Assembly (NCBI RefSeq): GCF_009914755.1
Contig: NC_060928.1
Source of the DNA: the human T2T-CHM13v2.0 reference genome, Homo sapiens
Length of the DNA stretch: 64,000 nucleotides
Strand: one strand, 5' to 3'
Part shown: positions 1 through 64,000 of the stretch, one piece after another
How positions within the stretch are numbered: position 1 is the stretch's first letter
Layout of the letters: the number at the start of each line of letters is the position of its first letter
Program-made: the position numbers and the translations under genes
The notes under the pieces: model-generated
The model's input: only the letters and a program-made list of their open reading frames with translations
Database searches by the model: none
What the model was told of the DNA's origin: nothing

Positions 1-221
1 CATGGACCAAGGAATACAGGCAGCCTCTTGATGCTTTAAGACACTAAGTCATAAATTCTCCCATACAGCCTCTAGAAGGAATTCAGATGTGCCAACACCT
101 TGATTTAGGCCATTGTGATCCATCTCAGACTTCTGACTTTGATGAAAGTAGATGATAAATTAGTGTTTTTAAAGGACTCATTTTTTGGAAATTTGTTACA
201 GCCACAATAAAAATGAATACA
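1..221 (+). mobile_element. MaLR LTR 3' part (MLT1, MLT1D-like)
   Basis: 'cagcctctagaaggaa...gccaacaccttgattt...gacttctgac' and terminal 'aatttgttacagccacaataaaaatgaataca' match the MLT1 LTR 3' end. Confidence 0.75.
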
Positions 222-2910
222 TATGGTGATAATTCTTTCAAGCATTCATTCATTCATTAAACACCTGTACTTTGTGTAGTTTCTATTACTTATTCAAAAA
301 TGTATATTCAGTAATTTAAACAGGTACTCTTATTTTCTGTGATGTACATATTTTCATGAAAACATGTAGAATGTATTTAAGATAGATCTATGATATAAAA
401 TATGTCAGCACGGTTATTACAGTAATGATTCTGGTACTTGGGTCAACACAGAACTTATGAATTGTTATAACTATCCATACCCTCTTGCCTCAATGAAAAA
501 TTTGCTCTTGTGCTGAAGAGCCCTAACAGAAAGAATGAGAAAGAGTAGCATCTTTGTTCTTTGGAAATATAGAAAAAAAATGAAGAAATGCTGAAAATAT
601 TGAAGTGCATTGAATCAATGGGGAATACAAAACTGAATGTGTCCACATGTTTAAAAGAAGTAGCAAGATATAACAATGGGTAATATTTTGAGTCCTTTAA
701 TTTAGAACAATATCTAATCTATATTTATAAAGCAACTGGTAATGAACACATATAAGACTATCTGTATTTTCTTGCATTTTAATAAACCATTTTTATAATA
801 ATCAATTGTAATCTTGAGATGAAACCTTGTTTCATTAATATAAAAACTTGCATGGATTCATTTACCTTGATAATTGAATTTAGCAATTGAAATGATGGGA
901 GAAATAATAACAAAACTACATTCTTGCATTCCCCCATCTTTTCTATTTTCTTTTTAGAATATAATCAGTAGCTAGCAAGAAAAATAATTTAACTAAATTA
1001 TTTCTTATTAAAAGAGAGCAACACGAGTATTGTGAGATGTGGAAAAATAAAGACATCACCTCTAATTTTGCTTTAGACTATAAATTGCAATATGTAAAAC
1101 AATTCCATTGCTGCAAGAGATAAAATTGAATAAAAATATCATTAAAAATGAACTAAATAAAACTGAGTAATACAACAAAATTAGACAATGCTTTTATAAT
1201 ATCTCCAAGTAGGAATCTAGTCTATTATTTCCAAATTTACAATAAAATATTAAATTAATGACAGATTTATTTTTCTATGCCAAAATTAAAGAAATAAATC
1301 ATACAATTTTTAAATTGTTAGCAAAGAACATTCCTTGTTAAATGCTAACAATTTTTGGCTTCTACAATGAATCAGCCACAATGATAATCAGTATAAATCT
1401 TGACAATTTGAATTAACTCAATGGCATCATATATTTATTAATAAGTTAAAATGATGAAATCTATACTGTACAGTGCATTGGAAACCAAATAAATTTATTA
1501 TTATTAAATGTAACATTTTCTGATTTGAAAAATTGTTCTTTATTCTCTATTATTGTCATTTCATTTATACATTTGTTATTCTACAACTTACTGGTCACCT
1601 TTATGATTTGTTCAAAAATGAGATTATACTTTAATTTATGTAAGTTTAACACTTCAGTTGCTAGCATATAGTAGGAGCTCAGTAAATTGTAGTCGTAGTA
1701 GTAAGTGTTTTTAATAGAAGTACTTTGGGAACTTGTGTTACTTTTATGCTCTGCTTTATGCTGACCAGTGAGGTTACACACTGCTAGCGTATATTATAAT
1801 GCTTACTATTATTCTTTCCAAATTGTTAAAGTTGTGACAAAATAATCACATGATTTAAGGAAAAGATTAAGACAAAATTTCTTAAAGTTGCAGTTTATAA
1901 AAATTAGAATTCAAATGCTACATGATAGTTTTACTTCATGTATATTTATTTTTCTAAATGCTAATTTAGCATTTTTTCAATTTCAAGCAGATTATTTGAT
2001 CAGGATCACAGCAAATTCCTCAGGATTGAGCTCACAAATCAAGAGAGATAACTAAGTGGACCCTTCATTCACCTGTAGGCCCTACAGAAGATCCTAATTC
2101 ATCACTAGAGAAAAATTAGGTGGCCCATATTACCTTCTTTCCCACTAGAAATTATAATCTAGCTTTTATTTTTGTTCACCCGCTACTACCTAGGTTATTT
2201 TAGCTTGATAATCACCTTTCTAATGAAAATGAAAAAAATAGGAGATACGATTGCTGCATACAGGAAGGCTCTTTTAAATATTTCATTTTATTTGATGCCA
2301 TTAATATATCCATGGACTTCTACACCTGAATGCCTCAGTTTTTATTGAATAAAGAAATAGCTAAGATCCACTATTCCAAAAGAGATTCTAAGGAGTAGAC
2401 ATACCTCTTAGTTGAAAACTCCTTGAACACACTGACACACCTAGACCTCAGGATTATTAATATAAGACATGACACATTATTGGTTTATAAAATTGGTTTA
2501 ATGGAATGCAGACCACATTTTTTAAAATTAGAATAGCATTAAGTACATAAACAACAGCATCTATCCCCTTTTAGACTATTTCTTATGAATTTATTTTAGT
2601 CACACATAGTTGATGTTTTTCTTGAGTCATGAAGTTCTGAAGGGAAAAATCAAACAACATAAATGTATATTCTTGCTTTTGGAAGATATTAATTCCCCAA
2701 CTAGTTGTTTTATTACAAAACATGGCTGATAGTTCATTGGCCATAGACCCAATATACACTGTCACACATTTCTTGACTTAGATATGCACACATTTGTGCA
2801 TATGTGTGGAAAATATCTATCTATGTAGATATATTTGTTTTAATACAAGTAGTGGTCTAGTGTTGTATACAATGCAGGTAAGAGTCTCCTGTATGTATAA
2901 CTTAAATTTT

Positions 2911-3214
2911 GGCAAGGCATGGTGGCTCATGACAGTAATCCCAGCATTTTGGGAGTTCAAGACATGAGGATTGCTTGAGGCCCGGGGTTTAAGTCCAGTC
3001 TAGGCAACATAGCAAGACCCGCCATCTCTGAAAAAGGAAAAAAAAAAAGTTAAAGTTAGTTGGGTGTCAAGTGGCAAAGTGGCAAGTGCTTGTGGTCCCA
3101 GCTACTCAGAATGAGGCAGGAGGATTGCTTGAACCCAGGAGTTCAAGGTTACAGTGAGCTATGATGGCACCACTGTACTGCAGCCTGCAGAACAGAGCAA
3201 GACCTGTCTCTAAA
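2911..3214 (+). mobile_element. AluJ, full-length, old
   Basis: Dimeric Alu with J-type 'gaggattgcttga' in both arms and A-rich linker; small internal duplication aagtggca x2 near 3069-3086. Confidence 0.9.
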
Positions 3215-3589
3215 ATATTTTTAAAAATCCACTTAAACAATTCCACTCTTTATGACTACAAAATAACCAAATGTAACAAGCTTTAACCTTAAAAAAGTTT
3301 GTATTCATCTATGAGATCTTTGAGAGGAATACTGTTTGTGTGAACAAACACATCTGATGACTGGAAGTCAGAGGAACATTACACAGGAAATTGTCTTAAA
3401 TGGATGGACAATGAAATTAGAATAGGCTTAAATTATTTCCATTTCATTTATCATAGGGTTCAGTGATTTCACATGATCGATAGTGCCTTTCACATCACAG
3501 AATAGTTTACAAACATTTTTATTCTTTTTCAGGTACTAGTTTTTGTGTCGTGTTTTAGCTCTATATATTATTTAAAAGAAACTAATAGT

Positions 3590-3815
3590 TACTGATTTTT
3601 AATCATTTCAGTTGGGACACTGTTTTATGAGAATTAGCTTATTTAATCTTCATCCAAACCTATGACATTGATTCTATTATACCCATTTGACCAATGAAGC
3701 AATGATATTGAGAAAGACTAAATCACAAGTCTAATGTCTCATATTAAGGAAGACACAGAGCCTGGATTTGAACTCCATTCTCTGTAACTGCACAGTCTAA
3801 CATTTTTACCGCTAT
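3590..3815 (-). mobile_element. MIR SINE
   Basis: 'tttaatcttcatccaaacctatga...attatacccatttgaccaatgaagcaatga...cagagcctggatttgaactcc' is the MIR core in reverse orientation. Confidence 0.7.
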
Positions 3816-4886
3816 TAAATACTTTTAATGAACATCTCTTGTCTGGTGACATCAGTGTACTTGATCTTAAATAGGAAAATTTTGTGAGAGATGTATTTAC
3901 TTCTGAATGAAAAAAAAGTTATGTCTGACTCTAAAAATACTATTTTTATTACAAAATGTCATGAAAACACAGAATTATTTATAAAATTCTCTTGAAATAG
4001 CTCCATCTAAAGAAACCCAATATTAATATGTTAAATCTTAAAGCTCTACCACTGTGATTTAAATTACACCAAAACGGTTTTTATTTTCCTGAGATATTTG
4101 TCTTAAGGTGTTATATTTTCCAGAAGGCTTCCTATATTTTTGTTCATGCAGTCTTTTGTATATTATTGAGAAATAAATTTTCCTAGCAGTAAATATATTT
4201 CTGAGGTAGACAGTTTCTTAAAAATCCGTAAAATTGTTATTCTCCCAATTTTTATTATCAAGAATCTTTTCCTGAAGATCTATCCCTCTTCAGAAACCTA
4301 CTGATCCTCTAAGTAGTTCATTACTTTTTACTAAAATGCTCTCTTGGACACTATTTAGCAGAACTTCTTCCAGATATTCAGTGTATTATATAGACGATAT
4401 GCACATCTTGCTTATATTATCGATACACTGTCTGTTTTATGATTATTTGTATATTTTCTTAGTTATCTTAGTAAACATTAGTTATAGGGAATGAATATGT
4501 CAACATTTAGAACATCATCTTGCCAAAATGTTTTTGTATTAGTTAGTGCAGTTATTTTAATAACTATGAACAATGTCAAAAGGAAAGAAAGGAGATAGTA
4601 TTTTAAGAAGCTCAAAGAAACCCACTTGTGCTACATATAACAAATGTATACATTTTGCATACATTTTTATGATTAGCTATTTGAGAAATGAAGTATTATA
4701 GACAGCATTGAGACTTTTGATTTTCCCAAAATACAACCATTCTAGTCCTCTCCCTCACTACACAGAAATAATATCCTGAAGACTTTGAACATCACTTCCT
4801 CACAAGTATTTATAATTTTTTCCTATTATGCAGTGACTATAACTTATATAGAGTATATTTTTAATTGTGCATAAATAGTACAATAT

Positions 4887-5233
4887 TGTTTTAGTCTATT
4901 CAGGCTGCTTTAACAACATATCATAAACTGGGGTGGCTTATAAACAACAGAAATTTCTTTCTCACAATTCTAGAGACTGGAAGGTCCAAGATCAAAACAT
5001 TAGTTCATTTGGGGTCTGGTCAATAGATCGCACCTGCCAGCTGTTTCCTTGCATGATGGAAGGAACAAGGAAGCTTGCTAAGAGTCTCTTATATGGGCCT
5101 TAATTTAATTCATGAGGGACCTGCCCTCCTAACCTAATTAACTCCCAAAAGCCCCCCTCCTAATACCATCACCTTAGGGGTTAAGATTCCAACAAATGTA
5201 TTTTGGAAAGACACAAACCACAAGATTATAGCA
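4887..5233 (-). mobile_element. MaLR solo LTR (MLT1A-type)
   Basis: Starts 'tgttttagtctattcaggctgct..aacaa..atcataaactggg' and ends 'gacacaaac..agattatagca'; ~350 bp. Confidence 0.8.
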
Positions 5234-6009
5234 AATAATCTGCCAAAATTTTAATTCAAAGTGTGTTATGTCTCTATGTTGGTGATTATTCTTATTATTT
5301 TATTTCATATTCTTATTTTATTTTTATTATATGTTTCAGGTCATGTATGGAGGAAACAGAATGTGAAATATAATGCCATATTGCATTTCCAACAATAGTC
5401 GAAGGCATTTTTCATTCTAAAGTTGTCTTTTTAGAATATGTATTGGGAATATATTTTGTATATTTTGCTGTACTCTTAAAATAAGGAAAAAGAAACTGCT
5501 TTTTAAAAATGAATTCACTTGGTCATAAATGAAATTTAATTGGAATTTTTTTTACTACAGAGAGCTCCTTTAGAATAAAGGCTTAATTCGTCCAACATTA
5601 TAGAATTGCTTGATCTCCAATATTTTTTAAAAAATATATTTGTGTCCCTTTTCTATAAGAGTAAAGCTGATTTAGTGTCTGTCATACAGAATACTCCATG
5701 TTGTGGGGGAACTTAGAAGCAAATGATGAGTTCTTCTTCACAAATTTGTAAGGAAGTCATGTCTCAGAAACATAAAAAAATTAAAAGAACTCTACTCAAA
5801 GGATAATAGATTATATTTATGTGTGTGACTCAAAGAATCTCATTCTCTTATAAATATATTTTGCAGAAAAAATACAGTGATACAGGCTTTAGCAAGCAAT
5901 GATTCTCCTGTATAGTCAACTAGAGGGGTAAATTGAAAAGTAAGATGTTTCTCTGCTCTGTCTTCAGTCTCTGTTTTCAGTCATCTTCCTCTTATTAGTA
6001 CTTGCCAAC

Positions 6010-6110
6010 ATATTCATTCATTCAACCATTTGTTGAATATATACCATGCAGCATTAGTTTCAGGGTAAATTGATATTGATAGACCACTTCAAAGAGCTCA
6101 CAATGCAGTG
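6010..6110 (-). mobile_element. L2 3'-end fragment
   Basis: 'attcattcattcaaccatttgttgaat...aaagagctcacaat' resembles the L2 tail in reverse. Confidence 0.45.
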
Positions 6111-6569
6111 AGCTATGAGATGCATTGATGTCATCTCTACATTGGTTAAAAAGGTATCTTCCTTAAAACAGCAAATGTGAGTTCTACGAATTTACATTGA
6201 CTACTGAACAATGCACTGTATTTTCTTCTGGGGGCAATAGGGAGTACCAGAGCTCCTAGACTTCTAGATAAGACAACTCCATCCCCAACATTTATACCTC
6301 CATTTGTAGAAGTCAAGAGGGTGCCCCTGTAATCCTCTTGCTTCTGGAAAGTGTCCCCCTTTCCCCCTCTCTTTCCTATAAAATACAGCTACCAAGATTT
6401 GATCTCTAATAATCTCTTTACAATTTCCACCCCTCCGTTTTATGTAGGTCTCCCTAAGCAATCCAAATTCATTCCTGGAACTTCTACCTCTATTTTTCTC
6501 TTTATAAAATGTCTCTGCTACATTTGTCACATGGACAGTAGGGTATAGTTTGCATGGTGACAAGAAGTG

Positions 6570-6730
6570 ATCTAAGTAAGTAGAGTAACCTGTGTTCTAA
6601 TCTTGGATTTACAATTCATAGTGTGATACTTTGTGTCTTTTGTAGACTCTTTTTGCCATTGCAAACTGAAGACAAGAATCACTTCCTGATCACTGGGTTG
6701 TTGTAAGGTAAAAATGAGATAATGAATATG
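6570..6730 (+). mobile_element. MIR fragment
   Basis: 'cctgtgttctaatcttgg...gggttgttgtaaggtaaaaatgagataatg' resembles MIR. Confidence 0.5.
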
Positions 6731-7752
6731 AATTTATTTTGAAAATTTTTAATCACTATTGAAAGTTATAATAATACATAGAATCTTGACAAGTATTAAT
6801 ATAAATTTTAATGACAGAATATATTTGGAGATTACATTCAAGTCTGTAAAGAGTATTATCCTTATATACGTGATACAAACTAAAACATTATAGAATGAGC
6901 CTTTCAAATTAAAAGTTCTCAGAGCATCAGAGATACAACACAATCATTAGTGGAGCTGTTGCAGCTGTTGCAGACGTTTTAATTGGGAAATGAAATAGTC
7001 ATTGCCCTAGAGTAAACTTGACACCTTGTTCATTATCTAAGACTTGATTTTGTGCTATAATTACTTTAAGATCCCATTAAAGTTTCATGCAAACCAAGTG
7101 AGTGGGCTATGCATGTGAATAAAACTGAAATGTGTGATAAATATATCCTACTGATTTGGTTTCAAGGGGATCTGTACTAATTTCAGGTCCTCTTTCATTG
7201 AACACATATGAGTCAGTCACTTGGAAAGAAGGATCAAAACGTGTTTTAAAATAAGAAAACAGACTTTCAAAGTGCTAATTTATGACTTGTAATTAGCAGC
7301 AATTCTGTTTACTCTGTGTGTTTTAGGTCCAGTAAAGTTTGAAACTCCAGTAACTCAAAATCATTAAATATTAATTCAGTGCTTGGGCTAAGTTTTGTAG
7401 GAGGAAAAAGAAAAAGGAAAAAAGAAAAGAAAAATGTGATCTCTGTTGCTAACAAGGTTTCTAGTACATATGAAGGAATAAGAAAGGAAAATCTTTAACT
7501 GAGCTCCAACAGTTTTAAAGGAAATGGAAAGATCCTATTCTATTTAATTTTTATAATTAAGTTTAGCAGAAGGATATTTTTATCCCCCTTGTTAATTCTC
7601 ACACTCCAGCAATCAAGCTTAGGAGAAAGAGATTTTAATCCCTCTTTTGTGAATAAGCAAATTTAGCTGAATGGCTCATATCCAGTGACCATTGTTGGGC
7701 ATTAAGAAAGCATTGTTCAGAATCGTACAATTTGTATGAGACAGAACTGATT

Positions 7753-7753
<1 letters not shown>

Positions 7754-7788
<35 letters not shown>
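7754..7788. repeat. (CA)n microsatellite
   Basis: About 16 uninterrupted CA units directly abutting the Tigger2a terminus. Confidence 0.95.
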
Positions 7789-7793
<5 letters not shown>

Positions 7794-8250
7794 CCTTGAG
7801 CAACAACCCAGGGGAGAAGAGTAGTGACCCCATACACAGTAGAAAATCTGTACATACCTTTTGACTTCCCCCAGTTAACTACTAACAACTTATTGCTGAC
7901 CAAAAGCCTTACCCAATAACATAAACAGTCAATTAATGCATATTCTGTATGCTGTATGTATTACATGCTCTGTTGTTACAACGAAGTAAGCTAGAGAAAA
8001 GAAATAGTTATTTAGAAAGTTATAAGGTGGAAAAAACATAGTTACTATTCATTCAGTGGAAGTGAATCATCAAAAAGGACTTTATTCTTATCATCTTCAT
8101 GTTGAGATGGCTGAGAGTGGTGAGAAAGAGGAGGGGTAATCTTGCTGTCCGAAGGATAATCTTGCTGTCTCAGGGGTAGCAGAGGTAAAAAAAAATTTAC
8201 ATATAAGTGGACCTACACAGACCAAACCCATGCTGTTCAAAGTTCAACTG
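7786..8250 (-). mobile_element. Tigger2a (MER28)-like TcMar DNA transposon
   Basis: TIR-like ends 'ca.ttgacccttgagcaaca' and 'tgctgttcaaagttcaactg' followed by TA; ~460 bp. Confidence 0.8.
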
Positions 8251-8301
8251 TATATATCTATATATCCACATAGATATAATATATACATACATATATATTA
8301 A

Positions 8302-8505
8302 TACACATATATACATACATATACAATATATATTTGTACACATATATATATACATATATGATATATATTCGTACACATATATACATACATATACAATATA
8401 TATTCGTACACATATATACATACATACATGATATATATTCATACACATATATACATACATATACAATATATATTCATACACATATATACATACATATACA
8501 CACAT
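8302..8505. repeat. 35-bp AT/AC-rich minisatellite (~6 units)
   Basis: 'tacacatatatacatacatatacaatatatattcg' recurs at 8302, 8337, 8372, 8407, 8442, 8477. Confidence 0.9.
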
Positions 8506-9384
8506 ATTAGTAATAATTTTAAAAACATTTCATTTACAAACATTTCAAAAAAATTTCAAACATTTTAAAAATATATTAATGAACCAAGGAGACAAATCCC
8601 TGCCTTCATGATATTACATTCTCAGGAAGTAGTCAGAAGTATCCGTAACTTAAATAAATACACAGTATATTTTTTACCACATCTTTGATTTCTTGTAAAA
8701 AAATAAAAGTAACTTTGCATTTAGGTTCCTCCCAACATCCTTAGCCCAAATTTTATAATATAAAAACATTATGTTCAGAATCAATTTTACAGATAATAAA
8801 TGCCACAGGAAAAGCAGAGCATGCATATGAGAGTGATACCTTTTGAGATTTTTAATTTGAGCAAGGTAAGACTTTATGACAGGAGATAGTCTCAACTGCC
8901 TTAGTGCCCATAAATGAAGGCAGAGCTCCACTTTAGCTGAGATCAGTTTACAGTGAACATCATGTGAGCATGGAGAGTGAGTATGTTTGTTGTTGCAAAT
9001 CCAATCCAAATTTCAAATCGCATCATTTTTTCTGTCACCCTCTGAGCTTCCACTATCTGCCACAAGACAGAACACAGGTACATGTCAAGCCTAGGCTCCT
9101 ATAGCTATATTAACTGGTTTCCATCTGTGTTCTCCGGATGCTGTAGCTTGCTTTGTTATCTTTATTTCTAGCTCTGATTTGATATATTTTAAAGAATGAG
9201 TTTTCTTACAGGTAAGTGATATCAGGGTTTTTATATTTCACTTAAGTCCCAATGGTTGATTTGGATTTTTTCTGTTTAAGGACAGGACTTTAATTCTGAA
9301 TTCCCGCAATTAATATCCTTAAAATGTTTGTGCTCAGATATGGCAATAACAAAAGTACTACTGTTCTTGGTTTCAAAGCAAATA

Positions 9385-9968
9385 TTGCACCTAACAATGT
9401 TAAACAGGCAAGGAAGACTTTATTCAATACTATAGCAATAGGGGAGAGATATCAGAATTCAGGTGGAACTCAATTCTGCTGAAACAATGGGCAATAGGTA
9501 TTTTAAAGACTGAGCTAGTGAAAAAGTACTGGAGGGTGCTAGCCTATCTGAGTTTGCTAATTGGCTTCATCCAAAGAAAAACTAATCTTCTTATATCTTT
9601 ATAAAGGGAGATCATTTCTTAAATTGGAGCAAGGCACCTATAACCACCCACCGAAGTTAGGCTCCTACCCTCATACAGAAACTGAGAGAAAAAGGGAAGA
9701 TAAGGGTGTAGAGGGAGAGGAGAGCATTATTTTCCTGAATATTTACATTTCAAAGATATGGATCCTAGGTTCTTGAGAAAGACAGGGGTTTTAAAGTTGA
9801 CAATAAACTTATTAAAAGACTTATATCTCAAAGGGACAAAGACATAATTTACAATTACATGTTTTTTAAAGTAACCACTAAGAGAAGGAAAGTCAGGGGC
9901 CTAGAGTCAGAAGGAAGCTTTGACTAAAATTTAGTCAGCTTAGAAAAATGTTAGGGCCATCTTGCTCA
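9385..9968 (-). mobile_element. ERV1 solo LTR (MER67/MER31 group)
   Basis: Reverse strand begins 'tgagcaagatggccctaac...gctgactaaattttagtcaaagcttccttctgactctaggcccctgac'; poly(A) signal as 'tttatt' near 9420. Confidence 0.65.
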
Positions 9969-10038
9969 CTGGCTACATTTATGCTCCTTTAAAATCTGCC
10001 ATCATAATCTTTAGAAAATAATATCTAACTGTACAATT

Positions 10039-10499
10039 TGTACTAGTTTCCTAGCTCTGCTGTAACAAATTACCACAAACTAAGTAGCTCAGAACAATGG
10101 AAACGTATTGTCTCCCATTTGTGGAGGCCATAAGTCTGAAATCAGGCTGTTATCAGGGTCTTGCTCTCTCAGAAGGCTCTAGAAGAATCCTTCCTTGCTT
10201 CTTCCAGCTTCTAGTGGCTTGAGGTCTTTCTTAGCTTTGAGCTGCATAACATCAGTATGTATCTTCATCCTCACATGGCTTTCTTCCCTGTGTGTGGTGT
10301 CTCCCCTCTGTTTGTCCCTTATTGGGGCATTGTCATTGGACTTAGGCCCACCTGGATAATCAAGAATCATCTTATCTTTATATTATTAATTACATCTGCA
10401 AAGACCTTTTCTCTAAATGAGTTCACATTTACGGATTCTGAGGATTATGTCACACACATCTCTTTTGGGGGCGTGGGGCGCAACATTCAGGCCACTACA
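10039..10499 (-). mobile_element. MaLR solo LTR (MLT1C-like)
   Basis: 'tgtactagtttcctag..ctgctgtaacaaattaccacaaact' to 'attcaggccactaca'; ~460 bp. Confidence 0.85.
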
Positions 10500-11606
10500 C
10501 TGCTTTTATATTTAATTGGCTCCTGTGGACAACAATTTTCTGCAAATTCCTTAATTCTTCTAGAGGCACTGCTCTTTCTCAATGCCCCAGTTTCTCACAA
10601 CCTCTCCCTGAACAAAGGAGAGCCGTATAATTAGTCCCCCAATCTTTACCAAATAAGAATGCTTCATACATACTGTCAAGGAATGGGGGGTATGTAGGGA
10701 ATTATAAGAGCAACTTCAGGATACTTTTAATAGAGATATTTGATTTGACTGTAAACACTTGATATGAATAAAATACTACAATTTTCCACACAGAATTCTA
10801 GAGGTGATTGAAGAATATCTAAGCAATATTTTTTTGGTGGGAGATAGTTAAAGAATACCTCACTACCAGAGGGAAATGGTAACTGAGTTTGAGTTTAATT
10901 AGGCAAAAGTAATATTTTGGAGAGCTGTTCAATGGTGGTAGAGAACATGGTATAAGTAAAGCCAAACAGGAAGAAAAGACTAGTGAGTTATATTTTTGAA
11001 CCACTCAAAAATTTTGATGTTGCTAATGCGTATCATATAATTTAAGCAGATAGGATACTAAAATAACAAAAGTCTTGTATTATTGAAGATTTTCTGTCAT
11101 TTGTTAAATAGAAAAATATATTCAAATATTTGGTTAAATTCTTCTGGTAATTATTTGGATGATTCATTTGAGATTGACAAGATAAAAGTAATGCAGGTAT
11201 TTCTCATAGATACCTATTAGAATCCTTAGTATGACTCAATACTTGTGAACTATACACAGAGAAAAAGATAATACAATTACGGGGACATAGAGAAATAAAG
11301 AAGGGAAGAATTCTCCAAATGAAGAATAGACGTTTAAAAAATTAAGCAAGTTATAGTTTCAATTACAACTGAAAATACATTTTTCCTATTTTAAAAATAT
11401 TATAAATGAATTTTCATCTTGATTAATGCCAGGGATAGGAGTAATTTCTTTATAAATATTAAAGCATAATATATTGCTCAATATAAAAAGAAGATGAATT
11501 CATTTATGTTCTCTGTAAAAGAATGCTTTTGTTGAAAAGTGTTGCCTTTCCATGTCTAATGATAATTTCATTTATACAAGGCCACACTATTAATACAATC
11601 AACAAA

Positions 11607-11979
11607 TGATATTGTTTGGATGTGTCCCCACTCAAATCTCATCTTGAGTTGTAGTTCCCATAATCCCCTCATATCATGGGAGGGACTTGGCAGGAGGTAA
11701 TTGAAAAATGGGGGCAATTCCCCCTTGCTATTCCTGTGATAGTAAGTTCTCATGAGATCTGATGGTTATATAAGGGGCTTTCCCTTTTGCTCAGTTCTCG
11801 GTCTTCTCCTTGCTGCCACCATGTGAAGAAGGAAGTATTTGTTTTCCCTTCTCCCATGATTGTAAGTTTCCAGAGGCCTCTACAGCCTTGCTGAACTGTG
11901 AGTCAATTAGACCTCTGTCCTTTATAAATAACCCAGTCTTGGGTATGTCTTTATAGCAGGGTGAAAACAGACTAATACC
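11607..11979 (+). mobile_element. THE1 5' LTR
   Basis: 'tgatattgtttggatgtgtccccactcaaatctcatcttga' to 'gaaaacagactaatac'; directly followed by internal sequence. Confidence 0.9.
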
Positions 11980-13342
11980 GTAAATTGGTACCACAGAGAG
12001 TGCTGCTGCTATAAAAATACCCGAAAATGTGGAAGACACTTTGGAACTGGGTAACTGGCAGAGGCTGGAACCATTTGAAGGGCTCAGGAGAAGATAGGAA
12101 AATGTGAGAAAGTTTGGAGCTTCCTGAAGACTTGTTGAATGGCTTTTATTAAAATGCTGAGAGTGATATGGACAATAAAGTCAGTGCTGAGGTAGTCTCA
12201 GATGGAGATGAGATACTTGTTAAGAACTGCATTAGCAAAAAGACTGGCAGCAATTTGCCCTGGTCGTAGAGGTCTGTGGGTCTTTGAACTTGAGACAGAT
12301 GATTTAGGGTATCTGCCAGAAGAAATTTATAGGCAGCAAAGTGTTCAAGAGGAAGCAGAGCATACAAGTCTGAAGAATTTGCAGCCTGATGATGAAATAA
12401 AAAATAAACACTCATCTTCTGGGGAGAAATTAAAGCCAGCTACAGAAATTTGCATAGTAATGAGGCACCAGATGCTGATCACCAAGACAATGGGGCAAAT
12501 GTCTCCAGGGCGTGTCGGAGACCTCTACGGCAGCCTCTCCTATCACAGGCCCAGAGGTCTAGGAGGAAAAATTGTTTCCTGGGCCAAGCCCAGGTGCCCC
12601 CTGCTCTCTGCAGCCTTGGGCCATGGTGTCCTGTGTCACAGCTGCTTCAGCTTCAGCCATGGATAAGGGGCCAAGGTACAGCTCAGGCCATTGCTACAGA
12701 ATGTGAAATCCCCAAGCCCTGGCAGCTTTCAAGAGGGGCTGGTCCTGCAAGTGTGCAGAAGACAAGGTTGAGGTTTAGGAACCTCTGCCTAGATTTCAGT
12801 GGGTGCATGCAAACACTGGGATATCCAGGCAGAAGTCTGCTGCAGAGGCAGAGCCCTCATGGCAAACCTCTGCTAGGACAGTGGAGATGAGAAATGTGGG
12901 AGCCCCCACACAGAGTTCCCACTGGGACATTGCCTAGTGAAGCTGTGAGAAGAAAGCCACCATCCTCCAGACCACAGAATGATAGATCCACTGCCAGCTT
13001 GCACCATGCATCTGGAAAAAGCTGCAGACACTCAACACCAGCCATGGAAGCAGTAAGGAGGGAGGCTGTACCTTGCAAAGCCACAGGAACAGAGCTGCCC
13101 AACGCTATGGGAGCCCACCTCTTGCATCAGCATGACCTGGATATAAGACATGGAGTCAAAGGAGATTATTTTGGAAATTTAAGGTTAAATGACTGCCGTA
13201 TTGGATTTCAGACTTGCATGGGGACTGTGATTTCTTTGTTTTGGCCACTTTCTCCCATTTGGAGTGGGTGTATTTGCCCCATGCCTATACCCTCATTTTA
13301 TCTAGAAAGTAACTAACTTGATTTTGGTTTTGCAGACTCATA
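11980..13342 (+). mobile_element. THE1 internal region, 3'-truncated (no 3' LTR)
   Basis: 'gtaaattggtacc...cccgaaaatgtggaag...' typical THE1-int; breaks abruptly at 'tttgcagactcata'. Confidence 0.9.
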
Positions 13343-13466
13343 ATAGATAACAGATATAAGACTAATATAGATATTAGAAAATAGATAAAAGATAGATATA
13401 TTAGTCTATATATATCATATTAGACAAATATAGATAATATTAGACTTTGCAGACTCATAATAGATA
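13343..13466. other. Templated patchwork filler at left rearrangement junction
   Basis: Short-motif mosaic; 21-bp tttgcagactcataatagata at 13329-13349 repeated at 13446-13466. Confidence 0.75.
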
Positions 13467-13481
13467 TTGCCCAAAGAGAAA

Positions 13482-13518
<37 letters not shown>

Positions 13519-14408
13519 ATTCAAAAGGAGAATAACAGAGAAATTCCAAAACCTAGAAAAAGATATCAATATTCAAGTATAAGATGGTTATATAATACAA
13601 AGCAGGCATAACCCAAAGAAGGCTACCTCAAGGCATTTAATAATAAAATCCAAAATGGAAAGAATAAAGACAGTATGCTAAAAACAGCAAGAGAAAAGTG
13701 ATAAATAACTTTCAATGGTGACCCATTACATAGAGCAGTAGACCTTTCAGTGGAAACTTTACAGGCCAAGGGAGAGTATCATGGCATATTTAAAGCGCTG
13801 AAGGATAAAAGAAAACTTTTACACTGAAATAAAATATCTGGCGAAAATATCCTTCAAACATTGAAAAGAAATAAAGACTGTCCTGACAAACAAAAGCTAA
13901 AGAACTTCACCAACACCACACCTGTCCTACAAGAAATGATAAAAAGCATTCTTCAATCCAAAGAAAAGGATATTAATGAGCAATAAGAAATCATCTGAAG
14001 GCACAAAACTCACTGGTCATAATTAGGCACACAGAGAAGCACAGAATATTATAATTCTGTTATCGTGGTATATAAACTACCCTTATCTTAAGCAGAAAGG
14101 TGAAAATATAAACGTATCAAAAATAACTACAACTTTTAAAGACATAAGACAGTACAAGAAAATATAAATAGAAACAACAAGTTAAAAAGCAGAAGGACTA
14201 AGTGCAGAGCTTTTATTAGTTTTCCTGTGTTAGACTGCTTGTCTGTTTAAGCCATCAGTGTTATGTTATCATCAGTTCAAAATACTGGGTCATGAAATAT
14301 TATTTGCAAGCATTCCAGTAACCTCAAATCAAAGAATATACAATGGATATGCAAAAAATAAAAAGCAAGAAATTAGAGCATGCCACCAGAGAAACTATCC
14401 ATCACAAA
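13467..14408 (+). mobile_element. L1 (L1MA/L1PB-age) ORF1 3' half and inter-ORF region; (GA)n at ~13487-13515
   Basis: Homologous to the opposite-strand copy at ~26.2-27.15 kb, e.g. 'aaaatatccttcaaacat..aaagaaataaagac..cagacaaacaaaagct'. Confidence 0.85.
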
Positions 14409-15001
14409 AAGGAAGAGAGGTAGGAAGGAAGGAAGGAAAGAAGGAAGGAAGGAAGAAGGGAGGGAGGGAAGTAAGGAGGGAAGGAAGGAAGGAAAAAGGA
14501 AGGAAGGAAGAGGAGGAGGAAGGAGGGAGGAAGGGAGGAAGGAAAGAAGGAAAGAAGGGAGGGAGGGAGAGAGGAAGGGAGGGAGGGAGAGAGGAAGGGA
14601 GGGAGGGAGAGAGGAAGGAAGGAAGGGAAAAAGGAAGGGAGGGAGGGACAGAAGGAGGGAGAGAGAGAGGAAGGAAGGAAGGAAAAGAGGGAAGGAAGGA
14701 AGGAGGGAAGGAAGGAAGGAAAAGAGGGAAGGAAGGAGGGAAGGAAGGAAGGAAGGAAAAAAGGAAGGAAGGAAGAGGAGGAGGAAGGAGGGAGGAAGGG
14801 AGGAAGGAAGAAAAAAGGAAGGAACAGAGGAAGGAAATAAGGAAGAAAGAGGGAAGAACGCAGGAAGGGAGGAGGAAAGGAAGGGAGGGAGGGAGGGAGG
14901 AAGAAAAGAAGGAAGAAGGAAGGAAGGAAGAGAGAGAGGGAGAAGGAAAGAAGGAAAAAGGAGGAAGAAGGGAGGAAGGAAGGAAGGAAAGAAGAAAGGA
15001 A
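14409..15001. repeat. ~590-bp polypurine (GGAA/GGAG) tract
   Basis: Almost pure G/A on the + strand; source of four spurious long ORFs. Confidence 0.97.
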
Positions 15002-16575
15002 GTCAACTGATCTTTGACAAAGCAGACAAAAAATACACTGTGGAAAGGACACAGTATTCAATAAATAGTGCTGGGAAACTGTATATCCTCACGTAGAATA
15101 ATTAAATTTGATCCCTGTTTCTCACCGTAGACAAAAATTACCTGAAGATGGATTGAAAACATAAATCAAAAACCCAAAATGATAAAAATTCTGGAAGAAA
15201 ACCTAGGACAAACTCTTCTGGACATTGGCCTAAGCAAATAATTTATGACTAAGACCCCAAAAGCAAATGTAACAGAAACAAAAATAAATAAATGTGACCT
15301 ATTTAACTTACAAAGCTTCTGCACAGCCAAAGAAGTAATCATGAGCATAAATAGACAGTGTAGAATTGAATAAATTATTTGCAAAGTAGACATTGACAAA
15401 GGAATAATATAAAAAATCCACAAGGAACTAAAATCATCAATTAAAAAAAACTAAATAACTCATTAAAAAGTGGGCAAAGGATGTGATCAGATATTTTCCA
15501 AAGAAAGGTATACAAAAGGCCAACAATCTTATGAAAAAATGTTCAACATCACTACTTATAAAGAAAATGCACATTAAAAAGACAATGAGATACCACCTTG
15601 CCCAGCCACAATGACCATTATTTAAAACGCAAAAAACAATGGATACTGGTGAAGATGTGATGAAAAGGAATGCTTATACAGTGTTAGTGAAATGTAAATT
15701 AGTACAACATTTATGAAAAGCAGTATAAAGATTCCTGAAAAAACTGAAAGCAGATCTACCCTTTGATCCAGCAACATCACTCCTAGGTATCCACCCAAAG
15801 GAAAATAAGTCATGTTATTAAAAAAAAAAAAAGACACCTGTGTGCCTATTTATCATAGCACAATTCACAATTTCAAAGACATGGAATCAACCCCAGTGCC
15901 CATTAGCCAATGAGTGGATAAAGTACTTATTGATATTTACTTTCTTTACTTTAAAAAATGGAGGGACATACCATGTGATATTTATTTCATAGCATGTGTG
16001 TGTGTATGTGTACACACACACACATGCACAAGTTGAATATAGATATATATTTACTTATATATGAGTAAATGTCACATTTGCTCATATATATCACATTTGC
16101 TCATGTATATGAGTAAATATGGTATTCCATGGTATGTGTGTATATGTGTGTATGTGTGTGTGTGTGTACATATATGTATACACACACACTATGGAATACT
16201 ACTCAGCCACACACAAAAAAAACAATATATTTTGCAGCAACTTGGATGTAACTGGAAGCCATCATCTTAAGTGAAGTAACTCGGGAACAGAAAACCAAAT
16301 ACCACATGTTGTCACTTATAAGCAGGAACTAAGCTGTGGGTATGCAAAAGCATACAGAGCGGTGTAACGAACACTGGAGACTCAGAAAGTGGGTAGGTGA
16401 GAGGGGATGAGGGATGAAAGATTGCCTATTGGGTACAATGTACACTGTTTGCATGATAGGTACACACAAAGCCAAGACTTCACAATTCATTCATTCACCC
16501 ATCTATGAAATTCATCCATGTAACCAAAATCCACTAGTATCATTAAAGCTATTGAAATATAAAATAAAATTTAAA
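15001..16575 (+). mobile_element. L1 3' ORF2 and 3' UTR (L1PB-like)
   Basis: 'caactgatctttgacaaagcag...' through 'attcatccatgtaaccaaaatccac...aaagctattgaaat' and A-rich tail. Confidence 0.85.
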
Positions 16576-17421
16576 AAATACATGAAGACACATACAGCTT
16601 AAAGGAAATGATGAATATAAATGTACCATACTAACCTAATAAAAAGAAAATAAGAATAGGTATCTTAATTTTAGACAAAGCAGACATCAAAGCAAGGAAA
16701 GTCAAAAGGATAAATGGCATTACACACTTATAAAGAGACTTCAACTGTGATGATAAATTTATCTATTTCTGATCTCTCTATCAGAAATCAACAGATCCAC
16801 CAGGTAGAAAATCAGAAAAGACAGAATTGAACTCAACAGCACTGTCCCTCAACTGGATGTAATTGACATTTATAAACTACTTCATCCAACAGCAGCAGAA
16901 TATACATTTTCTTCTCAAGTTGGCATGGAACATTCACCAAGATAGGCAACAATTTGGCCCATAAAACCCATCATAACAAAAGTAAAATAATATAAATCAT
17001 ATGTCTTCTCCTAGAACACAATAATATTATACTGGAAATCAGTAACAGAAAATCTCAAAATGCATAGAGGTTAAACGAAACACTTCTAAATAACATATAA
17101 GTAGAAGAAGAAATCTAAGTGTTAGTTGAACACATTATGAACTAAGTGAAAAATGAAAGCACTACTTATCAAAATTAGTAGTATGCAGAGAAAGCAGTGC
17201 TTAAAGGAAAATTGTCACAATGAATGCATATACTGTATTAGAAAAGCAAAAAGATATAAAATTAATAATTTAAAATTTCAACATAGCAAACTAGAAAATA
17301 AAGAGTAAATCCAACCCAAAGTATGCAGGAGAAAATAAATAATAAGAACTATAAGAAAAATCAATAACACTTAAAACTGGAAATCAAGAGAAAATCAACT
17401 CAAATAAAAAGCGAGTACTTT

Positions 17422-17551
17422 ATTTTTTTTCTTTTTTTTATTATTATACTTTAAGTTTTAGGGTACATTTGCACAATGTGCAGGTTAGTTACATATGTAT
17501 ACATGTGACATGCTGGTGCGCTGCACCCACTAACTCGTCATCTAGATGATG
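17422..17551 (-). mobile_element. Very short 5'-truncated young L1 (L1PA2/L1PA3-type 3' end)
   Basis: Reverse strand 'ctagatgacgagttagtgggtgcagcgcaccagcatg...aacttaaagtataata' + poly(A); 16-bp TSD aaaaagcgagtacttt at 17406-17421 and 17552-17567. Confidence 0.92.
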
Positions 17552-19656
17552 AAAAAGCGAGTACTTTAAAAAGATCAATAAAATTGATAAGCTTCTAGTC
17601 AGGCTAACTATGAAAAAATAAAAGAGGTCACAATTTACTAATATCAGAAATGCAGGAGGGAACATCTTTACACATTCCAGGGATATCAAAAGGACAAAGA
17701 AGAAGTACTAAGAATAATTCTATGCCTGCAAATTTGCAAACCTAGATGTAATAACCCAATTTCTTGAAGGACATAATCTTCCAAAATTTACATTAAAATA
17801 GACAATATGCATTGACCTGTATCTATTAAAGAAATTTAATCAATAATGAATAACATTCCAAAACAGAAGGTACCAGGGCCAGATGGGTCAGAGTAAATTC
17901 TAACAAACATTTAAGGAAAAAATTATGCCAATTTTCTATAATATTTTTCAGCAGAAAGAAGCAGAAGAAATACTTCCTAACTCATTCTGAGTCCAGAATT
18001 ACCCTCGTATCAAAACCAGCCAAAGTCATTACAAGAAAACTAGTCTTGAAACACATATGTAAAAACCTAAACAAAATATTAGTAAATTGAATTCAGCAGC
18101 GTATAAGAAGAAATATATACCACAACCGAGTGTGATTCATCCCAGGTATGCAAGCAGACTCAATATTTGCAAATCAAGTAACCATTTCATCAACAGGCAA
18201 AAAATGAGAAAGTGCATGATCACATCAATAAATGCAGAAAAAGCATTTGACAAAACCCAACACACAATCCTAATAAAAACTGTCAGTAAACTTGGAATAG
18301 AGAAAAACTTGGTCAACTTGATAAAGAATATCTACAAAAACCTACAGGGAGCATTAAGCTTAATGGTGAGAAACTAGAGTGTTTTCCCTTAAGATTAGGA
18401 ACAAGGGAAGGATGTCCACTTTTACCACTCCTTTCAACATCATACTGGAAGTCTTAGCTAATTTCCTATGACAAGAGAAGAAAACAAAAGGTATACAGAT
18501 TGAGAAGAAAGAAAACTATTTTGTTTGCAGGTTATATGACTATGTAGAAAATCCAAAATAATTGACAAAAATTTTCTGAAACTTATAATTATAACAAGTT
18601 TGCAGGTTACAATATTAATATACAAATATACATTGCACTTTCCTACATACCAGCAATGAACAAATGGAATTTGCAGTTTCAAATGCATTACGGTTTGTGT
18701 TAACATCCCCAAAAACAAAATACTGAGATAGAATCTAATAAAATATGTATAAAATTTACATAAGGAAAACAAACAAAGATAAGTTTCCTATTACATAAAC
18801 CAAAGAACTAATTAAATGAGGAGAAATTTCATAAGCATGGATAGATTCGATATTTTCATGATGTCAGTTTTTCCCATCTTTATGTATAGACCCAGTGCCA
18901 TTGCCAACAAGTTATTTTGTGAATATTGATAAACTGATTCTGAAGTTTGTATGCAGGGGCAAAAGAGCCAAAATTGCCAACACTATTTTGAAGGAGAAGA
19001 ATAAAGTTGGAGAACTGACACTATAGATTTCAAGACTTACTCTACAGCTATGGTAATCAGGACAGTATGGTGTTGACAAAAGAACAGACAAATATATCAA
19101 CGGAGCAGAAAGCCCAGGAATCTAACCAAATAAATAAGTCAACTGATTTCTGACAAAGAAGCAAAGGCACTGCAATAGAGCAAAAATAGTCTTTTTCACA
19201 AATGGTGCTGAAACAACTAGACAGCTCCACGCAAAAAAAGTAAGTAGAGACACAGACCTTAAACCTTTCACAAAAATTATCTCAGAATAGATTACAGACC
19301 AAAATGGAAAACAAACAAAAAGAAGCTATAAAAGTTTTAGTAGATAACGTAGGATAAACCCTAAGTGACCTTGGAAATGGCAAAGACGTTTTATATATAA
19401 AACCAAAGAAATAATTCACAAAATAATTAATTGATAAGCTGGACTTCATTAAATTAAATATTCTGCTTTGCAAAAGACAATGCCAATATCATGAGAAGAC
19501 AAGGCACAGACTGGGAAAAAATATTTGAAAATACACATCTGATAAAGGACGGCATTCCAAAATATACAAAGATTTCTTAACCTCAACGATAAGAAAGCAA
19601 ACACCTCGATTAAAAAATGGGACAAAGACTTTAACAAGACAAAGACCTTAACAGAC

Positions 19657-20009
19657 TGTATTAGTTCGTTTTCACACTGCTGTAACAAACTTCCCTGAGA
19701 CTGGGTACTTATAAAGGAAAGAGGTTTAATTGACTCACAGTTCCGCCTGTCTGGGAGGCCTCAGGAAACTTACAATCATGGGAGAAGGAGAAGCAGACAC
19801 CTTCTTCACAAGGCAGCCAGAGAAAGAAAACACAAAAGAGGAACTTCCAAACATTTATGAAACCATCAGATCTCATGACAACTCACTAACTATCATGAGA
19901 ACAGAATGGTGGAAACTGCCCCCATGATTCAAACACCTCCCTCCCTCAACATGTGTGGATTACAATTCCAGATAAGATTTGGGTGGGGACACAGAGGCAA
20001 AGCATATCA
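19657..20009 (-). mobile_element. THE1/MST solo LTR inserted in old L1
   Basis: 'tgtattagttcgttttcacactgct...gggtggggacacagaggcaaagcatatca'. Confidence 0.9.
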
Positions 20010-20389
20010 AAGATACCTCATCAAAGAAGATATATGGATGACTAATCAATGTTTGAAAAGATGCTTACATTGTATGTCATCTGAGAATTACAAATTAAAT
20101 CAAATACTAGACTGAGTGGCAAAAATTCAAAACACTGGCAACATCAAATGATAGTGAGAATATGAAACTGGGACTTTAACTCAATGCTATTAGGAATGCA
20201 AAATGGCATTTGGTGGTTTCTTATACAACTAAATAAATATTATCATAGAAATAGCATCTCTACTTCAAGATATTCTAGTGGTCAAATTGAAATTACTTAA
20301 TTTGTAGGGGGAGATTACAGTGCCATAAATGTCAGGAGGGGCCATCTTAGAAGCTGTTTTGCTTAGCATAAACATCCACCTGATCTAAA

Positions 20390-20500
20390 ATATTAGAACC
20401 ATGATAGGGATCTTGTCCATCTTGTCCACCGTTAAATTCTAGGACAGCTTTTGACATGTTGTATGTTCTCAATAAATATGTGATGATTGAATAAATTATT
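20390..20500 (+). mobile_element. L2 3' end
   Basis: 'ccatgatagggatcttgtc...ctcaataaatatgtgatgattgaataaat'. Confidence 0.55.
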
Positions 20501-21439
20501 TAAATACAAATCAATGTGTAACAGCAGAAGTTGGTAGGAAGAAAAGTTATTTGGTCAATGAAGCTATTTCTTCTTTTCTCTTCCTCCTTGTCTTCCTCTT
20601 CTTCTTTTTCAGTTAGAAGAAAGACAAAGTACAACATCAAATTTGCACATGCTTTACCATGATTCTCACCTTTGCATTGTGCGAATTTCTTATCTCATGC
20701 TACTTAAATTTGTTCACGTCATCTTGTATAAATGAGCTCAGAATTGAAAAGTTAATATTTTAAGCAGAATAGTTTATTTTCAGCAAGCTATCTTTTCCAA
20801 TATACTGGCTTTCACATTACAATAAACCATGTAGAAAATATATTTTCTCAACTTCATGGATGTTTGATAACAACATCTCTTATTAACTCTAAAGGTTGAA
20901 TGATGATAAAATCAAGAGCTCTTCAGAGGTTTCTTTAATAGCTTTAGCACCTCAAACACTGGAGTTGTTTATTCATTTTTATGGCAAAATGAAGTTCCAA
21001 AATATCTCTCTGATCTTACATTTAATGCAGCATGTGTTGTAAAGAATCAACTGAGGCTATTTTCTTTTCCTAAAAAGTTAAGATTCCAAAAGGGTAATAT
21101 TAACAAGAATTCCTATATGCATACAAAATAGCAGAATATTATAAGCACTTGCTTCAAAAGGTGGTATCTATAAATGTGGATTCAGTTTTAAATAAATTCA
21201 AATTCTATGTTCATTTCAGTATTTTCTCATCATATGCATGTCATTACTGAGAGATAATGTATTAAAAAGGAAAGAAAGGAAACTTGACACATATTTTTGA
21301 GCTGCTGTATGTTATGTAGTATGGTAGTTTGGGTAAATGTAGTCATCATAACAAAGCTTTGAGTTAGCTACAACTTACGCATCATAGATAAGAAAACTGC
21401 AGCTCAAAAGCGTAACATTTATGAATTAATTTTAAAATA

Positions 21440-22150
21440 ACATCATTTTTATGTGATAGCACTTGGCACAAAATGGTAAACTAGAACAAACACAACTTCT
21501 GCTGTCATAGAGCTTATCATATGGAGACAGTAATAAGACATTATTAGTCAATATACTGTTTAATTACAAGCAATGTTAAGTAGTCTAAAAGAAATGTAAA
21601 CAGTACTACAAGAGCTCAACATAGTTTAGAGGTTAAGGAAGCCCTTGTGAAGATTAGAAAATTGAGTTGAGAGATGGATGTATAGAAGCTAACTATGTAG
21701 AATACAATGGTGGATATAGTCTAGGCATGGAGAGTAGCATGTGGAAAATATGTGTGATGAAATAAAAGCATGTCTTATTCGAAGTTCTCAAAGATATTGT
21801 GGTATTAGAGTCCAGATAATGATGAAGAAAGGTAAAAATTATAAGACTGTATAGGTAAACAAGAAGGAAAACATGCATGTTCCATAGACCAGTTTAAATA
21901 GCATTTTCAGTCATTTTCCTAAGAGAAGAGACATTAATTAAAGGAGCTTAAGCATTAAATAGATTTACACCGAAAATATTATCTCTGTAATTTGGAAGAT
22001 ATCTTGGGGGAAAACAAATTTCAAATCAAGATAGAAATTTCCAAGAAAGTCCAGGCAAAAGCTGATAATATGTTGAAATATGAAAGACACAGAGAAAACA
22101 AATACATATAAAACATATCCAAGTGGTAAAAAAATAGAGCTTGGGAATGA
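21440..22150 (-). mobile_element. L2 fragment, highly diverged
   Basis: GA-rich L2 reverse-strand motifs: 'ctgctgtcatagagcttat', 'gttaaggaagccctt', 'aaagtccaggcaaaagctgata'. Confidence 0.5.
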
Positions 22151-22313
22151 AAAAGGTGAAAGAATTGAGACATCATTTATGATCTATTACATTTATATGT
22201 CATTCATGAGGGATTATGGCGTGTTTGGCATCAAAGTCCTCAACGGATGAGGTGCTTAGAAGTTTGGTAGAATGAAGAAATGAGCAAAGAGAGAGGGACA
22301 TAGAGTTTAATAC

Positions 22314-23699
22314 TTTTTTTATAATTTCCATTTTATTCCAGATTAAAGGGTACATGTGGAGGTTTGTTACATGGGTATATTGCATAATGCTGAGGTTTGG
22401 AGTGCAAATGATCCTTTCACCCAAGTAGTGAGCATAGTAAACAACAGATGATTTTCAGCCTATGCCCCTCTCTCTCCACCCCCTGTCTAGCAGTCCTCAG
22501 TGTCTCTCTTTCTCATCTTCATGTGCATGTGTATTCAGTGTTTTGCTCCCACTTATAAATAAGAACATGTGATATTTGGTTGTCTCTTCTTGCATATATT
22601 CACTTAAGATCCTCCAGCTCCATCCATGTTGCTGCAAAGGACTTGATTTTGTCATTTTTATAGATGAATTGTTTTCCACTGTGTATATGAATCACATTTT
22701 CTTTATCAAATCCACTTTTGAAGGGCACTTAGATTGAGTCTTTGCTATTGTAAATGGCACTGTGATACAGATATGAGTGCATGTGTCTTTTTGATAGAAT
22801 TGTTTTCCTTTGGGTTTATTCCCAATAGTAGAATTGCTGTTTCTAATAAGAGTTCTATTTTAAGTTCTTTGAGAAATCTCCAAATGTCTTTCCACAGTGG
22901 CTGAATTAGTTTGCATTCCCACGAAGACCGTATAAGCAGTCCTTTCACTCCAAGCCTCACCAGTATCTGCTATTTTTTGACTTTTTAATCAGCCCCACTC
23001 TGACTGATGTGAGATGGTATCTCATTGTGGATTTTATTTGATTTATCTTATGATTAGTGACGTTGAGCTGGTTTTTATGTTTTTTGGCCACTTGTACATC
23101 TTGTTTTGAGAACTGTCTGCTCATGTTCTTTTCCTGTTTTTATATTGGATTATCTGCTTTTTTTTCTTGTTGACATATTTATGTTCCTTGTGGATTCTGG
23201 ACAGTATTAGACTTCTGTCAGATGCGTAGTTGCAAATATTTTCACCCATTCTGTAGGTGTCTGTTTAATATATTGGTAGCTTATTTTGCTATGCTGAAGC
23301 TTTTTATTTTAATTAGGTCCCACTTGTCAATTCTTGTTTTTGTTGCAATTGCTACTGAGGACTTAGCCATAAATTCTTTGCCAAAGCCAATGTCAAGAAG
23401 GGTATTCCCTAGTTTTCTTCTAGAATTTTTATAGTTTTATGTCTACATTTAAATCTTTAACCCATCTTCAGTTAATTCTTGTGTATGGTGAGAGGGGTCT
23501 AGTTTCATCTTGTGCATATGGCTAGCCAGTTATCACAACACCATGTATTAAATAGGCAGGCATTTCCCCCATTGCTTGTTTTTTTCAATTTTGTCATATA
23601 TTAGATGATTGTATGTGTGTGGCCTTATTTCTGGGTTCTCTATTCTGTCTCATTGGACTATGTGTCTGCTTTTGTACTAGCACCATGTTGCTTTGGTTA
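22314..23699 (-). mobile_element. L1PA15/16-like 3' end, broken within ORF2
   Basis: T-tract then 'gggtacatgtggaggtttgttacatgggtatattgcataatgctgagg'; ends abruptly at 'caccatgttgctttggtta'. Confidence 0.88.
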
Positions 23700-23816
23700 T
23701 GAGTCTATTATTATGAGTCTATTATCTATATTAGATATAAATGTATCTAATATATATTTATATATATTAGTCTATATATAGACTTTTCTATAAATTCTAA
23801 TAGTCTATTATGAGTC
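23700..23816. other. Templated patchwork filler at right rearrangement junction
   Basis: Three copies of ttatgagtc (reverse complement of the THE1 break end) plus motifs shared with the 13343-13466 filler. Confidence 0.75.
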
Positions 23817-24280
23817 AGATAATTTTTTTAGATCTTGTAGGCATGATTCATTGTCTTTTATTCTTTTTCATTTCTCATCTTTCAAGTGTGTATTTTTAGA
23901 TAGTCTGTCTTCAGGGTCACTAATTCTTTCCTCTGCTAGATCAGTTCTCCCATTAAGAGATTAATGCATTCTTCAGTATGCCAGTGGCATTAATCTACTC
24001 CAGAATTTCAGCTTGACTTTTAAAAATTATTTCAATTTTTGTGTTAAATTTATCTGATAGATTACTGAATTTCTTCTCTGTATTATTTTTAATTTCTTTG
24101 AGTTTCCCCCAAACAGCTGTTTTGAATTATCTGTTTGAAAATTCAAATTTCCTTCTCTCCAGAATTGGTCCCTACTGCCATATTTAGTTTGTTTGATGAA
24201 TTCATATTGTCCTAGATGGTCTTGATGCTTGTGAATGTTCTTTGGTATCTGGGTGTTGTTCATTGGTGTCTGGGCATTTT
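23817..24280 (-). mobile_element. L1 ORF1 5' half (partner of the 13467 fragment)
   Basis: Homologous to 27175-27610 of the neighbouring L1, e.g. shared 'atgcattcttcagtatgcca'. Confidence 0.85.
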
Positions 24281-24464
24281 CTGCAAGGGATTCAGTGATG
24301 TGAAGACACAAGTGTTGAAGATCCCTTAGTAAAAAAATGGTGTACACCCAGTATGGTGCCCACTGCTACAGCTCAAGCACAGGGAGGAGTTAGAGGGACC
24401 TTGTGTGAGCAAGGTAATGTTCTCAAGAAAAGTGGATGTCCACTTTTACCACTTCTTTCAACAT

Positions 24465-24660
24465 CCATTGCACTCTAGCCTAGGTGACAAGAGCAAGACT
24501 CTGTCTCAAAAAAAAATAAAGGAAGGAAGGAAGGAGAGAGAGAGAGAGAGAGAGAGAGAAGGAAAGAAAGAGAAAGAAAGAAAAGAAAAAGACAGAAAGA
24601 AAGAAAAGAAAGAAAGGAAGAAAGAAAAGAAGAAAGGAAGGAAGACAGGAAGAGAAAAGA
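24465..24660 (+). mobile_element. Alu 3'-terminal fragment (~45 bp) with expanded GA/GAAA tail
   Basis: 'ccattgcactctagcctaggtgacaagagcaagactctgtctc' + A-run + (GA)n/(GAAA)n; no TSD found. Confidence 0.8.
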
Positions 24661-24663
24661 GTG

Positions 24664-27600
24664 GTAAAATGAATTTGGAAGTAATCGCTCTTCCTCTATT
24701 TTTCAGAATAGTTTGAGTAAAATTGATATTAGCCATTCTTTAAATGTTTGCTAGAATTCAGCAGAAAATCCACTGGTTCCAGGACTTTTCTTTACTGGGA
24801 GACTTTTAACTGTGGCTTTCATCTCATTAGTTGTTATTGGTCTGTTCAGGTTTTGGATTTCTTCCTGGTTCAATCTTGGTAGGTTGTATGTAACAAAGAA
24901 TCTGCCAATTTCTTCTATATTTTCCAATTTATTGGCATATAGTTGCTTATGGTAGCAACTAATAATCCTTTGAATTACTGCAATATCAGTTGGAATGTCT
25001 TCTTTTTCATATCTGATTTTATTTGGATCTTTTCTCTTTTTTTCTTAGTCTGACCAAAAGTTTGTCAATTTTGCTTAACTTTTAAAAAAAACAACTTTTA
25101 GTTCTATTTATCTTTTGTATTTTCTTTATTTCATATTTATTTATTTTGCTCTGCTCTTTATTATTTCTTTTCTCCTACTAATGTTGGATTTGGTTTCCTC
25201 TTGCTTTTCTAGTTCTTTAGGATGCACCATTAGTTTTTTATTTGAAATTTTTCCTCCTTTCTGATGTAGGCACTTACAACTATAAACTTCCATTTTAGTA
25301 CTGTCTTTACTGGACCCCATAGGTTTTGGTATGTTGTGTTTTTATTATCATTTATTTCAATAAATTTTTCAATTTTCTTCTTAATTATTTCATTGTCCCA
25401 CTGGTCATTCAGAAGCATATTGTTTAATTTTCATGTAATTGTATAGTTTCCAAAATTCCTCTAGTTTTTAATTTTTAGTTTTATTCCATTGTGGTCAGAG
25501 AAGAAGATTGATATTATTTCCATTTTTAATCTTTTGTAGCTTGTTTCGTAAGCAAACATATAGTCTATTCTTGAGAATGATCTATGTGAATAGGAAAAGA
25601 ATGTGTATTCTGCAGCCTTTGGATACAATGTTCTGTAAATATTGATTAGTTCTATTTGGTCTACAGTGCAGATTAAATCTGAAGTTTCCTTGTTGATTTT
25701 CTGGCTGGAAGATCTGTTCAATGCTGAAAGTCAGGTGTCAAATTCTCCAGCTCTTATTGTATTGGGATCTATCTCTGTCTTTATCTCTAATAATATTTCC
25801 TTTATATATCGGGGTGTTTTTGTGTTTGGTGTACATATATATATATATAGATTTAAAACTGTTATATCCTCTTGATGAATTTATGCCTTTCTCATTATAT
25901 AGTGACATTCCTTGTCTCTTCTTACAGTTTTTGTCTTGAAATCTATTTTGTCTAATATAAGAATAGAAACATCTGCTCTTTTTTGGTTTACATAGGTGTG
26001 AAACATTTTATCCATCCTTTTATCTTCATTTTACACAGGTTTTTTATAACTGAAGTGTTTTTTCTTGTAGGCAAGAGATCAATGGGTCTTGTTTTGCCAT
26101 ACATTCAGCCAACCTATGTCTTTTGATTGGAGAGTTTAGTCCATTTACATTTAATGTTATTACTGATAATTAAGGACTTACTTCTCCCATTTTGTTATTA
26201 TTTTTCTTGTTGTTGTGTGGTCTTCTCTTTCTTCTTTCTTTCCTCTCTGTTTTCTTTTAGTGAAGGTGGTATTTTCTCTGGTGTTGTGATTTAGTTCTGT
26301 GCTTTATATTTTTTGTATATCCATTGCATGTTTTTTGCTTTGAGGTTACCATAAGGCTTGCAAATACCATTTTAATAAGCCATTATTTTAACCTGATAGG
26401 AATTTAATAGTGTTTGCATAAACAAATAGACGAAGAAAAAGGAAACTAATAAAAATTCTACATGTCAATTTTGTCTCTCCATTTTTTAATTGTTCGTTTA
26501 TATTTTTGAAAAAATGTTGTAGTTCTAATTTTTGATTGGTTCATTAGTCTTTCTACTTAGTATAAGAGTAGTTTACATATGACAGTTACATTACAGGGTT
26601 ATAATAGTCTAGGTTTTTCTGTGTACTTATTATTTTGTACCTTTAGGTGATTACTTATGCTCATGAACATTCTTTTTTTTTCCTCTGATAGAAGTACTCC
26701 CTTTAGCATTTCTTGTAGTACAGGTCTAGTTTTGATGAAATTTCTCAGCTCTTTGTCTAGGACAATCTTTATTTCTCTTTCATGTTTGAAGGATATTTTC
26801 ACTGGATATACTATTCTAGGGTAAATGTGTGTGTGTGTATTTTTTTTTCCATCAGCACTTCAAATATGTCATGCCACTGTCTCCTGGCTGTAAGGTTTCC
26901 ACTGAAATATCTGCTCCCAGACTTCTTTGAATTCCATTTTATGTCATTTGTTTCTTTTCTTTTGCTGCTTTTAGGATTCTTTTATCCTTGATCTTTGGCA
27001 GTTTGATTATTAAATGTCTTGAGGTAGTCTTCTAAACCTTTTCTGCTTTAATGTTGATATTTCTCTCTAGGTTTGGGAAGTTCTCTCTTATTGTTGCTTT
27101 GAATAATCTATCTACTCGTATCTCTTTCTACCTCCACTTTAAGGCCAGTAACTTTTAGATTTGCCCTTTTGAGAATTTCTAGATCCTATAGGTGTGCTTC
27201 ATGGTTTTTTATAGTTTTTTTCTTTTGTCTCCTCTTACTGCATATTTTCAAGTAGACTATCTTCTAACTATTATTTTATTCTGCTTGATCTATTCTGCTT
27301 TTAATAGGCTCTCATGCATTCTTCAGTATGCCAATTGTATTTTACAGCTCCAGAATATGTTTTATTATTTTTAATTATCTCAATCTCTTTGTTAAATTCC
27401 TCTGATAGAATTCTGAATCCCTTCTCTGTGTTATCTTTAATTTCTTTGAGTTTCCTCTACACAGCTATTTTGGATTATCTGTCTTAAAGGTCACATATCT
27501 GTTTCCCCGGTACTGGCACCTGGTGCCTTCTTTAGTTCACTTGGTGAGGTTATGTTTTCCTGGATGGTATTGATCCTAGTAGTTGTTCTTCATTATTTGG

Positions 27601-29600
27601 GCATTAAAAAGTTTTATATTTATGTTAGTCTTCATCAGCTTGGCTCATTTGTGCCCATCCTTCTTGTAGAGGGTATCCAAATACTTGAAAGGACTTGGGT
27701 GTTGTGATCTAAGCTGTATCTGCTTTAGGTGGAAACCAAAGCCCAGTAATGTTGTGGTTCTTGAAGACTTACAGAGCTACTGCCTTGATGATTTTGGAAA
27801 AGATCTTGGAGAATTCTCTTGGTCACCAGGCAGAGACTGTTGTGTTCTTTCATCACTTACTCCCAAACAGTCTCTCTCTCTTTTCTGAGCTATGTAAAGC
27901 TGGGACTGGAGTGACACGAGCACCCACTGTGGACATCATCACTGTAACTGTGCTGGGTGAGACCTGAAGCTAGCACAGCACTGAGTCCTGCCCTGGGCCT
28001 GCTGTAACCACTCCCTAGCAAGTGCCTATGTTGGCTCAAGGCCCTGGGGCTCTTTAATCAGCAGGTGGCAAAGGTAGCCAGGCCTATGTCCTTCCCTTCA
28101 AGGCGGCAAGTTCTCCCAGTCCTGGGTGGGGCCAGAGGTGCTGTCTAGGAGTCAGTGATTAGAGCTAAAGACCTTAGATATCTACTAGTTTTCTATTGTA
28201 CTGCCACTGAGATGGCACTCACACACAAGATGCAGTCCTTCCCATTCTTCCTTCCCTTTCAAAGGCACAGAAGTGTCACCCCATAGCCACTGACACCACA
28301 AGCCATGAGGAGATCTGCTGGACTACTGCCAATGTTCTCTTTAGGCCCAAGGGCTCTTAAGTCAGCTTGCGGTGTATTGTGCCTGCCTCAGACTCACCTT
28401 TCAAGACATTGGGTTCACCTCTGGCCCAGCCAAGCTCCAAAGATGCCATACAAGAGTCAAGTCTTGAATTCAGGGACAGCAAGAGCCTATTTTGTGCTCT
28501 ACTTCCAAACCCCTGTAGCCATGCTGGTACCTAAGGTCCAAGTCAAAGTCCCCTTTACTTTTCCCTCTGGTTTTTTAAAGCAGAAGGAGTTTTGCCCCAT
28601 AGCCACCACAGCTGGTAATGTGCTGAGTCTCACCTGAAGCCAGCAAGTCTCTGAGGCCCACCCAAGGTCCTTAATGTCATACCTGAGTATTATTGCTGGT
28701 TGTTCAGGACCCAAGGGCTCTTCAGTTAGCAGGTGATAAATGTTGCCAGGACTGGGTCCTTCCTTTCAAGGCATTGAGTTTTCTTCTGGCCTAGAGTGTG
28801 TCTAGAAATGTTTTCCAGGAGCTAGGAACTGGAACAGGGACTCCCAAGTCTGACCAGTGCCCTATCCTGCTTTGATTGAGCTGGTATGCAAGATGCAAGA
28901 CGAAGTTCTCCCCAACCTTTCCTCTCCTCTCCTCAAGCAGAAGGAAGGGGTGTCTTTTGGAGATGCAAGCTGTGCAGCCAGGGGTCCGGGGAGGGGTGAT
29001 GCCTGCACTCCCTTAGCCATGTCTGAGTAGGTCATGTACCTCCCCAGTCCACTGTCACTGGGCCCAGTTCAGACCTAGGACTCGCCTAACAGTTGCAGTC
29101 TTTATGACCTAGACTCCCTTTCCAGTTTACTTAGAGATCCAGAGCACTTTGGCACTTGGTGGCAAGGTTTGCACAAACTCAAGTTCCAGTCACTGGGATT
29201 AGCAATTCCCCTCTGGCCTGGTTTAAATGCTCCTCCCATTGGTGGGTGTCAGGAGAGTTTGCACCGGTTTTCTTTCCTGCTCTAACAGGACAGCACTGAC
29301 GTCAATGCCTCACAATTGCTGTGTTCTCCCTCCCCCAGTGCCCACAGGAGCTTCCTGAACCAGGCTGCCATCTGGAGGTGGGGGAGTGTGGCATCTGCAA
29401 TTTAGGACTGTGTTTTTTCTATCTCTTCAGTACCTCTTTCAGCAATACATGGTTAAAGCCAAGTACTATGAGGGCTCACCTAATTTTTGGTTCTTACGAA
29501 AGTGTTTTGTTCTGTGTAGTTAGTTATTAAATTGATGTCCTTGCTGGGATGATGAATGGTGGAGTCTTCTATTCCACTGTCTTGCTCTGTCTCCCTTCCA
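24664..29600 (-). mobile_element. L1 (L1MA-age) 5' UTR, ORF1 and 5' ORF2; 3' half missing
   Basis: Minus-strand ORF fragments match L1 EN ('ELINIYRTLYPKAAEYTFFS..HRSFSRIDYM') and ORF1 C-terminus ('KISFKHEREIK..TRPVLQEMLKG'); long GC-richer 5' UTR 27.6-29.6 kb. Confidence 0.9.
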
Positions 29601-30045
29601 TCATAAGTCTTCATTAAATATGGCTAAAATTCTTCCCAAACAGCTACATGAAAATCAAGACCTTATAATGTATTATTTTAACTCCTAGAGATCTTTGACT
29701 TATCCAGACCAGATATACCTGAATAAATACTCTTTCACAAGGGAAAGATCTTAGATTGTGTTAACAGAGCAAATTATACAGTAAAATATCAGCAATACTG
29801 CAAATACGTAACCTATAGTGTAAGATAGGTCACATTCCCTCTGGATAAGGAGACAGAGGGAAATGGGGGTGGAACTTCTCTAGAAAGAGTTTTCCTTCCA
29901 GGAACCCAGGAATATAGTGGTATTTAACTGGTTTGCTTACCAGTTTGATTGTCAACAATAAACATTTATTTAGGGCATTATCACTAATGGACACTATTTA
30001 TATGTAGAGTCATTTTGAAGCCCTACCTAAACAGAACAGGACTAA

Positions 30046-30825
30046 TGATATGGGAGCGGGGCAGGGAAGTGCTGCGGAGAGAAGGGTAGTGTCCCTGGCG
30101 AGGGCTCCACCCTCAGACCTGTGTCCACAGACTTAAGTGAGAACAGGCACTCCTGTTTTCATGCACAAATGTTGCATTTTCCAAGACCACTCTGGCCCGC
30201 TATGCTCCCCATCTTGTGCCCATACAAACCTGAGAGACCTCAGCAGGCACACACACAAGTGGCTGGGCATCTAGAGGAGCAGAAGAACACACCGACAGAC
30301 ACCAGCAGACACTGACAGACCATCGACGACGCGGACACCGAGGGGAATTCAGCAAGGGCCAGTCAGAAGAGAGTACTGCGGCTGGGTGGCCCGACTCCGG
30401 AAGAAGACCACCTTCCCACTTCATCACCGTTCTGCCTCCCCATCCATCTCATTGAGAGCTACTTCCACCATTCAATAAAATCTTGCACTCATTCTCCAAG
30501 CCCACGTGTAATCCGATTTTTCCAATACTCTAGGGCAAGAACCCGGGATACAGAAAGCCCTCTGTCCTTGCCATAAAGTAGAGGATCTAATTGAGGTGAT
30601 TAACACAAACTGCCTGCAGATGGCACAGCTGAAAGAGCATCCTGTAACACGCTCAATGGGACTTCGGAAGCTGTAAGCACTCAATCCTACACACTGCTGT
30701 GGGGTTGGAGCCCAAAAAACGCTCCCCAAGACCTGAAAGTTGGAGCAGCGGGCACCAAAGAAGCAAGCCACAACCCTGTTGCAGGCCCTGCGAGGGGGAT
30801 AAGGGAACTTCCTTCTCCTGTTTCA
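30046..30825 (+). mobile_element. ERV1 solo LTR (LTR1 family)
   Basis: TG...CA termini ('tgatatgggagcggggcagggaagtgctg' to 'cctgtttca'), aataaa at ~30475, 780 bp. Confidence 0.8.
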
Positions 30826-31954
30826 CTGGCATATTAGGAAATAAATAAAACTCCCCCTTTTTTCATTTACCTCAATTCTTTTTCCTATGGTGTCAGGATG
30901 GGGAAATTAAGAAAAAAATGTAAGGCACTGTTCTTCCTGTGTTATTCGAAAAAAAAAAAAAGGTTGCTTCAATAGAGCACAATATAATAGAGCTTCAATA
31001 ACATCACAGTTATTTTCTTTGAGTTCCAACATCAATAGTCTATAGTTTGAGCAAATCTTGAATATATGGTTTTATATTGTTTTTTACAATAGCCATTATC
31101 AGGATTAAAAACTCTCCCTTATTGTAAAATAAATTGAACTTAAGTCAACATTTATAATGAAGTATAAATTTATTTTTATAATAAAACAATGAAAAATTAT
31201 TTATAGAAATCCAGGTCTCTAAATTTAGAGGACTAATTCTATGTTTTATTTTAAATTGTTAATGGATTTTTTTCCTGCTTAGTCAAAAAATGGTGCCAAT
31301 GATTCCACAGTCTGTCGTAACATTCCATTCTCCTAGTTCTATTGCTTTAGTATTGACCTGGTTGGATCAAGATGAATCAAAGTGGTTTGTATTTATTAAC
31401 ATTCACTCATATATTTATGAGATTGTTTCTGATTTTTTTGATATATGTTGATATTGAAAATATTTTATGTCACTGTTTTTCTCAAGATATATCACAAATA
31501 ATTTGAATTTAAAATTCCAACTCTAGGGTTACTCATTTCTTCCTGTATCTTGGTCCAGTGTTTGAAAGCCACAGCAGGCACTATAAAAGTTACCAACACT
31601 TAATCCCTCTACTCTAGTTTACAATATTGTAGAATCTAGACCTTTATAATAATATTTTCTGCCTAAAGATGCAAAAGTTAATTACTAACCTCAGCTTCTG
31701 CTAAAGCTGTTAAATATGCATGCTACATATTAGATTAAATATATATCCTTCTAACTAACTTTACATAATTCAAGTACACAAAAATCTGTTCTTTAAGTAG
31801 CAAAATTTCAATCTTTTGAAATGTGACAATATTTAATGTATATATGTGTGTGTGTGTGTATGTATACTTTTTTACATTTACATATATACATATTCTGGGT
31901 ATTCATAATTGCTCCCAAATTACTGTAAAATTTTCAGCTATTATGAAATTAAAT

Positions 31955-33240
31955 TAGCCCCTTAAACAGTGAGAAAACTAGACAAAATATATGAAACAAT
32001 TTTTTCATCACTGAGCTCTAGCCAGCATAGGACTATGACTCATGAGAGAGGGAAAGTAATGAGGTAATTCCTGTGATACTCTGTTTCTTCTGTCTGGAAG
32101 CACATTATGGAATTCTTAGTAGAGATTGAGACCCCCAAGCAGAGCATAAAGTTTTCACTAAGTGCATGAGACTGAAATTGATTTCCAATTATAGAATTTG
32201 CAAGGCAGTTTCCCAGAGAAAAGGGAACTATGAATAATAATAACCAGCTCCAGAAATTTGCATACAGTCACAATTGAATCTTTGTAGAGTATGAAGATGT
32301 GCTTGAACACAGAATCAATAGGCTAAGCAAAACATGAGTGGGAAGCTATGAGCTAACTAATCTCAAGAATTCACAAATTGCTGGTAATTTTGCAGGTTCT
32401 GACAAGCTAGAGAGAATATCGGGGTATTTATCAGAGATCAAATAAAGGTCACACCTTAGTACAGAGGCTGAAGTGTCTCTAGAGTAAAAGCTAGCTTAGA
32501 CCCTCCCTAATAAAGCTTTTTAAGATAAGATTTTAATTTATAAAACTGAAGTACAATATTTAATTGCTTCCTAGAAAAAAGACCAGTACTCTTTAAACCA
32601 AGCTCTTCCAACCTGTACTGGCTTTGAATGCAGCCCAACAAAAATTCATAAACTTTCTTAAAACATTATGAGATTTTTTAATAATTTTTTTGGCTTATCA
32701 GCTATCATTAGTTTTAGTTTGTGGCCGAAGACAATTCGTCTTCCTCCAATGTGGTCCAAGGAAGCCAGAAGATTGAACATCCCTGCTTTAAACAAACAAA
32801 CAAAAAATGAAGACACTTAGCAATGTAAACTATACAATGTCCATCATCACACTAAAGAATTATTAGATATACCTAGAAGCAAAAAATAATATGATCTGTA
32901 ATAAGAAAAAAAATTAGTCAATAGAAACAGACTCAGAAGTAAATTAAGTGAAAGAACATGCAGACAAAGAAGTTAAAAATACCATTATTACTGTGAACAG
33001 GTTCTTAAAGAAATGCATGAACACAGTGATGAGAGAAATAGAAAATATAGAAAAGAACTAACTGAAACTTTTTGTAATAAAGACTAAAATATCTGAAATT
33101 AAAACAAACAAAACACTGTAGATTTAGACATTGTCCTGTAAGAGATTAATAAACATGACAATAAATATAATACAAAATGAATAGAAAAAAGTATATAGAG
33201 AATGAATGTAAACACAGCCTCAGTTTAGGAAAATACAAGT
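31955..33240 (+). mobile_element. Ancient L1 (L1ME/L1M4-type) 5' region and ORF1 start
   Basis: Similar to the block at 51.8-52.8 kb; 'aaaattagtcaatagaaacagactcagaa' ORF1-like segment. Confidence 0.55.
32599..32785 (-). mobile_element. MER30 hAT-Charlie MITE
   Basis: 'caagctcttccaacc...gattgaacatccctg' with perfect 8-bp TSD ctttaaac (32591-32598, 32786-32793). Confidence 0.88.
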
Positions 33241-34932
33241 AATTTCATTATATTTTTATTTTACACCTTATGGCACTAATATAAAGTCAGCAAAAATTTC
33301 AAATTACGTCGTGTTATCAGATATCTTGTTTATTCCTTACTTTAATAGGAAACCTCTAGTTTTTTACTATTGAGAGAAAAAACATTATAGACTGAATTAT
33401 AATTAACAATATTAGGTGGACTGATTGGTCAGGGAATATTATTTTATTAGCAGAGTGTGAAGAATTAACTCTATCAAATTACTTTTGAATATTGCTATAT
33501 GATTTGATTTATTTTACACTGAGAATTTTAAAAATTCTAATTATTTAATTGCTGCCTTCTTAAGATTAGTTTTGCTTGGCTTTGGTGAATTCTCCTTTAA
33601 ATTTAAATGTTAAGAATAAATTGGTGGAATATTTGCTAGTGAATTTGAGATGAGACGGATACAAGAAAATGCCTTGTGGACACATGAAATATGATGAAGC
33701 AGTTGGGTGAGGGTTATTAACTAATCAAGAAATTACTGATAAGCAATTTGTCATGATGCAAGATTAATTAGAACACATATCAAAGATGACTTTTAAGTAA
33801 CTTTATGTATTCATAAAATTTAGACATTCAATTCTGTGCTTATTTTTGTGACTTCCATTTAATTCTTGTAACCCATAACTTAGCTGTGGTAAGTTTCAAT
33901 TTACTGTTAGTTTTTAATAAACCAAAAGTTAAAGAACTTGTTATGTAGAAAAATAATTAAAACATTGATTTAAACGAACCAAAAGAGACTTCTCAGAGCA
34001 AAATAATGCTGTATATAATTATAAAAACTAAATTAAATAACATGTAGCCCCTGCATTTATAGTAGACACAAATTAACACAAAGGGAAACTGTGAATTTCA
34101 ATTTATATCATCTTTTCAAATCTCCTAGGTGAAGTTTACAGGCTAAATAAGTAGCTAATATGATTAGATATATGAGAATGTTCAGTAATAAGGCCAAAGA
34201 TCAAAACTAATCATAAGAATTATGAACAGGAAAGAACCTGGAGAGTTATGGTATTAGCTAGAAAAAATTAAAACTAAAATTATATGAACTACAGTTTCAA
34301 GGATCAGCAATGATGAGAAAAAGAAAAATATATGTAGTCTATATCTAGCCATTGAAAATTGCATAAATTCTTTCTCTACTTATTTCACTAATGTAGCTAA
34401 CACTTATTGTTATTGTGCTTAGAGCTGTAAGCTTGAACCAGAACTTCAAGAAATTCAAGTGATGTGTTTTATCATTCAACACATTGTATCCTAGAACAAA
34501 GGTATAAAAAATAGGATAGGTTTCTCAGTATATCTTCCCCCAAGTTGCTGCTTTTAAGGATTCCTCTATGCTCATCTCAAGTTTGCAGGAAACTTACAAG
34601 CAAATATTACATTTTCCCTCTCATTAACCAAATAATTCTTCCACATTTGCTTCTACTTTTTCTTCTTACCAGGTGTTTCCCATAACTTCCACATCAATAG
34701 CTCATCACTAAATTGTTTCATATTAATAATTCCTATAAATTATCTGCTTCACTGTGACAGAAATGGTGGCATTTGCCTGAGTTTCCTGAATTCTACTCTG
34801 CCACAACTGAAGATAAATTCAATGTATAATAACTAAGAAAACAAGGAAGGAAAGGCAAAGTCTTTCCTACAAACCTAATTAAAGTATGATATACATCTAT
34901 TTTCCACCAGATCTGAATGTACACGTGTATAC

Positions 34933-34933
34933 G

Positions 34934-34995
<62 letters not shown>
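34933..34995. repeat. (TG)n microsatellite
   Basis: About 30 TG units with one interruption. Confidence 0.95.
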
Positions 34996-34997
<2 letters not shown>

Positions 34998-35558
34998 GGG
35001 AGGAGGTACAGAGAGGAGTTTCCAAAGATTTTAGTAAAACATGTGACTAAGAAAAGACAAAAAAAAAAAGGAAAGAGATCACCTTTAAGAGACTTAACCA
35101 TTTCTCTCATGATTACAGCTCTTTACATTCTGTTACCAAACCTAGCACTTAAAGGTTTGTAAACTGGAATCGTCTTTAAAATATATATCTTCATATCAAG
35201 GCTAGAACAATGGAGCAGGCAACTAGAAAAAAGCACTGAGTTTATCTTTAGAAATCCAAATCTGCATATTTTATTTTCTTAATTTATTTCTGGGAAAGGC
35301 AATGACCCTTAGCCTGAAAAATATTCAACCTATGTTGCCTTCAAGTCAAGTCCTGTGCCGTGTCTGAAATTCTCATTCTCAGTATTCCAGATAAATGTGC
35401 TGTTTATGTGAAATGATTTTCAGAGAGGAAAGAGGTGACACCACCTCTAGTCTTCCCATGAATGGGTCTGAAAATCTATGAGTGTATATCTGACCACTGT
35501 AGTACTAACTAGTTGAAATTTGGGCATTCAATAAAGGCAAATGAACCTTCATTCTTCA

Positions 35559-35915
35559 TGTGATGTTTAACTTTATGTTTCAACTTTGGCTAGGCCATGG
35601 TATCTAGATATTTGGTAAAATATGTCTATATGTCACCTGGGAGTGTATTTTTAGATGATGTTAACATTTAAATCAGTAGGCTTTGAGTAAAGCTCATTAC
35701 ATTCCCATAATGTGGGTGGGACTCATCCAATAAGATGAAGGCCTTAAGAGAAAAAGACTGAGGACTGCTCAGACTGAGACTGAGAAAGAAGAAATTCTGC
35801 TTCCAACTGCCTTTGGACTCAAACTGCAACATCAACTCCCCACTGTGCCTCCAGCCAGCAGAATTCCAGACATCTCCAACAGTCATGTGAATCAATTATT
35901 TAAAATAAGTCTCTC
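35559..35915 (+). mobile_element. ERVL LTR (MLT2), 3' end missing
   Basis: 'tgtgatgtttaactttatgtttcaact...aatgtgggtgggactcatccaat'. Confidence 0.8.
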
Positions 35916-35949
35916 CTCTTTATTTTGTATTCCAGTGGTAGTAATTACA

Positions 35950-37070
35950 CAATTTTGCTGATGAACTTGTAGTGGGTTGTGAGAGAAAACAAAGAATCAA
36001 GGGAGAATAAAAAGTTTGGATCTGAGGAACTGAAAGAAAAGTATTGATTTTGCAGAGAGGGAAAAAGCTGCATAAATAGCAGGTTCATGGGATGGACAAA
36101 TCTAGACTTCAGAAGTCGTAAGTGTAGATAGAAATTTGACCATTGTTATCATCAGATTTAAAATTTCTTAAAGAGACCACAGGCTTCAATAAGAACCCTC
36201 AATGTGAAGTCCTTTACTATGTGCCAGTGTCAATACCAGGGCTGTAAACACCTCTCTAAATTCCAGGCATGGGTATCAATCCACTTGCATGAGGCTGGTG
36301 AGACAGAACACTCACATAACAAGTTAAGCAAAGCAAATTTTTAATTCACAGACAGGCAGCAAAGGACAACAGAAGCCTAGGGTTCATGGTAAGCCAATTC
36401 CCTAAGACTTAAGAAAGCTGTCCACTGTGGATGAAGTTTTGTCTGCACATGCCCCACTTTGCACCACAGCTGAGAGGTGGTAAAAGCATAATCTTCCCTT
36501 GGTTTTATACCAGGGGACAACCTGTACTGGGCTATAGCATTAAAGGACATCCTACTCTAGGAGAGATTAAAACAGATTTTGGGCTTTTCAAGCTAGTGTC
36601 TTTTCATCTCAGAATTTTGCATTCCAGGCATATTCTACAGTTATTCTTGAGAACTACAAGTGAGAAAGGAGGAAGAACTGAGTTGGCCAAAGCCAGCTAG
36701 AGATTTGTCTTTCATGAAGGATCTCCAAATGGTGGACTTTAGAATGATGGAAAGAAACTATCAACAAATCTAAGATACAGTGACTACATGAGTAAAAACA
36801 AACAAACAAACAAACAAAGTAGGAATATATGGTGCCCTGGTAAACCTGTGTTTCAAAGAGGAAGGATGATCAAATGTATTAAACAATTCTCATAAGTTTA
36901 GTCTATGAATTGACCACTAAATTTGGCATGCCGAGCTCACTGCTCATCTTTGTATGAGTGGCCGTAGGAGGAGGATAAATGGAGTATTTTTGGATTAAAA
37001 GAAAGGTGAGAAATACATTGCAGACAGCTCGTATAGACACCTGTTTTAAGAACTTTTGCTAAAAATTTTG
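35950..37070 (-). mobile_element. L2 fragment interrupted by an LTR
   Basis: 'ttgctgatgaacttgtagtgggttgtgagag' and 'tgtttcaaagaggaagg..gatcaaatgtattaaa...gaattgaccactaaatttggca' are L2 reverse-strand motifs. Confidence 0.55.
36220..36714 (-). mobile_element. ERVL-class solo LTR (MER54/MER74/LTR53 group)
   Basis: 'ttgcattccaggcatattctacagttattc' and 'gagacagaacactcaca' motifs; TG...CA ends. Confidence 0.6.
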
Positions 37071-38321
37071 AAGAAATTGAGAAATAAATAACGTTATTCT
37101 TTCGCAAAACTTTCCTTTACCTGACAAAGCAAAACATGTTTTAACATCTTCCGAAAGATATTCCTACACTCTTTCTGCTCAATAGTTGGTTAACTCAATA
37201 TGAATCCTCCAAGTATTTGGAAAAAATTAAAATAACTTTAAAAGAATAATTTGAATGAATTTTTAAAATGATTTGCTTAGGGTCTATAAATGTGTCTTTC
37301 CAAGTACAAATTTAGATGTTCAAGTTTAGCACCCACCAACTCTAAAAGACTAAGAACATCTACTCTTTTGAAAATTATAGGTCTTGCCAAGCTTTTACTA
37401 CTCTATAAAGCTCTGATTTAAATAGTATTTTCCTAATCTGGATAACATTTCAATCTCATAATTATCTTACTGTATCAACTCTTTTGCAGATAATTAATTA
37501 TCTCACCTACCTATTGCATATCTAAACTGAAGTGCTTAGCAGCCAAGCACTGTATCCTCTCTCTACACCCATTCTTTGCAATACAAATTGAAGGATTTTT
37601 TTTTTTCTAAATAACTTAAAGCAACTTAGAGAGGAGGCTTAAGAGTGCTATTATGGGTGGGTTGATAGACATAGCATGTATCATGATATTTGAGCATATT
37701 ATATTTTTGCTGTCAGGTAATGCTGTGCAAAGTAAATCTTGCAGTTTGCAAAGCCACTTTCAAGTTCACAGAGCCCTTGATAAACCCAAATTTAACAAAA
37801 GCGAAAAACAGAACAGGACATGATAACAAGATAAAAGTGCATGGGGCCCAAAGATTCATCCATTGAGATGCAAGGAGATGGACAGATTTTTTCTGGAGGA
37901 AGATATTTGTGTGTGTGTTGGGGAGGAACGGCATTAAAAATATTTGCCAGTGTCTATTAGACTTTGAAGCTGTCTACATTAAAATCATGCAAGATATAGA
38001 GAAATAATAATATTATTCAGAAAATAAAAATTATGAAATAGATATGATCATATTTTTGTTTCCGCTCAGGGGACAAATTTGATATAATAATATAAATATG
38101 ATGATGGTATTTAATTTTATTATCAACTGGTAGACAAGCAGACAATATTTAAAATGATCATACTATTGAATAAAGTTTTTAATTAATTATGGAAAAATAA
38201 AGTTAAAATTAACAACATTTTATGAAAAAAATTATTGTAGTATTGTAGAAATACAGGAAAGTGAATGAAAAGAATAAATGGGATGGAGAGTAGTAAAATA
38301 AGCTGAATGAAAAGTATCAGA

Positions 38322-38670
38322 AGAACACTACGCAGCTATAACAAAGAATGAGTTCATGTCCTTTGAAGGGACATGGATGAAGCTGGAAACCATCATTCTC
38401 AGCAAACTAACACAGGAACAGAAAACCAAATACCACATGTTGTCCCTCATAAGTAGGAGTTGAACAGTGAGAACAAATGGACACTGGAAGGGTAACATCA
38501 CATACTGGGGACTGTCAGGGGGTGGGGGTTAGGGGAGGAATAGCACTAGGAGAAATACCTAATGTAGATGACGGGTTGATGGGTGCAGCAAACCACCATG
38601 TATACCTCTGTAACAAACCTGCATGTTCTGCACATGTATCCTAGAACTTAAGGTATAATAAAAATAAAAA
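38322..38670 (+). mobile_element. 5'-truncated L1PA (L1PA7-like) 3' end
   Basis: 'gagttcatgtcctttg..gggacatggatgaagctgg...gtagatgacgggttgatgggtgcagcaaaccaccatg' + A tail. Confidence 0.9.
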
Positions 38671-38679
38671 GTAAAAACT

Positions 38680-39710
38680 GTAGAAAGCCCAGAAACAGAC
38701 CCCTATGTTTATGAAACTTTGCTACAAAAGATGTCCTGGAAGACCACTGAGCAAAGCAAGGACTATAGAATAACTGGAATATAAATCATGAGCCATCTAT
38801 TAAAAGACATGAAAAATGTAAAATTAGATCTGTACCTAATTGCATGTGAAAAATTAACTATAGCTGTTTTATATATCAGGAGTAAACTTAATAAATTTAA
38901 GAATATACAGGTGCATTTGTTCATCAAGAAAAAAGTAACTGCTTAGACAAGACACAAAGATTGATACATTTAACTACATTAAAATTTAAAACTTTGTTTT
39001 ATAAAATGACACCTTAAAACTATAAGATAATAACTAGGAGATATATTCATAACATCTGTAACCAACAAAGAAGTAATATTCATAAATCCTGTAAAACCAA
39101 TTTGAAAGCATACATATCCAATGGACAAATTGGTAGAAAAAATGAACAGGAATTTCACAGGTGAAACAGTTATAACTAACAGATTTTAAAATAAAGTTTC
39201 AACTTTACTATTAAACAAGAAAATGCAAATAAAGACTATAATGCAATACTATCTTATTCATATTCAATTTGCTAAATAAGAAATATGAGAAAAACACACA
39301 AGGGAAAGCATGTAAATTAATCATATCTATTACACATTTCTGGTAGGAGTCAAAATGGACAGAACAAAATGGAAAAAAGTTACATTATATGATAAATATG
39401 TTGATACCTTCTGGCCTGCATTCTTTGAGGTAAACACTCAAGAGAATGTTTTGCACATAAAGAAGACATTAACAGGAAATTGTTATTATGGTAATAATGT
39501 TATTAATATTAAAAAGCTTGAAAACAAACAAAATGCCTACTGACAGGAAAGTAAAAACATATCTTGGTATATAATACAATGGTTGAAAATATAGCAATAA
39601 AAATAGAATGAACTAAAGAGACATGCAACATTTTAGGTGAATATTGGTAACATTAATGTTGAGTAAAAAATAAGAACTTCTACAGCACTACACGTGGTAT
39701 GATACCCACT
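38680..39710 (+). mobile_element. Ancient L1ME 3' ORF2/UTR
   Basis: 'agaaagcccagaaacagaccc', 'tttaactacattaaaatttaaaact', 'aaaatgcaaataaagactataatg'. Confidence 0.6.
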
Positions 39711-40299
39711 ACAAACAACTGGTCTGTCTGTGATTTTCTTCTGAGGACATGATCAGGAAGATGTGCTTACATAATAGATAGTGTCTGTTGCTAATCCAAA
39801 ACATCTGATTTTAAAATGGAACATCTCCAGGTAATATTAGTAGAGGGGAAAGTCTGCCACCATTAGGAGTTTTAAGGTTAATATTTATTGAGGAAATATA
39901 CTTCCCCATTTTTTTCACACATATAATTGCAATTAATCTCCCCAAATAACTATGCAAATTGACATAATTATGCCAATTTTCTATATGCAGAATGTGGAGT
40001 TAAGAAAGTTTGAGGAATTTGATTTATAGAAAAATGGAGCCATGACACTTGGAGGCCTACTCATACATTTTACTTTTATAGACTAAAACAACTTAAAAAT
40101 ATTGTTGACAAATTTGGCTCTTCTATTCACTATTTATTTACCTAATAATTATACATACAATATGAATTTATATGACAGGTTTTATTATGGTGATTGTTTT
40201 TGTTCCTGATACACTGATTACATTAAGCTTATTTTTTTTCCATATATGGCCTTTTGTTATTTTAAAAAGCAAACAAACGATTCAATTAAGAACTTACTA

Positions 40300-41150
40300 T
40301 AGCATGATTCACATGAATAAACTGACTTTCCAACCAAACAACAATGAAATGACCTGTTTCTTATATCTATTCATGTTTTTCTCCCTAACTCTTCAATCTA
40401 CCATCTCCACAGAGGTTTTCCTGTCTGAGGACACCATGATTTCTTTCCTATTTAAATTTTTATAGTTTTATTACACATATATGTATGATTTAATGATATA
40501 AGATTAGTTTTGATTGGACATTATAAAATATCATGTTACTACTTCAGGACTTTCTTTTTGGCAACTCACGATTAAGTTACTAGGATTCTTTCATATCATT
40601 GCATAATTGCACCTACTGTAATATATGCCATCGTGTGAATATACGACTTATGTATACATTTTTCCTATCAACAGACATTTTGATTGTTTTCAGATAATTA
40701 GTTTTTAAACTACCACCAACAGATCAAAGCTATAAACATTATTGTCCTTGTCCTTTGGTACAGATGTTCCCATGTGAAAAACAGTACCAATTTTGTTTTT
40801 AAAGTGTTCAGCACTTCCTATCCCTTCACAATGACCAAATAATCCTACTGATCCACATCTTCTCTAATATTTGGTGTTGTCAGACTGAATTTCTGCCAAT
40901 GGACTGCATGTAAAATCTTACTTGAAAAGAAATTTTGATGTTCATGTCCCTTAAAATTAAAGAGGTTTAGCCTTTCTTCATATCATTTTTTTTTCAGCAA
41001 TTGGTGTTTGCTCTTCTATGAAAGTCTTTTCATGACTTTTTATTTTTCCAGTTTTCACTTGTTATTTATTTTTTGTATTATTGCTTTCTAGGAGTTTATT
41101 ATTCTTGGAATTAATTACTGACTTATTCATTCTGTCACTTTGAATGCATG
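40300..41150 (-). mobile_element. Ancient L1ME fragment
   Basis: 'gatccacatcttctctaatatttggtgttgtcagact', 'acagacattttgattgttttcag' in reverse orientation. Confidence 0.55.
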
Positions 41151-42626
41151 AAATATAATATATAAGACACAAAATAAAGTATATATGATGAGCATGTAAT
41201 GTTATATGTGCGTGTGTGTGTAAGTGACAGTGGGGAAGCCAAATAGATTTTCCCTGTTGCATCACTGTGCATAGTCTTTCTATGCTACTGTTAGTATTAA
41301 CCTTAAATATCTAAAATTATTTAGCTAAGTTTAGGAGTTATCCTTATAATAAATTTCCATGTGAATTTGCCCTAGGACTGAAATTCTTTACTGCTAGTAA
41401 TAAAACAAAAGAAAATATTTGCTAACCACCATTGTGGTCAGGATAATGCATCAAAAATACAGAATAAAAATTATAATACAATATTATAGTAGGCTAGGAC
41501 TTTCTTATATTTTATCAACATCTATTGGTAAACAATGTTGCCTTCATTTCTATCAGAGAAGAAATAGGTTTGCAGGATAATGTTCTAGCGTACAAATCTC
41601 TTAAGCTTTGCATGGGTTAGCAAAGAACATTTTCCTAAACTATGGGGAAAAGTAGCTATATCATATACACATTTTTTCTTGTCTGGCTAATAGAATATGA
41701 ATTGTTCACCTTTCAAAATGTTTTATGAGCCTATAAGCCTTTGACCTTTTTATTACGTTTTTATTATTACACCATCTAACACAATTATATTTCCATTGCC
41801 CTCCTGTCAATGATCTTCCTCATTCTGGTGATAAATCTTGCTCTATTGAATTCTTCCTTTTATTGCCAACCTAGCACTGGAACTGTTTCATAGATATTCA
41901 TTTTATTTTAAACAGTTATCAATACCTTTCAGAATCTGAATCCTTTAATGAATGAATATTTCCTTAAAATCCTATTTCTTTCAGTGTCAAAATGATCAAT
42001 TATCTGGATCAATTTTCCCTTCAATTTCTAAGCTTACAGTTTTAATATACCTATTTCTGACATTTGAATCAAAGAATACAATTATTTTATATTAGAATAA
42101 TATATTCTGTATATTGAAAAAGTGTAACATTTGACTTTCTATGAGGAAGTGTTATTTCTACATTTGAGCAATTCCCTCTTTTGCTTTGGCTTGCACCCTT
42201 AGTACCTTGCCTTGCTGCAATTGCTAGTCACATTTCATTTTTCCTAATGGTGTTAACTATAAAAATGGTAGAATGCTGTTTTCCCACAATCTTATTGTTT
42301 TATTAAGGAGAAGCACATTTGTAAATATTTAATTAAATGTTTTGAGGCATAATTTACTTTTATAATATCATTTATAAAATAAATAACATTTATTATATCT
42401 AGAAAAGAAGGAAACATTATTTTGACTACTTACAGAATTCTACAATTTTCAGTAGGCATCTTATTTCTCTCTGACTTGTGATGATATTTAAAATGGATAT
42501 AAAACAATTTAATGAGTATATTTCATAATGCTTGAAATTATGGGCCCAAACCACCCTCTTAATATTATCACCCTAAACATTTCATGTACACTCTGGGAAT
42601 CAGTTCACATTGTCTCAACCTGAAAT

Positions 42627-44134
<1,508 letters not shown>

Positions 44135-46461
44135 TATAACTCCCTCCATGTTTTGACTGGCTCAGGGAATTTTGCTAACAAAGTTTAATCGTACATACAG
44201 GCACCATTTCCTAAAATAAATAGTTCTTCAAGACTCTAAGAGCGTTGATCTTGCTGTGATCTGAGCTTCCACCATGACTGTTTTTTTTCCATTAAAATCT
44301 GTGATATGATCTACAGATGTTATATTGCTAATATTATACTTGTCTCTCTTCCCAGGACATTGCAAATTATGTAAATATAAATATATTAATAGTTACTGTC
44401 TTAATCATTTTTCTTTTCCTAGGATACCTGATCACTAATTAGTTCAGTACTTAATACTGAATATTTACAGGTGAAGCAAGTAAACATGCAGTTTATACTT
44501 TACAGGTTAATTCAGCACTGGGGGAAAACAGGACATTTTTAATAATCTGAACTGCCTAATTTACTATCACATACTTTAATCTGCAATTAATGCCAAACTA
44601 CTTAAAATAGTATCCAGAATGCTTTACTGGTCAAAATTATTTCTGCTTTACTAGAATTACCTAAGCTGTTCTTAAGTTCAATAGGTATTTGTCATACAAC
44701 TTAATTGATATATTTTTATTATTAATTCAGTAGGCCTGGTGTAACTTTTTTGCTATTGGAAGATTTCACCAATTATAACATATAGCCCCATACTCTTTTC
44801 TATTCTTTTGATGGTGTGGTTATGTCACGGGTATGAAATGCATGTATGTGTCATGCACAGATTCTAACCTAGTTTGTTTTTTACTTGATTAAAAGGGAGA
44901 AAATCTTCTAGTTCTATGGGGAGCAAATAATGTTATCCCCACTATTAATTCTTAGTAATTATAGGACTGCTAGAGTTGGCTGTTGAGTAGAAGAGGGTTG
45001 ATTATTAAATATATAATATAAACTTATTCAATTGCTCACATTATAGTTTTCCTTGACATCCAAGCCAACTGGGAAACACGTTTGGCTTAATGATGGAATT
45101 TTCAAAGGAGTATAGAGAAGATTTAGCTAGGTAAAATTTAGTGAAGGTCAGATTCTGCACAACGTTCTGCAAATGTATCTCAATTTGTTTTGATGGATTG
45201 CACTTGACAATTAATTAGGACCTTATGGATAAACATTAAAAGGTAGATTTCATTAGCAAAAAACATGGTTCAGCCCTAAAAGGTCTATGCCTTTAGAATA
45301 ATAACACTGAACACAATAGTTTTCAGACACTTAACTCACAAAATATTTCACAAGAGTTCAGTGTAAATGCATGCCACTTTAACTTCTCTATAGCAGTTAA
45401 GTCTTAACTGAGGAATATATATATCTTTCTCTTCAATCAGATTCTCAATTTTCACTAACCTTCTACAGTATTCTTGTGTATTTTACTTCTACCTTCCACT
45501 TTCATAACTTAAATTTTTTGTTACCAATAAATACACCATTTTTAAAGTTTTGGCTTTCATCACTCCACTACTAGACCACTACCTCCTAAGCATTTTTCTC
45601 TGTTATCCCCATGCTAATATTTTCTAAACCTTTTCAAAGCTTCAAGTCCATTAACCCTACTCCTCTTACAAAACAAACAACAGCAAAATCTTAATGACTT
45701 CTCTCATTTAAAAACCACTAAGTGCACAAATTGAAGATAAGCACTGAAAAATCAGGAGTTAAAACAGTTGGTCTATGTTTGTCTTGCTCCTTTTGGGAGG
45801 GTGGTGGAACCCCTTTGAGGGAAAAGGAAGAGAAGTAGGCACAGATCCAGGCCCTTGGCAACTGAACTTCCAGGTAAATGTTTGTTAGGAGAAAAGACCA
45901 TTATCTATTGAATAAACTTACCAAGATGCTCCCTCCCCAAAGGATTTCTTATACTAAATAAACCCCAGAATCTCTGAAATGGAGCTTTCTGAATAATATC
46001 ATAACCTACACAATTGTCTGAAATATAAAATGCATACATTTCATTCCCTAAAATTCTGCTTTCTGTGTGAAATGATTTGCAGACATAATTAGAGACTCAG
46101 TTTGTTATTCTGGGCCAGATAGCACATGTCTGATGTGGAGAGACAGGACCTAGGGAGTTTTCCCCACTGTCCTAGATCTCTCCTTAATTTTTTGAGCCCC
46201 TTTAATTACCAATTACTTGAAATTTTTAACATTATCTTCATCCCTGATTCAAGTAATACTGATTATCTGATACTTTGATTTAGCTCATGCACTTGACATT
46301 TTACAGGAATTCTGCTTCATTTCAATGAGTATGTTTACTTTCTTAGTTGGCTAAACAAATATTTTGTACATTCTCTTACCTCCTTCAATGTCTAACCCAC
46401 CAAAGCAATTCAACAACTTCACTTTACTCTTAAGAACAGGGACATAATTAAATGTTTTTTC

Positions 46462-47250
46462 TGTAATCCCATAGTGCAAATATATCAGCTATGGTATTAA
46501 TAAGAAATATATTTGGTCTTTGCCTCTGGTTCCTGGCCCAGAGCACCCCAAACCTTGGAAATTTCCTGAGTAATAGAAATGTCTTTTGTTATGTCTAAGA
46601 ATTCCATTTTGATCATACCTGAATTTTTGTCATTGAGGTGACTTAGTGTGGGGCCCGTTGATAAAACCAAATGGGATTGGTCACCAGAAAGACCAAGTGA
46701 AGAGACGGCTGAAAGTTTTTCCCTCACCTACCAATTCTGGGAAGGAATGTGGAGAGCAGGAGATTACACTCTGCAAAAATTCTTGGACAGCAAGATTTGA
46801 TGTACTTCTGAGTTAGTGAATGCATCCATGTTCTAGAAAGGTGGTGCACCTCAGTTCAAAGGGACAGAAGTTCTCGCACTGGGATCCTTCCAGACCTTCA
46901 CCCTACATAATTTTCATCTGGCTGTGCATCTGTGTCTTTTATAATATCTTTTATAATAAACCAGTAAATGTAAGTAAAATGCTATTCTGATTTCTGTGAA
47001 CCATTCTAGCAAATTATGGAAGCTGAGGAGGAGATTGCAAGAACCCTCATTTTATAGCTAGGCAGTCAGAAGTATAAATGACCTGGACTTGTGATTGGCC
47101 TCTGAAGTGGGGGTACTCTTTTGATACCGAGCCCTTGACTTGTTGAGTCTGATTCTAACTCCAATTATAGTGTCAGAATTCAACTATTAATAATTCATAG
47201 GGCACGTACTTGGTGTCTCAGACAATTGGTGGTTGGTGTTAGAAAGCATC
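46462..47250 (+). mobile_element. MER21-type LTR
   Basis: 'aagaaatatatttggtctttgcctctggttcctggcccagagc', 'ggtcaccagaaagaccaag', 'ataataaaccagtaaatgtaagtaaa'. Confidence 0.8.
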
Positions 47251-47289
47251 CTAAATGAGCCTAACAGCTGTAACTAGACTATCACTCTC

Positions 47290-48690
47290 TTCTTTTCCTC
47301 CTCTTCAAGTGAATAATACATTCCTGATAATCTAAGGCCAACTCCTCTCTTTGTGTCCAAGATTCAATATATTCTAATCATCTTAAATATTTTGCTCTTC
47401 CACTTACTGTCTTTCTCCTGCATCATCAAATTAACTTTCTCTATTTGATCATTTTTATTAGCTAACATGGTCTATTACTTTTACTAATATGTTTTCACAT
47501 TTAATGCATAGCCTTTCTTTACTTGCCACTAAAGCAGGTCTCTGCTCCTGTTCTAGAATACCTGTTGGAAGAGTTGTCCCAAACAATATCCTCTAATTTC
47601 CTACTTCCTTGTCCTCCCTTAATCCAGAGAAATCAGACCTCTTACCACATCATTCCACTAAAATCTGTGTTGTAAACTATCTTCTATGTTCATCATCCTT
47701 GACCATTTAACTGCTTCTTGTAGGCATGATCTCTCTTATCTCTTTGAGAAAAAAAAGTTTCATTTAGCTTTTATGACAATATGATCTGTTTTCTGTCTAG
47801 ATCCAACTGCCTCATCTCTATCTATTTTGCTGGATCATTTGAAAAAATTATTGTTAAAATTTAGAGTACCCCAAAGCTTGGCCCACTGCCCTCTTCTTTT
47901 CTCCACCTACACTTCTTTGTAAGAGTTCCCTCATTCAGTGCCGTCAATGAAATTAACATCATACATTCAAAGATAACTTTGCTCTTACGCATCACACGTA
48001 TATTTCAATTCCCAATCCAATGTTTCCATTTAAATAATCTATTCAGATATTGCATACTTAACTACTTAACTTGTCCAAAATCAACCTATTGTAGTTGATT
48101 CAATTCCCAATCATTTTCTTTCCCTTCCCAGTAGTCTTTTTTTGTTGTTGCTGTTAATTTCCTGTAGAGATGGGTCTCCCTATGTTGCCCAGATTGGTCT
48201 TGAACTCCCGGGTTGAAGCAGTCCTTCCACCTCAGCCTGCTAAAGTGCTGGGATTATAAGCCTGAGCCACTCCACCGGGCTCCCAATAATCTCTAGTATT
48301 CACTCACTCACTCAAGCTGGCATCCTTAATCCCACTATTTCTCTCACCAAGGTCTTTATTCTTATAGTTCTCATTGTCTTGAAACCTGACCCTGCACTCT
48401 CACCCCTAGATCGACTGGGAAGTCCCTCACATCATTAACTTCTCAGTTCACACGTTAACTCTGCTAACAGCTTTTTCCTGATAACTCTAATCTAAAATAA
48501 CCCTTCTTTATCTATTTATTTCTTCTAAATTATCTCATTTTATTTTCTTTGAAAATTATCATTGTTAAATTTTTTTTGTATTTATTAACATATTTGTTTT
48601 TTCTCACTTCTTGCTGCAACATGAGAAGTATCAGAGAAGGGACCTTGTTATCTTTGTTCAGAGCTTTTGTGCAGCACCTATCCAACATAT
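47290..48690 (+). mobile_element. L2 3' region
   Basis: CT-rich L2 sense motifs, ending 'gagaagggaccttgttatctttgttca'. Confidence 0.6.
48138..48280 (-). mobile_element. FLAM (monomeric Alu)
   Basis: Single Alu arm; degenerate TSD tcccagtagtct (48126-48137) / tcccaataatct (48281-48292). Confidence 0.85.
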
Positions 48691-48706
48691 ACAAAATTGT
48701 TTTGGC

Positions 48707-49007
<301 letters not shown>

Positions 49008-49029
49008 AAAATTGTTTTGGCATGAATTA

Positions 49030-49220
49030 ATATGCTGCCAGAAAATCAAAGTCTGATTTACAGCTCTACCAGTAACTAAGTTCATGACCTTCAATAACAC
49101 ACTTAACTATTATGCACTTGTTTCCTCATATGTCAAAATAAGCATATTAATATATACAAATTTATAGCACACTTACAGAATCCACGATATAATGTCAAGC
49201 ACAATGTTTGATGCTTATGA
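49030..49220 (+). mobile_element. MIR fragment
   Basis: 'cagctctaccagtaactaagttcatgaccttcaataacacacttaac...gtttcctcatatgtcaaaata'. Confidence 0.6.
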
Positions 49221-50822
49221 TTAGCGTCCAAATTTTTAAATACCTTACCACTACCCTTAGGCAAAGTATGCATAATGTAAAATGTCTAGTTGACATGTGG
49301 ATGTAAATAATCTAAATGTATTAGCTTTTATTTAGAGATCTTATAACATGTAAAAGTTCTGTTCCACACGTTAACACATGTATTCTTCATAATAATGCTA
49401 CAATATAGATCAAATAGTATCCCTATTTTACAGATTAGAGAAAATTGACATACAAAGAAGTTAGGCTGTTATTGATGCCTACTTATGTATAAAGTGGTCT
49501 GGGATAGATTTCCTTTTGAGAAATCTGGCTTTAGAAAAACCCTCTTAGCTACCAAAATATATAGAAATAAAAGTTTTTGGGTATCTTCACAGTCATTCAT
49601 GTGTGTGCATAGGTGCTTGTGTGTGAGCATATGTGTGCGTTGTGAGAAAATAAAAAGAAAGAAATACAGTAAAATTGAAAAGGAGTAAAAGATATTTGAC
49701 AAATTAGATATGAACTTGCCCAATTTTTTATTTATAAATGAATAAATTTTAAACACAGGATTTATTTTTTCTCTTTTTCTCCTCTGAATTTTCTAAGGGA
49801 ATGTACCATTGGTTTATGATCACTGTTATTTGCATGGAAAAGATGACAAATGATGAAAATAATAAAATTCCAAAAGTACTTTGACTCTGGAGTCACCAGA
49901 CCAGGTATTCATGGTAGATGCTGCGTTCTCATTTAAATGTTCATGTCATTGTACTACATTTCTTCACTTTATTACATGATATGAAATTAAGTAGTGCCAA
50001 AACATTTTCACAACATTTAATTATGTTGATCATTTCTTTCTTTAAAATTATATTAAACTGTTTTAGACTGTGCTTTTTGATGGAGACTAAAAGCTTTTAG
50101 AAACACTAAATTATTTCTTCTTACTGAAGCAAAATAATATCTAAATTGCCTAAACAGTTTTATAGACATAACTGAATGTGCAAAGTGATTCCTGGGGTTG
50201 TAGCTGTGTGATTCCCATTATAGTCCATGAGGATCACTGACTTTATCAGGAATCACACAGCTAAACCCTCATGTAACACTTCACAAAACTTGAATTAGGG
50301 TCTTTTGATTAAAAAAAATCATATTGTACCTTTAAGAAGACACTGGGATTCTTTGTAAATTTTATTCTTTTATCTCCTGGATTTCCATCCTTTTTTAGAT
50401 CATTTTTTGATAAAGAAAAATTTTTAAAAGTGGATTTTGGTTTTTCATAAGTACATGCGTTTATAAGCAATGAAGATAATTTTGTAAAATCAAGTTCATT
50501 TAAACTGATTAGATATTTAGTTAAACTAACACAGTAACATACCATCCTTCCTGAAAGTCATCTAATACAATAAAATAGACAAAGAGTACAATAGAACTAT
50601 TTAATGAAACTCGGAAACTAGCATAACTCATAACTAGCATAACACATGAGGCAATTATATATATATATATTATATATATATATAGTATCTGTATGTTTGT
50701 CTATATAATATATATGCAGATCTGTATATACACATCCACATACTGTATGTATATAGTATTGCCTCATATATATCTGTATGTTTACACAGTGTAAAATGCT
50801 CCAGAAGCATTTAATTTATCAC

Positions 50823-50948
50823 TGTGATGGTTAACTTTGTATGTCAACTTGACTGGGCTAAGGGATGCTCAGATAGCTAGCAAACTATTTCTGGGTGTGT
50901 TTTTGAAGGTGTTTCCATAGGATATAAGCATCTGAATTGTTAGACTGA
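50823..50948 (+). mobile_element. MLT2 LTR 5' fragment
   Basis: 'tgtgatggttaactttgtatgtcaacttgactgggctaagggatgc' truncated at 'tagactga'. Confidence 0.85.
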
Positions 50949-50949
50949 A

Positions 50950-50992
50950 GCATTCCAGTCTGGGCAAGAAAGCAAGAATCTGTCTATAAAAT
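50950..50992 (+). mobile_element. Alu 3'-terminal fragment
   Basis: 'gcattccagtctgggcaagaaagcaagaatctgtctataaaa'. Confidence 0.6.
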
Positions 50993-51789
50993 TAAGATGT
51001 AAAAAATGGTTTTGAACCAAGTAGCTGCTTTCTATAGGCAAAAAAAAAAAAACAAAACAAAACAAAAAACATGTAATAGAAAGGATATCTCACTCCTGCT
51101 TTCAAAACATATGTTGTTGGAGCACAGATTTTTGCTATGATGGAGCAAATATTTAAATACAATTATAAAAGATTGAATCTAAAATATTTTAGAAGAATTC
51201 AATGCTAAAATAGAAAAAGATATAATATCTATAAATTTTACCAGCTACAAATGAAAATTTCTCATACAACTAAAATATAACAAATCCACATAAGCTAAAA
51301 ATAACTGGAGAAAATATTTGCAAGGTATATTGAGAAATACATTACCAGTACCCAAGAAGTTTCTTATTGTATGATCATCACATTTTTGTGTGTGTGTACA
51401 AATTAACTGTGATTATACCTTCTAATACCATAGATTACTCTTGCATGTTTTTGATATTTGCACGCATGGACTCACACAATATAAATTCTTTTGTACATAG
51501 CTTTTTGGTTCAACATTATGAAATTCATTTATGTTATATATAACTGTCATTTGTTTATTATCATCTGTCTAAAGGGATATTGGGTTGAATTTGCTAACAA
51601 ATCTTGTGACGTTTAACTGATGAATATAACTGATGTTTTAATAAATTCAGCCATTACTAAAATCTCTGTGTTTAAATTTTTTGAAGTAGGAACATATGTG
51701 CGAAATGTTTTCTTTCTTGCAAAGTCTATTTCACTAAACAGAGGAGAAATTTTAACAAATTAATTTTCAAACATAATGTTGAGAATTCT

Positions 51790-52845
51790 ACCTCTCTCCA
51801 TGATGTAGTAAAATAGAGTATATTTATCACCTCACCTTAAATAACCAACAAACAAGACAAAACATGTGAAACAAGAGTTTCACATACTGGACAATAGATA
51901 ATACAGGACATTTACTCCTGAGAGAATGGAAGTACCTGGGATGAACCACAGAATTGGCTGAGCTAACCGATTGCAGAGAGATTACAGGCAGCAGTAACAC
52001 TGATGCGGATTAGAAACACTAGAAAAGGCCAGAGGTTCCCCAGAGTTGAGAACACGAAGTTCAGAGCTCAATAAGCCCAGACATCCAGAGATCGCATGCT
52101 AGAGTACCAAAGGGGAGAAAACTGTGGAGAGAACTCTGGAGATCCAAAGAGAGTTACTCTCAAGTCTTTAGCTGAATAGTGAACAGGTCATGGATGAAAA
52201 GAAACAGAGCCAGGGAAACAACCACTAAAAAGGAGCACGTAGAGAAATCCTCAGAGCTCAAGAAGACCTGCAAATAATTCAGGTACTTATAAGTCAGAGT
52301 AGAAATATCTCCTACACGAGAAGCATCAAGTGAAGTTCTGAAAAGGATATTGCCTTAGTACTGGCACAGAGGTAGCCCTAGACTTTGTTGTATCTGCAAA
52401 GCTTAAAAGCAAACCTCTTAAGGATCAAGCATTTCCTACTCACATAACCAAATTCCACAACAAAGTTCTACAATATTTAAAAGGATACTGAGTATTCAGC
52501 ATTCAACCATGCAGAATACATAATGTTTGGCATCTGATAAAAAAATTAGCAGACATGAGAAAACGTCAGTATATTCAACTCATGGTAAGGAAATCAATTA
52601 TTGGAAACAGATTCAAAAATAATGGAGATTATAGAGGTAGTAGCCAAAACATTAAGAAAGCTATTAAATGTATATTACATCTGTTTAAGAAGGTGAAGGA
52701 AAGCATTAGTTTGAAGATGACAGAAGCAAAAGATCAAAAATTAAAATTCCCAAATTAATCTTCTGGAGCTAAAGATATATTTTAACAGAATATTAGAAAC
52801 TTTAGAAGAAAAAATAGTACAGAGCAATACAAACTATTCAGCTAT
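51790..52845 (+). mobile_element. Ancient L1 (L1ME-type) 5' region/ORF1 start
   Basis: Similar to the 31.95-33.2 kb block; ORF1-like 'aaatcaattattggaaacagattcaaaaataatggag'. Confidence 0.55.
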
Positions 52846-53683
52846 GTAAACTGAGGAAGTTCTAGACTTCTGCTGTAAAACGTTCTCACAGTTAGCAATA
52901 ATGTCCTAAACCCCAAAAGCTTTGTTAAAAGCTATATTTTATGTTGTGTAGAACTGAGAAACCCATATTTTCATGGTGCTTTTTTCACCACAACAAAATA
53001 AATAAACTGTTGGTACACACAACATGGACAATTCTCAAAATCATTATGCTGCGCCTTTTTTGAAAGCCAGGCTGTGTGATTCCATTTGCATTAAATATTT
53101 GAAAATGCAAACTAGTATACAGTGACATTTAGATTATGTATATATTGGAATCTGGAGCTGTAACGAAGGGAAGATGAGTTTCAAAGAAACATGAGGAAAC
53201 ATTTGGGATTGATGGAAATTTTCATAATTTTGATTGTGGTGGTGGTTTCACACTTACAGACATCATTGTAAGACTGTACACTTTATTGTACATCAATAGT
53301 ACCTCAATACAACTAAACATATTTTAAAAGTATAGATAATGGAGCACTGAAGAATAAAAAAGCCACGTTTGTTCCTTTGCCCTTGACCTGTTGCACTGGC
53401 AGGCTCTCACAGTCACCAGGGTAGGTTTAACTCCTGACTGGTGTTCTGTGTTTATTGCCGTTCCTGGATTAACAGCCACACATAGTGATCTCAGTTGCAT
53501 AAATAGCATTAGGGTTGTACTTCAGACATCTCCTAGAAAAACTATTTGAGTCATTGTAGCTAAAAATTTTAGTTTTCCATGTTGCTGTTTCCCTTGGGAA
53601 ATGATAGTGTCGGCAGCAACCCTTAGATATTGGCTAGTTCTTTTGTTTTGGAGCAGAAGTTTATACTCAGGTAAAACAGTTAC

Positions 53684-53684
<1 letters not shown>

Positions 53685-53752
<68 letters not shown>
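53685..53752 (+). repeat. Compound tetranucleotide STR [TAGA]13[CAGA]4
   Basis: Counted directly. Confidence 0.97.
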
Positions 53753-54129
53753 AATGTTTCTGTGCAACTTACCAAACTACTTGAAGGAAATTGTAAAATT
53801 ATTCGCTTAATCTTCTCACTCCTCAGGCTCACTCCATGTTCCATGAAGAGAAGTATTCTTTTCATTTTATTCACTAGCACATATGGTAAGATACCTGGCT
53901 CCTTGAGCTGTGTCTAAAATATAATAGGGACTTGATAAACATTTGTTGAATAGGTGCATAACTAAATTACTTAGACAAGAGTGCAGTACTTTTCTGTTCC
54001 GTGCTGTGCCTCAAGTTCACCTTCCCCTCTCTTCTCAGCAGCTTAACTGCCTCACATTGCTCATTAAACGCAATGATCAGTTTGACTGATCATAGTATGT
54101 TTTCACTCACAAGTACAGCATACCTCATG

Positions 54130-54280
54130 CTTTTTATCAAAGTCCTATTAAACTTTTACATTGCAGACCCAACTCTAAATGATTCAGATCCAGCTGGTCT
54201 GACTTCTTGAAATTTGCATATTTGGGGAACATCCGAGGAGACAAATATACTGACATCGGACATTTTGAGAAACACTGCTG
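54130..54280. mobile_element. MER5A-like hAT MITE
   Basis: 'gattcagatccagctggtctg...aatttgcatattt...cattttgagaaacactgct'. Confidence 0.5.
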
Positions 54281-54340
54281 TGGCACAAATCAAACGTTTA
54301 CAACAAGGTCCTGAGCTGAATGTTAGAAATAGGTGAGCTA

Positions 54341-54597
54341 CACTTGTAAGTGGGAGCTAAATGATGAGAGCACATGGACACATGGAGGGGAACAACAGAC
54401 ACTGGGTCCTACTTGAGGGTGGAGGATGGGAGGAGGGAGAGGATCAACAAAGAATTATTGGGTACTAGGCTTAGTACACCCAGTACTAGGCTGGGTGACA
54501 AAATAATCTGTACAATAAACCCCTGTGACACAAGTTTACCCATATAATAAAACTGCACATGTACCCCTGAACCTAAAATAAAAGTTAAAATTAAAAG
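54341..54597 (+). mobile_element. 5'-truncated L1PA (L1PA11-13-like) 3' UTR
   Basis: Perfect 16-bp TSD agaaataggtgagcta at 54325-54340 and 54598-54613; A-rich tail. Confidence 0.92.
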
Positions 54598-54740
54598 AGA
54601 AATAGGTGAGCTAGAAATGGCAACAGCAGCACCACGCAGTCAGAGGTACATCCCACCGGGTTGGCATGCTGGGAGCAGCAGCAGCAGCACGCAGGATCAT
54701 GCAGCAAGAGGGGTAAGAATGAAAAGAAAAGGAGGATGCC

Positions 54741-56686
54741 ATGGGCAGGAAGCAGTTCCAATACAATGTCAGTAGGAACGACTTCTTCACCTCCTTCATG
54801 AGGTTCATGTCCAAACATGACACCGTCAGACACCCTGACCAGAAGACTGAGAAAATCCAGCTAAAGAATATTAGAAAATGTAGGCAAGATCTGTGTGGCA
54901 TCATTAGCAAAATATTATTTCTAAAGATAAAAAAAGAACCGTAAAATAAAGTTTTTAAAAATTATCAAGGCTGTTACAAAATACTATCCAAGAAAATGAT
55001 GAAATAAAGTGATACTCATGAGGACAGCCGAAGCTTTCACTACTTTAACTGATGAACAGTCCTGAAAACATAGAAAGAATTTGACGACATAGCAAGTACT
55101 TGAGCCATAAACTTTAGCAGTGCTTTGATAGTTTTGAAAGTCAATAAGAAAGACACAATTTTTAGTTTTTACTCAATTCATGTTGAAATTTATGGTTATC
55201 TATTCAGTTTTTCCATGTTCTTGGTTATATCAATGTGCTAAAGAGGAGACCAGATCCTAATGTCTATAAGACAGATTTGTGTATTATTTGTTCATCGAAA
55301 TAAAAATATAAGTATATAATATTTTGCCCTTAAGTTTAGCTGAATTTGAGCCCCAATATAACAACAATCTACTTAGCATACTAAGTGATAATATTCTAAT
55401 ACTACAGCTGATCAGAGATGATTACCTTTCACAATGAAGCCCCTTTTAGCTACCCAGTTTGAAGAATAGAATTCTATGATTATCTCATATGGCTGGGATT
55501 AAAATCTTTAGATGTTCAACAATGTATATTAAGATAATGTCATGGAGTACTTCAGTAAAAAAAATTATATAATCTCCCCAAAAAATAAAAATGAACCAAA
55601 GTTGAGAAGCAAATCTTTTGTTTCAAACTTGGCATCCTTAGAAACTTTATGAAGCTTTCCTATGAGATTGCTCATGTAGCTTCAGCTCTTCAATTGACAT
55701 TTTGCCAGTCACTGTTGTTGAAGAGGATGGTTGAAATGGATTGTAGTAATAAATTAGGATGTTGCAAGTATACAGAATTTATAGAAATCTAAACAATCGT
55801 ATCATCACAATCTATTGACTTTGAAGATGAGAAATATGAATATGTATAACTATACTTGAGAAACTTTCTTATGTGATTGTAAACCAAAAAGTGCAAGTGG
55901 TAGAGAAAGAAGATAGTATCACAGAAGACTCCTCCATGCAGAATTGATTAAATTTTCAAGGCAGGCAATGGCAGACGTTTGAGAAAGATCAGCTTATCTG
56001 CACTGCAGAGAAATAACCAGAATAAAATAGGCAAGTTGATACTGACAAGAACAGATCAAAGAAGAGGCTGGAAATAGAATCCTAAGTATCTAAGAAAACT
56101 GCTAAATCAAAAATATATATATATAAGTGCTCATGCCATTGTTCCAGTGAAATAGGATCTACAGAATCAGGCAGATGGGGTTATTGAGAGTGAAACTGCA
56201 GTAAACAAAGATGAAGTAAAAGTGTCAGGCAATGACACTGATTTTGAAAAAGAAAAAAAAAAAAAAGAAAAAACAGCAGAAAAAGAAGAGAGGTTCCCAA
56301 AATAAAAATGATGATGGTAGTAGCAGAGATTTTGATGAAAAAGAAATCAAAGCTCGTGCAACACAGTGGCAAGAAGTACATCAAAGTATACAAGGGAAGA
56401 AGAGAGCTTTACTGAAAATCAGATCATCTTATTTATAGTCTGTACTTTCCTGAGAACTAACCAGAATGATGGTAGCTATATATTACAGTTACGAAGGAAC
56501 AGATTAATATCTAGGTGATATCGCATGAATATCAAATGTATAAGGAAAAGAGAACTGGAGATTTCTTCACCAGGTAAACCTGGAAATTGTCAATATAGAA
56601 AATCAAACACAGCGGGGGGAACATAGGATCACCTAGACCAGGACAAGAATTAGCACTTTGAAGATCACTTTAAGAAGTATGATAAT
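54741..56686 (+). pseudogene. SEC63P2: SEC63 processed pseudogene (intronless, many stops/frameshifts); 5' UTR-like from ~54630, 3' UTR-like to ~57200
   Basis: Translations match SEC63: MGRKQFQYNVSRNDFF..DQKTEKIQLKNIRK vs MAGQQFQYDDSGNTFF..DQNAEQIRLKNIRK; MRTAEAFTTLTDEQS vs MRIAKAYAALTDEES; QWQEVHQSIQGKKRALL vs EWQELQQSIQRKERALL; YSLYFPE; SPGKPGNCQY vs APGKPGNYQY. SEC63 parentage is solid; the 'P2' number is from recollection and unverified. Confidence 0.9.
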
Positions 56687-57685
56687 GTTTTCATGCATTT
56701 CAAAATGTTATTGTTTTAGGAATGTATAATAATCTGTAGATAGCACAGAACTGATTTGAAGGAAAGTATTCAATTTTTTAGCAGAAATATTTACCCTAAA
56801 CAAATTAGGCAGTGAAGATGTCTTGGTAAAGCCTGAAAATGGCTTAAAGATTACAAAAGCTTTTAAAGTGTAGTATAGTATATTTGTTTGATTTCAAATC
56901 ATGAAAAGTCATTTTTTAAATTGTGTATCTAGAAATGTGGACTGTGTGTTGTCTGATTAACTTATAGTCCCAGTTTTAAAAAAAAGTATGTGAAAAGCAT
57001 TTTATAAATGAGCAACCATTTGCATTCTGTTTTCGATTTTGCAAACATTTTAACGTAAACACCTCAAGTATGTTTTCAGTAACATCTGCTTAAATTTTAA
57101 TTTCTTCATAAGTGCTGTTATTTATTTTATTTATTTGTAGGATATTTATAATAAGCATATGTATAAAAGCTTCATTCACAGCTTTACTCTTTTTTAAACT
57201 ACTATGGTGATCACTTAGCATTTTTTTATATTTTACATAATATAAAGAGCTACATTTTGGAATGTGCCTTTGCTTAATTATACAATTACCAAAAAATTAT
57301 GAAAATGACCCAATAAAGCCAGAATGTCTCTATTTCAGCAAAACAATGCAAAATCTAATGCTTTCATAAGCCAAATGCATAAAAGATTATGAGATAATGT
57401 ATTATCTGAAGTTAGTGGTTTATTTGTACATTTTATTAAATGTACAATATAAATGTATAAATATATATTAGTTTTTAATAGAGTTTCTGTCGTTAACAGA
57501 AACTCTTTCGAGGAAAAAACACAGCATGTGAAGAAAACATTTTAAAATTTTTCCCTTATCTTGAATTATAGTCAAAATCTTTGCCTTGAGTTATGTTTGT
57601 GATGGCATCTTTTTCTCTCCACCAAAATGAATATATACAGTGAAGTCACTTATATATTTTTTTCCAATTGAAATATTTATAACTT

Positions 57686-57744
57686 TGTATTAGTCAGGGT
57701 TCTCCAGAGAAACAGAACCAATAGAATACACACAGACACACACA

Positions 57745-57786
<42 letters not shown>

Positions 57787-58288
57787 GAGAGAGATTTATT
57801 ATAAGCAACTGGCACACACAATTATAAAGGCTGGCAATTACCAAATCCTGCAGTGTGAATCAGTTAGCTAGAGACCTAGAGGAGCTATGGTTTAGTTCCA
57901 GTCAGAATCTAAAGGTCTGAGAACCAAGAGACCTAGATGTATAGTTCTAATCTGAAGCCTGGCGGGTTCAAGACCCAGAGCAAGCCAATGTTTTAGTTTA
58001 AGTGTGAAAGCAGTAAAAAAAAAGCCAATGTCCCAGTTGAAACACCATCAACAGGAAAAATTCTCTCTCATCCAAGGGAGGGATGGCAGTTTTGTTTTAT
58101 TCAGGACTTCAACTGATTGGATGAGGTCCAGCTGCATTATGGAAGGCAATCTGCTTTACTCAGTCTACTGATTTAAATATGAATCTCACCCAAAAACATC
58201 CTTTCAGAAACACCCAGAAAAAAATGTTTGACCAAATATCTGGGCACCCTGTGGCCCAGTCAAGTTGAACATGCAATCAATCATCATA
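57686..58288 (-). mobile_element. ERVL solo LTR (MLT2B/C) with internal (CA)n
   Basis: 'tgtattagtcagggttctccagagaaacagaaccaatag' to 'ggcccagtcaagttga.catg'. Confidence 0.88.
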
Positions 58289-59698
58289 AATACTGTAGAT
58301 AAGTGTACTAATGTCTCTGTATAGTATAGAAAACACTTGAGCATGAGTTTCCACTTTAAACAGTGCAGTTTGTAAGGATAATTGTTATACAAAACAGACA
58401 TTTATGCAAATGAGTCAGTTATGTAAGATTAATGAATTTACTATTAAATCTTGAGTAATCACAAATTTACAATATTACAGAAATGATTACAACACATTGA
58501 TCCAAAGGAATATTATTATTTTGTTTCATTAAAAGTACAAAGGCAACAGTACTGTAGTAGAACACAAATTTGTGACCTTGTTTACTCAAAAGTTGGACAC
58601 TATATTCAAATTTACTAATTAATTATGTTATTAAAGTAGCTGAAAATACAATTTGGAAATGGAAAAAGGTGAAAGGATTTTTGTTAAAGCTCTTGAGAAT
58701 AATACCAAAAACCCCACAAAATTGCAACTTAAAAAAAAAACTTTAAAAATCCCCAAATCACATTATTAATATATATTTTTTATTAACTAACTGCCCAGCA
58801 CACATCAATAATGTATTTCTCCTACATCTTGACTGCATATTTTGATTATCTCTTTAAATAACTAAAATTTGATAATATTTGCATAGAGAAAATATTTAAC
58901 TTGAATGAATAATAGATCAAATTTGTTATTTTGTTTGCATTACAAGGTATTGCCACTTTTTTAGTGTTATTATGTTTAAGAGTTCCTCTATAACTTTCTT
59001 TCAAAAACGTATATTTTAAAGTTGGGAAAAGTAATGTAGTACATTTTTTAAAAGATATTTTGCTCTAAAAATAAAAACTTAGCTCTGAATTTGGATTTAT
59101 TCTGAGCTAAATGTTAGAGATAAAATGGTAACCTAGAAAAGACCTTTATGCCCATAATTTTTATTAACTATTGCAAATATCATAGTTTTACTACCTCCTA
59201 GTTACATTCTTTGTGTTATCTAGGGGTGGAATATAACACAATAAAATATTTTAATATATTAGATTACTTAGGGCTTTCTAACATGAACAGCTAGAATTTA
59301 GAATAAAGCAACTAAAACCTCTTTATATTATTTGAAGGAGAGGAAAATCCATGGACTCTATATTTAAGAAATCTGAATTGGCATGGCATAAATAAGATTC
59401 ATAAATCAATTTACGTTTCCAAATTAGTTTTGATTCCATTAATTGGTTCTTAGGATGGAAATATAATGGAGTGAGTAAAATATTCTGTTCCTAATAAAAT
59501 AGAACACTGTTTTACATCAAAACAGGTTGTCAGTTTCTGAAAATATGATAGACCAGATGTCTGAAGATAAGTTCTAGGATAGCAGTTATCTTATATTTTA
59601 ACATGTTTCATAAGATATATCTTAACAATTATTTTCAGCTACATTGTTGAGCTGGAGAGATAGCAAGAGAAATCCAAAGAAACCAGAATCAAGAATAT

Positions 59699-59835
59699 TG
59701 GGAGGCTGAGGTGGGAGGATCACTTGATCCTAGGAGGTCAAGGCTACAGGGAGTCATGTTTGTGACACTATAATCCAGCCTGGATGACAGAGTGAGAACC
59801 TGTCTCAAATAAATAAAATAGTAATAATAAAATTT
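59699..59835 (+). mobile_element. Alu right-arm fragment (AluJ/FRAM)
   Basis: 'gggaggctgaggtgggaggatcacttga...cctgtctcaaataaataaaa'; possible short TSD aagaata. Confidence 0.85.
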
Positions 59836-60102
59836 AAAAGAATACATATAAATAAGCTTGCATCAAAGCCAGAATTGCATCAAAGCCAGAATTTCATCCA
59901 AGCTAGAACCTGTGAAATGCGTTCAATCTTTTTTTTCAATGTTGCAAACAAACTTTTTGCATTGGCTGTGATTGTCATAATACTGAGAAGGATACACTTC
60001 TGTGTCTGCTTTTAAATCCAGGTCATGAGAAGTTTCTCCATATCTAATCTAAGTCATTCTCAAAGTTTTGTAAGCTTCTTTGCCTTCCATCAAGCAGATT
60101 CT

Positions 60103-60345
<243 letters not shown>

Positions 60346-60544
60346 ATCAAGCAGATTCTTAAACACCTTCTATCACTTTGTTATTGTTCTTCATGTTTAT
60401 AGCTATGACAAAATGAGACTGATGAGCAATAACCACCCCTGATTTTCCACCTTTGTAGTCCTTAATCACTTTTAATTTTGTTTCCCAGTCAATCACTTAT
60501 TAACAACACCACCTATTGACAACATTAGTCATGGATTTTGTATC

Positions 60545-62595
60545 CCTTGGATCATGAGGAACAAAACAACAAAAGATTAAACCAAGCACAAGAGAAAATG
60601 AAGCAATCAAGTTACACCATAAATGAGATGTATGAGGCTGCTGCCAACATAACACAGCAAACTATTGTACAGTAAACTTTTTTATAGGTAGAAAGAGTAC
60701 ACTTCAAAATGATGATGAAAAGTATAAAATAGTAAATACATAAACCAGTAACATAGTCAATCATTATCAGTATTGATGGAAGCAGCAGCCCATCTGCAGT
60801 GGACGCTAACATGACACTGGCTGCAGTGAGGGAGGCGTGGCCAGGGCTGTGTGCTCCATGGAGCCAACAGGAGCTGGGAACAGGGGGAAGCCTTGCCTGC
60901 TTCCAAGTTGGAGGGGTGGGTGCCTTGCCCTCCTGGGTGCAGCTGCAGCTGCCCAGCCACAGCTGCAGACCCGGACATCCCTGTGCTCTCTGGGAAGGCC
61001 CCCACCCCTGCAGGCTCAGAAGGGCCTGCCCCCAGTGCCTGGACTCCCCCTCCTCCTGTCCTCCACTTTGATTTTGGAGCAAAGCTGAGGCTGAGCTCAG
61101 ACACTGTTGCAACCCATCCAGGTGTGCCTGTGTGCAGGGTGGTGCTGACATGCCAGCTCTCTGCTTCCCTGGCCCCCTCCAGACTTTGGGCCCTGACAGC
61201 ACAGGAGAGAGGCTGAGGGGGTACTAAGGGCAGCTCAGCACGGACCTGCAGGCAACCCTTGGCCTGAACAGCCTGGACTCTGTGGATGGCATGCTAATGG
61301 CAGCAGTAGGCTGACAGGCTCCTGGGTGGAAAGAGGTGGTTTCCCAGTGAAGCCCCACCTTCAGGCCTGGTACAGGGTGCCAGTTCCATGGACTAGAGTG
61401 AGAACATATGGTGCTTTTTCCAGGCCCACCTAAGGCTGTCCATGGACAAATCAGCACACACTTCCTCCCCTCTGAAGCCCGTAAAACCCCTCTCTGCTGA
61501 GAGCTGAACAGAAGTTAGGATGTCCTGCCTGTGGAGAGGACCTACCCACTGTGGGTCTCCTCTCTGCCTCGTCTGCCCAGAGCTAAAGGGATGTTGGGAG
61601 GACCTGCCTGTGAAGAGGAGCTACCCACTGTGGGTCTCGCCTCTGCTGAGAGGTGGACATTCATTGAGATGACCTGCCTGCAGAGAGGAACTACCCACTG
61701 TGGGTCTCCTCTGAGCTGTTCTGTCAATAAAGCGCCTCTTTGCCTTGTTCACCCTATGCTTGTTCATGTACCTCATTCTTCCTGGAAATGGGACTCAGCA
61801 AATGGCAGGGCTGAAAGAGCTGTAACACAAACAGGCTGAAACACTCCCCTTGCTTGCCATGTTGCAGGTAACGAGAAGGAGTGAAGAGAAAAGGAGAGAA
61901 GAGCTGTGGCCATTTGAGGAGCCCAGACCTAGCAGCTCCCTGACCCGGGTTGTGACACCCTCTTTGGGACTCTGTGGTTCCTGGAATCTCTCAGCTTTCT
62001 GGTGCCACCACATTCCCCAGTGCCAGCCATGGAGGCTGCTTGTGGTATGCCTGGCCGAGCCACAGCCTCACAGGGAACTGACACCTATGCCGGTGCCTGG
62101 AGCTGCCCTCCCCACTGAAACCAACATGCCTGGCTATGCGCAGTGGCTGGACCCCACAGTTGCTCACTCACAAACCCCTCCTTGCTCCGTGCCTGTCTCA
62201 CCCTTGGCAGGTGTGGCATCCAGGCCAGTAGGATGAGCTGAACACAGCCTGCCAGGCTGAATGGGTAAAATGAGACAAACAGGCCCTAGCAAAACTCAGG
62301 CAAAGGCACCACTGGCCACGGAGGTTCCTGGCTGGAAAAGCAACACCCGAAGGATCTCGTGACATTATCACATACTACATACTGTATGTAATTGTACAAG
62401 CTGTACTTTTGTACAACTGGCAGTGTAGTAGGATTGTTTATACCAACATCACCTCAAATATGTGAGTAATGCATTGCACTATTATGTTTAGATGGCTATG
62501 ACATCACTAGGTGACAGGAACTTTTTAGCTCTATTGTAATCTTATGGGACCACCATCGTTTATATGGTCTGTCATTGTTATACTGCTCATGACTG
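60545..62595 (-). mobile_element. Tigger3 (Golem) fragment split by a MER52 LTR
   Basis: Homology to the 43.8-44.1 kb copy on both sides of the LTR; terminal 'cttatgggaccaccatcg...catgactg' + TA. Confidence 0.8.
60774..62364 (+). mobile_element. MER52-type ERV1 solo LTR (~1.6 kb)
   Basis: TG...CA termini, GC-rich, three internal 'cctgcctg..gag..ctacccactgtgggtctc' repeats, aataaa at ~61727; 4-bp TSD gtat/ttat. Confidence 0.85.
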
Positions 62596-62839
62596 TATAA
62601 ACACATACAAATAAGTTCAACTACCATACTGAAAAATTAAGAAGCAAATACAATTGTGTCCTACAACTATAGCCTTCAAGTCCCATTTTTTAAATACTTT
62701 TCACTAAAAGAAAATACATTGGGTGTAGGAAAAGATAGCATATGATTAAGAAATAATATCATCTTGAAAATGCGGCTATGCAAGATAGAATTTTATGGCT
62801 ACTTATATATGTGGCATCGTTTGTAGAAAAACTTTTATA

Positions 62840-62945
62840 GTGCTCACTTCAGCAGTATATATACTAAAATTGGAACAATATAGAGAAGATTAGCACGTCC
62901 CCTGTGCAAGGATGATGCTAAATTCACGAAACATTCCATATTTTT
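62840..62945 (+). ncRNA. RNU6: U6 snRNA retropseudogene (full-length), 5' part of a U6/L1 chimera
   Basis: 'gtgctcacttcagcagtatatatactaaaattggaac...ttccatattttt' aligns end-to-end to U6; ACAGAGA box mutated to ATAGAGA, CpGs decayed. Confidence 0.95.
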
Positions 62946-64000
62946 AGGACCTCTTCAAGAAGAACTACAAACCACTGCTCAAAAAATTGGAGATGACACA
63001 AACAAATGGGAAATCATTCCATTCTCATGCATAGGAAGAATCGACATCGTGAAAATGGCAATATACAGCCCAAAGCAATTTATAGATTCCATGCTATTCT
63101 CATTAAACTACCATTGACATTCTTCGCAGAATTAGAAAAAGAAAACTATTTTAAAATTCATATGGAACCAAAAAAGAGCTTGTATAGCCACCAAGACAAT
63201 CCTAAGCAAAAAAAAAAGCCATAGGCATCACACTTCCTGACTTCAAACTATACTATAAGGCTACAGTAACTAAAACCTAAAACAGCATGGCATGGGTACA
63301 GAAACAGGCACATAGACCAATGGAACAGAATAGAGGACCCAGAAATAAGACCACACACCTACAACCATCAGATCTTCAACAAACCTGACAAAAACAAGCA
63401 ATAGGGAAAGGATTCCTTGTTTAATAAATGATGCTGGGAGAACTAACTAGTCATATGCAGAAATTAAAACCAGACCACTTACTTACACCATATACAAAAA
63501 TCAACTCAAGATGGATTAAAGACTTAAATGTAAAACCCAAAACTATTAAAACCCTAGGAGAAAAATCTAGGCAATACCGTTCAGGACATAGGCACAGGCA
63601 AAAATTTCATGACAAAAATGCCAAAAGCAATTGCAACAAAAGCAAAAATGAGCCAAGTGGATCTTATTAAACCAAAGAGCTTCTGCACAGGAAAAGAAAC
63701 AATCATCAGAGTGAATAGAAAACCTACCATATGGGAGAAAATTTTTGCCATCTATCCATCTGACAAAGGTCTAAGATCCAGAATCTACAAGGAACTTAAA
63801 CAAATGTACAAAAAAAAAAAAAAACATTAAAACATTGGCAAAGGACATGAATAGACACTTATCAAAAGAAGACATACATGCAGCCAACAAACATGAAAAA
63901 GAGTTCAACATCACTGATCATTAGAGAAATCCAAATCAAAACCACAATGAGCTACCATCTCACATCATTCAGAATGGCTATTATCAAAAAGTCAAAAAAC
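62946..64000 (+). mobile_element. 5'-truncated L1PA ORF2 3' region, fused to U6; continues beyond window
   Basis: 'aggacctcttcaagaagaactacaaaccactgctc...'; ORF fragments 'PKAIYRFHAILIKLPLTFFAELEK', '[25 protein letters not shown]'. Confidence 0.95.

What the first reader, a model, noticed from the sequence alone, without database searches (positions are those of the whole stretch)
13329..23845. Probable ~10.2-kb inversion revealed by one L1 ORF1 split into opposite-strand, contiguous halves
Seen: the L1 ORF1 piece starting at ~13467 is on +, and the piece at 23817-24280 is on -. The intact related copy at ~27100-27200 serves as an internal reference. Against it, the minus piece ends (sense) at 'gcctacaagatctaaaaaaatt' and the plus piece starts at 'tattgcccaaagag...gtttattcaaa', only ~20-25 nt further along. 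The reciprocal ends are also broken elements: THE1-int stops at 13342 with no 3' LTR, and the L1PA15/16 stops mid-ORF2 at ~23699. Inference: 13467-23700 was flipped, with loss of the THE1 3' part. There are no long inverted repeats at the breakpoints, so NAHR is unlikely. The event must postdate THE1 insertion (anthropoid primates).
Basis: partly seen in the sequence, partly recalled or inferred. Interest (0 to 1): 0.85.

Follow-up and report, generated by a model that had tools for sequence, protein, structure and literature searches.

The report
Ten-kilobase inversion that split an L1
About 10 kb of gene-free human chromosome 4 was flipped after two old mobile elements had landed there, cutting one of them in half; the case is well supported but is an ordinary kind of evolutionary rearrangement.

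Summary
One old L1 ("L1-A") lies in two pieces. ORF1 5' part: 24253->23817, minus strand. ORF1 3' part to early ORF2: 13467->14441, plus strand. In 20 independent full-length L1 references the pieces map to one strand and abut; about 16 nt are missing. Both are about 75-79% identical to the same reference copies. Flipping 13467-23699 restores one minus-strand L1.

Each junction carries a 120-138-nt block, 82-86% A+T: J1 13329-13466 and J2 23697-23816. The 13-mer GACTCATAATAGA occurs three times in the window (0.10 expected), always at these junctions: twice direct in J1, once inverted in J2. Six of seven other THE1 copies read CTCATA where THE1 breaks off.

I read this as a two-break, non-NAHR inversion. 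It duplicated the break-site sequence in inverted orientation at the L1 break, and sequence was probably lost at the THE1 break (delINVdup-like).

The reciprocal junction (THE1-int / unrelated L1 3' fragment) cannot be verified. No outgroup or pangenome data were available, so age and polymorphism stay open. This is a new member of a known kind, of low to moderate interest.

The parts
11607..11981 (+). THE1-type 5' LTR of the truncated THE1 element at the left breakpoint
   Evidence: Aligns to both LTRs of 7 other THE1 copies fetched from the same genome.
11982..13344 (+). THE1 internal part, cut about 146 bp before its 3' end. Its last bases read ...TTTGCAGACTCATAA.
   Evidence: 39 non-self genome matches at 84-85% identity mostly end at query 443 of 446, which is window 13342. 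The alignment to 7 copies diverges after CTCATA(A). The remainder is not found anywhere in the window.
13329..13466 (+). Junction block J1. A perfect 21-nt direct repeat, TTTGCAGACTCATAATAGATA (13329-13349 and 13446-13466), flanks 96 nt of AT-rich (TAGA/TATA)-type array. It holds two direct copies of GACTCATAATAGA.
   Evidence: 82% A+T, against 65% for the window.
13467..14441 (+). L1-A 3' piece: the 3' half of ORF1 to early ORF2, ruler positions about 1545-2504. It starts with a (GA)n run at 13485-13515 and is followed by (AAGG)n at 14409-15002.
13467..23699 (.). The inverted segment, 10,233 bp (10,472 bp if the non-THE1, non-L1 parts of both junction blocks, 13345-23816, are counted).
   Evidence: Inferred from the L1-A split and the paired junction motifs.
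22312..23699 (-). L1-E: the 3' end of a different L1 subfamily (ruler 5179-6373 plus a short A tail). It forms the right end of the inverted segment. Its 5' end is a truncation with no recognisable target-site duplication.
23697..23816 (-). Junction block J2. AT-rich array with one inverted copy of the 13-mer GACTCATAATAGA (23804-23816), two inverted copies of the 10-mer AGACTCATAA (23697-23706, 23711-23720), and a perfect 14-nt tandem duplication (23697-23725).
23817..24253 (-). L1-A 5' piece: the 5' half of ORF1, ruler positions 1090-1525. It lies outside the inverted segment.
24668..28780 (-). L1-B: an independent L1 of a similar subfamily (ruler 5-4054).

Best explanation
A two-break inversion of about 10.2-10.5 kb happened after a THE1 element and an old L1 (L1-A) had inserted.

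Before the event, L1-A lay unbroken on the minus strand. One break fell in ORF1 of L1-A. The other fell at the present end of the THE1 internal part. The segment between them was rejoined in reverse by end joining or template switching, not by homologous recombination.

The L1-A break was probably staggered, or it was copied twice. The sequence at the break (GACTCATAATAGA, perhaps with an AT-rich array already attached) now sits at both junctions in inverted orientation. The join to THE1 used a microhomology of about 6-9 nt.

The last ~146 bp of THE1-int, its 3' LTR and the 5' part of the neighbouring L1-E are missing. They were lost either in the same event (a 'delINVdup'-type complex inversion) or earlier.

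Later slippage inside both AT-rich blocks produced the perfect 21-nt and 14-nt repeats.

What is shown: the split, the abutment, the same subfamily for both pieces, and the paired junction motifs. What is inferred: the staggered break, the timing of the deletion, and the order of later slippage.
For: 1. Abutment. In 22 of 22 references that hold both pieces (25 examined, 20 independent) the pieces are on one strand. The median reference gap is 48 nt against 32 unaligned window bases.

2. Same age and subfamily. Best genome hits are 79% for the 5' piece and 77% for the 3' piece. Cross-identities are 75.2% and 75.8%. As a contrast, L1-E is only 67-70% identical to the 3' regions of 5 L1-A-like copies (a sixth fetched region, L048, gave no match of 200 nt or more), while its own best hits are 76-78%.

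3. Geometry. Both pieces run rightwards from the left and right junction respectively, so flipping 13467-23699 gives ruler positions 2504->1545 | 1525->1090 on the minus strand.

4. Paired junction motifs. The 13-mer GACTCATAATAGA occurs 3 times in 64 kb, at 13335 (+), 13452 (+) and 23804 (-). Searched with up to 1 mismatch, 0.10 matches are expected and 0 of 100 shuffles reach 3. The 10-mer AGACTCATAA occurs 4 times, all in J1 or J2; 0.28 are expected and 0 of 100 shuffles reach 4.

5. Orientation of the blocks. J1 aligned end to end with the reverse complement of J2 gives 94 identical of 110 ungapped columns (136 columns in all). The z-score is 3.9 against 500 dinucleotide shuffles, and 0 shuffles reach the observed score. 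In direct orientation z is 1.4, and 46 of 500 shuffles reach it.

6. Microhomology. Six of 7 other THE1 copies read CTCATA exactly where THE1 homology ends in the window.

7. No copy of the AT-rich block is present at this site in L1-B or in the 16 other L1 loci aligned (15 distinct copies).
Against: 1. Only one of the two ancestral adjacencies can be checked. THE1-int next to L1-E restores nothing. L1-E shows no target-site duplication matching the THE1 end. The DNA left of THE1 is unique, so its continuation cannot be recognised.

2. The AT-rich interior of J1 matches AT-rich arrays elsewhere in the genome at 72-87% identity (31 non-self matches), and J2 was not among the listed matches. The likeness of the J1 and J2 interiors is therefore not above the background for such arrays. 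Only the GACTCA-containing motif is locus-specific.

3. In the present arrangement the L1-A 5' piece and L1-E are collinear on one strand, which a more complex history could also explain.

4. No outgroup or second human haplotype was available.
Confidence: 0.8

Rival explanations
1. A three-or-more-break rearrangement instead of an inversion of the whole 10 kb. Only the L1-A 3' piece (13467-14441, perhaps with the (AAGG)n array) was cut out from beside the 5' piece. It was then reinserted, inverted, 8.7 kb to the left next to THE1. The segment 15003-23699 never changed orientation.
For: On the minus strand today the L1-A 5' piece (ruler 1090-1525), J2 and L1-E (ruler 5179-6373) are adjacent and collinear, as if they were one L1 with its middle removed. 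No element other than L1-A spans a boundary of the segment, so the orientation of 15003-23699 has no independent witness.
Against: It needs at least one more break. L1-E is not the same subfamily as L1-A: it is 67-70% identical to the 3' regions of 5 L1-A-like copies, where about 76% would be expected. The collinearity therefore has no positive support. An L1 fragment that happens to lie on the same strand and further along the element is, by my rough estimate, about a one-in-ten coincidence in this L1-rich region.
Confidence: 0.1
2. Homologous recombination between pre-existing inverted repeats. Two copies of the ~120-nt AT-rich block already lay in inverted orientation, one inside L1-A and one between THE1 and L1-E, and recombination between them flipped the segment.
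For: J1 and the reverse complement of J2 align along their whole length with motif copies at both ends of each.
Against: The block would have had to insert twice, yet it is no mobile family. Genome matches are only generic AT-rich arrays and lack the GACTCA ends. J1's second motif copy carries 6 nt of THE1 sequence (TTTGCA), and J2's tandem unit carries bases of L1-E. The arrays therefore grew after the junctions existed. Arms of 120 nt are very short for NAHR (established knowledge).
Confidence: 0.05
3. No rearrangement. Two independent L1 fragments happen to end at neighbouring positions of ORF1 on opposite strands, or the pattern comes from L1 twin priming.
For: The region is dense in L1 fragments (at least five between 13 and 29 kb). 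By my estimate, a given pair of facing ends would abut within ±50 nt of a 6.4-kb element about 1.6% of the time.
Against: The same 13-mer, unique in the window, sits directly against both pieces in inverted orientation. Both pieces have the same divergence. Twin priming puts the inverted 5' piece directly upstream of the 3' piece within one insertion that has a poly-A tail and target-site duplications. Here the order is the reverse and 10 kb of older elements lie between the pieces.
Confidence: 0.03

Closest known systems
Complex inversions with flanking duplication or deletion (dupINVdup, delINVdup, delINVdel classes of human structural variation; Collins et al. 2017, PMC5338099, seen only as search listing and start of abstract)
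   Same: An inverted segment whose junctions carry a short duplicated sequence in inverted orientation at one break and missing sequence at the other. There are no long homologous arms. There is microhomology at a junction.
   Different: This one is inferred from broken transposable elements in a single haplotype, not from paired alleles. The duplicated core may be as short as 13-21 nt, with the rest of each block grown later by slippage. Whether the deletion belongs to the same event is not shown.
Staggered-break model of inversion with inverted duplications at both ends (Ranz et al. 2007, Drosophila, PMC1885836, seen as search listing and start of abstract; the details of the model are recalled)
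   Same: The sequence lying at one breakpoint is found at both ends of the inverted segment in opposite orientation. Its native continuity is kept on the L1-A side of each junction (boundaries 13466|13467 and 23816|23817).
   Different: The organism is a primate and the segment is small. The copies are now only 94 of 110 aligned columns identical and indel-ridden, and their interiors are low-complexity, so a duplication of the full 120 nt cannot be proved.
Retrotransposon recombination-mediated inversion between inverted L1 or Alu copies (Lee et al. 2008, PMC2603318, seen as search listing and start of abstract)
   Same: An inversion with breakpoints in retrotransposons in primate DNA.
   Different: That mechanism leaves two chimeric but continuous elements and needs inverted homologous copies at both breakpoints. 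Here one breakpoint is in THE1 and the other in an L1, and the L1 is left in two halves.
L1 5' inversion by twin priming (recalled)
   Same: Two adjoining parts of one L1 on opposite strands, with a few bases lost or duplicated at the joint.
   Different: The order of the pieces is wrong, 10 kb lie between them, and there is no poly-A tail or target-site duplication.

Membership tests
Two-break chromosomal inversion (evolutionary micro-inversion) | One pre-existing element is split into two pieces on opposite strands that abut in element coordinates, one piece just inside one end of the segment and the other just outside the other end | tested here: met
   22 of 22 references holding both pieces. 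Net missing sequence is about 16 nt. Geometry.
Two-break chromosomal inversion (evolutionary micro-inversion) | The reciprocal junction also restores a contiguous ancestral sequence | tested here: inconclusive
   THE1-int (13344) and L1-E (23699) are unrelated truncated elements. There is no target-site duplication, the THE1 remainder is absent, and the left flank is unique.
Two-break chromosomal inversion (evolutionary micro-inversion) | An outgroup or another haplotype shows the uninverted order | not testable with these tools
   Only the window's own assembly could be searched. Supplements could not be read.
NAHR / retrotransposon recombination-mediated inversion | Long, highly similar inverted repeats spanning both breakpoints, leaving continuous chimeric elements | tested here: not met
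   The longest inverted arm pair found in 13000-24600 is 87 nt at 70% complementarity, inside the segment (L1-C / L1-E). At the breakpoints there are only ~120-nt AT-rich blocks. L1-A is left in halves.
Inversion with inverted duplication at the breakpoints (staggered break / delINVdup type) | The same sequence is present at both junctions in inverted orientation, more often than chance | tested here: met
   13-mer: 3 copies against 0.10 expected. 10-mer: 4 copies against 0.28 expected. All are at the junctions, direct in J1 and inverted in J2.
Inversion with inverted duplication at the breakpoints (staggered break / delINVdup type) | The duplicated block is homologous over its whole length (~120 nt) | tested here: inconclusive
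   The inverted alignment has z = 3.9 against z = 1.4 for direct orientation. However, the interior matches unrelated AT-rich arrays elsewhere equally well.
L1 twin priming | The inverted 5' piece lies directly upstream of the 3' piece within one insertion bounded by a poly-A tail and target-site duplications | tested here: not met
   The order is reversed. The pieces are 10.2 kb apart with older L1s and a solo LTR between them.
DNA transposon with terminal inverted repeats | Target-site duplication and flanks that join into one continuous sequence | tested here: not met
   The flanks are THE1-int and the L1-A 5' piece, which are unrelated. L1-A continuity runs across the would-be terminus. 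No family members exist in the genome.

The most novel reading that the evidence does not exclude
The inversion is young: ape- or human-specific, or still polymorphic in people. The three exact 13-mers at the two junctions survive because little time has passed. The locus would then be a sequence-resolved primate example of an inversion made by a staggered break in an AT-rich array inside an L1, with a duplication at one breakpoint and a deletion at the other.
Probability: 0.15. Interest if true: 0.5.

Novelty: new member of a known kind. Interest (0 to 1): 0.3.

Why it matters
The inversion lies in a gene desert. There is no gene within 100 kb, only two pseudogenes elsewhere in the window (hub annotation), so no functional effect is expected.

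Its value is methodological and mechanistic.
- Broken-repeat logic alone can recover an inversion and both of its breakpoints to the base from a single haplotype.
- The junctions preserve a readable repair signature: the duplicated break-site motif in inverted orientation, microhomology with THE1, sequence loss at the other break, and later growth of AT-rich arrays.

If outgroups date the inversion, it adds one dated, non-NAHR micro-inversion to the primate catalogue.

Tried and rejected
1. THE1 LTR pair. The THE1-type LTR at 19655-20009 (minus) looked like the lost 3' LTR, which would have been a second element split by the inversion. Rejected. Three copies of the older L1 family (L040-L042) align on both sides of it (to 19641-19645, and again at 19994-20209). 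It is therefore a solo LTR inserted into that older L1.

2. L1-A plus L1-E, or L1-B plus L1-E, as one element. Rejected on identity.

3. L1-A 3' piece plus the older L1 at 16547-19641 as one element. They are collinear (ruler 2504 then 2758). Rejected. The best genome hits for the stretch queried (17549-19640) are 71-72% over long matches against 77% for L1-A, and the older L1 (16547-19634) is about 59-60% identical to the ruler against 75% for L1-A.

4. Pfam on 113 stop-to-stop ORFs of 11-25 kb. The only mobile-element hit was a sub-threshold RVT_1 at 18063-18374. The ORFs are too decayed for the coordinate mapping I wanted. Four other sub-threshold, unrelated hits were ignored.

5. Search of solved structures with two ORFs from the L1-A pieces. 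Nothing relevant.

6. Hairpin or cruciform idea for the AT-rich blocks. Folding energy is not different from shuffles: z = -0.72 and -1.14.

7. Continuation of the THE1 left flank. 10900-11606 is single-copy, so there is no reference with which to trace it.

8. Region 20200-22310. No repeat match among the 40 candidates scored. It remains uncharacterised.

9. Literature.
- Searches for the locus by coordinate prefix found 0 papers.
- General searches gave only mechanism papers.
The inversion tables of the ape-genome paper (PMC12058530) and of the pangenome papers may list this locus.
A smaller fetch replaced them.


Full report
**What was checked**

The window is human T2T-CHM13 chr4:35,402,001-35,466,000 (hub note). 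I read both claimed breakpoints and the internal reference copy. I ran self-comparisons of the window. I then used the window's own assembly to fetch independent copies of the elements involved.

**The L1 split is real**

- 13496-14441 (+) aligns to 27129-26221 of an uninterrupted minus-strand L1 ("L1-B", 24668-28780).
- 23825-24253 aligns to 27176-27601 of the same copy.

A full-length L1 from chrX (locus L034, read in reverse complement) served as a coordinate ruler.
- The minus piece 24253->23817 covers ruler positions 1090-1525.
- The plus piece 13494->14441 covers ruler positions 1569-2504.
- A chr7 copy (L033) gives 1092-1522 and 1543-2511.

Across a panel of 24 fetched loci plus L1-B (25 references):
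- 22 carry both pieces on one strand.
- 0 carry them on opposite strands.
- 3 lack one of the two hits.
- Two pairs of loci are the same genomic copy, so 20 references are independent.

The reference gap between the ends of the two BLAST alignments has a median of 48 nt (range 34-71). Two references have 358 and 372 nt, which I assume is an insert. The window has 32 unaligned bases at the two ends, so about 16 nt of L1 are unaccounted for.

The pieces have the same divergence.
- Best genome hits are 79% and 77%.
- Each piece keeps about 75% identity to the references that were picked with the other piece: 75.2% and 75.8%, my means of the rows.

Two sub-threshold Pfam hits to the L1 ORF1 C-terminal domain, in the right order at 13705-13983, place the break in ORF1 upstream of that domain. 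Flipping 13467-23699 gives a continuous minus-strand L1 running from ruler 1090 to 2504.

**The other breakpoint**

- A THE1 element (5' LTR 11607-11981, internal part from 11982) loses homology to other THE1 copies at 13342-13344.
- In 7 other copies, about 146 bp of internal sequence and the 3' LTR follow at this point. Neither is found next to the break, and the 146 bp are found nowhere in the window.
- At the right end of the segment an L1 3' fragment ("L1-E", 23699->22312, minus, ruler 5179-6373, short A tail) is cut inside ORF2.

L1-E is not part of L1-A or L1-B. It is 67-70% identical to the 3' regions of 5 L1-A-like copies (a sixth fetched region, L048, gave no match of 200 nt or more). 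Its own best hits are 76-78%.

The inferred ancestral adjacency of THE1-int with L1-E therefore restores nothing.
- L1-E shows no target-site duplication matching the THE1 end.
- The DNA left of THE1 is single-copy.

This side of the inversion cannot be verified from one genome.

Both junctions carry an AT-rich block: J1 13329-13466 and J2 23697-23816. Their interiors are 82% and 86% A+T, against 65% for the window.

- J1 is bounded by a perfect 21-nt direct repeat, TTTGCAGACTCATAATAGATA. By the alignment with 7 other THE1 copies, at least its first 6 nt (TTTGCA) and the CTCATA further in are THE1's own sequence.
- The 13-mer GACTCATAATAGA occurs exactly three times in the 64-kb window: twice direct in J1 and once inverted at the very edge of J2, against the L1-A 5' piece. 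Searched with up to 1 mismatch, 0.10 matches are expected and 0 of 100 shuffles reach 3.
- The 10-mer AGACTCATAA occurs four times: twice in J1 and twice inverted at the L1-E edge of J2. 0.28 are expected and 0 of 100 shuffles reach 4.

Written in the L1-A sense, the two blocks show the same order of landmarks:
1. the motif;
2. a GACTA unit;
3. a single GTCTATATATA unit;
4. an ATATAGATAATA stretch;
5. the motif again.

An end-to-end alignment of J1 with the reverse complement of J2 gives 94 identical of 110 ungapped columns (136 columns in all). The z-score is 3.9 against dinucleotide shuffles (0 of 500 reach the observed score). In direct orientation z is 1.4 (46 of 500 reach it).

There is a caveat. 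The interior of J1 also matches unrelated AT-rich arrays elsewhere in the genome at 72-87% identity (31 matches). These matches do not cover the GACTC start or the last 22 nt, and J2 was not in that list. Only the motif is locus-specific evidence. The interiors may be one duplicated array, or two arrays that grew separately from the same seed.

**Origin of the motif**

Six of 7 other THE1 copies read CTCATA at the point where THE1 breaks off. In the alignment of L1-B and 16 other L1 loci (15 distinct copies) across the break, the window's bases next to both L1-A pieces can be read as diverged L1 sequence with a short private deletion. None of those copies has an AT-rich block there.

I infer that the motif is L1-A's own sequence at the break, that it is present on both sides of the break (a duplication), and that it was joined to THE1 through a microhomology of about 6-9 nt. 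This is inference from short, diverged strings.

J1's inner motif copy carries THE1's TTTGCA. J2's perfect 14-nt tandem unit includes bases of L1-E. Both arrays therefore kept growing by slippage after the junctions were formed.

**Mechanisms excluded or weakened**

- NAHR or L1-L1 recombination. The long inverted homologies are 68-70% identical and are not at the breakpoints: L1-C 15003-15923 with L1-E, and the L1-A 3' piece with L1-B. Such recombination would also leave continuous chimeric elements.
- Twin priming. The order of the pieces is wrong and 10 kb of older elements lie between them.
- Transposon with inverted termini. The flanks are unrelated and no such family exists in the genome.
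- Hairpin-prone palindrome. Folding is no better than for shuffles.
- A rearrangement with three or more breaks that moved only 13467-~15002. This cannot be excluded, because no second element spans a boundary of the segment. It needs more breaks, and its one attraction, collinearity of the L1-A 5' piece with L1-E, fails the subfamily test.

**Content of the segment, left to right**

| Coordinates | Element |
|---|---|
| 13467-14441 | L1-A 3' piece |
| 14409-15002 | (AAGG)n |
| 15003-~16578 (+) | L1 3' end of an apparently older type |
| 16547-19641 and 19994-20209 (+) | Much older L1 (best long hits 71-72%), interrupted by a solo THE1-type LTR at 19655-20009 (minus) |
| 20210-22311 | About 2.1 kb without repeat matches among the candidates scored |
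| 22312-23699 | L1-E |

**Age**

The event is younger than the THE1 and L1-A insertions. The 16 mismatches in 110 aligned columns of J1 and J2 would suggest tens of millions of years if the blocks began identical. The sequence is low-complexity and indel-prone, however, and the exact 13-mers point the other way. I leave the age open. No outgroup, second human assembly or inversion catalogue could be consulted.

**Verdict**

The mechanism can be stated more precisely: non-homologous or microhomology joining, with an inverted duplication of the break-site sequence at the L1 break and probable loss of sequence at the THE1 break. That matches the known delINVdup and staggered-break patterns. It is a new instance of a known kind in a gene-free region.

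Noticed in passing
window 19655-20009 (minus), flanks 19621-19653 and 19994-20209: A solo THE1-type LTR is inserted into a much older plus-strand L1, which continues on both sides. A 17-nt tandem duplication (GACAAAGACCTTAACAA, 1.9 copies) sits directly at its left edge.
   Followed up: partly
window 14409-15002: A 594-bp (AAGG)n microsatellite (about 150 units, 74% matches) replaces everything of L1-A beyond ruler position 2504. It abuts the 5'-truncated L1 3' end at 15003.
   Followed up: partly
window 24466-24660: This looks like the last ~45 nt of an Alu (plus strand; recognised from memory, no call). Its A tail is followed by a (GA)n run and an (AAAG)n-type array. It lies between L1-B, which is 3'-truncated at 24668 (ruler 4054), and the L1-A 5' piece. 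Positions 24254-24465 match no L1 in the 39 non-self hits.
   Followed up: partly
window 23769-23784: A perfect 16-nt palindrome, AGTCTATATATAGACT, lies inside junction block J2. The block as a whole folds no better than shuffles.
   Followed up: yes
window 20210-22311: About 2.1 kb inside the inverted segment has no repeat match among the 40 scored genome candidates. It may be unique or very old sequence.
   Followed up: no
window 15003-15923 (+), 19054-19641 (+), 22701-23704 (-), 62948-64000 (+): Four L1 fragments in the window cover the same late-ORF2 region. Three of them start within about 100 nt of ruler position 5180-5270. This is probably coincidental 5' truncation.
   Followed up: no

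What the first reader, a model, noticed from the sequence alone, without database searches (positions are those of the whole stretch)
13343..23816. Two junction fillers 10 kb apart are built from the same short templates
Seen: filler A (13343-13466) and filler B (23700-23816) share three motifs. (1) gactcataataga at 13335-13347 and 13452-13464, with its reverse complement at 23804-23816 and partial copies at 23697 and 23710. (2) An identical same-strand 19-mer atatattagtctatatata at 13396-13414 and 23762-23780. (3) An inverted 13-mer aatatagataata at 13427-13439 vs 23720-23732. The 'gactcata' word is the THE1-int broken end, yet it appears three times at the distant junction. Established: iterative short templated insertions are hallmarks of polymerase-theta end joining and microhomology-mediated template switching. 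Inference: both junctions were synthesised in one event in which the ends repeatedly copied each other, leaving a germline fossil of unusually long (~120 bp) cross-junction patchwork synthesis.
Basis: partly seen in the sequence, partly recalled or inferred. Interest (0 to 1): 0.85.

Follow-up and report, generated by a model that had tools for sequence, protein, structure and literature searches.

The report
Inversion junctions sharing AT-rich patchwork filler
Two AT-rich stretches about 120 bases long sit at the two ends of a roughly 10-kb inverted piece of human chromosome 4 and are built from the same short words, which makes them a real but functionally neutral scar of an error-prone DNA repair event of a known kind.

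Summary
All claimed motifs are at the stated coordinates. The two fillers share far more words than shuffles or real AT-rich DNA do.

Both fillers lie at rearrangement junctions. THE1-int homology stops at 13342-13347 in all 39 other copies scored. The L1 piece right of filler A (13466-14443, +) and the L1 piece right of filler B (23824-24251, -) are neighbours in L1 coordinates, with about 28 nt missing, but lie on opposite strands. This fits a ~10.4-kb inversion and not twin priming.

The specific link is the word AGACTCATAA(TAGAT), which starts as the THE1 broken end. Exact copies of it abut all three foreign DNA ends. The AT-rich cores resemble ordinary AT-rich low-complexity DNA found genome-wide. 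They do not behave as diverged duplicates: 4 transitions against 13 transversions, as random pairing would give.

Best reading (0.45): one microhomology-driven, template-switching repair event that combined a deletion and an inversion. The enzyme cannot be inferred. Rivals are a pre-existing AT-rich array cut by a staggered break (0.27) and a staggered-break inverted duplication (0.12). No primate outgroup was available, so the timing is open. This is a known kind of event in a gene desert, of modest interest.

The parts
11605..13343 (+). THE1-type element: 5' LTR (11605-11978) and internal part, truncated at about 13343. Its last ~150 nt and its 3' LTR are missing.
   Evidence: other copies align up to 13342 (32 of 39), and none aligns past 13347. 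In other copies a GC-normal tail and then the LTR follow. No such tail is found in the window or in the 10 kb on either side, except as part of separate complete elements.
13329..13348 (+). Source copy of the 20-nt word TTTGCAGACTCATAATAGAT. Its first 14-15 nt are THE1-int and its last 5-6 nt are not.
13343..13465 (+). Filler A: 81% A+T, made of degenerate 20- and 31-nt tandem units, ending in a second exact copy of the 20-nt word (13446-13465).
13466..14443 (+). L1 piece M (second half of ORF1 into the start of ORF2), sense on the + strand. It contains a (GA)15 run at 13485-13515 that grew from a natively GA-rich L1 stretch.
   Evidence: reference L048 positions 1700-2641. The alignment shows homology starting at ATTGCCC (13466). 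TRF result.
22315..23699 (-). L1 3' piece T (end of ORF2, 3' UTR and a short poly-A at about 22315), antisense on the + strand. Its 5' end abuts filler B with a 3-nt overlap (TAA).
23700..23822 (+). Filler B: 82% A+T. It carries three inverted copies of the THE1-end word (23697-23706, 23709-23720, 23804-23816). The first two form a perfect 14-nt tandem repeat (2.1 copies). Six nt of unassigned sequence (23817-23822) lie next to L1 piece P.
23824..24251 (-). L1 piece P (first half of ORF1), antisense on the + strand. In L1 coordinates it ends about 28 nt before M begins.
   Evidence: reference L048 positions 1206-1626.
13396..13414 (+). The 19-nt word shared on the same strand with 23762-23780.
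13427..13439 (+). The 13-nt word shared in inverted orientation with 23720-23732.
   Evidence: Not significant on its own among AT-rich arrays.

Best explanation
The two stretches are the two novel junctions of a single complex rearrangement. That event inverted about 10.4 kb (13466-23699), removed the 3' part of a THE1 element at one breakpoint, and removed about 28 nt of an L1 ORF1 at the other. At each junction about 120 nt of AT-rich DNA was laid down as a patchwork of short words, copied in direct and inverted orientation and seeded by the THE1 broken end (AGACTCATAA...). This points to microhomology-mediated, template-switching repair, either alternative end joining or replicative MMBIR/FoSTeS.

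Shown: the inversion, the truncations, the word sharing, and exact copies of the end word against all three foreign ends.

Inferred: that both fillers were made in the same event as the inversion, and that they were made by a template-switching polymerase. The enzyme cannot be named from the sequence.
For: 1. One break split one L1. P ends and M begins about 28 nt apart in L1 coordinates, on opposite strands and 10.4 kb apart, with arrows converging.
2. THE1-int stops at 13342-13347 in all 39 other copies scored. Its tail and 3' LTR are absent from the window and from the 10 kb on each side. The DNA beyond T's poly-A is neither THE1 nor AT-rich. The THE1|T adjacency implied before the inversion is therefore itself unnatural. 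One deletion-plus-inversion event explains this without a second hit at the same spot.
3. Exact copies of the THE1-end word lie directly against each foreign end: 20 nt against M (13446-13465), 13 nt 6 nt from P (23804-23816), and 10 nt overlapping T by TAA (23697-23706).
4. The 20-nt repeat includes 5-6 nt that are not THE1. It was therefore copied after the first junction sequence existed, which implies stepwise synthesis.
5. Words of 12 nt or more shared with the other filler cover 52% of each filler, against a maximum of 23% in 500 shuffles. They occur in both orientations.
6. Mismatches between aligned filler A and the reverse complement of filler B (rcB) are 4 transitions to 13 transversions. 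This equals the random-pairing expectation (0.24) and differs from the 0.53 seen in true repeat homologues of the same window (Fisher p = 0.025). Exact words are thus separated by non-homologous sequence, not by decayed duplicate sequence.
7. No copy of the end word shows an internal mismatch.
Against: 1. Apart from the THE1-end word, no flank acts as a template above background. Matches of 8-11 nt to the four 300-nt flanks are as frequent as matches to random 300-nt window pieces (about 80% of those have a match of 8 nt or more, about 20% one of 10 nt or more). THE1-tail words are not enriched.
2. The cores look like ordinary AT-rich low-complexity DNA. Each filler matches dozens of unrelated AT-rich arrays at 73-86% identity, and neither filler was listed among the other's hits in those searches.
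3. Similarity within a filler equals similarity between the fillers, as expected for two halves of one older array.
4. The degenerate units (75-80% alike) are too dissimilar to be polymerase error alone.
5. From my own knowledge, fillers of 120 nt at both junctions are far longer than typical templated insertions.
6. No outgroup was available, so the timing is untested.
Confidence: 0.45

Rival explanations
1. An AT-rich degenerate tandem array of about 240 nt, grown earlier from the THE1 end word, already lay between THE1-int and L1 piece T. The inversion breakpoint fell inside it with a 13-14-nt staggered cut. Filler A and the reverse complement of filler B are simply its two halves.
For: Joining filler A to the reverse complement of filler B places every copy of the end word in one orientation. 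It also gives a perfect 15-nt tandem repeat (1.9 copies) at the join, like the perfect 14-nt tandem repeat (2.1 copies) at the T end. Filler A is itself a degenerate tandem array. Similarity within a filler equals similarity between them. Similar AT-rich arrays are common in the genome. The transition/transversion result is also expected for different parts of one low-complexity array.
Against: This needs two rearrangements at the same 240 nt, because the THE1|array|T junction is already a deletion junction. It needs the cut to fall inside one 13-nt word, roughly 5-10% of the array (my estimate). It does not explain why all copies of the end word are perfect while the rest of the array is degenerate.
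Confidence: 0.27
2. This is a staggered-break (or replicative dup-INV) inverted duplication. One AT-rich stretch of about 120 nt at the THE1 breakpoint was duplicated to both ends of the inverted segment, as described for Drosophila inversions, and the two copies then diverged.
For: Filler A and the reverse complement of filler B align colinearly over about 115 nt. The local score is 64 against a null of 31 +/- 4.7 (0 of 1000 shuffles reach it), better than the direct orientation (score 43, reached by 23 of 1000). Ranz et al. [quoted passage not shown]
Against: The mismatches have the spectrum of random pairing, not of substitution decay (4 transitions to 13 transversions). There are 14 gap columns. 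The 19-nt central block lies in the opposite orientation to the rest. Perfect end words next to cores that are about 62% identical would need very uneven decay. The colinearity may only reflect a shared unit type.
Confidence: 0.12
3. There was no single event. Two unrelated AT-rich low-complexity stretches and two unrelated L1 fragments happen to resemble each other.
For: AT-rich arrays share long words easily (filler B shares 19-mers or longer with 15 of 231 AT-rich 120-mers). Folding of either filler is not above shuffles.
Against: GACTCATAATA has 4 exact copies in 64 kb, all in the fillers. The 20-mer has only these two exact copies in 3.1 Gb. None of 2000 shuffles reaches the observed number of shared 10-mers. 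L1 pieces P and M end within about 30 nt of each other in a 6-kb element.
Confidence: 0.03

Closest known systems
Templated or 'filler' insertions at junctions made by alternative end joining (polymerase theta) or by replicative template switching (MMBIR/FoSTeS) in complex germline structural variants
   Same: The insertions lie exactly at the novel junctions. There are copies of a break-proximal word in direct and inverted orientation, overlaps of 1-3 nt at boundaries, and an accompanying deletion plus inversion. Porubsky et al. (bioRxiv 10.1101/2021.12.20.472354; passages read) report that 51 of 183 balanced human inversions lack flanking repeats. Of those, 23 carry adjacent deletions or insertions larger than 50 bp, which the authors ascribe to Alt-NHEJ, MMEJ or MMBIR.
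   Different: Each filler is about 120 nt long. Only one template (the THE1 end) can be identified. Most of the filler is degenerate AT-rich sequence with no detectable source.
Inverted duplications flanking inversions, from staggered breaks (Ranz et al. 2007, PMC1885836)
   Same: The related sequence lies in inverted orientation at both ends of the inverted segment. Its size falls within the reported range (46 bp to 1.9 kb), and the duplication comes from only one breakpoint.
   Different: The two copies here do not behave as diverged duplicates. No single-copy ancestral state could be examined.
Ordinary AT-rich simple or low-complexity repeats
   Same: The composition is 81-82% A+T, the units are degenerate tandem repeats, and there are many 73-86% matches to such arrays elsewhere in the genome.
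   Different: The fillers carry five exact copies of a G/C-bearing word derived from the neighbouring THE1 end, and they sit precisely at two rearrangement junctions.
L1 5' inversion by twin priming
   Same: Two adjoining L1 segments lie in opposite orientation, with a small deletion between them.
   Different: The segments point towards each other and are 10.4 kb apart, with non-L1 DNA between them. Twin priming gives adjacent segments that point apart (the geometry is from my own knowledge; the coordinates are).

Membership tests
Templated-insertion junction (alt-EJ / MMBIR type) | Extra sequence lies exactly between two DNA ends that were not neighbours before | tested here: met
   Filler A lies between the truncated THE1-int and L1 piece M. 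Filler B lies between L1 pieces T and P.
Templated-insertion junction (alt-EJ / MMBIR type) | Inserted segments are copies of sequence near the breaks, in direct or inverted orientation | tested here: inconclusive
   Met for the THE1-end word, with 4 extra exact copies of 10-20 nt. Not met for the other roughly 60-70% of the fillers: matches to the flanks are at background, the THE1 tail is not enriched, and there is no genomic source.
Templated-insertion junction (alt-EJ / MMBIR type) | Microhomology at the segment and flank boundaries | tested here: inconclusive
   There is a 3-nt overlap (TAA) at T, a 1-nt overlap at M, and none clear at P, where 6 nt are unassigned (sequence). Overlaps this short are weak evidence in AT-rich DNA.
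Templated-insertion junction (alt-EJ / MMBIR type) | The fillers arose in the same event as the rearrangement | not testable with these tools
   No primate or other human assembly is on hand. The genome search reports no relatives for this genome.
Staggered-break inverted duplication | Two inverted copies at the ends of the inverted segment that are homologous along their whole length | tested here: inconclusive
   The colinear alignment is significant. However, the mismatch spectrum equals random pairing and one block is flipped.
Staggered-break inverted duplication | The sequence is single-copy in the uninverted ancestor | not testable with these tools
   No outgroup is available.
NAHR between inverted repeats | Long, highly identical inverted repeats that pre-date the inversion, with intact flanks | tested here: not met
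   The repeats are about 120 nt long and align at about 72% with gaps. One L1 is split exactly at the filler boundaries.
L1 twin-priming inversion | The inverted 5' piece lies directly upstream of the sense 3' piece, inside one insertion | tested here: not met
   The pieces are 10.4 kb apart and converge.
Dispersed repeat or mobile element with terminal inverted repeats | Other copies exist elsewhere in the genome | tested here: not met
   Only AT-rich low-complexity matches were found. The 20-mer is unique to this locus. The first 10 nt of the would-be terminus are THE1-int sequence.

The most novel reading that the evidence does not exclude
A single germline repair event joined four DNA ends while a template-switching polymerase laid down about 120 nt at each junction. 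It re-used the same 10-20-nt THE1 end word at every foreign end. All ends would then have been held in one repair complex, and the filler of one junction would have served as template for the other. That would make this an unusually long natural record of iterative cross-junction synthesis in the human lineage.
Probability: 0.35. Interest if true: 0.5.

Novelty: new member of a known kind. Interest (0 to 1): 0.3.

Why it matters
If both fillers were made in the inversion event, this locus is a rare fixed example of how far iterative, microhomology-primed synthesis can run in the germline: about 120 nt, twice. It would also show that a word from one broken end can be used at a junction which that end does not join. 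That bears on whether complex deletion-inversion variants arise by end joining of simultaneous breaks or by serial template switching. The region is a gene desert (hub annotation: two pseudogenes elsewhere in the window, and no genes within 100 kb), so no functional consequence is expected.

Tried and rejected
1. The missing THE1 3' LTR is not the inverted LTR at 19655-20009. That one is a separate solo LTR inside an old L1, flanked by L1 sequence on both sides.
2. The THE1 tail found 0.6 kb left of the window belongs to a separate complete THE1, only about 76% identical to ours.
3. The THE1 tail is not a hidden template. Hits of 8- and 9-mers are no more frequent than for 28 control segments.
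4. Flanks as templates: matches are at background level except for the THE1 end.
5. A target-site duplication for L1 piece T: the 15 nt after its poly-A have no partner in the window.
6. Hairpin or palindrome (PATRR-like) character: folding z-scores are -0.65 and -0.63, not above shuffles.
7. The end word as part of L1 at either L1 break: alignments to 3-5 reference copies show only weak similarity past the breaks.
8. The end word as a native variant of a repeat family: the near-matches elsewhere are unrelated loci.
9. The (GGAA)n at 14402-15000 and the repeat at 24463-24660 are not related duplications. The second is an Alu tail followed by a purine-rich simple repeat.
10. Twin priming, NAHR and a transposon with terminal inverted repeats are rejected in the membership test.
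Only 10 kb on each side was examined, so a displaced THE1 tail further away is not excluded.
Full report
**What is there.** Filler A (13343-13465) and filler B (23700-23822) are 81% and 82% A+T.
GACTCATAATAGA lies at 13335 and 13452, and inverted at 23804. AGACTCATAATA is inverted at 23709 and AGACTCATAA at 23697. A same-strand 19-mer lies at 13396 and 23762, and an inverted 13-mer at 13427 and 23720.
- Further shared words of 11-12 nt exist in inverted orientation.
- The direct repeat in A is in fact 20 nt long (13329-13348 and 13446-13465). These are the only exact copies in the 3.1-Gb assembly. There are 17 near-matches with 2 mismatches, and all 6 that were inspected are unrelated DNA.

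**Is it more than chance?** Yes.
- The fillers share 23 10-mers against a mean of 3.1 in dinucleotide shuffles (0 of 2000 reach 23). A shared 19-mer occurs in 1 of 2000 shuffles.
- Against 231 real AT-rich 120-mers the maximum is 18 shared 10-mers. Most of those 120-mers came from loci chosen as the genome's best matches to the fillers.
- Words of 12 nt or more shared with the other filler cover 52% of each filler. The shuffle means are 2-3% and the shuffle maximum is 23% in 500 shuffles.
- The caveat is that AT-rich arrays share long words easily. Shared 13-mers occur in about a fifth of the comparisons, and B shares 19-mers or longer with 15 of 231.
- The specific link is therefore the G/C-bearing word GACTCATAATA. 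It has four exact copies in 64 kb, all in the fillers.

**Surroundings.**
- Left of A is a THE1-type element, with its LTR at 11605-11978 and internal part up to about 13343. Of the 39 other genomic copies scored, 32 stop aligning at 13342 and none passes 13347.
- In those copies a GC-normal tail of about 150 nt and then the 3' LTR follow. That tail and LTR are absent from the window. An inverted LTR at 19655-20009 is a separate solo LTR inside an old L1. A THE1 tail just left of the window belongs to a separate complete element that is only about 76% identical.
- Right of A, L1 ORF1 sequence begins at 13466 on the + strand (piece M).
- Left of B is an L1 3' piece on the - strand (T, 22315-23699), with its poly-A at about 22315 followed by DNA that is neither THE1 nor AT-rich.
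- Right of B is L1 ORF1 sequence on the - strand (P, 23824-24251).
- In the coordinates of five reference L1 copies, P ends and M begins about 28 nt apart, yet they lie 10.4 kb apart on opposite strands and point towards each other. That is the signature of one break in one L1 followed by inversion of 13466-23699. It is not the geometry of twin priming.
- Undoing the inversion puts the truncated THE1-int next to the 5' end of T. This is not a natural insertion junction, so the THE1 tail, its LTR and whatever followed them were lost either in the same event or in an earlier one.

**Anatomy of the fillers.**
- The end word starts as native THE1-int. The neighbouring independent THE1 also reads AGACTCATAA at this position.
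- The 20-nt repeat carries 5-6 further nt that are not THE1, so the second copy was made from an already extended end.
- Exact copies of the word lie directly against M (20 nt), 6 nt from P (13 nt), and overlapping T by TAA (10 nt, preceded by a 12-nt copy in a perfect 14-nt tandem repeat).
- Between the end words, A is a degenerate tandem array with 20- and 31-nt units that are 75-80% alike.
- A and the reverse complement of B (rcB) align colinearly. The local score is 64 against a null of 31 +/- 4.7 (0 of 1000 shuffles reach it), better than the direct orientation (score 43).
- That alignment consists of exact words separated by poorly matching stretches. Its 17 mismatches are 4 transitions and 13 transversions. 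This is the random-pairing expectation (0.24), against 0.53 for true repeat homologues in the same window (p = 0.025). It also has 14 gap columns, and the 19-mer block lies in the opposite orientation to the rest.
- Similarity between the halves of one filler equals similarity between the two fillers.
- Neither filler folds better than shuffles.
- Genome-wide, each filler matches only other AT-rich low-complexity arrays, at 73-86% identity (20 and 59 matches listed). No source locus exists.
- Matches to the four flanks are at background level except for the THE1 end. Words from the missing THE1 tail are not enriched.

**Explanations.** Three readings fit.
- (a) One complex event. A deletion plus an inversion occurred, and at each junction a template-switching process laid down a patchwork seeded by the THE1 end. 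This needs only one rearrangement. It explains why perfect end words sit at all three foreign ends, why the 20-mer includes non-THE1 bases, and why the cores are not decayed duplicates. Against it, about two thirds of the filler has no identifiable template, the cores look like ordinary AT-rich repeats, and (from my own knowledge) 120 nt at each junction is far longer than typical templated insertions.
- (b) A pre-existing AT-rich array of about 240 nt between THE1-int and T, cut by a 13-14-nt staggered break. Joining A to rcB puts all end words in one orientation and creates a perfect 15-nt tandem repeat at the join. However, this needs two rearrangements at one spot and a cut inside one short word.
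- (c) A staggered-break inverted duplication of a 120-nt array, as in Drosophila (PMC1885836; abstract and passages). The mismatch spectrum and the flipped block disfavour it.
- I put these at 0.45, 0.27 and 0.12, with 0.03 for coincidence and the rest unassigned. Polymerase theta as such cannot be inferred.

**Comparison with what is known.**
- Inversions without flanking repeats that carry adjacent insertions or deletions larger than 50 bp are documented in humans. Of 183 sequence-resolved balanced inversions, 23 were of this kind and were ascribed to Alt-NHEJ, MMEJ or MMBIR (bioRxiv 10.1101/2021.12.20.472354; passages read).
- Templated insertions linked to MMBIR and to polymerase theta appear in the listing, which I did not read further.
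- This locus is therefore a new member of a known kind. It is notable for the length of the fillers and for the re-use of one end word at both junctions.
- I found no way to date the event. The absence of any internal mismatch in the end-word copies suggests, weakly, that it is not very old.
- No supplementary files were consulted. Published inversion call sets might already list this locus.

**Verdict.** Interest is modest (0.3). The decisive test is the orthologous sequence in a primate that lacks the inversion.

Noticed in passing
window 13485-13515: A perfect (GA)15.5 run inside L1 ORF1. Reference L1 copies have a natively GA-rich stretch at this position, so this is a microsatellite that grew out of coding sequence.
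   Followed up: partly
window 14402-15000: About 600 nt of (GGAA)n-type purine repeat sits between L1 positions ~2641 and ~5349 (reference L048 coordinates) on the + strand. It appears to replace about 2.7 kb of L1 interior, if the two L1 parts belong to one element.
   Followed up: partly
window 19655-20009 (-): A solo THE1-type LTR lies inside an old L1 3' region, with L1 sequence on both sides and a probable short target duplication. It is unrelated to the truncated THE1 at 11605-13343.
   Followed up: partly
window 15000-16330 (+) and 22541-23699 (-): Two L1 3' ends that start within about 90 nt of the same L1 position lie in inverted orientation inside the inverted segment. They are 70-89% complementary in blocks. 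They were not tested for any role in the rearrangement.
   Followed up: no
window 24463-24660: An Alu 3' end with a poly-A tail that has turned into a purine-rich (AAGG / GA / GAAA) simple repeat. It is followed by a 4.1-kb antisense L1 (24664-28811) that covers the same L1 positions as P and M, and so is a different element.
   Followed up: partly
L008 (G000:C7:16013201-16013291 region): An AT-rich stretch just upstream of an L1 ORF2 start contains the palindrome AGACTAATATAT/ATATTAGTCT and shares a 21-nt word with filler B. Words of the same kind thus arise independently elsewhere.
   Followed up: partly
L061:7427-9925 (2-4.6 kb left of the window start): A complete, independent THE1 element, about 76% identical to the one in the window. 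At the position homologous to the break its internal part reads AGACTCATAA, so the first 10 nt of the shared word are a natural THE1 variant.
   Followed up: yes
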